Positions 1 through 64,000 of a stretch of 64,000 nucleotides of DNA are shown in pieces. The stretch comes from Ranitomeya imitator. Its lineage: Eukaryota. How positions within the stretch are numbered: the stretch's first letter is position 1; each line of letters opens with the position of its first letter. The DNA lies in contig NC_091290.1 of the NCBI RefSeq assembly GCF_032444005.1, positions 7,626,001 through 7,690,000 of the forward strand, given 5' to 3'. The notes beneath the pieces are model-generated. The model was given only the letters and a program-made list of their open reading frames with translations, did no database searches and was not told the DNA's origin. The position numbers and the translations under genes are program-made.

Positions 1-355
1 CCCTGGTGTCCATAAAAGATACGATCTATTGAGATACAAAATAGATTATCCTGAAGGGAAAGTGTAAAGAAACAGCACAGAAAAGCCAGAAGTCTCAAAA
101 ATGGTGACACAAACCAATTTTTTTTTTTTTCACCTACTGATATGGTAAAATAAAACGTGTATGTGGCTGGTTAGTAGCAATCGCAATGAGCCGGAGAAAC
201 AATATTAATATTTATTATTATTATTATTATGTAAGTTTCCATTCACTGCTGGAGAGGTTATAAAGTGAGGGCCGTCCCCTTCCGCTCGCTGCAGATTCCC
301 ATCGTTCACAATGTCGTCCTGTCGGTTTCTTCCTGATTCCTCTTCTTCCCATCAG

Positions 356-462
356 ATGGCGTTCCCTGTTCTCAGAATCCGAGCGCGGCCATAAAGAGCT
401 GGATCCACTACAATAAGGAGGAGCGGGAGGGATTCTCCGAGGTGCTGATCTCCAGCCTGAAG
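356..462 (+). CDS. KBTBD4: KBTBD4 penultimate coding exon (end of BACK region)
   Basis: Polypyrimidine tract plus CAG acceptor at 353-355 and AAG|GTAGGA donor at 463. Translates (D)GVPCSQNPSAAIKSWIHYNKEEREGFSEVLISSLK, matching human DGVPCSQNP...WINFNKEERE...SLK from recall. Ends in phase 0 and joins EIGENVHIY at 7193. Confidence 0.93.
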
Positions 463-553
463 GTAGGAACAGTCCACAGTGGAATCGTCACAGCACAACG
501 GTTTACTTTTTGCTACACTTCCATAAGTCATTATCGCTAGTGTTAGGACAGGC

Positions 554-958
554 AGAGCAACCGTGATAGAAAGGTGTCAGGACACGCAGAGCAACCGTGA
601 TAGAAAGGTGTCAGGACACGCAGAGCAACCGTGATAGAAAGGTGTCAGGACACGCAGAGCAACCGTGATAGAAAGGTGTCAGGACACGCAGAGCAACCGT
701 GATAGAAAGGTGTCAGGACACGCAGAGCAACCGTGATAGAAAGGTGTCAGGACACGCAGAGCAACCGTGATAGAAAGGTGTCAGGACACACAGAGCAACC
801 GTGATAGAAAGGTGTCAGGACACGCAGAGCAACACAGCTATGATAGAAAGGTGTCAGGACACGCAGAGCATCGCAGCTGTGATAGAAAGGGGTCAGGACA
901 TGCAGAGCATCACAGCTGTGATAGAAAGGTGTCAGGACACGCAGAGCATCACAGCTCC
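554..958 (+). repeat. Minisatellite, 34-bp unit AGAGCAACCGTGATAGAAAGGTGTCAGGACACGC changing to a 39-bp variant at the 3' end
   Basis: Unit starts at 554 and 588 (period 34). The last copies have the 39-bp form that gives the 13-aa repeat in ORFs 767/801. Confidence 0.95.
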
Positions 959-1494
959 CTGTCTGTGCAGCTGCAGACCTGTCTCATTGCCTGTGGAAAG
1001 CTGCTACAATGGACACCTTATCAGACGTGGAGCGATGGATGTAGTTGCCCCTTCTGGTGAATCCGGTTGTCCTTCATGTGGAGCTCGGGTGCGGTGCTTC
1101 CCTGTTGAAGGTGCGGGACCACCCGGTATGTACGGAGCCACACGGCCTCATATAATGTAGCTGGTTCTCATGTTGTCCGCCATCATATCTAGTAGCCACA
1201 ATCTGCCTCGCGCTTCTTTTCATCTCCTTTACACTTGGTGACATCAGGGATGGTGATTTCCCTACGTGGCGCCATGTTCTGCTCCTCGGATCATTTTCAC
1301 ATCGATTTCCCGGGGCTTCTCCTACTTGTGTCCTGGACGTCGGCAGCAGAGTCAGGGGTCTGGATGTGTGGGGTCTGTACACACACTACTAACATAAAGT
1401 TAGGGACACTTGGCTTTTGGGTGAAATTTATGGAAACTGTAAAGTTCCTGCTACAGTGATCTTTTATCCTGTAAGTCGGGCATTAAGTAGAACG

Positions 1495-3026
1495 AATAAC
1501 TTGTCCTGTGGCCTTCAGCATCAATTACAGCCGACATCATCTGCTGCTAACAAGTGGAGTTATTGTCGCTCGGACATTGCGTCCCACTCTTCTTGTAGCG
1601 CGGCCCTCCGGTCATTGAGGTTCTAGGGTACAGAGTTATGAGCCTCTACATGGTGACCCAGAGGTATTCTGTGTGATTCAGGCCAGGAGAAAGTGTGGAC
1701 TGCTTCATCTGAGGTCCCCCCAGGCTCCATCAGCTGGTCCCTAATGATGCGACCTCGATGAGATGGAGCATGGCCGTCCATGAAGATGACCTTAGGCCGG
1801 TGTCTGTGCATAGCTACAATCAGTGGATTAATGACGTTATTCCCGTAGTAGTGGCCAGTGTAGGGCCGTTCTGTATGACTAGACCATGTAACCACCACCA
1901 AAGCCTCGTTTGGTGACCACAGTGGCTGATGCACAGCGCACTCCTTGAAGTCTCCAACATCATTGGCGGCCATCTTTTGTGCTCAGCGTGAACAGAGTCT
2001 CATCAGTGAACAGCGCTGAGGCCACTAGTCCCTCATCCTGCGTAGATGTTCCCTGGCCCATGGTGGTGCGGTCAGGTACGTTGCCGGTCGTCTAGCACAA
2101 AGACCACGCTGATGTGAATGGTTTTGAATGGTCTGACCCTTGGGCGCCTCTCCCGTCCCTTACATGTGCGGCGTTCATCATCCGGGTCTGAAGGGCATCG
2201 TTCACAATGAAGCAGTCATTAGTGGAGGATGTGGCAGAGGACGTCCACGTCTGTGACTCTTCCGATCTCTCTTTTCACCGGCTGATGACTCTGTGACGCT
2301 CTGAACCCAGTGGCCACTTCTCTGCCTTTCTGTGACTCTTCCCGTCTCTGTAGTCATGGCTGATGACTCTGATGCTCAGTGATCACTTCTCTGCCTTTCT
2401 GTGACTCTTCCAGTCTCTGTAGTCATGGCTGATGACTCTGATGCTCAGTGGCCACTTCTCTGTCTTTCTGTGGCACTTCCAGTCTCTGTAGTCACGGCTG
2501 ATGACTCTGATGCTCAGTACTTCTCTGTCTTTCTGTGGCACTTCCAGTCTCTGTAGTCACGGCTGATGACTCTGACACTCGGAGCTCAGTGGCCACTTCT
2601 CTGCCTTTCTGTGACTCCTCCCGTCTCTGTAGTCACGGCTGATGACTCTGATGCTCAGTACTTCTCTGCCTTTCTATGGCTCTTCCAGTCTCTGTAGTCA
2701 CGGCTGATGACTCTGATGCTCAGTACTTCTCTGCCTTTCTATGGCTCTTCCAGTCTCTGTAGTCACGGCTGATGACTCTGTGACGCTCAGTGGTCACTTC
2801 TCTGCCTTTCTATGGCTCTTCCAGTCTCTGTAGTCACGGCTGATGACTCTGTGACGCTCAGTGGTCACTTCTCTGCCTTTCTATGGCTCTTCCAGTCTCT
2901 GTAGTCACGGCTGATGACTCTGACACTCGGAGCTCAGTGGCCACTTCTGTCTGAGCACATCCTTCCTGAGGCCTCATGATGGTGACGTCCTGTGGGATCA
3001 GCTGTTCGGTGTCGTCTTGGTCTCAT
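1495..3026 (-). pseudogene. Tc1 transposase pseudogene (frameshifts and stops), split by an internal minisatellite
   Basis: The - strand reads ATGAGACCAAGACGACAC at 3026, then segments resembling CSQTEVATELRV, RGLCARRP, WAREHLR, ALFTDE (first catalytic D), FMDGHAPSHRGRII (second D region), the SPDLNxxE-LW motif, ALQEEWDAM and AVIDAEGHRTSY. Confidence 0.85.
2280..2950. repeat. Minisatellite, about 10 copies of 65-78 bp, derived from the Tc1 HTH coding region
   Basis: GGCTGATGACTCT recurs at about 2280, 2358, 2427, 2496, 2561, 2637, 2702, 2767, 2838 and 2909. The reverse complement encodes YRETGRVTERQRSG/VATELRV pieces. Confidence 0.92.
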
Positions 3027-3639
3027 GATGATGACGACTGTTTAATGCCAATTCTAGTTGACCCCTGAACAGTCGCACATGTGCGTTCTGTGGATCCTGT
3101 GTTGCTGGAAACTGCTTATTACTAGAGCAGGAAGGAGCGGCCATTGCCCAGCTGGACAGCCGTATTTGTGACTGACCCTGTCTGTACGTCGCCTCTGCTA
3201 TCACAAACCGCCATGTTGTGCTCACACATCACGACCGCCCTCCGCAGAGAAACCGACCACAGGACGGAGACGACGGCCGCAGCCATTCCTCACACTGCTG
3301 AGGTAAAGTGAAAGCTGAGCCCTGATTGGTTGTTATGGGTAATACACAGTACCACTTGGTCTTGATGGAGGCCCCGTAAGTGTCATCCTGTACAGACCGC
3401 ACAGAGGAAACGTGCCCCCCGCGCCCCCATGTATATGTACAATAAATGTGAAGTAAATGGAGAAAGGTATGTGCCCCCTCCACATTCACTTACTGGATCT
3501 ATTCTGACCTCCTACTCTACATCCATAGACATTAAAGAAGTTCTCCACGATGGGGAAAAAAAAATGACCCCAGTTATGTAATAGAAATGGCAGCCGCTCC
3601 TAGTCATGGGTCAGGACGGTCTGCAGTCTTTAGAAGCAC

Positions 3640-3880
3640 CGCTCCTGAGACCTGCGCCTCACTGACAGAGGAACTGTATGGCACTGGTGAGCGGCTGGAG
3701 ACGGGAAAATAAAAATCTCCTCCTTGGCCAACTGAACACAGAGGACTGAGGCCGGACAATAAAAAATCCTCAGTCAGCCGAGTAGATTTCTTTTCCTGTC
3801 ACCTCCCGTCTTCATCCGCTCACCCGTGTTGTGCTCTTACCATTCAGCTCCTCTGTCAGTTGAGGCGCAGGTGTTGGGAG
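3640..3880. mobile_element. MITE-like inverted-repeat element (Kolobok/T2-like left end TTAA|AGAAGTTCTCCAC at about 3534)
   Basis: ACCTGCGCCTCACTGACAGAGGA (about 3651-3673) is inverted as TCCTCTGTCAGTTGAGGCGCAGGT (about 3849-3872). No matching right terminus found. Confidence 0.45.
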
Positions 3881-4046
3881 CTGTCTCTTCAGACCTCAGC
3901 CTGACTTGTCAATTTTTATTTTTTTTAGAATGAGCTATTCTAATTTTCACATTAAAAAAATAAAGTTTAATTTGAAAATTATCAAGCAATATCTGTTCAC
4001 TTTTTTTTTGTTTGTTTTTTCTTTTTTCCCCTAATGGTTATATAAG

Positions 4047-4121
4047 GAGGAAGAAATAGACGAGGATGTGGAAGACTTCATTTTTGAGTACTCTGAATCA
4101 GACACTGATGAATATGTTGAA
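4047..4121 (+). CDS. Nested gene, exon A (acidic: EEEIDEDVEDFIFEYSESDTDEYVE)
   Basis: TAAG| acceptor after a T-rich tract, 75 nt (25 codons), GAA|GTAGGT donor, phase 0 at both ends. Confidence 0.7.
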
Positions 4122-4218
4122 GTAGGTGTTTTGTTTTTTTTTATTTTTTATTATGAAGCCATCCTATATGTTTTACCTTCCAAACACCGTTGTTTTTATT
4201 TCTCTTGTGTAATAACAG

Positions 4219-4296
4219 GAAAGTTCAGAGGAATATGAAGAAGCACCTGACCGTAAGCATGCGGCCATGATCCGCGTCGAGAGAGAGGGTGAACTC
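4219..4296 (+). CDS. Nested gene, exon B (ESSEEYEEAPDRKHAAMIRVEREGEL)
   Basis: CAG| acceptor at 4216-4218, 78 nt, CTC|GTGAGG donor, phase 0. Flanked by 97-nt and 103-nt T-rich introns. Confidence 0.7.
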
Positions 4297-4361
4297 GTGA
4301 GGTTTCACTAAATTTATTTGTAATATTTTTACACTTTTTTTTTTTTCAAAGAAATGTAATT

Positions 4362-4398
<37 letters not shown>

Positions 4399-4399
4399 G

Positions 4400-4758
4400 C
4401 AGTTCCGGGCTCAACTCCAGAAACGTGTAGAGGAAAACAACCTCCGTACCCCATGGTGCCTCCAGAATGACCCACTATGGGGCCTGGGTGAGGAACGGCC
4501 GCTCCCGCCGCCCGATCCTAAAGGAAGACTGCAGAACACAAACTGGTGTCAGTGCGGGCATTGTTCCATCATGCCTCATGTAGCGGAAAGCGTCTGCTGC
4601 CGAGAGGTTCCCGCCATTAACAGATTCCTAGAAAACGAGTCTTGTGTTACGAGACACATGGACTTTGCCGGCTTCATACTGTCCAGAGACCTTCTCGTTC
4701 AGATGCTTCAGTTCTCCACCAAATTGACAGCGTCAAATTTTGCAGAAAAGGAAAATGG
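4400..4758 (+). CDS. Nested gene, exon C: P2X7 ballast/KolX-like Cys-rich domain, N-half
   Basis: Long poly-T plus TAG| acceptor. Open frame QFRAQLQKR...RLQNTNWCQCGHCSIMPHVAESVCCREV...CVTRHMDF...EKENG. The WCxCGxC..E..CCRE and CVTxHxxF motifs match the P2X7 C-terminal ballast family. GG|GTAAAT donor, phase 2. Confidence 0.85.
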
Positions 4759-4990
4759 GTAAATTTTTTTTTTTTATTTTTTTTGCATATTTTATTTTTA
4801 CCCTGTATCCCATAATGTGATATTGCTGTTCCATCAATATAAAATAATCCGTACAAAAATACCTGTTAAATCTGTTAACTAACAATGGGGCAGAAGTCTC
4901 TGGCTGTCGGCGCATGCTGCAGGTTGCTGAGCCACCTGATGCTTTATTACATGGAGCACAGGGATGGACACGCTGATTGATATTATTTAT

Positions 4991-5700
4991 TTAATAATAA
5001 TAATAATAATAATTTTTATTTATATAGCGCCAACATATTCCGCAGCGCTTTACAAATTATAGAGGGGACTTGTACATACAATAGACATTACAGCATAACA
5101 GAAATACAGTTCAAAACAGATACCAAGAGGAGTGAGGGCCCTGCTCGCAAGCTACAAACTATGAGGAAAAGGGGAGACACGAGAGGTGGATGGTAACAAT
5201 TGCTATAGTTATTCGGACCAGCCATAGTGTAAGGCTTGGGTGTTCATGTAAAGCTGCATGAACCAGTTAATTAATTTATTTATTTTTTTTTTTTTTTAAT
5301 ATAGGCCACACAGGGATCGTTAGGTTAATGCATTGAGGCGGTAGGCCAGTCTGAACAAATGAGTTTTTAGGGCACGCTTAAAACTGTGGGGATTGGGGAT
5401 TAATCGTATTATCCTAGGTAGTGCATTCCAAAGAATCGGCGCAGCACGTGTAAAGTCTTGGAGACGGGAGTGGGAGGTTCTGATTATTGAGGATGCTAAC
5501 CTGAGGTCATTAGCGGAGCGGAGGGCACGGGTAGGGTGGTAGACTGAGACCAGAGAGGAGATGTAGGGTGGTGCTGAGCCATGGAGTGCTTTGTGGATGA
5601 GGGTAGTAGTTTTGTACTGGATTCTTGAGTGGATGGGTAACCAGTGTAATGACTGGCACAAGGTAGAGGCATCGGTGTAACGGTTGGTGAGGAATATGAT
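4991..5700 (-). mobile_element. 5'-truncated L2/CR1-clade LINE (RT C-terminus, 3' UTR and (ATT)n tail) inside the nested gene's last intron
   Basis: ORF 5320-5703(-) carries LHWLPI..RIQYK..LRSAND..F..AAP.LWNALP..IR..FKRALKTHLF. The 3' end has the AGCGC-loop-GCGCT stem, AATAAA and a TTA/ATT repeat tail at about 4991-5052. Confidence 0.88.
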
Positions 5701-5721
5701 CATTTATTTTTTTTCCTCCAG

Positions 5722-5917
5722 GCACCTTCGGGAGGCAGCCTATCGCAGATTCACTACCATGATCTACGGATTTCTCGGGAATAGACGCGGATTAACGGTG
5801 CCTTCGTGTGTGGTCCGTAACATTCGGGAGACGTTCCCGAGCCCCGACGGAAATTATCCCAGCTGTAAATGGTATTGGGAGTCCGTGTCCGGTCCGCCGG
5901 CCGACGTGGCTTTCTAA
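5722..5917 (+). CDS. Nested gene, exon D: ballast/KolX-like domain C-half and stop
   Basis: TTTTCCTCCAG| acceptor; its first G completes the phase-2 GG codon. Reads HLREAAYRRFTTMIYGFLGNRRGLTVPSCVVRNIRETFPSPDGNY...*, compared with P2X7 LRHCAYR...LPSCCRWRIRKEFPKSEGQY from recall. AATAAA follows at about 6237. Confidence 0.85.
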
Positions 5918-6893
5918 GTGATGTCCCGAGCGATCAGACGTGCGCGGCACTTTATCTCTTCACTGTTATGCGGTTTTATATTTCATATGGGAAAAAAAGT
6001 TAACATTTTTCTAAGTTTGTTTAAAAAAAATAAAACGGGGTTTTTTCGGTGTTTTCATAATTTTCCCTTCATGGCTGTGTTATTTGGGATATTATTAGGT
6101 GTTGGTTAAGTTTTGTTTTTATATGAAAAGTTTAAAAAAACCACAAAAAAAAAACCCCTTAAGTTATCGCACTGTATCAGGACAAAGGTTGTATATTTGC
6201 TGTGTTAGATGTTTGTTGTAATTTTTCACAAAGTTGAAATAAAAATTTGTTAAAGAAAAGTGAAAGATCTTTGTTTTTTTTTGTTTTTTATGAGTATTGT
6301 AGTGATTTATCTTAAAGTGGTTGTGACGTCCTCACCTTGATTTGTCATATTGCTATCTGACCTTTACCCTGCTGAGAAACTACCGCCATTATGAGACCTG
6401 TGCCGTAAAGGGTTCACTGTTAGGCAGCTGGTACAGAGGAGCGAGTGGATTTGCAGGTCCCTAGTCCAGCGGCCATGTCAGTCATCCATGGCCGGCATAA
6501 GGGAGCCCTGTGAGCCACCTCCTTTCTGCCAACATGCCCGGATCCTCTTCGGATTTGTAGGTGCAGCACAATGTCCTAGTGGTGGTGTGACGGCCATATT
6601 ATGTAGCGCCAGGATGGTTAATCAGAAGAAGGACCCCGGGGATGCAGGTAGGAGGTGATTCACAGGGCTCCTGTGCGGCAGCCATGGCTTCTGGATGAAG
6701 GTCATGCAGATTGCTTGGCTCCTCTATAGTAGGTGGTACATGTAACCTCCAAATAACGAAAAGCAAAACTGATGCTCTGCATGTTCTGACACCTTTCTAT
6801 GATCACTGTCGCCAGTTTACCAAATCTCCAGGGAGAAATCTTACCCCTTAGACCCATCAGAGGCCGCTCATACAGCTGAATCGGGTTTGTTGC

Positions 6894-6938
6894 TTTGCAC
6901 TGAGGAGGGGCAAACACCCCGAAACAGGTGTCTGCAAA
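6894..6938 (+). ncRNA. Type I hammerhead ribozyme (minimal, Penelope/retrozyme-like), sense to the KBTBD4 intron
   Basis: TTTGCA (6894-99) CTGAGGA (6900-06) GGGG-CAAACA-CCCC (6907-20) GAAA (6921-24) C-AGGT-G T C (cleavage triplet GUC, 6930-32) TGCAAA (6933-38). Complete CUGANGA/GAAA core with stems I, II and a 2-bp stem III. Confidence 0.85.
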
Positions 6939-7192
6939 CAGATTCTGGTTTGGCTCTTATCCTGTGACAAGGCTCGTTAAAGAGTTAAGGATTGCTCCAT
7001 CCAATAAATCCTATACGTGGCTGTTGCGAGCGTTCTTTCCCTCTGGGAGGGCGCTCATTTTCGTAGAGCCTCTGACATATAATTGCTGGGACCTTGTTTT
7101 TTTTTTTTCAGAGTAAATCCCTTTTAATGACCTCCGCTTTTATGTTTTCAGAAAATCTTTTAAAGCGTTTCCTTGTGTATTTTGTCTTTAAG

Positions 7193-8053
7193 GAAATCGG
7201 GGAAAACGTGCACATCTACCTGATCGGGAAGGAGGAATCTCGCACGCACTCCATTGCCGTCTCTCTCCACTGTGCGCAGGACGACTCTATAAGTGTAAGC
7301 GGGCAGAACAGTCTGTGCCACCAGATCACTGCCGCGTGCAAACATGGCGCCGACCTCTACGTGGTAGGAGGGTCCATACCCCGTCGAATGTGGAAATGTA
7401 ATATGGAGACCATGGACTGGGAGCGATGCGCACCGCTTCCCCGGGACCGTCTGCAGCATACGCTGGTGTCCGTGCCCGGCAAGGATGCCATCTACTCCCT
7501 GGGGGGTAAGACCTTGCAGGACTCGCTGTCTAACGTGGTGATTTACTACCGAGTATCGGACAATGTCTGGACAGAGACTAGTCAGCTGGAGGTCAGCATC
7601 TCCGGGGCGGCGGGGGTGAACCTGAACGGGCTCATCTACCTACTGGGAGGCGAGGAGAACGACCTGGACTTCTTCACCAAACCCTCTCGTCTCATCCAGT
7701 GTTTCGATACCACCACAGAGAAGTGCCACGTCAAACCCTACCTGCTGCCGTTTGCGGGTCGAATGCACGCGGCCGTTCACAAGGACCTGGTGTTCATCGT
7801 CGCGGAGGGGGACTCGCTGGTGTGTTATAACCCGCTGCTGGACAGCTTCACCCGGCTGTGCCTGCCCGAGGTCTGGAGCTCGCGGCCAGCGCTCTGGAAA
7901 ATCGCCAGCTGCAACGGCTGCATCTACGTGTTCCGGGATCAATACAAGAAAGGGGACGCCAACACCTTCAAGTTAAACCCCGCCACCTCGGTGGTGACCG
8001 TCACCAGCGGCATTCGCTTTCTGCTTACCAATCTGCAGTTTTTACTGGCATGA
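7193..8053 (+). CDS. KBTBD4: KBTBD4 last coding exon (Kelch repeats)
   Basis: TTTAAG| acceptor at 7192. EIGENVHIYLIGKE..THSIAVSLHC..GGSIPRRMWKC..DRLQHTLVSVPGKDAIYSLGGK..LLTNLQFLLA* is nearly identical to vertebrate KBTBD4. The ORF-track start at 7094 is intronic read-through. Confidence 0.97.
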   Translation, partial: EIGENVHIYLIGKEESRTHSIAVSLHCAQDDSISVSGQNSLCHQITAACKHGADLYVVGGSIPRRMWKCNMETMDWERCAPLPRDRLQHTLVSVPGKDAIYSLGGKTLQDSLSNVVIYYRVSDNVWTETSQLEVSISGAAGVNLNGLIYLLGGEENDLDFFTKPSRLIQCFDTTTEKCHVKPYLLPFAGRMHAAVHKDLVFIVAEGDSLVCYNPLLDSFTRLCLPEVWSSRPALWKIASCNGCIYVFRDQYKKGDANTFKLNPATSVVTVTSGIRFLLTNLQFLLA

Positions 8054-8854
8054 TGCTTTGTCGGACGACTGGAGACGCCGCTCGTTGCTTTGGTTCTTGG
8101 ATTTAAAAAAAAAATATATATGAAAATCTGGTCGTAAAGAAGAAAGCGGGATGGGACTGCCAGCCTAAAATGGTGGCATTAGTGAAGCGTCCTCTGCCGT
8201 CTTCTTGCCGCTGCTGAATCTATGCTTAGATGCTTTTGTTTAGAGTCAAGACAAACCAGTCCCATCCACATCCAGAATCCTAAATCTTGATTGTGGTGAT
8301 ACATCACAAGCTCCAATCAATGGGGACGTCGGGAGGATAAAATAGGGAAAAAAAGGCAGAAACCTTTGACTGGGCGCAGTTCCCCTCGGCTCCACTAGGT
8401 GGCTGATGGTTGGCGCGTGTGGACTTTCTGTAGGCCGCAGAGGAGACCAGGGCCCATCACACCCTCCGCTGATCACTTCTGCCTTTTTCTACAGTCGTTG
8501 GGGTCCTGGCACCCGAGTCCCACGTAAAAACTTCTGACAATTGGCAGCGATCTATCTGACAGCGCCTCGTTAGCAGCAGCCGTTTATGCCCGTCTGACGA
8601 TGATGCGCTATTGGGAAATGCCAGAAGAAAAATGAACTATTATGTAGATCAGGGTTTTGTGTTAAACTTACTTTGTTTTTTTTTAATATCACAATCCATA
8701 TTAAAAAAATCAAAATATGAAATCTTTGAAAAAAATTTTGCCCACTGGGACTATTCCTGTTGTTTTGAAGAAATCCACATGTACATGATCTGCAATGAAC
8801 AAACAGATGCTGTGTTTTGTATTGAGGCATCTAATGAGCGTGTGCAAAGCTCAT

Positions 8855-9485
8855 TGTACAGGAGGGGGAGGTGAGCTGTGACAACACAGGATGCACCATT
8901 CACAATAGGTGATATCACAGCTCACCTCCTCCTCCTGTACAATGACTGATAACACCTCTATATACAGTAGATATCAGTCATTGTACAGGAGGAGGAGGTG
9001 AGCTGTGACATCACCTATTGTGAATGGTGGATCCTGTGTTATCTACTGTATATAGGTGTTATTGGTCATTGTACAGGAGGAGGTGAGCTGTGATATCATG
9101 TATTGTGAATGGTGGATCCAGTGTTATCTACTGTATATAGAGGTGCTATCAGTCATTGTACAGGAGGAGGAGGTGAGCTGTGACATCACCTATTGTGAAT
9201 GGTGGATCCTGTGTTATCTACTGTATATAGGTGTTATTGGTCATTGTACAGGAGGAGGTGAGCTGTGATATCATGTATTGTGAATGGTGGATCCAGTGTT
9301 ATCTACTGTATATAGAGGTGTTATCAGTCATTGTACAGGAGGAGGAGGAGGTGAGCTGTGACATCTATTGTGAATGGTGGATCCAGTGTTATCTACTGTA
9401 TATAGAGGTGTTATCAGTCATTGTACAGGATGAGGAGGTGAGCTGTGACATCTATGGTGAATGGTGGATCCTGTGTTATCAATCA
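8855..9485. repeat. Minisatellite, 87-90-bp unit (about 6 copies), preceded by one inverted copy
   Basis: GTCATTGTACAGG at 8977, 9065, 9152, 9240, 9327 and 9417. A reverse-complement unit lies at about 8882-8970. Confidence 0.9.
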
Positions 9486-10643
9486 TTGTAAACCTTATGA
9501 TGATAATGAATCTGCTGACAACTCTTCCTTAAAGGACATGAAGTATTAGTCTAAACAGCCACCGTAATCAGTGCGTAAATTGTCCGATTTATTAATTTTA
9601 TTTTTTTCAGGATTATTAAAAAAAAAAAAACAACCTATTTCAGAACCTTGATGTACAGAGCAGGTCATTTTCTGATGCCGCGTTCCCTGTGAGGTTTTTG
9701 TCTGATGACCTATTGCTGTGGGGTCCGAGCCGTCTGGAAGCCTCATGATCAGCCAATGACTATAATGGAAGCAGCGGGTTCAGAGCGGCAGGGATCCGGT
9801 GTGATCTGCCTCTATGGCGGGCGGTAGGACTTCACATCCATATCCTATATACCTCCTGCACTTCACTACATGGCACAGGTTGTAATAATGATCATTGGAG
9901 GCCACACTTAGGGGCTGTGCACAGGCTGGAGGCAGATTTTATGCTCCGTATGAGGCCATACTCACATATAGAAATATATGCAGCTTTATTCTGCACCACA
10001 AAACACAATGGTAAACTGCTCAGAATATTGTTAATTAATGCATAAAGGCCGGGGTTCTGCACTTAAAAGCACAACTGTGTTGTTGTTTTTCACATTCCAT
10101 TATCCGGTTCCCCATTAAAGCCTACAATGAAAAAAATATGGCGTGGGCTCCCCTGTATTTTTGATAACCAGCCAGGCAAAACTCACAGCTGTCTGCTTTA
10201 GCATGGCTGGTTATCAAAAAGAGAGGTGTCCCCACGCTGTTTTTTCTTTAATTTAAAGAAGTAATTAAAAACAGCGTGGAGACGCCTCCATTTTTAACAA
10301 CCAGCCTTGCTAAAGCAGACAGCTGGGGGGGCTGGTATACTCAGGCTGGTAAGGGGCCATGGAAACTGCCCCCCCAGCCTAAAAATAGTAGCCCACAGGC
10401 GCCCCAGAAAAGGCACGTCTATTAGATGCGCCAATTCTTACGCTTTGCCCGGTTGTTGTCCCATCAGCTAAACAATCGGACCCGGTGGCTCCGGTGTAAT
10501 ATCCTCCAGTTTTTTTTTTATTGGTTAATGTCCGTAGCCCCTAACGCTATCTCTATAGAGTGCACCGGCAGATGTAGACCCCCAGCAGGAGTAGAGGATG
10601 TGTGGAAGCCCGGAGGATATAAACCATTGCCAAAAACCCCACC

Positions 10644-10762
10644 GGAGCGGCTCGTGACCGGAGCGGCTCGTGACCGGAGCGGCTCGTGACCGGAGCGGCT
10701 CGTGACCGGAGCGGCTCGTGACCGGAGCGGCTCGTGACCGGAGCGGCTCGTGACCGGAGCGG
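10644..10762. repeat. 16-bp tandem repeat GGAGCGGCTCGTGACC (about 7 copies) within a dispersed-repeat-like segment
   Basis: Direct reading. It explains the 16-aa periodic ORFs at 10518-10818. Confidence 0.9.
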
Positions 10763-11496
10763 GGTGAAGGCTGCCCCTGTGAGCTGCCAATACAAAACTC
10801 TAACCGGAAGAATTTCAATTAAAAAGTGATTTTAAATAAAGAAATGTCATTCACTACGCTGCACGTATCGAGAGAATCGCACGTTCACACCCAGGCGAAA
10901 AATTCCGGGTATTAAAGGGATTGTCCACGGCGAAACATCTCTCTAAATGTGCTTGTAGTAAGGCATACTCGCCCAACCGCTGCTCGTCCAATGCTGCCCC
11001 GTCCCCCAATGGTTCAATGTAGACAGATGTGACCGCTGCAGCCCATCAGAGACCACCCTTTCAAAATGCATCCACCCTCTGCCTATAGAGGAGTGTGACG
11101 GTAAGTCGTGGCCTGAAGCCGTTCAGATGACAAGGAGGCTCGAGTCCGCCGGAGCTCTTTGTTCTGGCCCATACACGGGGGGGGGTCCTGAGTGGGCTTT
11201 TCTGGATTTACGCTGACGGTTGTCGGCCGCTCTCCCTCTGATAAACTTTTCCTATTTTTATAACTTTTGGCAAATGTGGTTCAAAAAACTTTAGTGGAAT
11301 TGCACATAGTTGGGGGGACAGAAAACTGCGACTGGTAAATGAGGGGCGCAATATCGAAGACCCCATAACACCTCACACTCAAGGTTTTATCTCTTACCAA
11401 AGGGTCTCTTATGACTGGCAAGTTGGATCTTGACAAAATAAAAAGTATCATTTTTATCAAAGGATAAGCACCAATATCAGGGATACGTAGAGAATG

Positions 11497-12740
11497 GAGA
11501 AGAGACATAAGGATTACAGAGCTCACTGACTGATCACTGGTAACTCATTCTGCTATGTACAGTGATACATAAAGGATGGAGAAGACACATAAGGATTACA
11601 GAACTCACTGACTGATCACTGGTAACTCATTCTGCTATGTACAGTACTGCATAAAGGATGGAGAAGAGAAATAAGTACTACAGAGCTCACTGACTGATCA
11701 CTGGTAACTCATTCTGCTATGTACAGTACTGCATAAAGGATGGAGAAGAGAAATAAGTACTACAGAGCTCACTGACTGATCACTGGTAACTCATTCTGCT
11801 ATGTACAGTACTGCATAAAGGATGGAGAAGAGAAATAAGTACTACAGAGCTCACTGACTGATCACTGGTAACTCATTCTGCTATGTACAGTACTGCATAA
11901 AGGATGGAGAAGAGAAATAAGTACTACAGAGCTCACTGACTGATCACTGGTAACTCATTCTGCTATGTACAGTACTGCATAAAGGATGGAGAAGAGAAAT
12001 AGGTACTACAGAGCTCACTGACTGATCACTGGTAACTCATTCTGCTATGTACAGTACTGCATAAAGGATGGAGAAGAGACATAAGGATTACAGAGCTCAC
12101 TGACTGATCACTGGTAACTCATTCTGCTATGTACAGTGATACATAAAGGATGGAGAAGAGACATAAGGATTACAGAGCTCACTGACTGATCACTGGTAAC
12201 TCATTCTGCTATGTACAGTACTGCATAAAGGATGGAGAAGAGAAATAGGTACTACAGAGCTCACTGACTGATCACTGGTAACTCATTCTGCTATGTACAG
12301 TACTGCATAAAGGATGGAGAAGAGAAATAAGTACTACAGAGCTCACTGACTGATCACTGGTAACTCATTCTATGTACAGTGATACACAAAGGATGGAGAA
12401 GAGAAATAAGTACTACACAGCTCACTGACTGATCACTGGTAACTCATTCTGCTATGTACAGTGATGCATAAAGGATGGAGAAGAGAAATAAATACTACAG
12501 AGCTCACTGACTGATCACTGGTAACTCATTCTGCCTTGTACAGTGATGCATAAAGGATGGAGAAGAGAAATAAGTACTACAGAGCTCACTGACTGATCAC
12601 TGGTAACTCATTCTGCTATGTACAGTGAAACATAGAGAATGGAGAAGAGACATAAGGATTATAGAGCTCACTGATCACTGGTTACTCCTTCTGCTATGTA
12701 CAGTGATGCATAGAAGATGGAGAAGACAAATAAGGATTAC
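11497..12740. repeat. Minisatellite, 82-bp unit (about 15 copies), between the KBTBD4 and PTPMT1 3' ends
   Basis: CAGAGCTCACTGACTGATCACTGGTAACTCATTCTGCTATGTACAG recurs with period 82 (11681, 11763 and so on). Confidence 0.95.
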
Positions 12741-13175
12741 AGGCTAGAGATTGCACTCACTGATGGATGCAGTCTTTGATTAACCATTATACATAGAGGA
12801 TGCAGAAGGCAAAATGTTACAAGTTTTGTAATGAAACTCTGTAACAATAATCCTCCACACGTGTATATCTGTGAAATTACAGTGAAGAGCCAGGAGCAGA
12901 CCACCCATCACTAATAAGGGGGGGCTCCAGTCTGTCCTCTGCCCCTTATGTCACTGCAGTCATCGGGTAAGTGTAGGATCACGTATTCAGATATATGCAG
13001 ACAATGCATTCTACCGGGATGGATGTGGAACAGGTCGCATATAATATCCAGTATAAGGAGGAAACTGGTGCCAGTATAGGTGAGAAATGACAGCATAACG
13101 GCGCGTCTACAGATCTGCACCACGTATATAATACACTCATATACACACACAGGCACACGTGGACCCAGAAACACA

Positions 13176-13181
13176 TTTATT
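13176..13181 (-). terminator. Candidate PTPMT1 polyadenylation signal AATAAA
   Basis: TTTATT on the + strand, about 35 nt past the PTPMT1 stop. Usage is not demonstrable from sequence. Confidence 0.4.
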
Positions 13182-13215
13182 TCGAAAATCAACTCTAGAA
13201 AATTTCATCTTCATG

Positions 13216-13359
13216 TCACCCTCCGTGTCCCGGCAAGTCCGACTTAGTCACTAAGAGATAAAACCTCTCCAGCATTTGGTGCTGCCGACTGCGGATCAGG
13301 ATATGTGGACGGATTTCCGCTATGAAGTCGCCGGCAACATCCGGCTTCCACTTGTATCT
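13216..13359 (-). CDS. PTPMT1: PTPMT1 exon 4 (last)
   Basis: TTGCAG| acceptor. RYKWKPDVAGDFIAEIRPHILIRSRQHQMLERFYLLVTKSDLPGHGG* is homologous to human (V)HKWSPEEAVRAIAKIRSYIHIR. Phase 0. Confidence 0.88.
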   Translation of the reverse strand, partial: RYKWKPDVAGDFIAEIRPHILIRSRQHQMLERFYLLVTKSDLPGHGG

Positions 13360-13586
13360 CTGCAAGAAAGAATCAAAAATGGTGGCAGTGCTCCAGAATC
13401 GTAACATACAGAATCCAGTGTGCAATCTGAGAAAACAGTAGCCGATAGCGCTCAATGCCAGGCGGCTGCACGGAAAGCTTGCCAGATTTATCGTCTAGCA
13501 CACGGTGTTTTCCTGATACGTAATTTGCAGGGTTACTATGATGGGTACTGTAATCAGGACTCATGTCCTACTGCCAAAACCATCTA

Positions 13587-14260
13587 CAGTGGCTTGTGAA
13601 AGTATTCACACCCTTGTCATTTTTTTGTGTTATGCTAACGCACAACCTGGAATTTCACTGTTTTTTTGAGGGTTTGCATCGGTTCATGTGAAGAACGTGC
13701 CGACATCTGTGAACATTTGGTTTTCTTTTTATTGTGCAGCAAACAACAAATAGGACAAAATAACTGAAACCTTCAGTGTGCAGAACTATTCACCCCCCTA
13801 AAGTCAGTACTGTGTAGACCACAGATTCTCCAGTGGATGAAGGTCGGGGCTGTGACTCGGCCGCTCCAGGACATTTCCACGTTTCCCCTTACACGGCTCC
13901 AGTGTTGCTTTAGCCGTATGCTTTGGGTCATTGTCTTGTTGGACAGTGAACCTCCGTCCAAGTCTCAAATCACTGACAGAGTGAGACAGGTTTTGCTCCA
14001 GAATATCCCTGTATTTCTCATCATCCATCTTCCCCTCTACTTGGACCATTTTCCCTGTCCCTGCTGCCTAAAAACCTCCCCACAGCATGATGCTGCCACC
14101 ATGTTTCACTGTGGGGATGGTGTTCTTGGGGTGATGAGCTATGTTGGTTTGGCGCCAGACATAGCATTTACCTTGGTGGACAAAAAGTTCCATTTTGGTC
14201 TCCTCTGACCACAGCTCCTTCCTCCATACACCTGCGGAGTGTCCCACATGTCTTTTGGCA
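13587..14260 (-). mobile_element. Truncated Tc1 element (TIR plus C-terminal transposase fragment) in PTPMT1 intron 3
   Basis: TA|CAGTGGCTTGTGAAAGTATTCACAC terminus at 13587. The - strand reads [24 protein letters not shown] and QQDNDPKHTAK..SPDLHPLENLW, with a stop and a deletion. Confidence 0.88.
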
Positions 14261-14274
14261 ATTTTTGTGTTTTA

Positions 14275-14579
14275 GGGTATGTTTCCACGTTCAGGAAACG
14301 CTGCGTTTTTTACGCTGCGTTGAGCCGCAACGTCCAGATGTTACAGCATAGTGGAGGGGATTTAATGAAATCCCGTCTCCACTATGCAGGAAAAAACGCA
14401 TGCGGCATAGCCGCGAAAACGCACATGCGGCGCGTCTTTTCAGAATGCAGCATGTCGTTACAATGAGAAGAACACCGCAGGTGACCTGCCAGTGACCTCA
14501 GGTGCAGATGTGATCAGGATTTTACCTGCATAAAACCCTGACCAAATCCTGAAGCAATCCTGAGCGTGGACACATACCT
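14275..14579. mobile_element. PIF/Harbinger-type MITE with TTA target-site duplication
   Basis: TTA|GGGTATGTTTCCACGTTCAGGA ... TCCTGAGCGTGGACACATACCT|TTA: near-perfect TIRs and a 3-bp TSD. Confidence 0.8.
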
Positions 14580-14844
14580 TTAGTGGAGGCCACCTCCATA
14601 GACTTTTCGGATTATTGTGGTCGTATATTTTGCTCACTTCACCAACTTAGACTATTCAGTGCTGATGCATCACACACAAATCAGGTGACAAAAATATATA
14701 CACGGGTTTTAATGCAACAAGATTGGTAAAACGCCGGGGGATGAATACTTTTGCAAGCCGTTGTGTATAGATGTCAGCATTAATGTAACGAGGACCATTA
14801 TGGGGCCCTAATGGGATAAATCGGGGATTAGTGGCAGGTTTTAC

Positions 14845-15036
14845 CTCTATCAGGTAAGCGGCCACCATTGTGGCGCTGCGGGAGCGGCCGGCCTTACAGT
14901 GGATGTAGACGCTGTTGCCCTTTGTCCTGTGCTTGTGAACAAACTCTACCCCCTTCTGTAGGTGCTCGAGGGTGGGAACCCCGGTGAAGTCAATGGTGCT
15001 GAGCCTCAGCTGTTCCACCCCCAAAGCTTCCCACTC
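14845..15036 (-). CDS. PTPMT1: PTPMT1 exon 3 (catalytic HCKAGRSRS motif)
   Basis: 192 nt, TTCCAG| acceptor and GAG|GTAAAA donor. EWEALGVEQLRLSTIDFTGVPTL..VYIHCKAGRSRSATMVAAYLIE. Confidence 0.96.
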
Positions 15037-15469
15037 CTGGAAAGAAAGAAGAGAGATCGTGAAACGCATGGAGGGGTACAAGTGGATAGCAGACTAATAC
15101 ATGGGGGGCAAAGGAAAGGGTGAAAACAAGATATCCATAGGATAGGGGATGAGTGATTGATCGATGGGGGTCCGACCACTGGGACCCGCACCATCTGGCA
15201 CAGCAGGGCTCTTTTGTCCCAGTAGGATGCAGTGTTGGTGCACATGCTCGAGCGCCGCTGCATTCACGCTCTATGCGCCGCCCCCTGCTTTTTCCAGCAG
15301 CTCCAGAGAGGATGAATGGAGCGGTGTTCGGGGGTCCGACCTGCTGTGCCATTTTCTAAAAGGGAGTACTGATCCTGAGACTGAAGGGGATGCAAGGCTG
15401 GTGGAGCGCTGTGAACCCTTCTAATTTGTTTCCTGCTCAGCTGCGCCGCAGCCCATCCAGCTAGGCAGG

Positions 15470-16590
15470 AAAGTGCAGCCGGCCGACTGTGCAGGGGATA
15501 CAGTGCGCCCTGACTGTGCAGAGCTCCTGTGTATCCAGCTATGCAGGAAAGTGCAGCTGGCCGACTGTGCAGGGGATACAGTGCGCCCTGACTGTGCAGA
15601 GGATGCAGAGCAGTGCTCCGGTGTATCCAGCTATGCAGGAAAGTGCAGCCGGCCGACTGTGCAGGGGATACAGTGCGCCCTGTCTGTGCAGAGGATGCAG
15701 AGCAGTGCTCCTGTGTATCCAGCTATGCAGGAAAGTGCAGCCGGCCGACTGTGCAGGAGATACAGTGCGCCCTGTCTGTGCAGAGCTCCTGTGTATCCAG
15801 CTATGCAGGAAAGTGCAGCCGGCCGACTGTGCAGGAGATACAGTGCGCCCTGACTGTGCAGAGGATGCAGAGCAGAGCTCCTGTGTATCCAGCTATGCAG
15901 GAAAGTGCAGCCGGCCGACTGTGCAGGAGATACAGTGCGCCCTGTCTGTGCAGAGCTCCTGTGTATCCAGCTATGCAGGAAAGTGCAGCCGGCCGACTGT
16001 GCAGGAGATACAGTGCGCCCTGTCTGTGCAGAGGATGCAGAGCAGTGCTCCTGTGTATCCAGCTATGCAGGAAAGTGCAGCCGGCCGACTGTGCAGGGGA
16101 TACAGTGTGCCCTGTCTGTGCAGAGCTCCTGTGTATCCAGCGATGCAGGAAAGTGCAGCCGGCCAACTATGCAGAGCAGTGCTCTTGTGTATCCAGCTAT
16201 GCAGGAAAGTGCAGCCGGCCGACTGTGCAGGGGATACAGTGCGCCCTGACTGTGCAGATCTGTGTATCCAGCTATGCAAGAAAGTGCAGCCGGTCGACTA
16301 TGCAGAGCAGTGCTCCTGTGTATCCAGCTATGCAGGAGACTGCAGCCGACCAGACTGTGCAGGGGATACAGTGCAGACAGTGCACCCTGACTGTGCAGAG
16401 GATGCAGAGCAGTGCTCCTGTGTATCCTGCTATGCAGGAAAGTGCAGCCGACAAGACTGTGCAGGGGATACAGTGCGCCCTGACTGTGCAGAGGATGCAG
16501 AGCAGTGCTCCTGTGTATCCAGCTATGCAGGAGACTGCAGCCGACCAGACTGTGCAGGGGATACAGTGCAGACGATGCAGAGCAACATCC
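15470..16590. repeat. Modular minisatellite (about 73/90-bp variants) in PTPMT1 intron 2
   Basis: Recurrent CCTGTGTATCCAGCTATGCAGGAAAGTGCAGCCGGCCGACTGTGCAGG with an optional GAGGATGCAGAGCAGTG module. Confidence 0.92.
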
Positions 16591-16684
16591 CCTCCATTCT
16601 GCGGATTAGTGGGGGCCCCAGAGCTCGGTCATATCTTAGTTATATTGGGGAAGACTTCTTAGACATTGCAGACGGCAGACGCAC

Positions 16685-16765
16685 CTGAGACGAGGGGCTG
16701 AGGAGTCTGGTTTCATATTCTTCATTCATAGTGATGACTCCACGTACGTTCTCTTCTTTAATTAA
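16685..16765 (-). CDS. PTPMT1: PTPMT1 exon 2 (not in the ORF track)
   Basis: 81 nt, TTGCAG| and CAG|GTGCGT. LIKEENVRGVITMNEEYETRLLSPSSQ matches human LVQDENVRGVITMNEEYETRFLCNSSQ. Confidence 0.95.
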
Positions 16766-18093
16766 CTGCAAAAAACGTCATAACCATTAGTAAATACAAG
16801 GAACCGAAGCTGAGAATCGCCCCCCGCCGAGCAGATGCAACAACGCTGATTGGTGGTGCCCGCCAGCATTTAAGGCTGTGTGCACATGGAGGTTTTGGAG
16901 TCACAGATCTAATGAGCGGCTCCTGATGGAGAACGCTCGAAACGCAGCACTGTCCAATCAGACGGCTGCAAAGATCAGGTCGGGGGAAGGAAAACTCCGT
17001 AAATCAGGAGCCTTTCCTGACGCTGCGTCCTTGACAAAACGTGATATGTGACCACCTATGATTTTTTTTTGTCCCGTCTGTTGTCGTTATATTGTGAAAA
17101 ATTGACGCCCGCGGCTTCATGAGTTCAATGCAACATCAAAAAAATTAACTTTTATTTTTTTACTTAGACCGTTTTTGTGCCTTTTTTTTTTAAAATGCAA
17201 AAAGTATCAAGATCACAAAATATTGCATGCGAACAATATTTGTATAAAAATTTCTGATGTTAAAAAGAAAAAAATCACTCCGGAAACTGGAGCATTTTTT
17301 GAAACTAATTAATCATCTGCAAAGATCTGATTATAAAAACAACAAAACAGCAAAAAAAACAAGTGCAAAATCGTCTTCAAAATAGGTGCAATGTAAAAGG
17401 ATTTGAAGCAAAGGAAAAGAACCTTAAACAGGAGCCGCCGCCAGGTGACAAGGGCGCGGTTTTTGCTCATGTTAATCCCAACGCTCCTGAATATTCTGGA
17501 TTTTGTTATCTTTAAAATCCGCCATACAGTGCGAGAGATCTGGGCTTTTTGTGTGGTGCCAATTTGCCAATTAATTTGTTTTTTTGTTTTATTTTTTTTT
17601 TACCAAAGAGGTGTGGCTATCAGGATCCTCGGGGGCGTGTCTTAAGCCTGTGCTGACCCTTTTTGAAAGCCCATAACAATCAGTAGCCAATGAAAATGCC
17701 GGCATCTCTGGAGCCAGCGTAAAGGAAAAACCAAAAACCAGAAAAGCAGATAGAAGCAAGAGTAAAATAAAAGCTAACCAGGCGAGTGCTGACCGGGTGA
17801 GAGGACCTCTTTATAACTGGAACAACGGGACCAGGGGTCTCAAACACTCGGCCCAGGGGCCACATGCGTCCCGCCGCAGGCACCAGTGATGATTGCGGTC
17901 CGTTCCTGGCGGACTTGGATGCACAATCAATTGAAATGGACAGAGCTGCAGACACCAGATCTGGGCCACAATACCAATACTAGCCGCTGGCCAATCAGAG
18001 CCGGTCGCTGCGGGCATTCACTGCCATCACTGTCCGGGTTGCGGCGGAGAAGAAAACGTGGTTCGCCGAGGGAGCGAGGTCAGGTGAGAAGGA

Positions 18094-20250
18094 TTACAAG
18101 ATTGGGAGCAGGATGGGGCATTATTATAAGAGGATCAGGATGGGGCATTACTATTAGATGGGGTCCGGGATGGGGCATTATTATAAGATGGGGTCCAGGA
18201 TGGGGCACTACTATAAGATGGGGAGCAGGATGGGGCACTACTATAAGATGGGGAGCAGGATGGGGCATTACTATAAGATGGGGAGCAGGATGGGGCATTA
18301 CTATAAGATGAGGTCCAGGATGGGGCATTACTATTAGATGGGGTCCAGGATGGGGCATTACTATTAGATGGGGTCCAGGATGGGGCATTACTATAAGATG
18401 GGGAGCAGGATGGGGCATTATTATAAGATGGGGTCCAGGATGGGGCATTACTATAAGATGGGGAGCAGGATGGGGCATTACTATAAGATGGGGAGCAGGA
18501 TGGGGCATTACTATAAGATGGGGAGCAGGATGGGGCATTACTATAAGATGGGGAGCAGGATGGGGCATTACTATAAGATGGGGTCCAGGATGGGGCATTA
18601 CTATAAGATGGGGAGCAGGATGGGGCATTACTATAAGATGGGGAGCAGGATGGGGCATTACTATAAGATGAGGTCCAGGATGGGGCATTACAATTAGATG
18701 GGGTCCAGGATGGGGCATTACTATAAGATGGGGAGCAGGATGGGGCATTATTATAAGATGGGGAGCAGGATGGGGCATTACTATAAGATGGGGTCCAGGA
18801 TGGGGCATTACTACAAGATGGGGACCGGGATGGGGCATTACAAGATGGGGTCCGGGATGGGTCATTACTATAAGATGGGGAGCAGGATGGGGCATTACTA
18901 CAAGATGGGGAGCGGGATGGGGCATTACTATAAGATGGGGAGCGGGATGGGGCATTACTACAAGATGGGGAGCAGGATGGGGCATTACTATAAGATGGGG
19001 TCCAGGATGGGGCATTACTACAAGATGGGGTCCAGGATGGGGCATTACTACAAGATGGGGTCCAGGATGGGGCATTACTACAAGATGGGGTCCAGGATGG
19101 GGCATTACTACAAGATCGGGAGCAGGATGAGGCATTACTATAAGAAGAGGACCGGGATGGGGCATTACTATAAGATGAGGACCGGGATGGGGCATGACTA
19201 CAAGATGAGGACCGGGATGGGGCATGACTACAAGATGGGGACAGGGATGGGGCATTACTACAAGATGGGGACCAGGATGGGGCATTACTATAAGAAGAGG
19301 ACCGGGATGGGGCATTACAAGATGGGGTCCGGGATGGGGCATTACTATAAGATGGGGAGCAGGATGGGGCATTACTACAAGAAGAGGACCAGGATGGGGC
19401 ATTACTATAAGATGGGGAGCAGGATGGGGCATTACAAGATGAGGTCCGGGATGGGGCATTACTACAAGATGGGGTCCGGGATGGGGCATTACTATAAGAT
19501 GGGGAGCAGGATGGGGCATTACTACAAGATGAGGTCCGGGATGGGGCATTACTACAAGATGAGGTCCGGGATTGGGCATTACTATAAGATGGGGAGCAGG
19601 ATGGGGCATTACTACAAGAAGAGGACCAGAATGGGGCATTACTATAAGATGAGGAGCGGGATGGGGCATTACTATAAGTTGGGGAGCAGGATGGGGCATT
19701 ACTACAAGATGAGGTCCGGGATGGGGCATTACTACAAGATGAGGTCCGGGATGGGGCATTACTATAAGATGGGGAGCAGGATGGGGCATTACTACAAGAA
19801 GAGGACCAGGATGGGGCATTACTATAAGATGAGGTCCAGGATGGGGCATTACTATAATATGGGGAGCAGGATGGGGCATTACTACAAGATGAGGTCCAGG
19901 ATGGGGCATTACTACAAGATGAGGTCCAGGATGGGGCATTACTACAAGATGAGGTCCGGGATGGGGCATTACTATAAGATGGGGTCCAGGATGGGGCATT
20001 ACTATAAGATGGGGAGCCGGATGGGGCATTACTATAATATGGGGAGCAGGATGGGGCATTACTACAAGATGAGGTCCAGGATGGGGCATTACTACAAGAT
20101 GAGGTCCGGGATGGGGCATTACTACAAGATGAGGTCCGGGATGGGGCATTACTATAAGATGGGGAGCAGAATGGGGCATTACTACAAGACGGGGTCCGGG
20201 ATGGGGCATTACTACAAGATTGGGAAACTACAAGATGGGTACATTACTAT
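18094..20250. repeat. Minisatellite, 30-bp unit GATGGGGCATTACTATAAGATGGGGAGCAG (about 70 copies), PTPMT1 intron 1
   Basis: Direct periodicity, seen as the 10-aa MGHYYKMGSR pseudo-ORF. A hAT-like terminus CAGGGGTCTCAAAC lies at 17832 upstream. Confidence 0.96.
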
Positions 20251-21038
20251 GATGTTAATTGTGTGACAAAATTACTGTATGTGGCCAATTAGGGGACACA
20301 AAAAGGAAATTAAAATAAAATTGCAAAAATTTAAAAGAAAAAAAATCAAAATAAAGTATGAAAATTATCTTTGGACACTAAAACTGTTTTATGTATAAAC
20401 TAAAGAAGACAAAAAAAGTGCATGTTACCGCCGACCCTGTAATGACCCCTATATATCTACCATAACCCAGACATTTAAATAAAATAAAAGCCAAAAATGT
20501 TCACAAAAATTATCAGAAGGTGCATAGAAAATCCAATATGGTATCATTAAAAGTGTCACCTCAGACCCCAAATTCACATTTTGTCTATGTGCTGCGCGTT
20601 TACCCTCCGAGGGCGAGACCCCTGGCCCAGGTGGGCGCACATGCAGTAAATATCGGGGTCTGGGTATTTTTTCCTCAAACTGAACGACAATTTTGGTGCC
20701 TGTGATGGCGACGTTCTGTCCTTACAAGAAATGTCGCCGGTTGACGCGACAAGAAAACCCTGAAAAGCCGTTATCAGTTGGATTATTTTGGTCGCAGCAA
20801 TGGCGGTACCGTGCGGGTTACATCACGACAATGCAAAGAAAGAAACTAACAGAAAATGCCTCCACATCCCGCTGGTGACAGTGGCAGGCGGCCCAGGAGC
20901 CTCCTCCTCTCTGGTGGCCATTAGTGGCCAATATTCCCATACAGCGCATGTGCCGAGACACGATCGGCTCCTGGAGCCGTGAATGGCGGACCTACAGTCC
21001 ATCACATCCCCTCACTGCGCAGCCGCCACTACTTACAC

Positions 21039-21430
21039 TGCGCATGCGCGCTTACCTTATCGCTCATTCCCCGGAAGGGCAACGCTCCAAGAATAACCGT
21101 CTCGTCGATCCTGTCATACCATTTCCGGCGGGATATCTTCTCCATGACAACGTTATACAGCAGGGTCGGGTAGAATAAAACTCGCGTGGCCACTGACTGT
21201 AAACTCATGATCCTGGCAGAGCGTATTAATTGCGACCCGCGGAAACTGTATCCACCATCTTTGTCGCTGGCACTTCCGCTTCAAGGTGAGAGTGGACGGA
21301 AGTGGAGTGCCGCCATCTTATGTAAGGGCAGTGGTAAAAATCGGCCATGTTGGATGCGGGAATAGTGCAGCATTAGTAATGGCCGGGATTTGGGAGATAA
21401 CAGAAGACTGGCGGGAAATCATTGGCGGGT
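21039..21430. promoter_or_regulatory. PTPMT1 CpG-rich promoter region: NRF1, ETS/GABP, YY1, E2F-like and CCAAT motifs
   Basis: TGCGCATGCGC 21039-21049, CACTTCCG 21271-78, CGGAAGTG 21297-304, GCCGCCATCTT 21309-19, GGCGGGAAA 21410-18, ATTGG 21421-25. Confidence 0.7.
21056..21208 (-). CDS. PTPMT1: PTPMT1 exon 1 (start codon; frame not in the ORF track)
   Basis: ATG at 21208, [54 protein letters not shown]|GTAAGC donor. The four exons total 570 nt (189 aa plus stop). Confidence 0.95.
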
Positions 21431-21629
21431 TCTAATGAGACAATTGACGTTTTGGTGATTAGAACTCCACTTTCTTGGCAGATTCTGACTAAAAGCTGTG
21501 AATTCTACCGTTTACTGACGTCAGTCACGGATATTAACCAGAGTGTGGTAGCTGCGCTTTACTAGCAGATTTTGCTGCTTCTTCACTGCTGATTTTATCC
21601 CTGTGGTAAAGTCCATGGTGACAATCCGC

Positions 21630-24600
21630 AGAATGAGTGCCGCCACTCTCACCGTCCACACCGCGGGTCACTGGTCTCAGAATGCCGCCGCTCTCACCGT
21701 CCGCACCACGGGTCACTGGTCTCAGAATGCCGCCACTCTCACCGTCCGCACCACGGGTCACTGGTCTCAGAATGCCGCCACTCTCACCATCCGCACCGCG
21801 GGTCACTGGTCTCAGAATGCCGCCGCTCTCACCGTCCACACCGCGGATCACTGGTCTCAGAATGCCGCCACTCTCACCGTCCGCACCGCGGGTCACTGGT
21901 CTCAGAATGCCGCCACTCTCACCGTCCGCACCGTGGATCACTGGTCTCAGAATGCCGCCACTCTCACCGTCCGCACCGCAGATCACTGGTCTCAGAATGC
22001 CGCCACTCTCACCGTCCGCACCGCAGATCACTGGTCTCAGAATGCCGCCACTCTCACCGTCCGCACCGCGGGTCACTGGTCTCAGAATGCCGCCGCTCTC
22101 ACCGTCCGCACCGCGGGTCACTGGTCTCAGAATGCCGCCACTCTCACCGTCCGCACCGCAGATCACTGGTCTCAGAATGCCGCCACTCTCACCGTCCGCA
22201 CCGCGGGTCACTGGTCTCAGAATGCCGCGACTCTCACCGTCCGCACCGTGGATCACTGGTCTCAGAATGCCGCCACTCTCACCATCCGCACCGCGGGTCA
22301 CTGGTCTCAGAATGCCGCTGCTTTCACCATCCGCACCGTGGATCACTGGTCTCAGAATGCCGCCACTCTCACCATCCGCACCGCGGGTCACTGGTCTCAG
22401 AATGCCGCTGCTTTCACCGTCCACACCGTGGATCACTGGTCTCAGAATGCCGCCACTCTCACCGTCCGCACCACGGATCACTGGTCTCAGAATGCCACCG
22501 CTCTCACCGTCCGCACCGTGGATCACTGGTCTCAGAATGCCGCTACTCTCACCGTCCGCACCACGGGTCACTGTTCTCAGAATGCCGCCGCTCTCACCGT
22601 CCGCACCGCAGATCACTAGTCTCAGAAGGCCGCCGCTTTCACCGTCCGCACCACGGGTCACTGGTCTCAGAATGCCGCCGCTCTCACCGTCCGCACCGTG
22701 GATCACTGGTCTCAGAATGCCGCCGCTCTCACCGTCCGCACCGTGGATCACTGGTCTCAGAATGCCGCCGCTCTCACCGTCCGCACCGCAGATCACTGGT
22801 CTCAGAATGCCGCCGCTCTCACCGTCCGCACCGCATATCACTAGTCTCAGAAGGCCGCCGCTTTCACCGTCCGCACCACGGGTCACTGGTCTCAGAATGC
22901 CGCCGCTCTCACCGTCCGCACCACGGATCACTGGTCTCAAAATGCCGCCGCTCTCACCGTCCGCACCGCGGGTCACTGGTCTCAGAATGCCACTGCTTTC
23001 AACGTCTGCCCTGCGGGTCACTGGTCTCAAAATGCCGCCGCTCTCACCGTCCGCACCGTGGATCACTGGTCTCAGAATGCCGCTGCTTTCAACGTCCGCC
23101 CCGCGGGTCACTGGTCTCAGAATGCCGCCGCTCTCACCGTCCGCATCGCGGGTCACTGGTCTCAGAATGCCGCCGCTCTCACCGTCTGCACTGCGGATCA
23201 CTGGTCTCAGAATGCCGCCGCTCTCACCGGCCGCACCGCAGATCACTGGTCTCAGAATGCCGCCTCTCTCACCGTCTGCACCGCGGATCACTGGTCTCAG
23301 TATGCCGCCACTCTCACCATCTGCACTGCGGATTACTGGTCTCAGTATGCCGCCACTCTCACCGTCTGCACCGCAGGTCACTGGTCTCAGAAGGTCACCG
23401 CTTTCACCGCCTGCACCATGGGTCACTGGTCTCAGAATGCCGCTGCTCTCAGAATGCTGCCGCTCTCAGCGTCCGCACCGCGGATCACTGGTCTCCGAAT
23501 GCCGCCGCTCTCACTGTCCGCACCGCGGATCACTGGTCTCAGAATGCCGCCGTTCTCGCCTTCCGCACTGCTGGTCACTGGTCTCAGAATGCCGCCACTC
23601 TCACCGTCCGCACCGTGGATCACTGGTCTCAGAATGCCGCCGCTCGCACCGGCCGCACCGCAGAGCACTGGTCTCAGAATGCCGCCGCTCTCACCGTCCG
23701 CACTGCGGATCACTGGTCTCAGAATGCCGCCGCTCTCACCGTCCGCACCGCGGATCACTGGTCTCAAAATGCCGCCGCTCTCACCGTCCGCCCCGCGGGT
23801 CACTGGTCTCAGAATGCTGACGCTCTCACCGTCCGCACCGCAGATCACTGGTCTCGGAATGCCGCCGCTCTCACCGTCCGAATCGCGGGTCACTGGTCTC
23901 AGAATGCCGCCGCTCTCACCGTCTGCACCGCGGATCACTGGTCTCAGAATGCCGCCGCTCTCACCGGCCGCACCGCAGATCACTGGTCTCAGAATGCCGC
24001 CGCTCTCACCGGCCGCATCGCGGGTCACTGGTCTCAGAATGCCGCCGCTCTCACCGTCCGCATCGCGGGTCACTGGTCTCAGAATGCCGCCGCTCTCACC
24101 GTCTGCACCGCGGATCATTGGTCTCAGAATGCCGCCGCTCTCACCGGCCGCACCGCAGATCACTGGTCTCAGAATGCCGCATCTCTCACCGTCTGCACCG
24201 CGGATCACTGGTCTCAGTATGCCGCCGCTCTCACCATCTGCACTGCGGATCACTGGTCTGAGTATGCCGCCACTCTCACCGTCTGCACCGCAGGTCACTG
24301 GTCTCAGAAGGTCACCGCTTTCACCGTCTGCACCGCAGGTCACTGGTCTCAGAAGGTCACCGCTCTCACCGTCTGCACCGCAGGTCACTGGTCTCAGAAG
24401 GTCACCGCTTTCAGCGTCTGCACCGCGGATCACTGGTCTCAGAATGCCGCCGCTCTCACTGTCCGCACCGCGGGTCACTGGTCTCAGAATGCCGCCACTC
24501 TCAATGTCTGCCCCGCGGATCACTGGTCTTAGAATGCCACCGCTCTCACCGTCTGCCCCGCAGGTCACTGGTCTCAGAATGCCGCCGTTCTCGCCTTCCG

Positions 24601-27600
24601 CACTGCTGGTCACTGGTCTCAGAATGCCGCCGCTTTCACTGTCTGCACCGCGGGTCACTGGTCTCAGAATGCTGCCGCTCTCACCGTCTGCACTGCGAAT
24701 ACTTGGTCTCAGAATGCCGCCTCTCTCACCGTCCGCACCGCGGGTCACTGATCTCAGAATGCCGCCGCTCTCACCGTCCTCCCCGCCAGTCACTGGTCTC
24801 AGAATGTTGCCGCTCTCACCATCCGCACCGCGGATCATTGGTCTCAGAATGCCGCCGTTCTCGCCTTCCGCACCGCGAGTCACTGGTCTCAGAATGCCGC
24901 CGCTCTCACCGTCTTCCCCGCGGGTCACTGGTCTCAGAATGCCGCCGCTCTCACCGGCCGCACCGCAGATCACTGGTCTCAGAATGCCGCCGCTCTCACC
25001 GGCCGCATCGCGGGTCACTGGTCTCAGAATGCCGCCGCTCTCACCGTCCGCATCGCGGGTCACTGGTCTCAGAATGCCGCCGCTCTCACCGTCTGCACCG
25101 CGGATCATTGGTCTCAGAATGCCGCCGCTCTCACCGGCCGCACCGCAGATCACTGGTCTCAGAATGCCGCATCTCTCACCGTCTGCACCGCGGATCACTG
25201 GTCTCAGTATGCCGCCGCTCTCACCATCTGCACTGCGGATCACTGGTCTGAGTATGCCGCCACTCTCACCGTCTGCACCGCAGGTCACTGGTCTCAGAAG
25301 GTCACCGCTTTCACCGTCTGCACCGCAGGTCACTGGTCTCAGAAGGTCACCGCTCTCACCGTCTGCACCGCAGGTCACTGGTCTCAGAAGGTCACCGCTT
25401 TCAGCGTCTGCACCGCGGATCACTGGTCTCAGAATGCCGCCGCTCTCACTGTCCGCACCGCGGGTCACTGGTCTCAGAATGCCGCCACTCTCAATGTCTG
25501 CCCCGCGGATCACTGGTCTTAGAATGCCACCGCTCTCACCGTCTGCCCCGCAGGTCACTGGTCTCAGAATGCCGCCGTTCTCGCCTTCCGCACTGCTGGT
25601 CACTGGTCTCAGAATGCCGCCGCTTTCACTGTCTGCACCGCGGGTCACTGGTCTCAGAATGCTGCCGCTCTCACCGTCTGCACTGCGAATACTTGGTCTC
25701 AGAATGCCGCCTCTCTCACCGTCCGCACCGCGGGTCACTGATCTCAGAATGCCGCCGCTCTCACCGTCCTCCCCGCCAGTCACTGGTCTCAGAATGTTGC
25801 CGCTCTCACCATCCGCACCGCGGATCATTGGTCTCAGAATGCCGCCGTTCTCGCCTTCCGCACCGCGAGTCACTGGTCTCAGAATGCCGCCGCTCTCACC
25901 GTCTTCCCCGCGGGTCACTGGTCTCAGAATGCCGCTGCTCTCACCATCCGCACCGCGGGTCACTGGTCTCAGAATGCTGCCGCTCTCACCATCTGCACCG
26001 CGGATCATTGGTCTCAGAATGCCGCCTCTCTCACTGTCCGCACCGCGGATCACTGGTCTCAGAATGCTGCCGCTCTCACCGTCCGCACCGCGGGTCACTG
26101 GTCTCAGAATGCTGCCGCTCTCACCGTCTGCACCGCGGACCATTGGTCTCAGAATGCCGCCTCTCTCACTGTCCGCACCGCGGGTCACTGGTCTCAGAAT
26201 GCCGCCACTCTCACCGTCTGCCCCGTGGATCACTGGTCTTAGAATGCCGTCACTCTCACCGTCTGCCCCGCGGGTCACTGGTCTCAGAATGCCGCCGTTC
26301 TTGCCTTCCGCACTGCTAGTCACTGGTCTCAGAATGCCGCCACTCTCACCGTTCGTGCCGCGGGTCAATGGTCTCAGAATGCTGCCGCTCTCACCGTCCG
26401 CACCGCAGATCATTGGTCTCAGAATGCCGCCGTTCTCGCATTTCGCACCGCGGGTCACTGGTCTCAGAATGCCGCCGTTCTTGCCTTCCGCACCGCGGGT
26501 CACTGGTCTCAGAATGCCGCCGTTCTCACCGTCTTCCCCGCGGATCACTGGTCTCAGAATGCCGCCACTCTCACCGTCTGCCCCGTGGATCACTGGTCTT
26601 AGAATGCCGTCGCTCTCACCGTCTGCCCTGCGGGTCACTGGTCTCAGAATGCCGCCGTTCTTGCCTTCCGCACTGCTGGTCACTGGTCTCAGAATGCCGC
26701 TGCTCTCACCGTATGCACCGTGGATCACTGGTCTTAGAATGCCGTCGCTCTCACCGTCTGCCCCGCGGGTCACTGGTCTCAGAATGCCGCCGTTCTCGCC
26801 TTCCGCACTGCGGGTCACTGGTCTCAGAATGCCGCCGCTCTCACCGTCTTCTCCGCGGGTCACTGGTCTCAGAATGTCACTGCTCTCACCGTCTGCCCCG
26901 CAGGTCACTGGTCTCAGAATGCCGCCGTTCTCGCCTTCCGCACTGCTGGTCACTGGTCTCAGAATGCCGCCGCTTTCACCGTCTGCACCGCGGGTCACTG
27001 GTCTCAGAATGCTGCCGCTCTCACCGTTCGCACCGCGGGTCACTGGTCTCAGAATGCTGCCGCTCTCACCGTCTGCACTGCGAATACATGGTCTCAGAAT
27101 GCCGCCTCTCTCACCGTCCGCACCGCGGGTCACTGATCTCAGAATGCCGCCGCTCTCACCATCCTCCCCGCCGGTCACTGGTCTCAGAATGTCGCTGCTC
27201 TCACCATCCGCACCGCGGGTCACTGGTCTCAGAATGCTGCCGCTCTCACCATCTGCACCGCGGATCATTGGTCTCAGAATGCCGCCTCTCACTGTCCGCA
27301 CCGCGGATCACTGGTCTCAGAATGCTGCCGCTCTCACCGTCCGCACCGCGGGTCACTGGTCTCAGAATGCTGCCGCTCTCACCGTCTGCACCGCGGATCA
27401 TTGGTCTCAGAATGCCCCTCTCACTGTCCGCACCGCGGGTCACTGGTCTCAGAATGCCGCCGTTCTCACCGTCTTCCCCGCGGATCACTGGTCTCAGAAT
27501 GCCGCCACTCTCACCGTCTGCCCCGTGGATCACTGGTCTTAGAATGCCGTCGCTCTCACCGTCTGCCCCGCGGGTCACTGGTCTCAGAATGCCGCCGTTC

Positions 27601-29205
27601 TTGCCTTCCGCACTGCTGGTCACTGGTCTCAGAATGCCGCTGCTCTCACCGTATGCACCACGGGTCACTGGTCTCAGAATGCCGCCACTCTCACCGTTCG
27701 TGCCGCGGGTCAATGGTCTCAGAATGCTGCCGCTCTCACCGTCCGCACCGCGGATCATTGGTCTCAGAATGCCGCCGTTCTCGCATTCCGCACCGAGGGT
27801 CACTGGTCTCAGAATGCCGCCGTTCTTGCCTTCCGCACTGCTGGTCACTGGTCTCAGAATGCCGCCGCTTTCACCGTTCGCACCACGGGTCACTGGTCTC
27901 AGAATGCCGCCACTCTCACCGTTCGTGCCGCGGGTCAATGGTCTCAGAATGCTGCCGCTCTCACCGTCCGCACCGCGGATCATTGGTCTCAGAATGCCGC
28001 CGTTCTCGCATTCCGCACCGCGGGTCACTGGTCTCAGAATGCCGCCGTTCTTGCCTTCCGCACCGCGGGTCACTGGTCTCAGAATGCTGCCGCTCTCACC
28101 GTCCGCACCGCGGATCATTGGTCTCAGAATGCCGCCGTTCTCGCATTCCGCACCGCGGGTCACTGGTCTCAGAATGCCGCCGTTCTTGCCTTCCGCACCG
28201 CGGGTCACTGGTCTCAGAATGCTGCCGCTCTCACCGTCTGCACTGCGAATACTTGGTCTCAGAATGCCGCCTCTCTCACCATCCGCACCGCGGGTAACTG
28301 ATCTCAGAATGCCGCCGCTCTCACCGTCTTCCCCGCCGGTCACTGGTCTCAGAATGTCGCCGCTCTCACCATCCGCACCGCGGATCATTGGTCTCAGAAT
28401 GCCGCCGTTCTCGCCTTCCGCACCGCGAGTCACTGGTCTCAGAATGCCGCCGCTCTCACCGTCTTCCCCGCGGGTCACTGGTCTCAGAATGCCGCTGCTC
28501 TCACCATCCGCACCGCGGGTCACTGGTCTCAGAATGCTGCCGCTCTCACCATCTGCACCGCGGATCATTGGTCTCAGAATGCCGCCTCTCTCACTGTCCG
28601 CACCGCGGATCACTGGTCTCAGAATGCTGCCGCTCTCACCGTCCGCACCGCGGGTCACTGGTCTCAGAATGCTGCCGCTCTCAACGTCTGCACCGCGGAT
28701 CATTGGTCTCAGAATGCCGCCTCTCTCACTGTCCGCACCGCGGGTCACTGGTCTCAGAATGCCGCCACTCTCACCGTCTGCCCCGTGGATCACTGGTCTC
28801 AGAATGCCGCCACTCTCACCGTCTTCCCCGCGGATCACTGGTCTCAGAATGCCGCCACTCTCACCGTCTGCCCCGTGGATCACTGGTCTTAGAATGCCGC
28901 CGTTCTTGCCTTCCGCACTGCTGGTCACTGGTCTCAGAATGCCGCTGCTCTCACCGTATGCACCGTGGATCACTGGTCTTAGAATGCCGTCGCTCTCACC
29001 GTCTTCCCCGCGGGTCACTGGTCTCAGAATGCCGCCGTTCTCGCCTTCCGCACCGCGGGTCACTGGTCTCAGAATGCCGCCGCTCTCACCGTCTTCTCCG
29101 CGGGTCACTGGTCTCAGAATGCCACTGCTCTCACCATCCGCACCATGGGTCACTGTTCTCAGAATGCAGCCGCTCTCACCGTCCACGCCGCGGGTCACTG
29201 GTCTC
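21630..29205. repeat. 7.6-kb CpG-rich VNTR, 45-bp unit CACTGGTCTCAGAATGCCGCCGCTCTCACCGTCCGCACCGCGGGT (about 168 copies)
   Basis: 15-aa periodic pseudo-ORFs in several frames, and a block duplication of 990 bp (22 units). Confidence 0.97.
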
Positions 29206-29859
29206 CCGCCACACAGATTTGATCGCATCCACTTTGCCGGTCGTTTCTTACACTGCGGATTTCTGCACACAAATCAGCAACGAAACTGCAGGAACAGCAA
29301 GTGATCCCCTATTCTGTGGTTTTTGGTAGAGACCCTTTAATTGGCGCAAGAGTACATTTAAAGGGCTGATCGCTGTGGTTTATGGACAGAATCCAGAAAA
29401 AATGGCAGTTATGGCCTCAGGATGTGTAGCTGAGGCCCCTGCATCGCCCACTAATATATTTGATAATTTTTGAGGTAGAGGTTCTGGGTACAAGGGGTCC
29501 TCACTGTACTGACAGTGTGCAGTACCAGCTATGACCACCAGATGTCACTTCATGTTCACCCTCATATTAGTCCCCACCATGGAGCCCCCCATACTTTCCG
29601 CTCAGCTGTGGTCGCACATGCTTTACCTTTGGTACATTTCATGGGGATCTGCTTGTATATATACTTGTTAACTACAAGTAATACAATCCTGAACTTATGT
29701 TTTCTTAGAACTCTGCATTATGCCGTCCCTCTGTTACTCCTCTTGGTAATAAAGTGAGATGTATCCACTAACCGATGACACACAGACCGACATATCATAT
29801 ACTATCAGGAACCATTGACGTCTCCTACAATATACAGACAAAGCCATAATGGATGTAGG

Positions 29860-30619
29860 CACAGATAGTACTGCCTCCCTGTCCGTATATACATATTATA
29901 GGCACAGATAGTGCTGCCTCCCTGTCCATATATACATATTATAGGCACAGATAGTGCTACCTCCTTGTCCATATATACATATTATAGGCACAGATAGTGC
30001 TGCCTCCCTGTCCATATATACATATTATAGGCACAGATAGTGCTGCCTCCCTGTCCATATATACATATTATAGGCACAGATAGTGCTGCCTCCCTGTCCA
30101 TATATACATATTATAGGCACAGATAGTGCTGCCTCCCTGTCCATATATACATATAGGCACAGCTAGTGCTACCTCCTTGTCCATATATACATATTATAGG
30201 CACAGATAGTGCTGCCTCCCTGTCCATATATACATATTATAGGCACAGATAGTGCTGCCTCCCTGTCCATATATACATATTATAGGCACAGATAGTGCTG
30301 CCTCCCTGTCCATATATACATATTATAGGCACAGATAGTGCTGCCTCCCTGTCCATATATACATATTATAGGCACAGATAGTGCTGCCTCCCTGTCCATA
30401 TATACATATTATAGGCACAGATAGTGCTACCTCCTTGTCCATATATACATATTATAGGCACATATAGTGCTGCCTCCCTGTCCATATATACATATTATAG
30501 GCACAGATAGTGCTGCCTCCCTGTCCATATATACATATTATAGGCACATATAGTGCTGCCTCCCTGTCCATATATACATATTATAGGCACAGATAGTGCT
30601 GCCTCCCTGTCCATATATA
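29860..30619. repeat. 43-bp minisatellite ATAGGCACAGATAGTGCTGCCTCCCTGTCCATATATACATATT, left part
   Basis: Period 43 (29941, 29984). Interrupted at a TA by the Tc1 element and resumes at 37947. Confidence 0.95.
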
Positions 30620-30980
30620 CAGTGCCTACAAGTAGTATTCAACCCCCTGCAGATTTAGCAGGTTTACACATTTGGAATTAACTTGGCACTGTGACATTTG
30701 GACTGTAGATCAGCCTGGAAGTGTGAAATGCACTGCAGCAAAAAAGAATGTTATTTCTTTGTTTATTTTTTTTTTTTTTAAATTGTGAAAAGTCTTTTCA
30801 GAGGGTCGTTTATTATTCAACCCCTCAACCCACCAGAATTCTGTTTAGTTCCCCTAAAGTATTAAGAAGTAGTTCAGGCACAAAGAACAATGAGCTTCAC
30901 ATGTTTGGAATAATTATCTCTTTTTCCAGCCTTTTCTGACTATTTAAGACCCTCCCCAAACTTGTGAACAGCACTCATAC

Positions 30981-32012
30981 ATGGTCAACATGGGAAAGAC
31001 AAAGGAGCATTCCAAGGCCATCAGAGACAAGATCGTGGAGGGTCACAAGGCTGGCAAGGGGTACAAAACCCTTTCCAAGGAGTTGGGCCTACCTGTCTCC
31101 ACTGTTGGGAGCATCATCCGGAAGTGGAAGGCTTATGGAACTACTGTTAGCCTTCCACGGCCTGGACAGCCTTTGAAAGTTTCCTCCCGTGCCGAGGCCA
31201 GGCTTGTCCGAAGAGTCAAGGCTAACCCAAGGACAACAAGGAAGGAGCTCCGGGAAGATCTCATGGCAGTGGGGACATTGGTTTCAGTCAATACCATAAG
31301 TAACGTACTCCACCGCAATGGTCTCCATTCCAGACGAGCCCGTAAGGTACCTTTACTTTCAAAGCGTCATGTCAAGGCTCGTCTACAGTTTGCTCATGAT
31401 CACTTGGAGAACTCTGAGACTGACTGGTTCAAGGTTCTCTGGTCTGATGAGACCAAGATCGAGATCTTTGGTGCCAACCACACACGTGACGTTTGGAGAC
31501 TGGATGGCACTGCATACGACCCCAAGAATACCATCCCTACAGTCAGGCATGGTGGTGGCAGCATCATGCTGTGGGGCTCTTTCTCAGCCAAGGGGCCTGG
31601 CCATCTGGTCCGCATCCATGGGAAGATGGATAGCATGGCCTACCTGGAGATTTTGTCCAAGAACCTCCGCTCCTCCATCAAGGATCTTAAGATGGGTCGT
31701 CATTTCATCTTCCAACAAGACAACGACCCAAAGCACACAGCCAAGAAAACCAAGGCCTGGTTCAAGAGGCAAAAAATCAAGGTGTTGCAGTGACCTAGTC
31801 AGTCTCCTGACCTTAACCCAATTGAAAACTTGTGGAAGGAGCTCAAGATTAAAGTCCACATGAGACACCCAAAGAACCTAGATAACTTGGAGAAGATCTG
31901 CATGGAGGAGTGGGCCAAGATAACTCGAGAGACCTGTGCCGGCCTGATCAGGTCTTATAAAAGACAATTATTAGCTGTAATTGCAAACAAAGGTTATTCC
32001 ACAAAATATTAA
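30981..32012 (+). pseudogene. Tc1 transposase, 343 codons with one premature stop (TGG to TGA at 31791)
   Basis: MGKTKEHS..GRPLK.., [33 protein letters not shown]. ORFs 30981 and 31830 are in the same frame. Confidence 0.93.
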
Positions 32013-32026
32013 ACCTAGGGGTTGAA

Positions 32027-32768
32027 TGTCATGATCCCAATGGCAGGGGATCACAAAAAGGACAAGCACAGATACAAACAAGCTCTAGGGCGATGGAACC
32101 TGAGCTGACCGCGACCCTGAACCTAACACACAAATAAAAGTAGCCGGGGAACGTGCCTACGATGATCCTAGACGTCTCGCTCCAGCCGAAGATCTAACTT
32201 CCCCTATCAGAAGAAACACAGACCTCTCTTGCCTCCAGAGAAATACCCCACAGCAAATAGCAGCCCCCCACATATAATGACGGTGAAATGAGAGGAAAGC
32301 ACATACGTAGTATGAAAACAGTTTCAGCAAAATGAGGCCCGCTAAAGCTAGATAGCAGAGGATACAAAAGTGAACTGCGCGGTCAGCGAAAAACCCTTCA
32401 AAAAACCATCCTGAAATTACTTGAACTCATGTGCCAACTCATGGTACATGAAAAGCAATTTCAGCCCACTAGAGCAACCAGCAGCAGAGAATCACATATC
32501 TGCAGGCTGGACTAAAAACCAAATTAAGCAAAACACAAAACAGGAAAATCCAAACTTAGCTTGTCCAGAAGGTTCTAGGAGCAGGGAGCAGCGGTAACAA
32601 GACACACTGGATACATTGATAACCGGCGAGGAAATGCCAGCAAAGCCAGGTTAAATAGGAAACTCCCATATGCTGATGGAACAGGTGGAACCCAGAAACC
32701 CAGGAAAGACAAGTCACCCAGTACCATCAGTAACCACCAGAGGGAGCCCAAAAACAGAACTCACAACA
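32027..32768 (-). repeat. 3' LTR of the Gypsy element
   Basis: Matches 37008-37749 at offset 4981. Preceded on the - strand by the PPT AAGGGGGGGGTAC. Confidence 0.97.
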
Positions 32769-35700
32769 GTACCCCCCCCTTGAGGAGGGGTCACCGAACC
32801 CTCACGAGAACCACCAGGGCGACCAGGATGAGCCCTATGAAAAGCGCGAACCAAATCATCAGCATGAACATCCGAGGCAACCACCCAAGAATTATCCTCC
32901 TGACCATAACCCTTCCACTTGACCAAATACTGGAGTTTCCGTCTGGAAACACGAGAATCCAAGATCTTCTCCACAACATACTCCAATTCTCCCTCCACCA
33001 GCACTGGAGCAGGAGGCTCAAGAGAAGGAACATCAGGTACCTCATACTTCCGCAACAACGACCGATGAAACACATTATGAATAGCAAACGATGCCGGGAG
33101 ATCCAAACGAAACGACACAGGGTTAAGAATTTCCAAGATCCTATAGGGACCGATGAACCGAGGCTTGAACTTAGGAGAAGAGACCTTCATAGGAACAAAA
33201 CGAGAAGACAACCACACCAAGTCACCAACAAGAAGTCGAGGACCCACGCGGCGACGGCGATTAGCAAACTGCTGAGCCTTCTCCTGGGACAACTTCAAAT
33301 TGTCCACCACATGACTCCAAATCCGATGCAACCTATCCACCACCATGTCCACTCCAGGACAATCAGAAGGTTCCACCTGACCAGAGGAAAAACGAGGATG
33401 AAACCCCGAATTACAAAAGAAAGGAGAAACCAAGGTAGCAGAACTAGCCCGATTATTAAGCGCAAACTCGGCCAGCGGCAAAAAGGTAACCCAGTCATCC
33501 TGATCAGCAGAAACAAAACACCTTAAATAAGTTTCCAAGGTCTGATTAGTTTGTTCAGTCTGGCCATTCGTCTGAGGATGGTATGCAGACGAAAAGGACA
33601 AATCAATGCCCATCTTAGCACAGAAAGTCCGCCAAAATCTAGACACAAACTGGGATCCCCTGTCAGAAACGATGTTCTCAGGAATCCCATGCAAACGAAC
33701 CACATTCTGAAAAAACAGAGGGACCAACTCAGAGGAGGAAGGTAACTTAGGCAAGGGTACCAGATGAACCATTTTAGAAAAGCGATCACACACAACCCAG
33801 ATGACGGACATTTTTTGAGAGACAGGGAGATCCGAAATAAAGTCTATGGAAATGTGCGTCCAAGGCCTCTTCGGGATAGGCAAAGGTGACAACAATCCAC
33901 TGGCCCGAGAACAGCAAGGCTTAGCCCGAGCACAAACCTCACAAGACTGCACAAAAGAACGCACATCCCTCGACAAGGAAGGCCACCAAAAAGACCTGGC
34001 CACCAAGTCTCTAGTACCAAATATTCCAGGATGACCTGCCAACGCAGAAGAATGGACCTCGGAGATGACTCTACTGGTCCAATTATCCGGAACAAACAGT
34101 CTCTCAGGCGGACAACGATCAGGTTTACCCGCCTGAAACTCCTGCAAAGCACGTCGCAAGTCTGGGGAGACAGCAGACAAAATCACCCCATCCCTAAGGA
34201 TACCAGAGGGCTCAGAATTTCCAAGGGAGTCAGGCACAAAACTCCTAGAAAGAGCATCCGCCTTCACATTCTTTGAACCTGGCAGGTATGAAACCACAAA
34301 ATTGAAACGAGAGAAAAACAGTGACCAACGAGCCTGTCTAGGATTCAGACGCCTGGCAGACTCAAGGTAAATCAAATTTTTGTGATCAGTCAAGACCACC
34401 ACACGATGTCTAGCACCCTCTAGCCAATGACGCCACTCCTCAAATGCCCACTTCATGGCCAAAAGTTCCCGATTACCAACATCATAATTCCGCTTAGCCG
34501 GCGAAAACTTTCTAGAAAAAAACGCGCATGGCTTCATCACTGAGCCATCGGAGCTTCTCTGTGACAAAACCGCCCCCGCTCCAATCTCGGAAGCATCAAC
34601 CTCAACCTGAAAAGGGAGCGAAACATCTGGCTGACGCAACACAGGAGCAGAAGAAAACCGGCGCTTAAGTTCCTGAAAGGCCTCCACAGCCGCAGGAGAC
34701 CAATTAGCAACATCAGCACCCTTCTTAGTCAAATCCGTCAAAGGCTTAACAACACTAGAAAAATTAGTTATAAAACGACGATAGAAATTAGCAAAGCCCA
34801 AGAACTTCTGTAGACTCTTAAGAGATGTAGGCTGCGTCCAGTCACAAATAGCCTGAACCTTGACGGGATCCATCTCAATAGTAGAAGGGGAAAAAATATA
34901 CCCCAAGAAAGAAATCTTCTGGACTCCAAAGAAACACTTTGAGCCTTTTACAAACAAGGAATTGGCCCGCAGGACCTGAAACACCTTCCTGACCTGCTGA
35001 ACATGAGACTCCCAGTCATCAGAAAAAACCAAAATATCATCCAAATACACAATCATAAATTTATCCAGATATTCACGGAAAATATCGTGCATAAAGGACT
35101 GGAAGACTGAAGGAGCATTAGAAAGTCCAAAAGGCATTACCAAATACTCAAAATGGCCCTCAGGCGTATTAAATGCGGTTTTCCACTCATCACCTTGCAT
35201 TATTCGTATAAGATTATACGCACCCCGAAGATCAATCTTAGTGAACCATTTAGCCCCCTTAATGCGAGCAAACAAATCAGTCAACAATGGCAAAGGATAC
35301 TGATATTTTACGGTAATCTTATTCAAAAGACGATAATCTATACAAGGCCTCAAGGAACCATCTTTCTTGGCCACGAAAAAAAAACCTGCTCCCAAAGGGG
35401 ACAAAGATGGTCGGATATGTCCCTTTTCCAAGGACTCCTTAACATAATCCCGCATAGCAGTATGCTCTGGCACTGACAGATTGAACAAACGACCTTTAGG
35501 AAATTTACTGCCCGGAATTAAATTTATAGCACAATCGCAATCCCTGTGAGGAGGAAGCGAACTGAGCTTAGGCTCCTCAAAAACATCCCGATAATCAGAC
35601 AAAAACACAGGAATCTCAGAAGGAGTAGATGAAGCGATAGAAATCGGAGGTGCATCATCATGAACCCCCTGACAACCCCAGCTTAACACAGACATTGATT

Positions 35701-36829
35701 TCCAGTCAAGGACTGGATTATGAGTTTGTAACCATGGCAGACCAAGTACTAGAACATCATGCAAATTATACAGTACCAGGAAGCGAATCACCTCCTGATG
35801 AACGGGAGTCATACGCATGGTCACTTGTGTCCAGTACTGAGGTTTATTCATAGCCAAAGGTGTAGAGTCAATTCCCTTCAAAAGAATAGGGACTTCCAGA
35901 GGCTCCAGACTAAACCCACAGCGGTTGGCAAATGACCAATCCATAAGACTCAGGGCAGCGCCTGAATCCACATAGGCATCGACGGAAATGGATGATAATG
36001 AGCAAATCAGAGTCACAGACAGAATGAACTTAGACTGTAAAGTACTAATGGCAACAGACTTATCAACCTTTTTTGTGCGTTTAGAGCATGCTGATATAAC
36101 ATGAGCTGAATCACCACAATAAAAGCACAACCCTTTTTTCCGCCTATACTTTTGCCGTTCACTTCTGGACTGAATTCTATCACATTGCATTATCTCAGGT
36201 GACGGTTCAGACGACACCGCCAAATGATGCACAGGTTTGCGCTCCCGTAAACGCCGATCAATCTGAACAGCCATAGTCATAGACTCATTCAGACCAGCAG
36301 GCGCAGGGAACCCCACCATAACATCTTTAATGGCCTCAGAAAGGCCATCTCTAAACTTTGCAGCCAGAGCGCACTCATTCCACTGAGTAAGTACCGACCA
36401 CTTCCGAAATTTTTGACAATAAATTTCTGCTTCATCTTGCCCCTGAGAGAGGGCCAACAAAGCTTTTTCAGCCTGAATCTCTTGGTTAGGTTCCTCATAG
36501 AGCAAACCCAATGCCAGAAAAAACGCATCTGCATTAAGCAACGCAGGGTCCCCTGGTGCCAATGCAAATGCCCAATCCTGAGGGTCACCCCGCAGGAAAG
36601 ATATAATTATCTTGACTTGCTGAGCAGGGTCTCCAGAGGAGCGAGATTTCAAAGAAAGAAACAACTTGCAATTGTTCCTAAAATTCAGAAAACGAGATCT
36701 ATCTCCAGAAAAAAACTCTGGGACAGGAATTCTAGGTTCAGACATAGGAGCATGTACAACAAAATACTGTATATTTTGAACCTTAGTGGCAAGATTATTC
36801 AGGCTGGAAGCCAAACTCTGGACGTCCAT
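32714..36829 (-). CDS. Gag-Pol polyprotein, 1371 aa: Gag, CCHC knuckle, protease, RT, RNase H, integrase, chromodomain
   Basis: CFYCGDSAHVISAC; YVDSGA; RPCIDYR..YLDDILVFS; VDAS..DHKNL; H..GHPG..CEVC, DFI/DRG/TE integrase; EYVVEKILDSR..QYLVKWKGY..SW. The stop codon falls inside the 3' LTR. Confidence 0.97.
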   Translation of the reverse strand: MDVQSLASSLNNLATKVQNIQYFVVHAPMSEPRIPVPEFFSGDRSRFLNFRNNCKLFLSLKSRSSGDPAQQVKIIISFLRGDPQDWAFALAPGDPALLNADAFFLALGLLYEEPNQEIQAEKALLALSQGQDEAEIYCQKFRKWSVLTQWNECALAAKFRDGLSEAIKDVMVGFPAPAGLNESMTMAVQIDRRLRERKPVHHLAVSSEPSPEIMQCDRIQSRSERQKYRRKKGLCFYCGDSAHVISACSKRTKKVDKSVAISTLQSKFILSVTLICSLSSISVDAYVDSGAALSLMDWSFANRCGFSLEPLEVPILLKGIDSTPLAMNKPQYWTQVTMRMTPVHQEVIRFLVLYNLHDVLVLGLPWLQTHNPVLDWKSMSVLSWGCQGVHDDAPPISIASSTPSEIPVFLSDYRDVFEEPKLSSLPPHRDCDCAINLIPGSKFPKGRLFNLSVPEHTAMRDYVKESLEKGHIRPSLSPLGAGFFFVAKKDGSLRPCIDYRLLNKITVKYQYPLPLLTDLFARIKGAKWFTKIDLRGAYNLIRIMQGDEWKTAFNTPEGHFEYLVMPFGLSNAPSVFQSFMHDIFREYLDKFMIVYLDDILVFSDDWESHVQQVRKVFQVLRANSLFVKGSKCFFGVQKISFLGYIFSPSTIEMDPVKVQAICDWTQPTSLKSLQKFLGFANFYRRFITNFSSVVKPLTDLTKKGADVANWSPAAVEAFQELKRRFSSAPVLRQPDVSLPFQVEVDASEIGAGAVLSQRSSDGSVMKPCAFFSRKFSPAKRNYDVGNRELLAMKWAFEEWRHWLEGARHRVVVLTDHKNLIYLESARRLNPRQARWSLFFSRFNFVVSYLPGSKNVKADALSRSFVPDSLGNSEPSGILRDGVILSAVSPDLRRALQEFQAGKPDRCPPERLFVPDNWTSRVISEVHSSALAGHPGIFGTRDLVARSFWWPSLSRDVRSFVQSCEVCARAKPCCSRASGLLSPLPIPKRPWTHISIDFISDLPVSQKMSVIWVVCDRFSKMVHLVPLPKLPSSSELVPLFFQNVVRLHGIPENIVSDRGSQFVSRFWRTFCAKMGIDLSFSSAYHPQTNGQTEQTNQTLETYLRCFVSADQDDWVTFLPLAEFALNNRASSATLVSPFFCNSGFHPRFSSGQVEPSDCPGVDMVVDRLHRIWSHVVDNLKLSQEKAQQFANRRRRVGPRLLVGDLVWLSSRFVPMKVSSPKFKPRFIGPYRILEILNPVSFRLDLPASFAIHNVFHRSLLRKYEVPDVPSLEPPAPVLVEGELEYVVEKILDSRVSRRKLQYLVKWKGYGQEDNSWVVASDVHADDLVRAFHRAHPGRPGGSREGSVTPPQGGGTVVSSVFGLPLVVTDGTG

Positions 36830-37007
36830 GATAAACAGCTGAGATCAGAGCCATTCAAAGATTAAGAGGAGGAGGAAGTAGCCAGGCTGCAATAAGGCTA
36901 GGCAGCAAACTCTGAGGGGAAAAAAAAAAAAAAAAAAAAAAACTTCCTCAGACTACTTATCCTCCTACTTCAGCCAATACAATTAACACTTTGTGGTCCG
37001 GTTATAC

Positions 37008-37749
37008 TGTCATGATCCCAATGGCAGGGGATCACAAAAAGGACAAGCACAGATACAAACAAGCTCTAGGGCGATGGAACCTGAGCTGACCGCGACCCTG
37101 AACCTAACACACAAATAAAAGTAGCCGGGGAACGTGCCTACGATGATCCTAGACGTCTCGCTCCAGCCGAAGATCTAACTTCCCCTATCAGAAGAAACAC
37201 AGACCTCTCTTGCCTCCAGAGAAATACCCCACAGCAAATAGCAGCCCCCCACATATAATGACGGTGAAATGAGAGGAAAGCACATACGTAGTATGAAAAC
37301 AGTTTCAGCAAAATGAGGCCCGCTAAAGCTAGATAGCAGAGGATACAAAAGTGAACTGCGCGGTCAGCGAAAAACCCTTCAAAAAACCATCCTGAAATTA
37401 CTTGAACTCATGTGCCAACTCATGGTACATGAAAAGCAATTTCAGCCCACTAGAGCAACCAGCAGCAGAGAATCACATATCTGCAGGCTGGACTAAAAAC
37501 CAAATTAAGCAAAACACAAAACAGGAAAATCCAAACTTAGCTTGTCCAGAAGGTTCTAGGAGCAGGGAGCAGAGGTAACAAGACACACTGGATACATTGA
37601 TAACCGGCGAGGAAATGCCAGCAAAGCCAGGTTAAATAGGAAACTCCCATATGCTGATGGAACAGGTGGAACCCAGAAACCCAGGAAAGACAAGTCACCC
37701 AGTACCATCAGTAACCACCAGAGGGAGCCCAAAAACAGAACTCACAACA
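37008..37749 (-). repeat. 5' LTR of the Gypsy element (TATTTAA box at 37638-37632)
   Basis: Matches 32027-32768. Differs at 37573 (A) versus 32592 (C). Confidence 0.97.
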
Positions 37750-37946
37750 GTTGAATAATAATTGACCCACACTTTTATGTTTAAAATTTATAAAAATTTA
37801 ACTGAGCAACAAAACTTTTTGGTTTGTAAGATTTCTGCATCTGTTATTAAATCCTGCTCTTGTTTGAAGTTTGAAGGCTCTAACTTATTTGCATCTTATT
37901 AAACCTGCTAAATCTGCAGGGGGTTGAATACTACTTGTAGGCACTG

Positions 37947-38380
37947 TACATATTATAGGCACAGATAGTGCTGCCTCTCTGTCCATATATACCTATTATA
38001 GGCACAGATAGTGCTGCCTCCCTGTCCATATATACCTATTATAGGCACAGATAGTGCTGCCTCCCTGTCCATATATACCTATTATAGGCACAGATAGTGC
38101 TGCCTCCCTGTCCATATATACCTATTATAGGCACAGATAGTGCTGCCTCCCTGTCCATATATACCTATTATAGGCACAGATAGTGCTGCCTCCCTGTCCA
38201 TATATACATATTATAGGATTATAGGCACAGATAGTGCTGCCTCCCTGTCCATATATACATATTATAGGCACAGATAGTGCGGCCTCCCTGTCCATATATA
38301 CATATTATAGGCACAGATAGTGCGGCCTCCCTGTCCATATATACATATTATAGGCACAGATAGTGCTGCCTCCCTGTCTA
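37947..38380. repeat. 43-bp minisatellite, right part
   Basis: Same unit as 29860-30619, resuming in register after the TA TSD. Confidence 0.95.
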
Positions 38381-38539
38381 TGCTGGACATTTTGGACGGT
38401 GCATAGTTTTTGCTCTGCTGTACAGAGTTTATATGAACATGTATTTCTCGCTGCGCAGTTCGGAAATCCTCTTTTCCTCCATAATTGCCCCATTTTCTGT
38501 CTTAATGGCTGATGCATGAATCCCGCGATGTCATTCAGC

Positions 38540-39045
38540 TCAGCAGAACGGCACTAGAAGGAAAGTGAAAAAATCACCTCCGATCAATAAAACTCTAAAA
38601 GGCACTTAAGGTCTCGGCGAGAGGATTCTCGTGAGCGCATGGAGTAAACTCCAGCGGAAGAGGCGCCGCAGCGACCTGTGCGGTTTCCTCCTCAGTTTGA
38701 AAGCTAAATTGCTTCTCTATATTAAGCAGCCGCTTTAGTGCTGCGCTCCCCGGATCCATGGCAACGGGCGGACCCCCTCCATTCAGGGGCTCAATACGAA
38801 GACTCGATGACAAAGCTCCCGTCCCCGGCAGTTCGGTATGTGCACAGCCGGCGGCAGCAACACGGAGGCGGCAGCAAGAGCCGGAAGCGGCAGGGTCCGG
38901 GGGGTGTGGAAAAACTACCCCCTGTACCGGCCTGAGACTCTATTACATCAGCACCAGAAAAGGAGCTGGTGGGAGGATGACGTCCCCAGCAGCACAGCCC
39001 ACCCGTGCCGCCTTCCTGGATGCAAATATACGCACTTCCCAGTAG
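38540..39045. promoter_or_regulatory. CpG-rich unique segment, possible alternative promoter/5' UTR of a + strand gene
   Basis: High CpG content, TATA-like CTATATTAAG, CCATGGCAAC half X-box, CCGGAAG and a GGCGGCAGC-rich tract. No transcript evidence available. Confidence 0.3.
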
Positions 39046-41060
39046 TCACAGCAAGCTCCCACTTCCCAGTAGTCACAGCGGGCTCTCACTTCCCAGTAGT
39101 CACAGCAGGCTCTCACTTCCCAGTACTCACAGCGGGCTCCCACTTCCCAGTAGTCACAGCGGGCTCCCACTTCCCAGTAGTCACAGCGGGCTCCCACTTC
39201 CCAGTAGTCACAGCGGGCTCCCACTTCCCAGTAGTCACAGCGGGCTCTCACTTCCCAGTAGTCACAGCGGGCTCCCACTTCCCAGTAGTCACAGCGGGCT
39301 CCCACTTCCCAGTAGTCACAGCGGGCTCCCACTTCCCAGTAGTCACAGCGGGCTCCCACTTCCCAGTAGTCACAGCGGGCTCCCAATTCCCAGTAGTCAC
39401 AGCGGGCTCCCACTTCCCAGTAGTCACAGCGGGCTCCCACTTCTCAGTAGTCACAGCGGGCTCCCACTTCCCAGTAGTCACAGCGGGCTCCCACTTCCCA
39501 GTAGTCACAGCGGGCTCCCACTTCCCAGTAGTCACAGCGGGCTCCCACTTCCCAGTAGTCACAGCGGGCTCCCACTTCCCAGTTATCACAGCAGGCTCCC
39601 ACTTCCCAGTAGTCACAGCAGGCTCCCACTTCCCAGTAGTCACAGCAGGCTCCCACTTCCCAGTTATCACAGCAGGCTCCCACTTCCCAGTAGTCACAGC
39701 AGGCTCCCACTTCCCAGTTATCACAGCAGGCTCCCACTTCCCAGTAGTCACAGCAGGCTCCCACTTCCCAGTAGTCACAGCAGGCTCCCACTTCCCAGTT
39801 ATCACAGCAGGCTCCCACTTCCCAGTAGTCACAGCAGGCTCCCACTTCCCAGTAGTCACAGTGGACGCTCACTTCCCAGTAGTCACAGCGGGCTCCCACT
39901 TCCCAGTAGTCACAGCAGGCTCCCACTTCCCAGTAGTCACAGCGGTCTCCCACTTCCCAGTAGTCACAGCAGGCTCCCACTTCCCAGTAGTCACAGCGGT
40001 CTCCCACTTCCCAGTAGTCACAGCAGGCTCCCACTTCCCAGTAGTCACAGCGATCTCCCACTTCCCAGTAGTCACAGCGATCTCCCACTTCCCAGTAGTC
40101 ACAGCGGTCTCCCACTTCCCAGTAGTCACAGCAGGCTCCCACTTCCCAGTAGTCACAGCGATCTCCCACTTCCCAGTAGTCACAGCGATCTCCCACTTCC
40201 CAGTAGTCACAGCGGGCTCCCACTTCCCAGTAGTCACAGCGGGCTCCCACTTCCCAGTTATCACAGCAGGCTCCCACTTCCCAGTAGTCACAGCAGGCTC
40301 CCACTTCCCAGTAGTCACAGCAGGCTCCCACTTCCCAGTAGTCACAGCAGGCTCCCACTTCCCAGTTATCACAGCAGGCTCCCACTTCCCAGTAGTCACA
40401 GCAGGCTCCCACTTCCCAGTTATCACAGCAGGCTCCCACTTCCCAGTAGTCACAGCAGGCTCCCACTTCCCAGTAGTCACAGCAGGCTCCCACTTCCCAG
40501 TAGTCACAGTGGACTCTCACTTCCCAGTAGTCACAGCGGGCTCCCACTTCCCAGTAGTCACAGCAGGCTCCCACTTCCCAGTAGTCACAGCGGTCTCCCA
40601 CTTCCCAGTAGTCACAGCAGGCTCCCACTTCCCAGTAGTCACAGCGGTCTCCCACTTCCCAGTAGTCACAGCAGGCTCCCACTTCCCAGTAGTCACAGCG
40701 ATCTCCCACTTCCCAGTAGTCACAGCGGTCTCCCACTTCCCAGTAGTCACAGCAGGCTCCCACTTCCTAGTAGTCACAGCGGTCTCCCACTTCCCAGTAG
40801 TCACAGCGGTCTCCCACTTCCCAGTAGTCACAGCAGGCTCCCACTTCCCAGTAGTCACAGTGGTCTCCAACGTCCTAGTAGTCACAGCGGTCTCCCACTT
40901 CCCAGTAGTCACAGCAGGCTCCCACTTCCCAGTAGTCACAGCAGGCTCCCACTTCCCTGTAGTCACAGCAGGCTCTCACTTCCCAGTAGTCACAGCAGGC
41001 TCCCACTTCCTAGTAGTTACAGCGGTCCCCCACTTCCTAGTAGTCATGGCAGTCTTCTAG
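39045..41060. repeat. 27-bp minisatellite CACTTCCCAGTAGTCACAGCGGGCTCC (about 74 copies)
   Basis: 9-aa periodic pseudo-ORFs on both strands. Degenerate copies continue to about 41330. Confidence 0.96.
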
Positions 41061-41469
41061 TACCAAGTCAAAATTCTTAGTATCCCCTACCCCACCAGAC
41101 CAGTAGTAGTTTCTTCCTGCCTCATTCCCCTATTAGTCACAACAGCCTCCCAATTCCTCACTAGCAGTTTCCTTCCTCCACTTTGGTCAGAGTATCCCCC
41201 ATTAAATCACCTGTGGTCTCTGCAGCCATCTGCCACTAAAGTCCGAATATTCAGCAGCCTCCCCACCTCCCCAAGAGTTTCACCAAACCTCCTTATCTCC
41301 CTAGTAGTCACAGCAGTCCCAGCTACTTCCACAGAACTCACTGCCGTCCCTTCACTTCACCACCTTTGTGTATGGCACTGAGCTGCTGCTCCAAATATTT
41401 CTGCCCGTGCAGATGAGCTGCTGAGCCTGGTAAACTGGAAGGGATTGTCCTGATTGCTGGAGCAGCAGG

Positions 41470-44400
41470 AATGTGCGATTCTTGGGTGGCATTGGAGGGG
41501 TGCGGGGCGCATCGGAGGAGCGCGGGGTGGCATTGGAGGAGCGTGGGGCGGCATCGGAGTGCGGGGTGGAATCGGAGGAGTGCGGGGTGGAATCGGAGGG
41601 GCGCGGGGCAGCATCGAAGGAGCATGGGGTGGCATCGGAGGAGTGCGGGGCGGCATCGGAGGAGCGCGGGGTGGCATCGGAGGAGCGTGGGGCGGCATCG
41701 GAGGGGCGCTGGGTGGCATTGGTGGAGCGTGGGATGGCATTGGAGGGGCACGGGTGGAATCAGAGGGGCGCGGTGTGGAATCGGAGGAGCGCAGGGCGGC
41801 ATTGGAGGGACGCGGGGTGGAATCGGAGGGGCGCGGGGCGGCATTGGAGGGGCACGGGTGGCATTGGAGGGGCACGGTGTGGAATCGGAGGGGCGCTGGG
41901 TGGCATCGGTGGAGCGTGGGGCGGCATTGGAGGGGCACGAGTGGCATTGGAGGAGCGCAGGGCGGCATTGGAGGGGCACGGGGTGGAATCGGAGGGGCGC
42001 AGGGTGGAATCGGAGGGGCGCTGGGTGGCATCGGTGGAGCGTGGGGCGGCATTGGAGGGGCACGGGTGGAATCGGAGGAGCGCAGGGCGGCATTGGAGGG
42101 ACACAAGGGGGAATCGGAGGGGCGCGGGGCGGCATTGGAGGGGCACGGGTGGCATCGGAGGAGCGCAGGGTGGCATTGGAGGGACACAAGGGGGAATCGG
42201 AGGGGCGCGGGGCAGCATTGGAGGGGCACGGGTGGCAGCGGAGGAGCGCAGGGTGGCATTGGAGGGGCACGGAGTGGAATCGGAGGAGCGTGGGGCGGCA
42301 TTGGAGGGGCACGGTGTGGAATCGGAGGGGTGCGGGGTGGAATCGGAGGGGTGCGGTGTGGAATCGCAGGGGCGCGGGGTGGCATCGGAGGAGCGCAGGG
42401 CGGCATTGGAGGGGCACGGGGTGGAATCGGTGGAGCGTGGGGTGGCATTGGAGGGGCACGGGGTGGAATCGGAGGGGCACGGGGGTGGAATCGGAGGGGC
42501 GCTGGGTGGCATCGGTGGAGCGGGGCGGCATTGGAGGGGAGCAGAGTGGTATCGGAGGGGGCCATGACGGCATAGGAGCGCCGTGCGGCATTGGAGGGGC
42601 GCGGGGTGGAATCGGAGGGGCGCTGGGTGGCATCGGTGGAGCGTGGGGTGGCATTGGAGGGGCACGGGGTGGAATCGGAGGGGCACTGGGTGGAATCGCA
42701 GGGGCGCGGGGTGGCATCGGTGGAGCGGGGCGGCATTGGAGGGGAGCAGAGTGGTATCGGAGGGGGCCATGACGGCATAGGAGCGCCGTGCGGCATTGGA
42801 GGGGCGCGGGGTGGAATTGGAGGGGCGCTGGGTGGCATCGGTGGAGCGTGGGGTGGCATTGGAGGGGCACGGGGTGGAATCGGAGGGGCACTGGGTGGAA
42901 TCGCAGGGGCGCGGGGTGGCATCGGTGGAGCGGGGCAGCATTGGAGGGGAGCAGAGTGGTATCGGAGGGGCCATGGCGGCATAGGAGCGCCGTGCGGCAT
43001 TGGAGGGGCGCGGGGTGGAATCGGAGGGGCGCTGGGTGGCATCGGTGGAGCGTGGGGTGGCATTGGAGGGGCATGGGGTGGAATTGGAGGGGCACTGGGT
43101 GGAATCGCAGGGGCGTGGGGTGGCATCGGTGGAGCGGGGCGGCATTGGAGGGGAGCAGAGTGGTATCGGAGGGGGCCATGACGGCATAGGAGCGCCGTGC
43201 GGCATTGGAGGGGCGCGGGGTGGAATTGGAGGGGCGCTGGGTGGCATCGGTGGAGCGTGGGGTGGCATTGGAGGGGCACGGGGTGGAATCGGAGGGGCAC
43301 TGGGTGGAATCGCAGGGGCGCGGGGTGGCATCGGTGGAGCGGGGCAGCATTGGAGGGGAGCAGAGTGGTATCGGAGGGGCCATGGCGGCATAGGAGCGCC
43401 GTGCGGCATTGGAGGGGCGCGGGGTGGAATCGGAGGGGCGCTGGGTGGCATCGGTGGAGCGTGGGGTGGCATTGGAGGGGCATGGGGTGGAATTGGAGGG
43501 GCACTGGGTGGAATCGCAGGGGCGTGGGGTGGCATCGGTGGAGCGGGGCGGCATTGGAGGGGAGCAGAGTGGTATCGGAGGGGGCCATGACGGCATAGGA
43601 GCGCCGTGCGGCATTGGAGGGGCGCGGGGTGGAATCGGAGGGGCGCTGGGTGGCATCGGTGGAGCGTGGGGTGGCATTGGAGGGGCACGGGGTGGAATCG
43701 GAGGGGCACTGGGTGGAATCGCAGGGGCGCGGGGTGGCATCGGTGGAGCGGGGCGGCATTGGAGGGGAGCAGAGTGGTATCGGAGGGGCCATGGCGGCAT
43801 AGGAGCGCCGTGCGGCATTGGAGGGGCGCTGGTGGCATCGGTGGAGCGTGGGGTGGCATTGGAGGGGCATGGGGTGGAATTGGAGGGGCACTGGGTGGAA
43901 TCGCAGGGGCGTGGGGTGGCATCGGTGGAGCGGGGCGGCATTGGAGGGGAGCAGAGTGGTATCGGAGGGGGCCATGACGGCATAGGAGCGCCGTGCGGCA
44001 TTGGAGGGGCGCGGGGTGGAATCGGAGGGGCGCTGGGTGGCATCGGTGGAGCGTGGGGTGGCATTGGAGGGGCACGGGGTGGAATCGGAGGGGCACTGGG
44101 TGGAATCGCAGGGGCGCGGGGTGGCATCGGTGGAGCGGGGCGGCATTGGAGGGGAGCAGAGTGGTATCGGAGGGGCCATGGCGGCATAGGAGCGCCGTGC
44201 GGCATTGGAGGGGCGCTGGTGGCATCGGTGGAGCGTGGGGTGGCATTGGAGGGGCATGGGGTGGAATTGGAGGGGCACTGGGTGGAATCGCAGGGGCGTG
44301 GGGTGGCATCGGTGGAGCGGGGCGGCATTGGAGGGGAGCAGAGTGGTATCGGAGGGGGCCATGACGGCATAGGAGCGCCGTGCGGCATTGGAGGGGCGCG

Positions 44401-44600
44401 GGGTGGAATCGGAGGGGCGCTGGGTGGCATCGGTGGAGCGTGGGGTGGCATTGGAGGGGCACGGGGTGGAATCGGAGGGGCACTGGGTGGAATCGCAGGG
44501 GCGCGGGGTGGCATCGGTGGAGCGGGGCAGCATTGGAGGGGAGCAGAGTGGTATCGGAGGGGCCATGGCGGCATAGGAGCGCGGTGCGGCATTGGAGGCA
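41470..44600. repeat. G-rich hierarchical repeat: short GGCATTGGAGGGG/GGAATCGGAGGGG subunits organised into about 205-bp units and 409/387-bp blocks
   Basis: Identical ORF starts at 42583, 42788, 43197, 43606, 43993 and 44380 (offsets 205, 409, 409, 387, 387). Confidence 0.93.
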
Positions 44601-45039
44601 ATGGCGGCTGATCCAGCAGCTCCAGAACTTTATTGGAGAGAGCGCTGCACTCATTACAAACTTGGGACATCACTGAGATCGCAGAGGTGGCCGGTAACCT
44701 TGCCAACAAGGTGTAAACTATAGAATTATAAGTCCCACCATTGTGGAGGGCACAGGGGGTTTCAGCAGGACGTAACTTGCGCCTTTGACCTATTTCTGAT
44801 GAGACAATAGCGGGGCTCGCCCTCCGGTCGCTGCTGTGTGGAGCGGAGCCCTGACATGACGGCACCCGGATGTCCTGGGTCGGGATGGAAGGGGTTAAGG
44901 TTTCTGTCCAGTCTGTGGATCCCCATTCTCCCGCACAGGGGATCAGTGATCGGCCGACACCCGACGATCACCCGACACCTGACGATCACCCGCCTGAGAT
45001 CCGGCCGCGGCCCATTCCAGAGCGCAGGACCCGCGCCGT

Positions 45040-45431
45040 GACCAATCACAGCGCAGCTTTCATTGCTTCAGAGCCGCTTAAGAACTAAAAGCTGAGCTCT
45101 GATTGGTTGCTATGGCCATTTTTTTATAGTACAGAATCTGAGTCCTAACACTACAAGTCCCAGCAGCCGCGCTCCCGGCCCCGTCACTATCGATCCCCGC
45201 GCACTCGGCGCCATTGTCGCTGTCCGATGATTATTATTGTCGCCCCTGCTGTGACCTCCCCCTCCCCACGGCTCAGTGGTCCGTCCCATTACTGGTCGCC
45301 TCATGCTGCCCCCTGCTCCCCCCGCCCCCGAGACCGCCTGTGGATCCTCCCGGAAGTGCCGCCATTTTGGATCCTCTGCGCGTAGAGAGAAGACGAGAAG
45401 AGCGTGTGACCGACGGCTGCGAGCGGTGAGT
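45040..45431 (+). promoter_or_regulatory. Housekeeping-type promoter and candidate non-coding first exon of a + strand gene (by synteny probably CELF1)
   Basis: CCAAT 45042, ATTGG 45102, ZNF143/THAP11-type ACTACAAGTCCCAGCAGCC 45150-68, adjacent CCGGAAGTG (45350) and CCGCCATTTT (45359), donor GCG|GTGAGT at 45426. Gene identity is inference only. Confidence 0.6.
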
Positions 45432-45654
45432 GACGGGAGGGCGGCGGGGAGGTCGGGGCCGAACACCGGCCGGGGCTGGAGTACTGGGCTCGGCGGCCGG
45501 GATGGTGACGGGAAGATTGCGTAAGCGGCGGGTAACGGGATCCTAGCGGCCGCCCCACCCCGCTGCGCTCCCGGGCGGGGATAACGGCGCTCTGCTCCGC
45601 TACCGCACATGGCCCCGGGGCGGGGTGTGAGCGGAGGGGAGACGGCGGCGAAGA

Positions 45655-47002
45655 GGGCGGGGGGCAGAGGCCGGGGGCAGACCGCGGGGGGTGGGGGGTA
45701 GAGGCCAGGGGCGGGGGCGGGGGGCAGAGGCCGGGGGCGGGGGGCAGACCGCGGGGGGTGGGGGGCGGGGGGCAGACCGCGGGGGGTGGGGGGCGGGGGG
45801 CAGACCGCGGGGGGTGGGGGGCGGGGGGCAGACCGCGGGGGGTGGGGGGCGGGGGGCAGACCGCGGGGGGTGGGGGGCAGACCGCGGGGGGTGGGGGGCA
45901 GACCGCGGGGGGTGGGGGGCGGGGGGCAGACCGCGGGGGGTGGGGGGCGGGGGGCAGACCGCGGGGGGTGGGGGGCAGAGGCCGGGGGCAGACCGCGGGG
46001 GGTGGGGGGCAGAGGCCGGGGGCAGACCGCGGGGGGTGGGGGGTAGAGGCCGGGGGCGGGGGGCAGACCGCGGGGGGTGGGGGGCAGAGGCCGGGGGCAG
46101 AGGCCGGGTGCGGGGGGCAGGGGTGGGGGGTAGAGGCCTGGGGCGGGGGGTAGAGGCCAGGGGCGGGGGGCAGAGGCCGGGGGCAGACCGCGGGGGGTGG
46201 GGGGTAGAGGCCAGGGGCGGGGGGCAGAGGCCGGGGGCGGGGGGCAGACCGCGGGGGGTGGGGGGCAGAGGCCGGGGGCAGACCGCGGGGGTTGGGGGGC
46301 AGAGGCCGGGGGCGGGGGGCAGACCGCGGGGGGTGGGGGGCAGAGGCCGGGGGCAAACCGCGGGGGGTGGGGGGTAGAGGCCGGGGGTGGGGGGCAGGGG
46401 GCAAACCGCGGGGGGTGGGGGGTAGAGGCCGGGGGTGGGGGGCAGGGGGCAGACCGCGGGGGGTGGGGGGCAGAGGCCGGGGGCAAACCGCGGGGGGTGG
46501 GGGGTAGAGGCCAGGGGTGGGGGGCAGAGGCCGGGTGCGGGGGGCAGGGGTGGGGGGTAGAGGCCTGGGGCGGGGGGTAGAGGCCAGGGGTGGGGGGCAG
46601 AGGCCGGGGGCAGACCGCGGGGGGTGGGGGGTAGAGGCCAGGGGTGGGGGGCAGAGGCCGGGTGCGGGGGGCAGGGGCGGGGGGCAGACCGCGGGGGGGG
46701 GGGGGTAGAGGCCAGGGGTGGGGGGCAGAGGCGGGGGGCAGGGGCGGGGGGTAGAGGCCAGGGGCGGGGGTGGGGGGCAGAGGCCGGGGGCAGACCGCGG
46801 GGGGTGGGGGGTAGAGGCCAGGAGTGGGGGGCAGAGGCCGGGTGCGGGGGGGCAGGGGCGGGGGGCAGACCGCGGGGGGTGGGGGGTAGAGGCCAGGGGT
46901 GGGGGGCAGGGGCGGGGGGTAGAGGCCAGGGGCGGGGGTGGGGGGCAGAGGCCGGGGGCAGACCGCGGGGGGTGGGGGGTAGAGGCCGGGGGCAGACCGC
47001 GG
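45655..47002 (+). repeat. Extremely G-rich irregular repeat (GCAGACCGCGGGGGGTGGGGGG / AGAGGCCGGGGG)
   Basis: Continuous G4-G7 runs separated by 1-8-nt loops. Confidence 0.93.
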
Positions 47003-47176
47003 TGTCCTCCTCCACATGTGTCCGGTTATTTCTAGGCATCAGGATCTGTATATAATGTAGGGGAGATGGGGGTCTGCAGACGCCCCCAATGGGCCGGGAA
47101 GGCGGAGGTTGTACCCGCCCCAGAGGGGTGAAGAGATATGGGAGGATATGCTTCCCCAATATATAAGAATTCTGTG

Positions 47177-47785
47177 TACGCGCCCCTGAGGGAGGGACTA
47201 TAACATATACCCCCGAGGGAAGGACTATGGTGGCCTCATATACGCCCCTGAGGGACTGTGGTGCTACATACACGCCCCTGAGGGAGGGACTATGGTGTCA
47301 TGTACACGCCCCTGAGGGAGGGACTATGGTGTCATGTACACGCCCCTGAGGGAGGGACTATGGTGTCATGTACACGCCCCTGAGGGAGGGACTATGGTGT
47401 CATGTACACGCCCCTGAGGGAGGGACTATGGTGTCATGTACACGCCCCTGAGGGAGGGACTATGGTGTCATGTACACGCCCGAGGGAGGGACTATGGTGT
47501 CATGTACACGCCCCTGAGGGAGGGACTATGGTGTCATGTACACGCCCCTGAGGGAGGGACTATGGTGTCATGTACACGCCCCTGAGGGAGGGACTATGGT
47601 GTCATGTACACGCCCCTGAGGGAGGGACTATGGTGTCATGTACACGCCCCTGAGGGAGGGACTATGGTGTCATGTACACGCCCCTGAGGGAGGGACTATG
47701 GTGTCATGTACACGCCCCTGAGGGAGGGACTATAACATATACAGGGACTGTGGTGGCCACATACAATGATGGTGTCCCCTGAGGG
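47177..47785. repeat. 34-bp minisatellite ACACGCCCCTGAGGGAGGGACTATGGTGTCATGT (about 14 perfect copies plus degenerate flanks)
   Basis: Direct periodicity over 47270-47735. Confidence 0.94.
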
Positions 47786-48069
47786 TAGATGGGCCTGTGT
47801 ACACTATGGAGGTGCAGTGCGGCCCCTCGGCTCCGTTCCCTGGCAGAGCTGCTCTGCGCTGTCAGTCCTGTAGACAGTGGCTGGGCAGAGATGGGCGCGC
47901 TCCACCTCCATTCACGCCATGGGCCTCAGCAGAGCTCCGGTCTCGGCCCTGCAAGTCGTCGCTTGTCCTGCGTGCACCGTGATTGTGAGCGTCCGGCACG
48001 GTGTGCTCTGGATCCCGCCAGATTGTGCCGAGCGTGTCTGAGGAGTGTCCTGTGGATGGCTGGAGCTCG

Positions 48070-50525
48070 CGGTCACGTGGGGGGTGTCTGCGGTCACGTG
48101 GGGGGTGTCTGCGGTCACGTGGGGGGTGTCTGCGGTCACGTGGGGGGTGTCTGCGGTCACGTGGGGGTGTCTGCGGTCACACGGGGGGGTGTCTGCGTTC
48201 ACACGGGGGGGTGTCTGCGGTCACACGGGGGGGTGTCTGCGGTCACACGGGGGGGTGTCTGCGGTCACGTGGGGGGTGTCTGCGGTCACGTGGGGGGTGT
48301 CTGCGGTCACGTGGGGGGTGTCTGCGTTCACACGGGGGGTGTCTGCGTTCACACGGGGGGTGTCTGCGTTCACACGGGGGGTGTCTGCGGTCACACGGGG
48401 GGTGTCTGCATTCACACGGGGGGTGTCTGCGGTCACACGGGGGGGTGTCTGCGGTCACACGGGGGGGTGTCTGCGGTCACACGGGGGGTGTCTGCGGTCA
48501 CACGGGGGGTGTCTGCGGTCACACGGGGGGGTGTCTGCGGTCACACGGGGGGGTGTCTGCGGTCACACGGGGGGTGTCTGCGGTCACACGGGGGGTGTCT
48601 GCGGTCACACGGGGGGTGTCTGCATTCACACGGGGGGTGTCTGCGGTCACACGGGGGGTGTCTGCGGTCACACGGGGGGTGTCTGCATTCACACGGGGGG
48701 TGTCTGCGGTCACACGGGGGGGTGTCTGCATTCACACGGGGGGTGTCTGCATTCACACGGGGGGTGTCTGCATTCACACGGGGGGTGTCTGCGGTCACAC
48801 GGGGGGTGTCTGCGGTCACACGGGGGGTGTCTGCGTTCACACGGGGGGTGTCTGCGGTCACACGGGGGGGTGTCTGCATTCACACGGGGGGGTGTCTGCA
48901 TTCACACGGGGGGTGTCTGCGGTCACACGGGGGGTGTCTGCGGTCACACGGGGGGTGTCTGCATTCACACGGGGGGTGTCTGCGGTCACACGGGGGTGTC
49001 TGCGGTCACACGGGGGGGTGTCTGCGGTCACACGGGGGGTGTCTGCGGTCACACGGGGGGTGTCTGCATTCACACGGGGGGTGTCTGCGGTCACACGGGG
49101 GGGTGTCTGCATTCACACGGGGGGTGTCTGCATTCACACGGGGGGTGTCTGCGGTCACACGGGGGGTGTCTGCGGTCACACGGGGGGTGTCTGCGGTCAC
49201 ACGGGGGGGTGTCTGCATTCACACGGGGGGTGTCTGCGGTCACACGGGGGGTGTCTGCGGTCACACGGGGGGTGTCTGCGGTCACACGGGGGGTGTCTGC
49301 ATTCACACGGGGGGTGTCTGCGGTCACACGGGGGGGTGTCTGCGGTCACACGGGGGGGTGTCTGCGGTCACACGGGGGGTGTCTGCGGTCACACGGGGGG
49401 TGTCTGCGGTCACACGGGGGGTGTCTGCATTCACACGGGGGGTGTCTGCGGTCACACGGGGGGGTGTCTGCATTCACACGGGGGGTGTCTGCATTCACAC
49501 GGGGGGTGTCTGCATTCACACGGGGGGTGTCTGCGGTCACACGGGGGGTGTCTGCGGTCACACGGGGGGTGTCTGCGTTCACACGGGGGGTGTCTGCGGT
49601 CACACGGGGGGGTGTCTGCATTCACACGGGGGGGTGTCTGCATTCACACGGGGGGTGTCTGCGGTCACACGGGGGGTGTCTGCGGTCACACGGGGGGTGT
49701 CTGCATTCACACGGGGGGTGTCTGCGGTCACACGGGGGTGTCTGCGGTCACACGGGGGGGTGTCTGCGGTCACACGGGGGGTGTCTGCGGTCACACGGGG
49801 GGTGTCTGCATTCACACGGGGGGTGTCTGCGGTCACACGGGGGGGTGTCTGCATTCACACGGGGGGTGTCTGCATTCACACGGGGGGTGTCTGCGGTCAC
49901 ACGGGGGGTGTCTGCGGTCACACGGGGGGTGTCTGCGGTCACACGGGGGGGTGTCTGCATTCACACGGGGGGTGTCTGCGGTCACACGGGGGGTGTCTGC
50001 ATTCACACGGGGGGTGTCTGCATTCACACGGGTGTCTGCGGTCACACGGGGGGTGTCTGCGGTCACACGGGGGGTGTCTGCGGTCACACGGGGGGTGTCT
50101 GCATTCACACGGGGGGTGTCTGCGGTCACACGGGGGGTTGTCTGCGGTCACACGGGGGGTGTCTGCGGTCACACGGGGGGTGTCTGCATTCACACGGGGG
50201 GTGTCTGCGGTCACACGGGGGGGTGTCTGCATTCACACGGGGGGTGTCTGCATTCACACGGGGGGTGTCTGCGGTCACACGGGGGGTGTCTGCATTCACA
50301 CGGGGGGTGTCTGCATTCACACGGGGGGTGTCTGCGGTCACACGGGGGGTGTCTGCGGTCACACGGGGGGTGTCTGCGGTCACACGGGGGGTGTCTGCAT
50401 TCACACGGGGGGTTGTCTGCGGTCACACGGGGGGTGTCTGCGGTCACACGGGGGGTGTCTGCATTCACACGGGGGGTGTCTGCGGTCACACGGGGGGTGT
50501 CTGCGGTCACACGGGGGGTGTCTGC
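48070..50525. repeat. 22-bp minisatellite GTGTCTGCGGTCACACGGGGGG with variable G-run (about 110 copies)
   Basis: Direct periodicity. Variants GGTC/ATTC/GTTC and a 742-bp internal block duplication. Confidence 0.96.
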
Positions 50526-50759
50526 CTCACCGCGGTCGTGATTGTGGTGACATTGTGCAGACAGTACCAGGATTTCATCATTTATGGCGAATTCTGTGGC
50601 TGAAGGAGACACAAGCGACGTTGGTGCACAAATTTTGCCGCTGTCCGGCTTCACCATTTTCCTTGTACGGCCGCTATCCCTCATCCTAACGGATTAATTA
50701 TAATTCCGCCGCCTGCACTCACCTGTGTCCACCGCAAAAGGGAAGATTGGGCGTCTTAA

Positions 50760-53247
50760 AGGGATTTTACCATCCTCCGCAATGGCTGATCTCTGAATGC
50801 CGGGGGTGCCAGAATTTGGTCATTGTTGAGGGTCTTCTCTGGGACACACATGGGCAGAGTCTACTTGTGGGGAGGCCTGGACATTCTCACCATAAGAAAC
50901 CAACCGAAGCCTTAACCCCCGCTTTCCACTGCCAGGCTTCATTTATTTCCTTTCTTTTTACAGAACCCTGACTTGTTTTTCTGTCCCCTTCGGGGTACAG
51001 GGGCTTTCTACTTGTGAGACGAGTTGTACTTTTGATGACACCGTTCACTTTACTGAAAATACGGTGGGAAACAAATGCAGCTGCAGGAATGTTCTTTGGG
51101 TTTAGTTTTTGCGGTTTTACACTCTGTACCCTGATTCTCCGCATCACTGCAGTCACAACGGTTTATTCTGTTTTTTTTATTTCTTTGGGTTTTTCAGTGG
51201 GAATAAAGTGGCACTTTGTACCTAGTCTTTAAGGCGTTGCGGTGCCATTCTTCTGTCGGTGGGGCTTGTTTTTTCGCGAGGTGAGCTGATGGGTTTATTG
51301 ATAACATTCTGGGTGACAGTCAACATTTTTATTAATTGTTTTTAATTTTATTTTTTTTACTGTTTACCCTGAGCATTGGATATTTTTATAAATCAGACAT
51401 GTCGGTGACTGTGACAGCAGCATTTATCAGGTTCTCCGCAGATCATCGCCTTATCTGTTGGTACAGACTGATGCCGGCTGTTTTACCAGCGCTCCTGAGC
51501 CGGCTCCATACATGGGGACCTCCTCCTACTTGTGGAAAGGGTTAAATGGATCCACTGGCTCCTCTGACCGTCCTCGTGCCCTCTGCGCCGCCCGTACATG
51601 TTGGTGGTCTTAGTATGTGAAGTTATAAGATGCTGCCAGTCTCCTGCGGGAACAAATGTCCATCAGGGGTGAATATTTAGGACCCCACGTACATAACATG
51701 AGACTTCAGTGCAGTGAAGCTGCTTTCCTGCCTGTCGTCGCCCGTCCTCTCCGCCCGGCTGCCATTGTTGCTTGTCTCGGTCAGGGAGAGTTGATTCTGA
51801 CTTTCTCTTTTTGGTTATGTTACAAGTAACTTCTGATAAACCAGGCGCCCCCCTTTCCTCATCGCTCGGTGGTCTTCTGCTGCACAATCTCGCCTGCCTG
51901 TAGACACCAGTATTGTTTGCAGCTTCTAGGTGATATTTTTTTTCCCTCCATTCACATGGCCGATACTAAACCCACTTCCCCCTCCTGCTCCCTGCGGACA
52001 GCTGTTTGGTGAGCCTCGCACCCCTCCTGGGTCGCCCAGTGTTTGCTCATATAATGGCCGTGACGGTGCCATGTTCCTGTCCTGGCGCAGCGCTGATAAG
52101 AGCTGGGAACACTGCAGGGCGGCAGAAGTAATGAGGGAACACATGGCTTCCCTGCAGCCCATTACTGGCCAGATGTAGTGATTATTCCCCCACATGTGAT
52201 CACTTTCCAAGTCTTGCGTTGTATAAGCACATGTGTAATGGTGGGAAGCGCCAGCATTTGTGGGGTGATGGGGTCCTACATTTACTCAGGCTGATCTCTG
52301 CCCTATTGGCTGCTTATCACCCCCTTTTACACCGGCTGATGGGATCTGTTGAGGGGCCTTGCAGTTGGACGCTGACCGTTACATTGGCCGAAGCCGCCTA
52401 ACATGCAGACCTCATGGCAGGTACCTCCCTGGTGCCCTCCAGATACAGCCGTGAGCCCTTGTTCTGGCCGTTCAGCCCCGTCCTGTTGGCGTGTTGTCAG
52501 CAGTCGTCCCCTGGTGATTACATGTGGAGACCTGAAGCCGACTGCCATTATTTTTAGGCTGCATGAATGATGCAATAAATCAATCCATGAGCTTTTTGCT
52601 GCCCTGTTCACACACGGGGCACCGAGCGTTCTTACAAACATCCCGATCACGGACCTAAACCTCAGAGATGTTACATAAACTGCACATAATGGAGATGCAT
52701 TTTATTAATTATTTTCTTTTTAACCCTCAGGCACCGCATAGGATATAAGGGTCTCACAAGCTCCGGGCCGCTGCTTGCCCTTTCAGGACACAGAACGTTA
52801 ATGTAAGTCTCCAATTTCTCCTACATATGAATGTATTTAGCACATTGCAGGGCTTTATTGTTGCACCGTGCTGTCGGATTCAGACATGTTGTGAGTCTGC
52901 AGTGCAGCTTTGTGGGCCGTGTGTAGGTGAAGACTGACGGCGTCGCTCCCCTAATCCCTTCTCCTTCACATGGAGAGTGGAGGGTGGTGTGACTGCTGAC
53001 ACCATGTCCAGACGAAGCACAGAGAAGGGTCAGGCCACTAATTCTCCCTGGATGATCCTCTTCTGGGGGCTGTAATCCTGCACGCACACTGGACTGTCAA
53101 CCTCTCTTCTGCTGCAGACAATAATGGACGCCAGGAGCAGCAGGGGAGACTCGCCATTAGACCCAAGGAGAGTGAGTAAAGCACGGTTTCTAGTAAAAAC
53201 AAAATGAGAGCAGGGGGACACGGGTTTTCGGAAACCATAAAATCCCT
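50760..53247. mobile_element. Possible Kolobok-type non-autonomous element (TTAA TSD, 10-bp TIR), or two separate family ends
   Basis: TTAA|AGGGATTTTA at 50756-69 and TAAAATCCCT|TTAA at 53238-51. Short match only. Confidence 0.3.
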
Positions 53248-53361
53248 TTAAGATGGGTCAGCAATCTGTGGCACTTAGGCTGCTGCAAAATTATCACTTC
53301 CATCATGGCCTCATAACTGCTGCATGTTGGGTGTTGCAGATATATATATATATATATATAT

Positions 53362-53570
53362 TTCACAAAAATAGGCAGCACTCCAAATTCTTAGAAAAAT
53401 GTGCAGGGTTTTATTATACCCACATCTCCGTGCAACGTTTCGGCTCTGAATGAGCCTTTCTCAAGGCTTGAGAAAGGCTCATTCAGAGCCGAAACGTTGC
53501 ACGGAGATGTGGGTATAATAAAACCCTGCACATTTTTCTAAGAATTTGGAGTGCTGCCTATTTTTGTGAA
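53362..53570. repeat. Perfect palindrome (104-bp arms, 1-nt spacer) carrying Penelope-like hammerhead cores; (TA)n on the left
   Basis: 53362-53465 is the exact reverse complement of 53467-53570. The right arm begins CTTGAGAAA-GGCTC-ATTCA-GAGCC-GAAACGTTG. Confidence 0.92.
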
Positions 53571-53643
53571 GTATATTGACCAAGAATAACCAGTGGACAG
53601 GTTGTTTTGGGCCTTGCACCCGAAGATAAGTATTGGATTTGTG

Positions 53644-53803
53644 NNNNNNNNNNNNNNNNNNNNNNNNNNNNNNNNNNNNNNNNNNNNNNNNNNNNNNNNN
53701 NNNNNNNNNNNNNNNNNNNNNNNNNNNNNNNNNNNNNNNNNNNNNNNNNNNNNNNNNNNNNNNNNNNNNNNNNNNNNNNNNNNNNNNNNNNNNNNNNNNN
53801 NNN
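53644..53803. other. Assembly gap (160 N)
   Basis: Run of N. Confidence 0.99.
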
Positions 53804-55104
53804 ATGTACAGAAGTTCAGCAGCTCTTATGCTATTGTGTGACTGCCGGAAATTGCAGCGCTGCAGCCGATCACTGGAAGATGAGATGAGGCCACACTTCA
53901 CGGCAAAGGTCTGCCTATTTTTTTTATTTTTTATTTTCCCCCGGATGTCATCGTTTTCCCAGACAGCAGTGACTTTGGGCCAACTGGAGGCATTTGCTAA
54001 GGATGTGAGATTTGGGATATTTTCAGCCGTGTGTCTGACGTCTTCCGCTCTTTTTTTGCAGCCGCTTTATTTGACTTGTTGGAATCTTGTGGGTTTAGAG
54101 GTGAGAAATTTGTTAGGTTGAAGGGTTTCTGTCTGAACACAAGCAGTAGTTTTACTGATTGAGGTCAGATTACCCCGGATAGATTTCCGCCCGTACATTG
54201 CTGGGTTTGTGCTGCGAGGTGTCGTCTTCTCCGATTACACTCACAGGTCACCAGAGAATAGTGCCACCGCTCCCTGCACCGAACGTCGTCATGTAGCTTC
54301 CGGCAGAGCCCGAGATCTACACGCCGTATCCTCCATTACTGCCTACTGGTCTCCATTCTGAGATCCTTTTAGGATTGGACCTTATTTCCAGATCTCTTTA
54401 TGGCTGGATCCGGGATCCCTTACTTTGGTCGTGTGCACTTGGGGTGGATAGGACGCTGTGTGTAGTCTCAGCTTTTACACTGAGACCGTGATTCAGAAAT
54501 CGCCTTGTCAGACTGGCGGCGATCTGTGCTGACTCCCACATAGACGTTCACGCTCCGAGTAACCCACCATTGGAAAGGATCACTTATAAGGGGGTTTTAG
54601 GTCAACAGTGCCTGCATGCACGGCGTGTGACAGGAGCGACACTGTCAAGGGAGGCCGTACTAAATTAGCCCCTTCATTCTCGGCCTCCTTTTCCTGGTGT
54701 AATGTTTCATGTCCAGTGCGGTGACTTTACTGTGGAAGTGATCATTTGCTGATGGGTTTCCTAATGGACGCTACTGATCGGAGATGGCAGATTTCTGAAG
54801 GCCCCGGGTTACAGGCATGAATATCCACACTGCATTCAGACCGGCTGCAGGCGACCCGGCTGCCATTTCACAGTTGTGGGGTTTTCTTATATTAAACAGT
54901 CGCAGGACACTAAGTCCCGGGCGAACTGCATCGGGGTTTTTGGTCTATTACAAGAGCCCGTGTATTACTTGCATCTGTCAGAGGATGAGTTGTGTGATTA
55001 GTGGCCACATCGCACCCGTAGGCTGCAACTTTGACATAACGTGGAGCCGTTACACTCCAGTAAAGGTGAATGGAGCCAACAATTGGGCTCAGCAGAGTCG
55101 TTAT

Positions 55105-57235
55105 TGTTTGGTGCTGGTGTGCGGACTCCTAATGATGACCGGATTGGTGCTGGTGTGCGGACTCCTAGCGATGGCCGGATTGGTGCTGGTGTGCGGACTC
55201 CTAGCGATGGCCGGATTGGTGCTGGTGTGCGGACTCCTAGCGATGGCCGGATTGGTGCTGGTGTGCGGACTCCTAGCGATGGCCGGATTGGTGCTGGTGT
55301 GCGGACTCCTAGCGATGACCGGATTGGTGCTGGTGTGCGGACTCCTAGCGATGGCCGGATTGGTGCTGGTGTGCGCACTCCTAGCGATGGCCGGATTGGT
55401 GCTGGTGTGCGCACTCCTAGCGATGACCGGATTGGTGCTGGTGTGCGGACTCCTAGCGATGGCCGGATTGGTGCTGGTGTGCGGACTCCTAATGATGGCC
55501 GGATTGGTGCTGGTGTGCGCACTCCTAGCGATGGCCGGATTGGTGCTGGTGTGCGCACTCCTAGCGATGGCCGGATTGGTGCTGGTGTGCACACTCCTAG
55601 CGATGGCCGGATTGGTGCTGGTGTGCGGGCTCCTAGCGATGGCCGGATTGGTGCTGGTGTGCGGGCTCCTAGCGATGGCCGGATTGGTGCTGGTGTACGG
55701 ACTCCTAGTGATGGCCGGATTGGTGCTGGTGTGCGGACTGCTAGGTATGGTCGGATTGGTGCTGGTGTGCGGACTCCTAGTGATGGCCGGATTGGTGCTG
55801 GTGTGCGGACTGCTAGGTATGGTCGGATTGGTGCTGGTGTACGGACTCCTAGTGATGGCCGGATTGGTGCTGGTGTGCGGACTGCTAGGTATGGCCGGAT
55901 TGGTGCTGGTGTGCGGACTCCTAGTGATGGCCGGATTGGTGCTGGTGTGCGGACTGCTAGGTATGGTCGGATTGGTGCTGGTGTGCGCACTCCTAGCGAT
56001 GACCGGATTGGTGCTGGTGTGCGGACTCCTAGCGATGGCCGGATTGGTGCTGGTGTGCGGACTCCTAATGATGGCCGGATTGGTGCTGGTGTGCGCACTC
56101 CTAGCGATGGCCGGATTGGTGCTGGTGTGCGCACTCCTAGCGATGGCCGGATTGGTGCTGGTGTGCGCACTCCTAGCGATGACCGGATTGGTGCTGGTGT
56201 GCGGACTCCTAGCGATGGCCGGATTGGTGCTGGTGTGCGGACTCCTAATGATGGCCGGATTGGTGCTGGTGTGCGCACTCCTAGCGATGGCCGGATTGGT
56301 GCTGGTGTGCGCACTCCTAGCGATGGCCGGATTGGTGCTGGTGTGCACACTCCTAGCGATGGCCGGATTGGTGCTGGTGTGCGGGCTCCTAGCGATGGCC
56401 GGATTGGTGCTGGTGTGCGGACTGCTAGGTATGGTCGGATTGGTGCTGGTGTACGGACTCCTAGTGATGGCCGGATTGGTGCTGGTGTGCGGACTGCTAG
56501 GTATGGTCGGATTGGTGCTGGTGTGCGGACTCCTAGTGATGGCCGGATTGGTGCTGGTGTGCGGACTGCTAGGTATGGTCGGATTGGTGCTGGTGTACGG
56601 ACTCCTAGTGATGGCCGGATTGGTGCTGGTGTGCGGACTGCTAGGTATGGCCGGATTGGTGCTGGTGTGCGGACTCCTAGTGATGGCCGGATTGGTGCTG
56701 GTGTGCGGACTGCTAGGTATGGTCGGATTGGTGCTGGTGTGCGGACTCCTAGTGATGGCCGGATTGGTGCTGGTGTGCGGACTGCTAGGTATGGTCGGAT
56801 TGGTGCTGGTGTGCGGACTCCTAGTGATGGCCGGATTGGTGCTGGTGTGCGGACTGCTAGGTATGGTCGGATTGGTGCTGGTGTACGGACTCCTAGTGAT
56901 GGCCGGATTGGTGCTGGTGTGCGGACTGCTAGGTATGGTCGGATTGGTGCTGGTGTGCGGACTCCTAGTGATGGTTGGATTGGTGCTGGTGTGCGGACTC
57001 CTAGTGATGGCCGGATTGGTGCTGGTGTGCGGACTGCTAGGTATGGTCGGATTGGTGCTGGTGTGCGGACTGCTAGGTATGGTCGGATTGGTGCTGGTGT
57101 GCGGACTCCTAGTGATGGTTGGATTGGTGCTGGTGTGCGGACTCCTAGTGATGGCCGGATTGGTGCTGGTGTGCGGACTGCTAGGTATGGCCGGATTGGT
57201 GCTGGTGTGCGGACTCCTAGTGATGGCCGGATTGT
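55105..57235. repeat. 36-bp minisatellite GGATTGGTGCTGGTGTGCGGACTCCTAGCGATGGCC (about 59 copies), A/B variants
   Basis: 12-aa periodic pseudo-ORFs. The alternating ACTCCTAGTGATGGCC and ACTGCTAGGTATGGTC variants give a 72-bp dimer. Confidence 0.96.
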
Positions 57236-57349
57236 GGTTACCGTGACTGCTTCAGGTGACCGGAAAACTAAGTAAGAGGTTTGGGCTTCTGACCCGTCAT
57301 GTTTCTTTCCAGCCTCCTGGCCTAAACTATGGAAGTTCGATTGCTGCTT

Positions 57350-57974
57350 AGTGGTTAGCACAGGCGGTGGCTCAGTGGTTAGCACGGTGCGGTGGCTCAG
57401 TGGTTAGCACGGTGCGGTGGCTCAGTGGTTAGCACGGTGCGGTGGCTCAGTGGTTAGCACGGTGCGGTGGCTCAGTGGTTAGCACGGTGCGGTGGCTCAG
57501 TGGTTAGCACGGTGCGGTGGCTCAGTTGTTAGCACGTTGCGGTGGCTCAGTGGTTAGCACGGTGCGGTGGCTCAGTGGTTAGCACGGTGCGGTGGCTCAG
57601 TGGTTAGCACGTTGCCGTGGCTCAGTGGTTAGCACGTTGCCGTGGCTCAGTTGTTAGCACGGTGCGGTGGCTCAGTGGTTAGCACGGTGCGGTGGCTCAG
57701 TGGTTAGCACGGTGCGGTGGCTCAGTGGTTAGCACGGTGCGGTGGCTCAGTTGTTAGCACGTTGCGGTGGCTCAGTGGTTAGCACGGTGCGGTGGCTCAG
57801 TGGTTAGCACGGTGCGGTGGCTCGGTGGTTAGCACGGTGCGGTGGCTCGGTGGTTAGCACGGTGCGGTGGCTCGGTGGTTAGCACGGTGCGGTGGCTCGG
57901 TGGTTAGCACGGTGCGGTGGCTCAGTGGTTAGCACGGTGCGGTGGCTCGGTGGTTAGCACGGTGCGGTGGCTCA
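57350..57974 (+). repeat. 25-bp minisatellite GGTGGCTCAGTGGTTAGCACGGTGC (about 24 copies), a tRNA/SINE A-box head
   Basis: The unit contains TGGCTCAGTGG, matching the Pol III A-box consensus TRGCNNARYGG, in the context GGTGGCTCAGTGGTTAGCAC typical of tRNA-derived SINE 5' ends. Confidence 0.9.
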
Positions 57975-59094
57975 TCTTCACAATTTACTCCTCAAGAGCG
58001 GAGGGATCTAGAATTTTATAACCCAGGGTTCATTAAACTCTCGTTTTATTTCATGTTTTTGTTACATCAGGAGGGTTTAACAAAAAAAAAGCCATAAATT
58101 GTAAAACCCGTTTTGTTTTGGTCTCGTGATGGCGCTCTGACATGCAGATGTGGGTCCCTCTCCAGTGATCAGTGGTGATCGCCCCCCGTTCGCCATACGA
58201 TCCCCCCACTGTTCAGGTCTCCATTCAGTATGTAATACACAGAGGAGCAGCCCCCCATCTACCTTTCCCTATAAATAAAGTATCTGACATCCTGAACTCC
58301 CCATGCTGCCGCCGGCGTCCGGCCATTAAGGTGTTAAGTGGAGTCTGTTGGGAAAGCAGTGCTAAGTTTCCAGTGTCGGAGCAATTAGCTGGTGCGGGCT
58401 CCGTCACGTGAAGGAGGTGGATAAGGAACCATGGCCTCGGGCGCTGCAAGGTTACACGTACCTGGAGAGCCGCGCAGGAGCTCGCGGACGGTGCTGGCAC
58501 TACAGTGCGGTTTTATCATGGAGTCTGAGAAATCATGAAGTTCTGTGATGGGTTTTATGTATTTGTTTTTTTATTGTAATCCAATAAATCTGGCAGACTG
58601 TTCAGAAGGCTCCGGTTATTACAGTCCTGTAGACGGGACGATTATAACTCCTGATGATCCGTCATGTCTGAGGCATCTATGGCATTTTTGCCTGTGCATC
58701 TGGTGGAGCTTTACGCTTAGTAATCGGTGGTGAGGGGCACTGGTACCAGTCTGTGCCAGGCTTTTGGTGTGTTTGGTATTTGCAGCTCAGCCCCTGATTT
58801 TGGGAAGGGGGCAGGGAATGTACTTTTCTGGTTTTCCTTTAGGCTACATTCCCACATTGCGCTTTTTGGTGCGTTTTTGCTGTTGCAGATTTTCTGCACC
58901 CATTAAAGCGAACCGGCCGTCAGGATTTTGCTAAGTAAACTACAGACACTGTCAGGTTATAACCCATGACTATAAATATGTGACCCACCTCCTCCAATCC
59001 ACCCCCTGCTTTCATTATCTCCCCTTCGTTTGTGAGTCGCCTCCACCTCCTACAACCCTACCTGTTAAGTCACTGCAAGCTGGAGGCACCTCAG

Positions 59095-60860
59095 AGCAAT
59101 GTCTGACAACCAGGCGAGTATTGAGACCGCTATCTGCAGTGTATGGGGGAGTCAGGAGCGATGTCTGACAACCAGGCGAGTATTGAGACCGCTATCTGCA
59201 GTGTATGGGGAGTCAGGAGCAATGTCTGACAACCAGGCGAGTATTGAGACCGCTATCTGCAGTGTATGGGGAGTCAGGAGCAATGTCTGGCAACCAGGCG
59301 AGCATTGAGACCGCTATCTGCAGTGTATGGGGGAGTCAGGAGCGATGTCTGACAACCAGGCGAGTATTGAGACCGCTATCTGCAGTGTATGGGGGAGTCA
59401 GGAGCGATGTCTGACAACCAGGCGAGTATTGAGACCGCTATCTGCAGTGTATGGGGAGTCAGGAGCAATGTCTGACAACCAGGCGAGCATTGAGACCGCT
59501 ATCTGCAGTGTATGGGGGAGTCAGGAGCGATGTCTGACAACCAGGCGAGTATTGAGACCGCTATCTGCAGTGTATGGGGGAGTCAGGAGCGATGTCTGAC
59601 AACCAGGCGAGTATTGAGACCGCTATCTGCAGTGTATGGGGAGTCAGGAGCAATGTCTGACAACCAGGCGAGTATTGAGACCGCTATCTGCAGTGTATGG
59701 GGGAGTCAGGAGCGATGTCTGACAACCAGGCGAGTATTGAGACCGCTATCTGCAGTGTATGGGGAGTCAGGAGCAATGTCTGACAACCAGGCGAGTATTG
59801 AGACCGCTATCTGCAGTGTATGGGGGAGTCAGGAGCGATGTCTGACAACCAGGCGAGTATTGAGACCGCTATCTGCAGTGTATGGGGAGTCAGGAGCAAT
59901 GTCTGACAACCAGGCGAGTATTGAGACCGCTATCTGCAGTGTATGGGGAGTCAGGAGCAATGTCTGACAACCAGGCGAGCATTGAGACCGCTATCTGCAG
60001 TGTATGGGGGAGTCAGGAGCAATGTCTGACAACCAGGCGAGTATTGAGACCGCTATCTGCAGTGTATGGGGGAGTCAGGAGCGATGTCTGACAACCAGGC
60101 GAGTATTGAGACCGCTATCTGCAGTGTATGGGGGAGTCAGGAGCGATGTCTGACAACCAGGCGAGTATTGAGACCGCTATCTGCAGTGTATGGGGGAGTC
60201 AGGAGCGATGTCTGACAACCAGGCGAGTATTGAGACCGCTATCTGCAGTGTATGGGGGAGTCAGGAGCGATGTCTGACAACCAGGCGAGTATTGAGACCG
60301 CTATCTGCAGTGTATGGGGGAGTCAGGAGCGATGTCTGACAACCAGGCGAGTATTGAGACCGCTATCTGCAGTGTATGGGGGAGTCAGGAGCGATGTCTG
60401 ACAACCAGGCGAGCATTGAGACCGCTATCTGCAGTGTATGTGCGGAATCAGGAGCGATGTCTGACAACCAGGCGAGTATTGAGACCGCTATCTGCAGTGT
60501 ATGGGGGAGTCAGGAGCGATGTCTGACAACCAGGCGAGTATTGAGACCGCTATCTGCAGTGTATGGGGGAGTCAGGAGCGATGTCTGACAACCAGGCGAG
60601 TATTGAGACCGCTATCTGCAGTGTATGGGGGAGTCAGGAGCGATGTCTGACAACCAGGCGAGTATTGAGACCGCTATCTGCAGTGTATGGGGGAGTCAGG
60701 AGCGATGTCTGACAACCAGGCGAGTATTGAGACCGCTATCTGCAGTGTATGGGGGAGTCAGGAGCGATGTCTGACAACCAGGCGAGTATTGAGACCGCTA
60801 TCTGCAGTGTATGGGGGAGTCAGGAGCGATGTCTGACAACCAGGCGAGTATTGAGACCGG
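59095..60860. repeat. 61/62-bp minisatellite GAGCGATGTCTGACAACCAGGCGAGTATTGAGACCGCTATCTGCAGTGTATGGGGGAGTCAG (about 28 copies)
   Basis: Direct periodicity. A Kolobok-like left end TTAA|AGCGAACC lies at about 58902 upstream. Confidence 0.95.
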
Positions 60861-61229
60861 TATCTGACAACCAGATGGACGCGCTGACCGCTATCTGCAG
60901 CTGTTAATTGTATGGGGTAGTCTGATACGGGCATGGCCCCCCTGACCCGGGCACCTCCTGACATAATTACTACGTTATATTTTACTGTTTCCAGCTTCCA
61001 CATTACAAGAGAAAAATCTAAAAACTACTAAATAATAAAGTGACTTGTGCCGTTTCACCGTGCACATCTGCTAATTGTCGGCCCCTTACCCGTCAGCCCC
61101 TGTTGCCTCGTGTGTGGGCACGGTTGACCCCCTCCAGGGTGGCATCGGGGTCCTGGGTTTGGGGTCTGACAGCTCGTCACCATATCCAGTCTTTAGTATT
61201 CAGCCATTTAGGATCAGTTGGCCGCCATG

Positions 61230-61703
61230 GCCTCTTCCACATCAGTTATTTGCCATCAGTCACAATCTGTCGAATTTTGAAAAAAAAACTGATCCGTCGC
61301 AGAATGTGAAATACTGATGCAGCAGATCCGTTTTGTTTGTTTTTTTTTTGCCGGATCTGGCTAATTGATTCCTAAAGAAAAATCGGAGCATGCTCAGTTA
61401 AAAAAAAAAAAAATGGAATCCATCACCATAGGCTTCCATTCTAGCAAACGATGGACGGTGACGGATCCGTAGCTGTCCAGTTTTCGACTGACACAAAAAC
61501 GTTGCTATGTCTGTTGTTTCTGGCCGCCGGATAAGCCATTTTCGATGGATCTGAAGAACGACTGATGAAACGTGAGGCCATCCGCCGCTAATACAAGTCT
61601 ATGAGAAGAAAACGGGTCTGTCTGCATCAGTCGCTGGATCCGTTTTTTGTAAAATTCGACAGATTGTGACTGATGAGAAAGAACTGGTGTGTGAAAGGAA
61701 CCT
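61230..61703. mobile_element. MITE with long internal inverted repeats (Harbinger-like right end ...AGGAACC|TAA)
   Basis: CATCAGTCACAATCTGTCGAATTTT (about 61254) is inverted as AAAATTCGACAGATTGTGACTGATG (about 61651). The left terminus is decayed. Confidence 0.65.
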
Positions 61704-61735
61704 AACCGTGTGACCCGTGTGTCGGTGTCCTGGGG

Positions 61736-62258
61736 TCGGTGCCGTCGCGCTGCAGGTAGAGCGGTGCCGGTGCCGTCGCGCTGCAGGTAGAGCGGTGCCG
61801 TCGCGCTGCAGGTAGAGCGGTGCCGTCGCGCTGCAGGTAGAGCGGTGCCGTCGCGCTGCAGGTAGAGCGGTGCCGTCGCGCTGCAGGTAGAGCGGTGCCG
61901 TCGCGCTGCAGGTAGAGCGGTGCCGTCGCGCTGCAGGTAGAGCGGTGCCGTCGCGCTGCAGGTAGAGCGGTGCCGTCGCGCTGCAGGTAGAGCGGTGCCG
62001 TCGCGCTGCAGGTAGAGCGGTGCCGTCGCGCTGCAGGTAGAGCGGTGCCGTCGCGCTGCAGGTAGAGCGGTGCCGTCGCGCTGCAGGTAGAGCGGTGCCG
62101 TCGCGCTGCAGGTAGAGCGGTGCCGTCGCGCTGCAGGTAGAGCGGTGCCGTCGCGCTGCAGGTAGAGCGGTGCCGTCGCGCTGCAGGTAGAGCGGTGCCG
62201 TCGCGCTGCAGGTAGAGCGGTGCCGGTGCCGTCGCGCTGCAGGTAGAGCGGTGCCGTC
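61736..62258. repeat. 25-bp CpG-rich minisatellite GCCGTCGCGCTGCAGGTAGAGCGGT (about 20 near-identical copies)
   Basis: Direct periodicity. It explains ORF 61599-62288. Confidence 0.95.
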
Positions 62259-63525
62259 TGCCGCCTCCGTCTTTCCCGGGAATCTCATTATACCTGGTGC
62301 TATAATTTGAACTCTGGATTCGGTGGCAAAAAATAGATCTCTCTGGTCGGCATGGAAACAGTGCCTGGGTGAGCGGCGGGCGCTGCCAGCTCCCGAGTGT
62401 TACATCTTATTTGGGAGAGTTACTTCACGCGGGAACGTTTCCAAAGTGTCAGAAAAAATGTATTTTTAGGGCTGAGCTGCAGAGCGCCTTGTCACCTCGC
62501 TCCCTGGGTCACACGTTGTGGGGTCCGTCCATATACAATCCCCCCTTATAGTTAGAAGCCTCCCCCAGTAATGAGCTGGTCAAGGCCTGTGTTGTGGCTT
62601 AAATTAATCAAAGCGGCTCTCCAGAATGCATAAAATATTAAAAACGAGTATAAAAATAATAGATTCTCGTTACCGATCCCCCACCTCATTAATCCCAGCA
62701 CTGCCCAGACCCTCACGAGTCTCCAGGCTTCCTGTTCTTGCCAGATGAGCATGTGACCGCTGCAGTCAGTCACTGGCCACAGCGGTATACAGCACTGCTG
62801 CAACGTGACTGGCTGTATTTGAAACAGAGCAGGCACTTCCTGTACAGCCCAAACAGATGCGATTGGCTGCAGTGGTCACCTGCCTGAAGACCAGCGGGGA
62901 TTCTGGATGTTTATAGAGTGATTGACAACCCCTTTAAGAGGGACTCTTGCTATTGTAATCAGTAGACTGTCCAGGAGAGGTGTGGACGTGGCAGCGCTGT
63001 GCCCGGCTGTACGGCAGTCCCATGGAAATGTAATGGCGCCCAGCCGCCGATCAGATGGGGCTCCGGCGGGGTGTGAGGGTCTCGGTGGTTGGTCCCGTTG
63101 ATCTCGGCGTTCTTGGTCCTGCGCTTAGGTGACAACTAGTCACATCCAGACTTCCACTTTAAATAGCTTGTGAGCACGGCAGGGTGATAAGAGGGTGATA
63201 ACGCTCCACGCCGTGCGCTGGTGCCTCAGTGTCAGCCGCCTCAGTGTCAGCCTCCAGCACTGGACTCCGCTTTTCCAGATTTCTCCTGCGGATGTTGCTG
63301 GTTGTAATGATTCCTGTGCTGGTGACGCACCAGGCTCCGTCCTTAGCCTCGGGCGCAACGTTGTCACCCAGGGAGCCCAGCACTACTGCGCCGATCTGAA
63401 CCCGCTGGGATCGACGGAGATGGACATATAGCGTCATTTACAGCGCCATCTTACGGATTATTCTAATATGGCCGACGGATCTGCTGTGAACACAGTGTCG
63501 CCCTAAACTGAGTGCGTGTGCTCGG

Positions 63526-64000
63526 GGCAGGTACATGTCACTGCACAACATGTTACTGGATGGCGGCACTTTATATGCTTCCCTCTGCTGGAGGCAGATA
63601 CATGTCGCTGCACAGCATGTTACTGGATGGCGGCACTTTATATGTTCCGCTCTGCTGGAGGCAGGTACATGTCACTGCACAACATGTTACTGGATGGCGG
63701 CACTTTATATGCTCCGCTCTGCTGGAGGCAGGTACATGTCACTGCACAACATGTTACTGGATGGCGGCACTTTATATACTCTGCTCTGCTGGAGGCAGGT
63801 ACATGTCGCTGCACAACATGTTACTGGATGGCGGCACGTTATATACTCTGCTCTGCTGAAGGCAGGTACATGTCGCTGCACAGCATGTTACTGGATGGCG
63901 GCACTTTATATACTCTGCTCTGCTGAAGGCAGGTACATGTCGCTGCACAGCATGTTACTGGATGGCGGCACTTTATATAATCTGCTCTGCTGGAGGCAGG
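63526..64000. repeat. 67-bp minisatellite running off the window end
   Basis: GGCAGGTACATGTC.. at 63526, 63593 and onward (period 67). Confidence 0.94.

What the first reader, a model, noticed from the sequence alone, without database searches (positions are those of the whole stretch)
462..4047. Possible in-frame KBTBD4 BTB-BACK::ballast chimera by alternative 3' exon use
Seen: the KBTBD4 donor at 462 is phase 0, the first recognisable exon of the nested gene opens at a phase-0 acceptor (4047) on the same strand, and no in-frame ATG exon for the nested gene was found upstream (the nearby ATG at 4034 closes immediately). Inference: splicing 462 to 4047 would give ...ISSLK-EEEIDED... and replace the whole Kelch substrate-binding exon of this CUL3 adaptor with an acidic/Zn-binding ballast module. 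That would parallel how P2X7 is thought to have captured the domain. This is a hypothesis; phase agreement alone has a 1-in-3 chance.
Basis: inference. Interest (0 to 1): 0.72.

Follow-up and report, generated by a model that had tools for sequence, protein, structure and literature searches.

The report
Ballast cassette inside frog KBTBD4 intron
A transposon-derived "ballast" domain gene sits in the last intron of the poison-frog KBTBD4 ubiquitin-ligase gene; gene models of five other frogs splice it onto KBTBD4 in place of the substrate-binding end, but the data for this frog show only a separate, self-starting transcript.

Summary
The claim that the nested gene has no ATG exon of its own is wrong. 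Exon 3213-3302 (30 codons, phase-0 donor) joined to exons 4047-4121, 4219-4296, 4400-4758 and 5722-5917 translates exactly to RefSeq XP_069596049.1, a stand-alone 265-aa protein of Ranitomeya imitator, the source of this window.

The proposed chimera exists as NCBI gene models elsewhere. Their ballast domains form one clade, so the cassette predates these families.

For this frog, transcript contigs from four studies show the ballast exons transcribed and spliced. KBTBD4 contigs pass position 462 unbranched and continue onto sequence outside the intron stretch. No 462->4047 or 462->4219 joint appeared, but contigs cannot exclude minor isoforms.

The ballast fold is KolX, an accessory protein of Kolobok transposons (PMC9587614). 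A second BTB-BACK::ballast model exists at KLHL2 in this frog.

The scan had already noted this nested gene (s1-279655) and a stand-alone ballast gene elsewhere in this genome (s1-295039).

The parts
356..462 (+). Last BACK-domain exon of KBTBD4 (...DGVPCSQNPSAAIKSWIHYNKEEREGFSEVLISSLK), with a phase-0 donor AAG|GTAGGA
   Evidence: It is identical to the same stretch of R. variabilis KBTBD4. KBTBD4 mRNA contigs lie on 355-463 in three runs.
463..7192 (+). Last intron of KBTBD4 (phase 0), host of the nested cassette. It holds tandem arrays at 540-948 and 2308-2923 and other repeats.
3213..3302 (+). Annotated first coding exon of the stand-alone ballast gene (MLCSHITTALRRETDHRTETTAAAIPHTAE), donor GAG|GTAAAG, phase 0. 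It appears lineage-specific.
   Evidence: (exact match to XP_069596049.1). Contig depth in bin 3130-3329 is similar to that of the ballast exons in X1 and X19. The 3302->4047 joint itself was not seen. The N-terminus is not shared with the Anomaloglossus model.
4047..4121 (+). Exon A: acidic, 25 codons, symmetric phase 0. The acceptor is TATAAG|G, behind a long pyrimidine tract at 3995-4031.
   Evidence: The joint 4121->4219 (GT..AG) is present in contigs of X1 and X19. Its equivalent is included in R. variabilis X2 and skipped in X3.
4219..4296 (+). Exon B: acidic, 26 codons, symmetric phase 0. It holds an in-frame ATG (..HAAMIR..).
   Evidence: Contig record coordinates fit donor 4296 and acceptor 4400.
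4400..4758 (+). Exon C: first part of the ballast (P2RX7_C / ZCD / KolX) domain with the WCxCxxC, CC and C motifs. It ends in phase 2.
   Evidence: Pfam PF20478 E=2e-9. Contigs on 4405-4749 in X1 and X19, and on 4636-4749 in X5.
5722..5917 (+). Exon D: end of the ballast domain and stop codon (TAA at 5915-5917).
   Evidence: Pfam PF20478 E=3e-8. X5 record 18 joins about 4758 to 5721.
5918..6243 (+). Probable 3' UTR, with AATAAA at 6238-6243
   Evidence: Contigs cover 5721-6118, 5732-6180 and 5937-6329. The signal was read from the sequence. The transcript end itself was not shown.
7193..8053 (+). Canonical last exon of KBTBD4 (Kelch propeller), with a phase-0 acceptor
   Evidence: Kelch Pfam hits, the ORF end at 8053, and agreement with the end of the 522-aa product.

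Best explanation
The four ballast exons are a domesticated KolX-type gene (KolX is the accessory protein of Kol0 Kolobok DNA transposons). It has lain in the phase-0 last intron of KBTBD4, on the same strand, since before the hyloid frog families split.

Its two acidic 5' exons (A and B) are symmetric phase-0 exons, so the locus can be read in two ways. (1) As a stand-alone mRNA from an intronic start. In R. imitator this uses a lineage-specific ATG exon at 3213-3302 and gives the 265-aa RefSeq protein. (2) As an alternative 3'-terminal cassette of KBTBD4, where the donor at 462 joins exon A or exon B. That gives BTB-BACK :: disordered acidic linker :: ballast, with no Kelch propeller.

Shown: the gene is transcribed and spliced in this frog, the fold is ballast, the cassette is orthologous across six species, and reading (2) is what NCBI models in five other species. 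Inferred: both readings occur, and in R. imitator the stand-alone form dominates while the chimera is minor or conditional.

Also inferred, from established KBTBD4/CRL3 biology: a chimeric protein would keep BTB dimerisation and CUL3 binding and lose the Kelch surface that engages HDAC1/2-CoREST. It would then act either as a CUL3 adaptor with a new Zn/nucleotide-binding receptor module, or as a Kelch-less partner that heterodimerises with canonical KBTBD4.
For: - Sequence and phases.
- Exact identity of the 5-exon CDS to XP_069596049.1, and its nesting inside the 522-aa KBTBD4.
- Transcription and splicing in this species: joint 4121->4219 in two studies, contigs across exons B-C and C-D, and depth at 3130-3329 similar to the ballast exons in X1 and X19.
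- Chimeric isoform models with Pfam BTB+BACK+P2RX7_C in R. variabilis (X2, X3), Bufo bufo, B. gargarizans, Engystomops (X2, X3) and E. coqui. In the three species checked (both Bufo species and R. variabilis) they share the KBTBD4 start and end about 2.1-2.3 kb before the canonical stop.
- The KBTBD4-locus ballast domains form one clade that follows the species tree (SH-aLRT 95).
- All 8 Cys columns are kept in six species.
- AF2 model: ballast core pLDDT >90, residues 1-60 disordered. Only P2X7 structures match it significantly (phmmer E about 1e-10).
- KolX origin of the ballast fold: PMC9587614. Stand-alone ZCD proteins in frogs: PMC7016195.
- Anomaloglossus also annotates the nested copy as a stand-alone gene inside KBTBD4.
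Against:
- Contigs begin at 4093, so the 5' half of exon A and its upstream partner are unseen.
- KBTBD4 contigs are unbranched at 462 in three runs, and no R. imitator chimeric isoform is in the protein collection cluster.
- All chimeric evidence is automated gene models. Their RNA support could not be inspected here, and such models can propagate between annotations through protein alignment.
- The first exon at 3213-3302 is not conserved (Anomaloglossus starts MEADLW...) and could be ab initio filler.
- The R. imitator copy carries 11 private substitutions against 3 in R. variabilis. Six hit columns that are invariant in the other five species, which may mean relaxed constraint.
Confidence: 0.55

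Rival explanations
1. Chimera only. In this frog too, the ballast exons are essentially alternative terminal exons of KBTBD4. The RefSeq first exon 3213-3302 would then be a filler chosen by the gene predictor to give an orphan ORF a start codon.
For: - Exon A has no ATG, and its frame is closed just upstream.
- The N-terminal exon is not conserved between R. imitator and Anomaloglossus.
- Several ATG-plus-donor candidates arise by chance in the intron.
- The congener and four other species are modelled only as chimeras. At the three loci checked (both Bufo species and R. variabilis) no nested gene is listed.
- Bufo, Engystomops and E. coqui have no Met upstream of the domain core.
- No 3302->4047 joint was listed.
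Against: - KBTBD4 contigs at depth 17-32 are unbranched at 462, while the ballast contigs have depth 5-7. If all ballast RNA came from 462, a branch of roughly 1:3 to 1:5 should often survive assembly (inference).
- Depth over 3130-3329 matches the ballast exons in X1 and X19.
- Two independent annotations (R. imitator, Anomaloglossus) model a stand-alone gene.
- Paralogues elsewhere are stand-alone genes with their own 5' exons.
Confidence: 0.2
2. Strictly independent nested gene. The ballast gene has its own promoter and is never productively joined to KBTBD4. The chimeric isoforms in other frogs would be artefacts of model building, such as rare read-through introns, or one early model propagated through cross-species protein evidence.
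For: - RefSeq of this species has the stand-alone model only.
- No chimeric joint appears in contigs of four studies.
- No transcript contig encoding a chimeric product was found in the assembly collection for Bufo or R. variabilis, only the genome annotations.
- The phase match alone is a 1-in-3 event and is inherited, not independently repeated.
Against: - Six separate annotation runs give chimeras, including exon-A-included and exon-A-skipped pairs in two species.
- The earliest models cannot have been copied from an older chimera (inference).
- There is no alternative start codon in three species.
- A second, unrelated BTB-BACK-Kelch gene (KLHL2) carries the same kind of isoform in three dendrobatids, this species included.
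Confidence: 0.2
3. Decaying transposon remnant. The cassette is a relic of a Kolobok insertion with no function, its transcripts are noise from a permissive intron, and the open frame survives by chance.
For: - The ballast fold is of transposon (KolX) origin (PMC9587614).
- The R. imitator copy evolves faster than its congener's and has changed six otherwise invariant positions.
- Expression is low (contig depth 5-7) and absent in run X6.
Against: - An intact 4-exon ORF is kept at the same locus in six species of four or more families, at 42-48% identity between families, with all zinc-binding Cys columns conserved.
- Splicing is precise.
- The predicted core is confidently folded.
- No transposase was recognised beside it (limited check).
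Confidence: 0.05

Closest known systems
P2X7 receptor: capture of a ballast (ZCD/KolX) domain by a P2X4-like gene (Rump et al. 2020, PMC7016195; Kojima & Bao 2022, PMC9587614)
   Same: The same domain family: Pfam PF20478, conserved Cys set, and a fold match to P2X7 structures only. It is used the same way, as a C-terminal module appended to an unrelated host protein.
   Different: The host is a BTB-BACK CUL3 adaptor, not an ion channel. The module replaces the host's own C-terminal domain rather than extending it. In P2X7 the fusion is fixed. Here it would be optional, by alternative 3' exons, with a stand-alone transcript still modelled. There is no C-cys anchor. Of the GDP-contact residues, only those matching R546 and R578 are kept.
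Stand-alone ZCD/ballast proteins: fish Nanor and the three Xenopus ZCD proteins (PMC7016195); KolX of Kolobok-1_XT (PMC9587614)
   Same: The RefSeq product of this window (265 aa) has the same layout: a short non-conserved N-terminus, an acidic stretch and one ballast domain. Paralogues at other loci in Hyla and Dendropsophus share the layout of the last four exons.
   Different: This copy is nested, on the same strand and phase-compatible, in a host gene, and is modelled as fused to that host in five species. No transposase or transposon ends were recognised beside it, and it is syntenic across families, so it is not a mobile copy.
Canonical KBTBD4 (CRL3-KBTBD4 substrate receptor; PMC11882451, PMC9525703)
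   Same: The chimeric isoforms share exons 1-3, meaning the whole BTB and BACK domains, with canonical KBTBD4.
   Different: They lack the Kelch propeller, which is the surface used for HDAC1/2-CoREST recruitment by cancer mutants and UM171. They carry an acidic linker and a ballast domain instead.
Host-transposon fusion genes born by alternative splicing of a host gene into an intronic transposon gene
   Same: A transposon-derived coding cassette in a host intron, entered from a host donor and ending at its own polyadenylation site, with canonical and fused isoforms coexisting.
   Different: The captured part is the accessory protein KolX, not a transposase DNA-binding domain. The host part is a ubiquitin-ligase adaptor, not a KRAB/SCAN-type regulator.
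KLHL2 isoform X2/X3 models of R. imitator, R. variabilis and Phyllobates terribilis
   Same: The same architecture: BTB-BACK, an optional acidic exon, then a ballast domain, cut exactly at the BACK/Kelch boundary.
   Different: A different host gene and a distantly related ballast clade, so this is an independent event. So far it was seen only in dendrobatids.

Membership tests
P2X7 ballast / ZCD / KolX domain (Pfam PF20478) | Profile match above the curated gathering score | tested here: met
   Exon C scores 38.1 bits and exon D 34.1 bits (cut-off 23.5). The whole protein P0158 scores 81.9 bits.
P2X7 ballast / ZCD / KolX domain (Pfam PF20478) | The conserved Zn-coordinating cysteine set (7 conserved Cys per PMC9587614) | tested here: met
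   Eight Cys columns are invariant in the six KBTBD4-locus orthologues. C131, C136, C147, C148 and C163 are invariant and C133 nearly invariant across 73 family members.
P2X7 ballast / ZCD / KolX domain (Pfam PF20478) | Ballast fold as in solved P2X7 structures | tested here: met
   AF2 core pLDDT >90. In the Foldseek PDB search the 14 significant hits are all P2X7: E 4e-6 to 4e-5, and about 131 columns at rmsd 3.1-3.5 A for the best-fitting entries.
P2X7 ballast / ZCD / KolX domain (Pfam PF20478) | GDP-contact residues (rat R546, H547, R574, R578, K583) | tested here: inconclusive
   In the alignment, only the residues matching R546 and R578 are kept. Those matching H547, R574 and K583 are E, V and S. 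PMC7016195 reports the same pattern for non-mammalian ZCDs. Nucleotide binding cannot be judged from this.
Active Kol0 Kolobok transposon (KolX as its second gene) | Adjacent DDD/E transposase and terminal inverted repeats; multiple mobile copies | tested here: inconclusive
   No Kolobok transposase was recognised among the intron ORFs, but only two ORFs were scanned against Pfam. Inverted repeats near the cassette are short and unrelated to it. The same locus in six species argues for an immobile, domesticated copy. Transposon ends were not searched systematically.
BTB-BACK-Kelch CUL3 substrate adaptor (KBTBD/KLHL) | BTB and BACK domains | tested here: met
   R. variabilis chimeric isoform P0157 has BTB at 44-146 and BACK at 153-238. 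The window itself holds only the last BACK exon (356-462), which is identical in sequence.
BTB-BACK-Kelch CUL3 substrate adaptor (KBTBD/KLHL) | C-terminal Kelch propeller as substrate receptor | tested here: not met
   The chimeric isoforms end in P2RX7_C and have no Kelch hit. A chimera would therefore work like a BTB-BACK adaptor but is not a BTB-Kelch protein.
Host::transposon-gene fusion by alternative 3' exon use | Transcripts in which the host donor is joined to the intronic cassette, in this species | tested here: inconclusive
   No 462->4047 or 462->4219 joint appears in contigs of four runs, and KBTBD4 contigs are unbranched at 462. Contigs show presence, not absence. The joints are modelled in five other species.

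The most novel reading that the evidence does not exclude
Ballast/KolX cassettes have been captured repeatedly and independently by BTB-BACK-Kelch genes: KBTBD4 in the hyloid ancestor and KLHL2 in dendrobatids. Each capture sits exactly at the BACK/Kelch boundary and comes with an optional acidic linker exon. On this reading the chimeras are real, selected proteins, and the ballast domain serves as an alternative receptor or regulatory module of CUL3 ligases. That would be a new class of CUL3 adaptor. It would also be a living intermediate of the process that once made P2X7, with the stand-alone and fused forms still coexisting.
Probability: 0.3. Interest if true: 0.8.

Novelty: new variant of a known kind. 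Interest (0 to 1): 0.58.

Why it matters
Capture of the ballast domain by P2X7 is inferred only from an ancient, fixed fusion. Here the same transposon-derived domain sits in an intron of an unrelated gene, phase-compatible with it. It is modelled as a stand-alone gene in two frogs and as a fused isoform in five. If the fused transcripts are real, this is domain capture at its intermediate stage, and it can be tested by ordinary RNA and protein work.

It would also give KBTBD4, a CUL3 adaptor of medical interest, a Kelch-less isoform with a zinc/nucleotide-binding head. Together with the KLHL2 case, it would hint at a functional link between ballast domains and CUL3 ligases. The function of ballast/KolX domains is unknown, and a ligase context would be a first handle on it.

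I found no paper describing these isoforms in the library searched. They exist only as unremarked automated models.

Tried and rejected
1. Word search with exon C alone found nothing, because candidates are limited to 65-208 aa and the real proteins are longer.
2. Word search with the ballast part of the E. coqui chimera returned only itself.
3. Fetching DNA of the orthologous loci failed. The Anomaloglossus, R. imitator, Bufo, R. variabilis and Hyla assemblies are too large to be served, and two products are not on record. So no dN/dS, no comparison of splice sites at DNA level, and no check whether exon 3213-3302 is conserved.
4. Looking for transcript contigs by exact partial products (P0158:47-201 as a positive control for the contig seen, and P0158:1-55 for an exon1+A contig) found nothing. 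The control failed, so this says nothing.
5. Logan contig L001, from the cluster of the Bufo chimera, is a canonical BTB...Kelch transcript, not a chimera.
6. I considered that homology extends upstream of 4047 (W-L-Y-K in frame, against LWLLLLYEEE in Anomaloglossus and K|LLYEDK in E. coqui). The match is short and of low complexity (E 0.005), and in the Dendropsophus paralogue a similar motif lies in a different exon. I left it as unproven.
7. I considered that the contigs' common start at 4093 marks a 5' end. I rejected this because it is what a k=31 assembly graph gives at a branch just after 4121, between spliced and unspliced continuation (inference).
8. The ORF at 1623-1973(-) looks to me like a Tc1-type transposase remnant, but it has no Pfam hit at E<=0.001.


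Full report
**What is in the sequence**

Positions 356-462 are the last BACK-domain exon of KBTBD4 (...NPSAAIKSWIHYNKEEREGFSEVLISSLK). It ends in phase 0 at CTGAAG|GTAGGA. The Kelch exon starts at 7193 and runs to the stop at 8053.

Between them, on the same strand, lie four exons:
- A: 4047-4121, 25 codons, acidic.
- B: 4219-4296, 26 codons, acidic.
- C: 4400-4758.
- D: 5722-5917, ending in TAA.

Exons C and D each pass the gathering score of Pfam P2RX7_C. Joining 462 to 4047 gives an open frame, and so does joining 462 to 4219, because A and B are both symmetric phase-0 exons. The ATG at 4034 closes after three codons, and the frame of exon A is shut by TAA at 4032.

An ATG at 3213 in good context opens 30 codons ending at GAG|GTAAAG after 3302, again in phase 0. 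Exons 3213-3302 + A + B + C + D translate exactly to P0158, which is XP_069596049.1, "uncharacterized protein [Ranitomeya imitator]", 265 aa.

Its CDS span on record in GCA_032444005.1 is 2705 nt, the same as 3213-5917. It lies inside a 522-aa BTB/BACK/Kelch gene whose end maps to window position 8053. So the window is R. imitator, and that species' RefSeq annotation models a stand-alone nested gene with its own start.

The exon is not strong evidence by itself. A 3.6-kb intron offers several ATG-plus-donor candidates by chance. The N-terminus is also not shared with the Anomaloglossus orthologue, which starts MEADLW....

**RNA evidence in this species**

Contigs from four runs of four studies were laid on 330-6329.

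- The ballast gene is transcribed and spliced. The joint 4121->4219 (GT..AG) appears in X1 and X19. Contigs of 467 and 475 nt hold 29 nt of A plus B plus C, and their coordinates fit only donor 4296 and acceptor 4400. An X5 contig joins C to D. Contigs also cover 5721-6329.
- KBTBD4 contigs of 2.1-2.4 kb (depth 17-32) lie on 355-463 in three runs. They then run on for more than 1.3 kb onto nothing inside the laid stretch. That fits the canonical join to 7193, which lay outside the 6-kb limit.
- No joint from 462 to 4047 or 4219 was listed, and none from 3302 to 4047 either.
- Both ballast contigs begin at 4093. This is what a k=31 graph gives at a branch just past 4121 (inference). The 5' half of exon A and its upstream partner were therefore simply not seen.
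- Depth over 3130-3329 (4.7 in X1, 5.0 in X19) is close to that of the ballast contigs (5.6 and 6.8). This fits a first exon there but is not proof, because X5 and X6 show background in that bin.

Contigs show presence, not absence, so a minor chimeric isoform remains possible.

**Relatives**

An exhaustive profile-free search with exon C and one profile word search found the following.

R. variabilis KBTBD4 isoform X2 (P0157, 478 aa) reads ...EVLISSLK|EEKIDEDVED..., and X3 (P0151) reads ...ISSLK|ESSEEYEE..., which is donor 462 to exon B.
- Bufo bufo and B. gargarizans have an X2 isoform, Engystomops pustulosus has X2 (with the acidic exon) and X3 (without it), and Eleutherodactylus coqui has X2.
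- Pfam finds BTB, BACK and P2RX7_C in them and no Kelch.
- In the three species checked (both Bufo species and R. variabilis), the chimeric CDS starts where the canonical one starts. It ends 2.1-2.3 kb before the canonical stop, as 5917 does relative to 8053 here. No separate nested gene is listed at those loci.
- In Bufo, Engystomops and E. coqui no Met lies between the junction and the middle of the ballast domain.
- Anomaloglossus, like R. imitator, has a stand-alone model nested in KBTBD4.

A maximum-likelihood tree puts the seven KBTBD4-locus ballast domains in one clade that follows the species relationships (SH-aLRT 95). They are separate from the stand-alone paralogues of Hyla, Dendropsophus, Engystomops and Bufo. 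The Hyla and Dendropsophus paralogues lie at other loci, and the Dendropsophus one was seen to have its own 5' exons. The cassette is therefore one old orthologous insertion.

All of this rests on automated models. I could not inspect their RNA support, and no transcript contig encoding a chimera was found.

**What the domain is**

- P0158 matches only P2X7 among solved structures by sequence (E about 1e-10).
- An AlphaFold model built from a 73-sequence alignment has a confident core (residues 120-250, pLDDT >90) behind a helix (67-94) and a disordered N-terminal 60 residues, which are exon 1 and the acidic exons.
- Foldseek finds only P2X7 receptors (14 entries, E 4e-6 to 4e-5; about 131 columns at rmsd 3.1-3.5 A for the best-fitting entries).
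- Eight Cys columns are invariant in the six orthologues.
- Of the rat GDP contacts, only the equivalents of R546 and R578 are kept, as reported for other non-mammalian ZCDs (PMC7016195).
- Kojima & Bao (PMC9587614) showed that this fold is KolX, the second protein of Kol0 Kolobok transposons. They also showed that P2X7 arose by its capture and that Nanor is a domesticated copy. Rump et al. (PMC7016195) described stand-alone ZCD proteins in Xenopus.
- Neither paper mentions KBTBD4, and my other literature searches found nothing on such isoforms.

**How it most likely works**

Shown:
- A domesticated KolX-type gene lies in a phase-0 host intron.
- It is expressed and spliced.
- It has two symmetric phase-0 acidic 5' exons.

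Inferred:
- The locus is dual-use. An intronic start gives the stand-alone 265-aa protein. The KBTBD4 donor can instead enter exon A or B, giving BTB-BACK, an acidic linker and a ballast domain that terminates at the cassette's own poly(A) signal (AATAAA at 6238).
- From what is established for CRL3-KBTBD4 (PMC11882451, PMC9525703), such a protein would still dimerise and bind CUL3 but would lack the Kelch receptor. It would then be either a new-specificity adaptor or a Kelch-less partner of canonical KBTBD4.

I put the dual-use reading at about 0.55. Chimera-only and strictly independent each get about 0.2, and a functionless relic about 0.05.

**Caveats specific to this frog**

The R. imitator copy has 11 private substitutions against 3 in R. 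variabilis (Tajima chi-square 4.6, p 0.03; binomial 0.057). Six of them hit positions invariant in the other five species, for example CFQNDP to CLQNDP. R. imitator is also the species whose annotation lacks the chimera. The fused form may be reduced or lost here, or the difference may reflect only the evidence each annotation had.

**A second case**

KLHL2 isoform X2 of R. imitator (P0040, XP_069600288.1), and KLHL2 isoforms of R. variabilis and Phyllobates terribilis, are also BTB-BACK::ballast. They are cut at the BACK/Kelch boundary, with an optional acidic exon. Their ballast belongs to a distant clade, so two BTB-BACK-Kelch genes acquired the module independently. This is the basis of the more novel reading given separately.

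Noticed in passing
outside the window: P0040 (XP_069600288.1, R. imitator), P0165 (R. variabilis), P0164/P0166 (Phyllobates terribilis): KLHL2 isoform models that are BTB-BACK :: optional acidic exon :: ballast domain (...TPVSLPK|SPTESCDSD...|ELLERLQ...). Their ballast domain sits in a clade far from the KBTBD4-locus one, so a second BTB-BACK-Kelch gene captured the module independently.
   Followed up: partly
outside the window: P0030/P0045/P0075/P0079, P0025/P0046/P0060, P0094, P0119 (names): By my reading of their N-termini (no Pfam scan), ballast domains are also modelled behind KRAB-like N-termini (E. coqui), frog zinc-finger-associated N-termini (Hyla sarda), a Tc1-transposase-like N-terminus (Hyla sarda) and a THAP-like N-terminus (a pipefish). 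The cassette seems to be a frequent 3' partner in gene models. Whether these are real fusions or merged models is open.
   Followed up: no
window 4047-5917 compared with P0157 and P0001: The R. imitator ballast copy has 11 private amino-acid changes against 3 in R. variabilis (p about 0.03-0.06). Six are at positions invariant in five other species. All cysteine columns are kept.
   Followed up: yes
window 4296-4403: The two Ranitomeya models use different exon B/C splice sites. R. imitator uses 4296|4400, which RNA contig coordinates support. R. variabilis uses the equivalents of 4301|4403, with an exon B that appears 2 nt shorter in that stretch, and the frame is kept. This is a protein-level inference, because no R. 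variabilis DNA was available.
   Followed up: partly
window 4930-5720 (intron between exons C and D): A repeat whose contig depth is in the thousands to tens of thousands in all four runs. ORF 5320-5703 on the minus strand has no Pfam hit. It is a very abundant transcribed repeat family.
   Followed up: no
window 540-948 and 2308-2923: Two tandem arrays (34 nt x 11.6 copies and about 65 nt x 8.9 copies). They flank a minus-strand ORF (1623-1973) that looks to me like a Tc1-type transposase remnant but has no Pfam hit. Contig joints such as 2349->2998 show other genomic copies with fewer repeat units.
   Followed up: partly
window 3638-3884: An imperfect inverted repeat (arms 3638-3681 and 3840-3884) about 160 nt upstream of exon A, with a MITE-like hairpin shape.
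   Followed up: no
window 4064-4270: If a transcript began just upstream of exon A, an out-of-frame ATG at 4064 would open a uORF ending in a TGA that overlaps the in-frame ATG of exon B (ATGA). A ballast-only protein started in exon B would then depend on reinitiation. This comes from reading the sequence only.
   Followed up: no
window 22000-29000 and 42000-50000: Long stretches of 62-71% G+C with strong GC skew of opposite sign. Not examined.
   Followed up: no

Follow-up and report, generated by a model that had tools for sequence, protein, structure and literature searches.

A KolX-derived P2X7-ballast cassette in the last KBTBD4 intron of Ranitomeya imitator: a probable alternative 3' end for a CUL3 adaptor

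To our knowledge, no biochemical function has been assigned to KolX, nor to the ballast domain as it occurs in P2X7 and in Kolobok transposons. The KolX protein encoded by Kol0 Kolobok elements shows the ballast fold, and both P2X7 and nanor have been proposed to derive from it (Kojima and Bao 2022, PMC9587614). In rat P2X7, GDP is contacted by R546, H547, R574, R578, and K583; fish and frog P2X7, like nanor, lack some of the GDP/GTP contacts (PMC7016195). Fusions of host genes with transposases (SETMAR, KRABINER) have arisen by alternative splicing to a transposon-supplied acceptor (Cosby et al., bioRxiv 10.1101/2020.05.07.082677). KBTBD4 is described (PMC11882444; bioRxiv preprint) as a BTB dimer in a CRL3 complex and as a CUL3 substrate receptor whose Kelch domain engages the targets.

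The DNA studied here (“the window”) is a 64,000-nucleotide stretch of the R. imitator genome, and its relevant features are collected in Table 1. A single copy of the ballast cassette was found in these 64 kb, located on the sense strand of KBTBD4 and within the last intron of that gene. A sequence-only reading of the window had proposed four GT-AG exons (75+78+359+196 = 708 nt; phases 0, 0, 2), and these were confirmed to the base. The joined frame could be read as claimed (235 codons and a TAA at 5915-5917, with zero internal stops), and its product matched residues 31-265 of XP_069596049.1 letter for letter. The gene had been called hidden; this description did not hold, as the RefSeq model XP_069596049.1 (an “uncharacterized protein” of 265 residues from R. 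imitator) already covers the locus as a five-exon, stand-alone gene with an additional 5' exon (exon 0). An AATAAA placed near 6237 by the same reading was located at 6238, and a second was noted; both lie 3' of the cassette stop and 5' of the Kelch exon. One run of N is present in the window (53644-53803), and another occurs in the Eleutherodactylus coqui KBTBD4 locus, upstream of exon 1.

Table 1. Positions of the KBTBD4 exons, the ballast cassette, and associated signals in the window.
Feature	Position	Strand	Evidence
KBTBD4 penultimate coding exon, end of BACK domain (...EVLISSLK)	356..462	+	Translation, splice context
Exon 0 of the RefSeq stand-alone model, 30 codons	3213..3302	+	Equals XP_069596049.1 residues 1-30 exactly
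Ballast cassette exon 1, acidic, 25 codons, phase-0 acceptor	4047..4121	+	Splice sites, R. variabilis junction
Cassette exon 2, acidic, 26 codons, phase 0	4219..4296	+	Acceptor used directly by R. variabilis X3
Cassette exon 3: N-terminal helix, (C)FQNDP.WG motif, six of the seven zinc Cys	4400..4758	+	Pfam P2RX7_C, Cys columns, pLDDT
Cassette exon 4: LREAAYR helix, VPSCVV segment with the seventh Cys	5722..5917	+	Pfam P2RX7_C, human P2X7 alignment
Two AATAAA signals (6029, 6238), candidate intronic polyadenylation sites	6029..6243	+	Sequence
KBTBD4 last exon, Kelch propeller (EIGENVH...LQFLLA), phase-0 acceptor	7193..8053	+	Competing 3' choice

The 5' end of the cassette has the character of an internal exon, because exon 1 contains no ATG and begins directly at a splice acceptor, its start being preceded by a long pyrimidine tract and AG. 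An in-frame TAA stands four codons upstream of that start. The penultimate KBTBD4 exon ends in phase 0 with a donor GT at 463, and its product is 100% identical to residues 203-238 of R. variabilis KBTBD4. Exons 1 and 2 are both phase-0 exons with lengths divisible by three (hence exon 1 is skippable), and the joins 462->4047 and 462->4219 are both in frame. Phase compatibility by itself has a 1-in-3 chance.

The product of the cassette is a true P2X7-ballast (P2RX7_C) domain, as the sequence-only reading had held, and both profile comparison and structure prediction bore this out. With the curated Pfam cut-off for PF20478 (P2RX7_C) at 23.5 bits, exon 3 scored 38.1 bits (E = 2e-9, profile positions 70-137) and exon 4 scored 34.1 bits (E = 3.3e-8, profile positions 145-190). 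The two exons are colinear on the profile, which independently supports the junction 4758|5722. For searches with the joined 235-residue protein, XP_069596049.1 was used in its stead, residues 31-265 being identical; in a phmmer search of the PDB, it matched P2X7 chains alone (E = 7.5e-11). Seven cysteines (C131, C133, C136, C147, C148, C163, and C230 of XP_069596049.1) were invariant in 15 frog sequences, the same number as is cited for the ballast zinc site (PMC9587614), and six of them were invariant or nearly so in a 60-sequence alignment. In exon 3, these residues are arranged as WCQCGHC, CC, and C, and the conserved motif of that exon reads CLQNDP in R. imitator. The ballast of the cassette is predicted from these cysteines to bind zinc. 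An AlphaFold (AF2) model of residues 60-265, calculated with the 60-sequence alignment, had a mean pLDDT of 84.9, and the exon 3 region was modeled with high pLDDT. When this model was compared to the PDB using Foldseek, 14 P2X7 entries were retrieved (E = 6e-5 to 2e-3), the next match having an E of 3.9; about 128 columns superposed with an rmsd of ~3.3 Å in the better-superposed P2X7 entries. Exon 4 aligns with residues 539-592 of human P2X7.

By alignment, the equivalents of rat R546 and R578 are kept in the cassette, and H547, R574, and K583 are replaced by Glu, Val, and Ser, respectively. These GDP/GTP contacts do not define the fold, because fish and frog P2X7 and nanor also lack the full set. 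At the His of the RHxAYR motif, the Glu noticed in the sequence-only reading is real and is shared by the three dendrobatoid sequences; the other frog copies have L, V, M, W, or R at this position. Its interpretation as a sign of altered function was an over-reading, as the His is a feature of P2X7 and not of this frog clade.

When exon 3 was used as a HMMER query against 1.8 billion representative proteins, the homologues included a 264-residue Anomaloglossus protein (70% identity) and a 467-residue protein from E. coqui (46% identity), the latter being isoform X2 of KBTBD4 (NCBI). NCBI models KBTBD4 isoforms of the type BTB-BACK::ballast in nine hyloid frogs, the congener R. variabilis included; all are automatic predictions. 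Isoforms that contain BTB, BACK, and P2RX7_C and lack the Kelch domain are X2 of E. coqui, Rhinoderma darwinii, Bufo bufo, and B. gargarizans, and X2 and X3 of R. variabilis, Engystomops pustulosus, and Hyla sarda; the Dendropsophus product of this architecture has 479 residues. The BTB and BACK assignments were taken from precomputed Pfam annotation, the window itself containing the last BACK exon alone. In R. variabilis, X2 reads ...SSLK|EEKIDED..., using an acceptor homologous to that at 4047, and X3 reads ...SSLK|ESSEEYEE..., using the homologue of that at 4219. The E. coqui locus has the four cassette exons in the same order between the BACK and Kelch exons, and with the same phases, including the phase-2 split before the LR.AAYR helix. 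The ballast gene of Anomaloglossus sits within KBTBD4 on the same strand and is treated by RefSeq as a separate gene. RefSeq lists no KBTBD4 chimera for R. imitator, Dendrobates, or Phyllobates. Within the same protein clusters, only Kelch isoforms were found for Xenopus, Bombina, Ascaphus, Pelobates, Spea, Aquarana, Lithobates, Pyxicephalus, Pseudophryne, and Mixophyes; this distribution suggests that the cassette is a hyloid-restricted feature, absent annotation being weak evidence. In the annotation of the R. imitator locus, a KBTBD4 isoform should probably be listed besides, or in place of, the separate uncharacterized gene.

Pfam comparison of the neighboring ORFs in the window and in a second locus (L001) gave nothing relevant. 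For the ballast-bearing protein P0002, no gene-product record was found, and a word-indexed search with its ballast part was uninformative, returning a self-match only. Several short Logan proteins (P0210-P0216 and P0226) were considered as chimeric transcripts and rejected, as they are in fact first-exon run-ons or BTB fragments. The literature search yielded no paper linking KBTBD4 to the ballast domain, and PMC9587614 only for KolX/P2RX7_C; the KBTBD4-ballast arrangement is modeled in databases, but its description is absent from the literature searched.

The relationship of the cassette to Kolobok elements was examined in Engystomops. The closest free ballast paralogue in this frog (P0156), which belongs to the well-supported clade of the KBTBD4-linked copies, is positioned tail-to-tail with, and 280 bp from, a gene for a 931-residue, intronless THAP protein, a transposase of the Kolobok type. 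The atlas neighbors of the latter are clusters having THAP and the Mutator-like domain PF20700, and these include architectures with DEDDh and lambda-exonuclease domains, which are accessory domains of other Kolobok lineages (PMC9587614). A second paralogue (P0010) shows the same convergent pairing with a transposase that is 48% identical; ballast and transposase are thus neighbors in two Engystomops loci (L006 and L005). Like the cassette, the transposon-borne copy in L006 is laid out in four exons, the acidic one being likewise acceptor-initiated and without an in-frame ATG. Because the transposon-borne copy has a homologous acceptor, the acceptor used by KBTBD4 probably came with the transposon. 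No transposase homologue was detected in the window, in agreement with the sequence-only reading, nor in the KBTBD4 loci of E. coqui and Dendropsophus. That reading had also offered TTAA-bounded termini, and for these no inverted-repeat support was found; the only pairs flanking the cassette in the window were poly-T/poly-A matches. No clear termini were seen for the Engystomops KolX-transposase pair. The window copy is derived from KolX and is no longer a transposon gene. Of the two earlier proposals, a Kolobok remnant without its transposase or a retained stand-alone gene, what stands is a retained KolX-type module that has lost the transposase; “stand-alone” is incomplete, as exon 1 is in frame with KBTBD4.

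Six KBTBD4-linked copies (E. coqui, Engystomops, Bufo, Anomaloglossus, and two Ranitomeya) formed a clade with support of 96/89, and the order within it follows the species relationships. The copies from Rhinoderma and the hylids grouped with free copies instead, and the AU test rejected the grouping of all nine KBTBD4-linked ballasts in one clade (p = 0.001). The Dendropsophus ballast exon was located within PTPMT1, in antisense orientation to that gene and 9 kb downstream of the Kelch exon. The hylid and Rhinoderma copies, which do not group with the other six, could be accounted for by a second capture, a local move, or gene conversion, and a single capture is not established.

The cassette is under purifying selection, and its protein changes about 16 times faster than the Kelch domain. 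From a single pair, R. imitator and E. coqui, a dN of 0.43 and a dS of 1.29 were obtained for the ballast exons (ω = 0.34), compared to 0.027 and 1.02 for the KBTBD4 Kelch exon (ω = 0.027). The bootstrap interval of pN/pS for the ballast was 0.42-0.68, and a value of 1 was never reached. No nucleotide similarity was detected between the intron in the window and the E. coqui locus, which is expected at a dS of ~1. Between R. imitator and R. variabilis, the cassette is 88% identical and canonical KBTBD4 99.8%. Lineage-specific changes in the cassette numbered 11 in R. imitator and three in R. variabilis, some of them within conserved motifs; those of R. imitator include F-to-L in the near-invariant CFQNDP motif and YTGFK -> YPSCK. 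The fast change in R. imitator could reflect relaxed constraint or positive selection.

The reading preferred here, to which a probability of roughly 0.7 is assigned, is that the cassette is a domesticated KolX module serving as an alternative 3' end of the CUL3 adaptor KBTBD4. It draws on the exon structure, the fold, frame compatibility, the orthologous annotated chimeras, the conserved position, purifying selection, and the transposon link. A KolX copy in the last KBTBD4 intron would have lost its transposase and become an alternative set of 3'-terminal exons. From the exon ending at 462, splicing would take one of two routes, to the Kelch exon (7193) or into the cassette at exon 1 (4047) or exon 2 (4219), and the cassette-spliced transcript would be polyadenylated downstream of 5917 at an intronic poly(A) site. 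Two CUL3 adaptors would result that share one BTB-BACK scaffold, one ending in the Kelch propeller and the other in an acidic linker and a zinc-binding ballast. The swap would fall at a domain boundary and place the ballast in the substrate-recognition position. The most economical interpretation would be a second receptor with a different binding specificity, set by the choice of 3' exon. Besides this alternative 3' end of KBTBD4, a nested transcript from exon 0 may supply a free 265-residue ballast protein in R. imitator. We infer that R. imitator makes the chimera, that CUL3 is bound by it, and that a new partner reaches the ligase through the ballast; the identification of this partner with the Kolobok transposition machinery is speculative.

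Other ballast fusions bear on this question. Models from other frogs join the ballast to the BTB-BACK portion of KLHL2 (three dendrobatids), to KRAB, to KRAB-zinc finger, to SET, and to CLCC1. The ballast joined to KLHL2 belongs to a separate ballast clade and is attached at a point equivalent to that in KBTBD4. Such recurrent joining to KLHL2, KRAB, SET, and others favors a targeting role, and the location of the ballast at the propeller position in both KBTBD4 and KLHL2 argues for a binding module. The chimera might instead be a Kelch-less decoy that dimerizes through BTB with canonical KBTBD4 and damps or modifies its activity, the ballast being a folded cap. KBTBD4 acts as a BTB dimer in a CRL3 complex (PMC11882444; bioRxiv preprint), the isoform retains BTB-BACK according to precomputed Pfam, and the ballast evolves fast, all of which would suit a decoy. 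However, a pure decoy would not need seven conserved zinc ligands or an ω of 0.34 across the whole ballast. The joining of an unrelated ballast lineage to dendrobatid KLHL2 at the corresponding point, and of others to KRAB and SET, suggests that the ballast contributes a targeting function. The decoy role is possible but is the weaker alternative to a second receptor.

It is unlikely that the cassette is solely an independent nested gene, with an internal promoter and exon 0 giving rise to a free, nanor-like ballast protein of 265 residues, the chimeras of other frogs being read-through or annotation artefacts. Precisely such a gene is modeled by RefSeq in R. imitator, with a separate gene in Anomaloglossus also, and exon 0 starts with an ATG in CCGCCATG context and ends at a GT donor (GTAAAG). 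Yet no match to exon 0 was found by tblastn over the other loci compared, and the Anomaloglossus start, just upstream of the homologous acidic exon, looks like an intron extension. Moreover, chimeras were modeled independently in nine species, with the acidic exon alternatively included, and E. coqui exon 1 also starts at its acceptor, without an ATG.

The notion that the cassette is a decaying, functionless Kolobok remnant whose frame is open by chance, to which the absence of transposase and terminal repeats and the accelerated change in R. imitator could be credited, is already disfavored and very improbable, given that at least eight species, at a synonymous distance of ~1, have an intact frame and conserved splice sites, that pN/pS never reached 1 in the bootstrap, and that substitution-only neutral simulation of a 705-nt frame left it open in 0 of 5000 cases at d = 0.5 and in 0.3% at d = 0.25.

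A bolder extension of the preferred reading, for which the odds are long, is that the ballast acts as a portable module that recognizes the Kolobok transposition machinery (the transposase, KolX, or a complex of the two), and that KBTBD4-ballast is an anti-transposon factor. If so, hyloid frogs would have wired the ballast more than once to effectors (the CUL3 adaptors KBTBD4 and KLHL2, KRAB, and SET), KBTBD4-ballast would be a transposon-derived, ubiquitin-based factor in an arms race, and a first functional handle on the binding target of the ballast domain would be at hand. Whatever its partner, the ballast has been kept for a long time across hyloid frogs (dS ~1 between families) at a place where a CUL3 adaptor normally bears its substrate-binding propeller. 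As KBTBD4 is medically studied (UM171, medulloblastoma), a natural swap of its recognition domain would be a useful comparison.

Among described systems, KolX, an accessory protein encoded by Kol0 Kolobok elements (PMC9587614), has the same ballast fold and seven zinc Cys, and the KolX-like, transposase-adjacent copy of Engystomops adds the same four-exon layout, an acidic first exon, and membership in the clade of the window copy. Unlike KolX, the window copy is single, has neither transposase nor terminal repeats, and is read here as spliced to a host gene; in all hyloids examined, copies of its type hold a fixed position, either inside KBTBD4 or adjacent to it. The P2X7 ballast (PDB 6U9V, 9E3M) is the sole PDB match to the cassette in both structure and sequence, and P2X7 and KBTBD4 alike are host genes that acquired the ballast at their 3' ends (PMC7016195, PMC9587614). 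The host KBTBD4 is, however, a soluble CUL3 adaptor and not an ion channel, and only two of the five rat GDP contacts are kept. Nanor and the other free-standing ballast (ZCD) proteins from fish and Xenopus consist of a short acidic N-terminus and the ballast (Rump et al. 2020, PMC7016195). They have no channel domain, and the 265-residue RefSeq model takes such a form; in contrast to nanor, exon 1 of the cassette lacks a start codon, and the orthologues are modeled as KBTBD4 isoforms. With the host-transposase fusions, the locus would have in common insertion into an intron, capture through a transposon-supplied acceptor, and a coexisting ancestral isoform, and KRAB and SET recur as partners. 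It differs from them in that KBTBD4 captured an accessory protein and not the DNA-binding domain of a transposase, and in that the host part is a ubiquitin-ligase scaffold and not a transcriptional effector. The capture of transposon genes by alternative splicing would now include an accessory protein and reach into the ubiquitin system.

In three dendrobatids, the NCBI models annotated as "kelch-like protein 2 isoform X2/X3" encode BTB-BACK followed by a ballast (the P2X7-type zinc-binding domain) of another ballast clade. These loci lie outside the window and represent a second case, independent of the first, of a CUL3 adaptor whose Kelch domain has been exchanged for a ballast. In other frog gene models (proteins P0030, P0075, P0045, P0025, P0123, and P0060), the ballast was joined to KRAB, KRAB-zinc finger, SET, CLCC1, or a piggyBac zinc-finger region. 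These joined models suggest that KolX-type modules have been captured repeatedly in frogs, or at least repeatedly co-transcribed.

Ballast genes paired with transposases were located at two Engystomops loci, L006 and L005. The THAP transposases of the two pairs were 48% identical to each other. Terminal repeats were sought around the L006 pair, and no clear ones were found.

Features of the window and of other loci
Feature	Location	Strand	Remarks
Tandem-repeat arrays	window 540-960, 2270-2940		KBTBD4 intron, upstream of exon 0
Tc1-like ORF fragment	window 1623-1973	minus	between the arrays
Imperfect palindrome, ~250 nt	window 3638-3884		between exons 0 and 1
Palindrome arms	window 3638-3706 / 3804-3884		74-90% complementary
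Insert with (AAT)n run	window 4960-5705		cassette intron 3
127-codon ORF	window 5320-5703	minus	within insert
KolX-like ballast gene + Kolobok-type THAP-domain transposase	L006:36078-40579	tail-to-tail	Engystomops
KolX-like ballast gene + Kolobok-type THAP-domain transposase	L005:14775-20353	tail-to-tail	Engystomops
KLHL2-ballast proteins	P0040		R. imitator
	P0159		R. variabilis
	P0158, P0160		Phyllobates terribilis
GC-AG intron	L002:10202-10299		E. coqui KBTBD4 locus
Ballast exon	L004:24416-24811	opposite to PTPMT1	Dendropsophus

The window cassette comprises the ballast exons in the last KBTBD4 intron; exon 0 is the first exon of the RefSeq stand-alone model. The palindrome resembles a small repeat element that forms a hairpin, and the insert of cassette intron 3 looks like an interspersed repeat. 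Pfam searches with the Tc1-like fragment, and with the insert and its ORF, returned no match. Rfam yielded no match at the gathering score in window 1-16000; at E up to 1, the sole match in window 6700-7200 was suhB (7031-7112), at chance level.

The E. coqui GC-AG intron opens with GCAAGT and follows cassette exon 2, the rest of the gene being GT-AG. In Dendropsophus, the Kelch exon is followed 9 kb downstream by the KBTBD4-associated ballast exon, which lies within PTPMT1 and outside the KBTBD4 intron, whereas the window cassette is inside that intron.

What the first reader, a model, noticed from the sequence alone, without database searches (positions are those of the whole stretch)
6878..7008. 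Canonical hammerhead ribozyme, sense-oriented, 260 nt upstream of the KBTBD4 Kelch exon
Seen: an intact type I fold with stem I TTTGCA/TGCAAA, CUGAGGA, stem II GGGG/CCCC with loop CAAACA, GAAA, stem III AC/GU and predicted cleavage after C6932 (GUC). A distal helix GAATC (6878-82)/GATTC (6941-45) extends stem I across an internal loop, and AATAAA follows at 7003. Established: minimal type I hammerheads with a 2-bp, near-palindromic stem III occur in Penelope-like LTRs and amphibian retrozymes and usually cleave as dimers. Here the palindrome is imperfect (ACAGGTGT versus ACAGCTGT) and only one copy is present. Inference: if active, it would cut KBTBD4 pre-mRNA between the nested gene and the last exon. 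It could then bias last-exon choice or end nested transcripts; if the G-G mismatch attenuates it, that may be why the insertion is tolerated.
Basis: partly seen in the sequence, partly recalled or inferred. Interest (0 to 1): 0.82.

Follow-up and report, generated by a model that had tools for sequence, protein, structure and literature searches.

The report
Solo hammerhead retroelement copy in frog intron
A complete self-cutting hammerhead RNA motif does sit in the last intron of the poison-frog KBTBD4 gene, but it is one stray copy of a mobile-element family present thousands of times in this genome, and nothing shows that it controls the gene.

Summary
Window 6894-6938 (+) carries every conserved hammerhead core nucleotide and three helices. 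It matches Rfam Hammerhead_1 end to end at 25 bits, below the curated cut-off of 34.

It is not a chance motif and not a private invention of this locus. In a DNA run of the same species, the roughly 50-nt core has summed contig depth about 3000 times single-copy depth. The flanks are 67-77% like the family's flank consensus. The genome is Ranitomeya variabilis, where this scan has already logged hundreds of hammerhead retrozyme and Penelope-type elements, some of them intronic.

Only one copy lies here, with no tandem partner and no Penelope ORF. The central G-G in helix III is the family's majority state, not a local lesion. Folding predicts a competing structure about 10 kcal/mol more stable than the catalytic fold. 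KBTBD4 mRNA is spliced across the intron in three studies. The element is very likely shared with R. imitator and is absent from Xenopus and Spea.

One thing stays open. RNA contigs cover only about 6627-6920 of the intron and do not resume after the ribozyme. This fits cleavage in vivo but does not prove it.

Verdict: an ordinary member of a known kind, of low interest.

The parts
6894..6899 (+). Helix I, 5' strand (UUUGCA)
   Evidence: Rfam alignment; 6 bp found by the descriptor scan
6900..6906 (+). Catalytic core box C3-A9 (CUGAGGA)
6907..6920 (+). Helix II GGGG/CCCC with loop 2 CAAACA (Rfam consensus loop is CAAAUA)
   Evidence: pairing probability 0.98-0.99 in every folding context
6921..6932 (+). 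G12 A13 A14, then helix III (A15.1-U16.1, C15.2-G16.2, loop AGGU 6926-6929) and C17. The predicted cut is between 6932 and 6933
   Evidence: Self-dimer helix III energy is -1.6 kcal/mol, against -11.1 for a perfect palindrome
6933..6938 (+). Helix I, 3' strand (UGCAAA)
6861..6968 (+). Stretch homologous to the genome-wide hammerhead repeat family. The core 6890-6942 is at least 90% like thousands of copies. The flanks are 20/30 and 23/30 identical to the family's flank consensus and form a long outer helix I
   Evidence: depth, loose-end consensus; flank identities; folds
6884..6892 (+). GUUUGUUGC: a local competitor for the 3' strand of helix I. It is used in the predicted minimum-energy fold in place of 6894-6899
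6627..6920 (.). Intron segment represented by 100%-identical low-depth contigs in three RNA-like runs. The strand is unknown. The 3' limit is masked by the repeat
   Evidence: table 8, records 9, 16, 20
463..7192 (+). KBTBD4 last intron (GT at 463, AG at 7191-7192), host of the nested P2RX7_C gene and of the hammerhead
7193..8053 (+). KBTBD4 last (Kelch) exon, 100% identical to Ranitomeya variabilis KBTBD4
7003..7008 (+). AATAAA hexamer, with no evidence of use
   Evidence: No RNA contig lies in 6984-7189

Best explanation
This is a solo copy of a canonical metazoan type I hammerhead carried by a very abundant non-coding retroelement family of the poison frog Ranitomeya variabilis. The family is of the non-LTR retrozyme or Penelope pseudo-LTR kind. 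The copy was pasted in sense orientation into the last intron of KBTBD4, 260 nt before the Kelch exon, before R. variabilis and R. imitator split (inferred). It rides along as a passenger. It has no partner ribozyme in cis, a 2-bp helix III and a strong competing local fold, so it is expected to cleave slowly if at all. The intron is removed normally. Any cleavage would mostly hit an intron that is already spliced out or already committed to splicing, and would be neutral for KBTBD4.
For: The motif is complete and matches Rfam over the full length of the model. It is not a chance hit.

Family membership:
- In DNA run X1 the summed depth over 6874-6955 is 18,500-21,100, against 5.9-7.6 for the single-copy flanks.
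- The matches end at 6890/6891 and at 6926-6942, with varied continuations.
- The flanks are 67% and 77% identical to the family's loose-end consensus.
- Earlier notes of this scan list hundreds of hammerhead retrozyme and Penelope elements in this genome, including intronic solo copies.

Published background:
- Metazoan type I hammerheads have a 6-bp helix I, a 4-bp helix II and a 1-2-bp helix III. They cleave poorly as monomers (PMC4209133; PMC7229834).
- About 44% of X. tropicalis retrozyme-related copies overlap introns (bioRxiv 10.64898/2026.07.22.740005).

State of this copy:
- It is single. There is no other copy in the window and no tandem similarity.
- The catalytic fold lies 9.8 kcal/mol above the minimum-energy fold, and helix I has about zero pairing probability. 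With family-consensus flanks the gap is 6.1 kcal/mol and the probability 0.12.
- The spliced junction from 462 to 7193 is seen in three studies.

Age and distribution:
- The distance from the end of the nested CDS to the end of the KBTBD4 CDS is 2136 bp both here and in R. imitator.
- There is no hammerhead core pattern in the orthologous X. tropicalis and Spea loci.
Against: In three RNA-like runs the only intron segment with contigs is about 6627-6920. It runs into the ribozyme, and no unique contig resumes after 6939. This is what an RNA ending at the cut site would look like.

The core has stayed at least 90% identical to the family while the flanks have not. This could also be read as local conservation.

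Nearest-neighbour folding ignores the loop-loop tertiary contacts that stabilise active hammerheads.

The element's boundaries and target-site duplication could not be defined. The only candidate, a 12-mer at 6860 and 7047, is expected 0.33 times by chance.
Confidence: 0.75

Rival explanations
1. The ribozyme is active in vivo on KBTBD4 intron RNA. It cuts at 6932|6933 and leaves an upstream fragment protected by a 2',3'-cyclic phosphate, seen as the 6627-6920+ contigs, while the downstream 260 nt are degraded. This need not affect the mRNA: it could simply speed intron turnover.
For: RNA-like contigs from three studies cover only 6627/6653/6673 to 6878/6899/6920 at 100% identity and depth 2.4-5.2. 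None covers 6300-6626 or 6984-7189, although the DNA run has contigs over both stretches. The X4 contig ends at 6920, which is the last 31-mer not shared with the family. No unique contig restarts after 6939, so most molecules seem to end between 6921 and about 6950. All core nucleotides are intact. Other family RNAs are present at depth 38-113 in the same runs and could act as dimer partners in trans (inference).
Against: Contigs cannot show RNA ends or strand, and depth is low. The 5' limit near 6627 has no explanation in this model. Amphibian hammerheads of this architecture are weak as monomers (PMC7229834). The predicted self-dimer helix III is only -1.6 kcal/mol. The catalytic fold is disfavoured by about 10 kcal/mol. 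The segment is not unusually structured (z -0.43).
Confidence: 0.15
2. The hammerhead has been taken over by the host as a regulator. Cleavage between the nested P2RX7_C gene and the Kelch exon would tune last-exon use, or terminate transcripts of the nested gene.
For: The motif is in sense orientation, 260 nt upstream of the 3' splice site and about 690 nt downstream of the AATAAA-rich end of the nested gene. The segment length is identical in R. imitator. For the CPEB3 ribozyme, the scission half-life matches the polymerase transit time to the next exon (PMC10919898 abstract).
Against: The motif is a family-consensus copy of a repeat present thousands of times. The spliced mRNA is the dominant form (depth 17-36 against 2-5). 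No alternative terminal exon or truncated isoform was found. AATAAA at 7003 is not covered by RNA. The motif is absent from Xenopus and Spea. Intronic copies are common in frogs.
Confidence: 0.04
3. The RNA segment 6627-6920 has nothing to do with the ribozyme. It would be an unannotated exon, an antisense transcript or a transposon-driven transcript that happens to overlap the motif.
For: The 5' limit varies between runs (6627, 6653, 6673). One contig carries 12 foreign letters before 6653 that occur nowhere in the window. The segment spans several unrelated repeat pieces, for example the 34-nt unit at 6768-6809.
Against: There is no canonical acceptor at 6626 or 6653 with a pyrimidine tract. 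No joints were reported. There is no tRNA-like or Rfam hit. No short KBTBD4 isoform was found.
Confidence: 0.06

Closest known systems
Canonical type I hammerheads of animal non-LTR retrozymes (newt satellite 2, axolotl HHR_Amex1/2, Xenopus families; Rfam RF00163)
   Same: Same core, a 6-bp helix I, a 4-bp helix II with a CAAAYA-type loop 2, and a helix III of A15.1-U16.1 plus one pair capped by a tetraloop. The copy number in an amphibian genome is very high and family RNAs are expressed (PMC7229834, PMC4209133).
   Different: There is one unit only, not a tandem array. The tetraloop AGGU is not palindromic, so the classical double-hammerhead helix III is nearly unpaired (-1.6 kcal/mol). The score is below Rfam's gathering cut-off.
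Hammerheads in pseudo-LTRs of Penelope-like elements
   Same: The ribozyme lies near the 3' end of a retroelement that is often 5'-truncated and scattered as solo fragments. Recent work derives animal retrozymes from these pseudo-LTRs (PMC8557442; bioRxiv 10.64898/2026.07.22.740005).
   Different: The typical metazoan Penelope motif is the 'min-HHR' without a helix III, whereas this one has the canonical three-helix form. No RT or GIY-YIG ORF and no second pseudo-LTR is nearby.
Conserved intronic ribozymes of amniotes (hammerhead HH9/HH10; CPEB3 HDV-like ribozyme)
   Same: A self-cleaving motif in sense orientation inside an intron of a protein-coding gene, a short distance upstream of an exon.
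   Different: Those are single-locus motifs conserved over long evolutionary spans. This one is a consensus copy of a repeat family and is absent from the orthologous intron of Xenopus and Spea.

Membership tests
Hammerhead ribozyme, type I (RF00163) | Conserved core C3 U4 G5 A6 N7 G8 A9, G12 A13 A14, A15.1-U16.1, H17 | tested here: met
   CUGAGGA at 6900-6906, GAAA at 6921-6924, U6931, C6932
Hammerhead ribozyme, type I (RF00163) | Three helices around the core, with helix I open-ended | tested here: met
   Helix I 6 bp, helix II 4 bp, helix III 2 bp with a tetraloop
Hammerhead ribozyme, type I (RF00163) | Score at or above Rfam's gathering cut-off (34 bits) | tested here: not met
   25.0 bits, E 9.5e-5 in a 61-nt search. 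Not reported in the larger searches
Hammerhead ribozyme, type I (RF00163) | Catalytic fold is thermodynamically accessible | tested here: inconclusive
   The catalytic fold lies 9.8 kcal/mol above the minimum-energy fold in context, and helix I has about zero probability. Tertiary contacts are not modelled
Hammerhead ribozyme, type I (RF00163) | Self-cleavage at H17 | not testable with these tools
   The only evidence is indirect: RNA contigs stop within the motif
Animal non-LTR retrozyme | Multicopy non-coding repeat family carrying a type I hammerhead | tested here: met
   Core depth is about 3000 times single-copy depth in DNA run X1, and the flanks are homologous to the family
Animal non-LTR retrozyme | Head-to-tail tandem units, each with a hammerhead (two or more) | tested here: not met
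   There is one motif in 64 kb and no tandem similarity. It would count as a 'monomer derivative'
Animal non-LTR retrozyme | Target-site duplication bounding the insert | tested here: inconclusive
   The only candidate is a 12-mer with 1 mismatch at 6860 and 7047. It is expected 0.33 times by chance, and its left copy lies inside family-homologous sequence
Penelope-like element | RT plus GIY-YIG ORF flanked by pseudo-LTRs | tested here: not met
   No such ORF lies in 1-12000. The neighbouring ORFs give only P2RX7_C or nothing in Pfam
Conserved (exapted) intronic ribozyme | Orthologous conservation beyond the lineage in which the repeat family is active | tested here: not met
   Absent from the X. 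tropicalis and Spea bombifrons KBTBD4 loci. Presence in R. imitator is inferred only from an identical segment length. DNA of the other dendrobatids was not retrievable

The most novel reading that the evidence does not exclude
The solo hammerhead cuts KBTBD4 intron RNA in vivo, perhaps helped in trans by abundant family RNAs. It would then define the 3' end of a discrete RNA of about 300 nt (6627-6932), giving a natural case of a retrozyme-derived ribozyme processing a host pre-mRNA or intron downstream of a nested gene.
Probability: 0.1. Interest if true: 0.55.

Novelty: new member of a known kind. Interest (0 to 1): 0.2.

Why it matters
As it stands it matters little. It adds one more intronic solo copy to a ribozyme-bearing repeat family already described in amphibians and logged many times in this genome. 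It does show that a sub-threshold Rfam score can hide a complete family-consensus hammerhead. If the RNA pattern, in which contigs run into the ribozyme and do not resume, reflects true cleavage, the locus would be a handy natural test of what a slow hammerhead does inside a spliced intron close to a 3' splice site.

Tried and rejected
- Rfam at gathering on the whole window, and at E-value threshold on 601 nt, gave nothing. Only the 61-nt search reported the hammerhead.
- An upstream degenerate second hammerhead or tandem unit is rejected. The Smith-Waterman score of 6560-6860 against 6861-7100 was 25, against a shuffle mean of 27.
- A tRNA-derived SINE head or other RNA family at 6570-6720 is not supported: ARAGORN and Rfam found nothing.
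- The idea that 6627-6932 is a specially structured, stable RNA is not supported (z -0.43).
- An alternative terminal exon or truncated KBTBD4 isoform is not supported. There is no good acceptor, no joints were reported, and no short Ranitomeya isoform is in the protein collection.
- The 12 foreign letters before 6653 in one contig are not in the window and stay unexplained.
- The orthologous intron DNA of R. imitator, D. tinctorius, P. terribilis and Anomaloglossus could not be fetched because the files were too large.
- Two Logan contigs with the Kelch exon reach only 135-177 nt into unalignable introns of more distant frogs.
- The search of earlier findings by sequence came back blank.

Full report
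**What is there.**
- Helix I is TTTGCA (6894-6899) paired with TGCAAA (6933-6938).
- The core box CTGAGGA lies at 6900-6906.
- Helix II is GGGG/CCCC closed by CAAACA (6907-6920).
- GAAA lies at 6921-6924.
- Helix III has two pairs (A6924-T6931, C6925-G6930) around AGGT.
- C6932 is the nucleotide before the predicted cut.

Rfam's type I hammerhead model RF00163 aligns from its first to its last position at 25.0 bits (E 9.5e-5) when only 61 nt are searched. That is below the curated cut-off of 34. The match was not reported in the whole-window search at gathering or in a 601-nt E-value search. The only irregular pair flagged in the Rfam alignment is the innermost pair of the model's loop-less 4-bp helix III, which is the central G-G.

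A descriptor scan of my own found exactly this one site in the window on both strands. It required helix I of at least 5 bp, the core boxes, helix II of at least 3 bp and helix III of at least 2 bp. In 20 Mb of Markov-random sequence it found one hit at those lax settings and none at this site's helix lengths. Chance is excluded for a 64-kb window.

**Gene context.**
- The ORF 7094-8053 contains the KBTBD4 Kelch exon. Its product is 100% identical to KBTBD4 of Ranitomeya variabilis.
- RNA contigs that start at 7190 carry the letters of window 441-459 upstream, so they are spliced.
- The previous exon is 355-462, followed by GT.
- The hammerhead is therefore in the 6.7-kb last intron (463-7192), in sense, 260 nt before the exon.
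- The same intron hosts a nested gene whose last exon (5684-5917) hits Pfam P2RX7_C.

**It is a copy of a very abundant family.** I laid contigs of a DNA run of the same organism on 6300-7500.
- The summed depth was 18,500-21,100 over 6874-6955, against 5.9-7.6 for the single-copy flanks.
- The matches begin at 6890/6891 and end between 6926 and 6942, and then continue into many different sequences.
- No alternative letter reaches 10% of depth anywhere in 6890-6942. This copy's core, including G6928, is therefore the majority sequence of the family.
- The 30-letter consensus of the foreign continuations is 20/30 identical to this locus upstream and 23/30 downstream. Homology thus extends at least over 6861-6968, with a long outer helix I as in the family.

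The scan's own index holds hundreds of notes on hammerhead retrozyme arrays (353- and 384-bp units), on Penelope pseudo-LTR hammerheads and on solo copies in this genome. One of them is in a HERPUD1 intron. I used these as leads only.

The literature gives the frame:
- Canonical metazoan type I hammerheads have a 6-bp helix I, a 4-bp helix II and a 1-2-bp helix III. They are poor cleavers unless two copies form a double hammerhead (PMC4209133; PMC7229834).
- Animal retrozymes derive from Penelope pseudo-LTRs. In X. tropicalis about 44% of their copies overlap introns (bioRxiv 10.64898/2026.07.22.740005).
- Penelope-type insertions are often 5'-truncated, with the ribozyme near the 3' end (PMC8557442).

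**State of this copy.**
- It is alone. There is no second motif in the window and no hidden tandem unit.
- No RT or GIY-YIG ORF is nearby.
- A target-site duplication could not be shown.
- In context, the catalytic secondary structure lies 9.8 kcal/mol above the predicted minimum. In that minimum, GUUUGUUGC (6884-6892) takes the 3' strand of helix I, and GCACU pairs with AGGUGU.
- Helix I has essentially zero pairing probability.
- With the family's consensus flanks the gap shrinks to 6.1 kcal/mol and helix I reaches probability 0.12. This copy therefore looks somewhat worse than its family. The model ignores tertiary contacts.
- A homodimeric helix III (ACAGGUGU with itself) is worth only -1.6 kcal/mol, against -11.1 for a perfect palindrome. 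Because this is the family's majority state, it is not a private attenuating mutation.

**Age and distribution.** DNA of other dendrobatids could not be fetched, but the gene tables help. In R. imitator the distance from the end of the nested P2RX7_C CDS to the end of the KBTBD4 CDS is 2136 bp, the same as here (5917 to 8053). The segment with the element is therefore very probably present there too. In Anomaloglossus the distance is 3062 bp. The X. tropicalis and Spea bombifrons loci were fetched. Their last introns (2756 and 779 nt) and the rest of both loci contain no hammerhead core pattern and no Rfam hit. The insertion is specific to this lineage.

**RNA evidence.** Three small, evidently cDNA-derived runs from three studies show the spliced exon at depth 17-36. 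They also show low-depth (2.4-5.2) contigs, identical to the window, over 6627-6878, 6653-6920 and 6673-6899. They have no contig in 6300-6626 or 6984-7189, although the DNA run has contigs over both stretches.

The segment includes 6710-6750, which is single-copy in DNA, so the RNA comes from this locus. The contig that reaches furthest ends at 6920. That is the last 31-mer not shared with the family, so the repeat hides the true 3' end. No unique contig resumes after 6939, so most molecules seem to end between 6921 and about 6950, a span that includes the predicted cut at 6932/6933.

This fits cleavage in vivo but does not prove it. Contigs show neither ends nor strand, and depth is low. The 5' limit near 6627 is also unexplained:
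- There is no good acceptor.
- There is no tRNA-like or Rfam feature.
- The segment has no unusual structure.
- No short KBTBD4 isoform was found.
- One contig carries 12 foreign letters that are absent from the window.

**Verdict.** The best reading is a solo, probably sluggish, family-consensus hammerhead of a retrozyme or Penelope-derived repeat, riding in an intron that is spliced normally (confidence 0.75). A real but inconsequential cleavage of intron RNA gets about 0.15. A host regulatory role gets about 0.04. The kind is well known, and the scan has met it many times in this genome on other DNA. Interest is low. The RNA pattern is the one point worth a look at raw reads.

Noticed in passing
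window 4047-5917 (last exon 5684-5917): The gene nested in the KBTBD4 last intron encodes a P2RX7_C (ballast) domain (Pfam PF20478, E 1.4e-8). A nested P2RX7_C gene is also annotated inside KBTBD4 of Ranitomeya imitator and Anomaloglossus baeobatrachus, so the nesting is shared across dendrobatoid frogs.
   Followed up: partly
window 566-951 and 6768-6809: There is a tandem array of a 34-nt unit (ATAGAAAGGTGTCAGGACACGCAGAGCAACCGT) near the start of the intron. A single inverted unit lies about 90 nt upstream of the hammerhead. The stretch 6751-6832 is itself repeated on the order of a thousand times in the DNA run.
   Followed up: partly
window 21500-29000: A large satellite of a 45-nt unit (more than 160 copies, 90-95% alike).
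   Followed up: no
window 53356-53576: A near-perfect palindrome: two 110-nt arms, 99% complementary, 1 nt apart.
   Followed up: no
window 6894-6931 (other loci seen through): In the RNA-like runs, other family members are present at depth 38-113. One is a 5.6-kb contig whose hammerhead core matches 6894-6931 and then diverges one nucleotide before the cut site. That copy lacks the 3' strand of helix I.
   Followed up: no
window 5320-5703 (-) and 1623-1973 (-): ORF remnants that look like transposon proteins (a LINE-like C-terminus and a DDE-transposase-like piece) but have no Pfam hit at E 0.01 or better.
   Followed up: partly
window 6486-6529 / 6644-6687: An inverted repeat of 44 nt (77% complementary), 114 nt apart. 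Its right arm coincides with the 5' limit of the intron RNA contigs.
   Followed up: no
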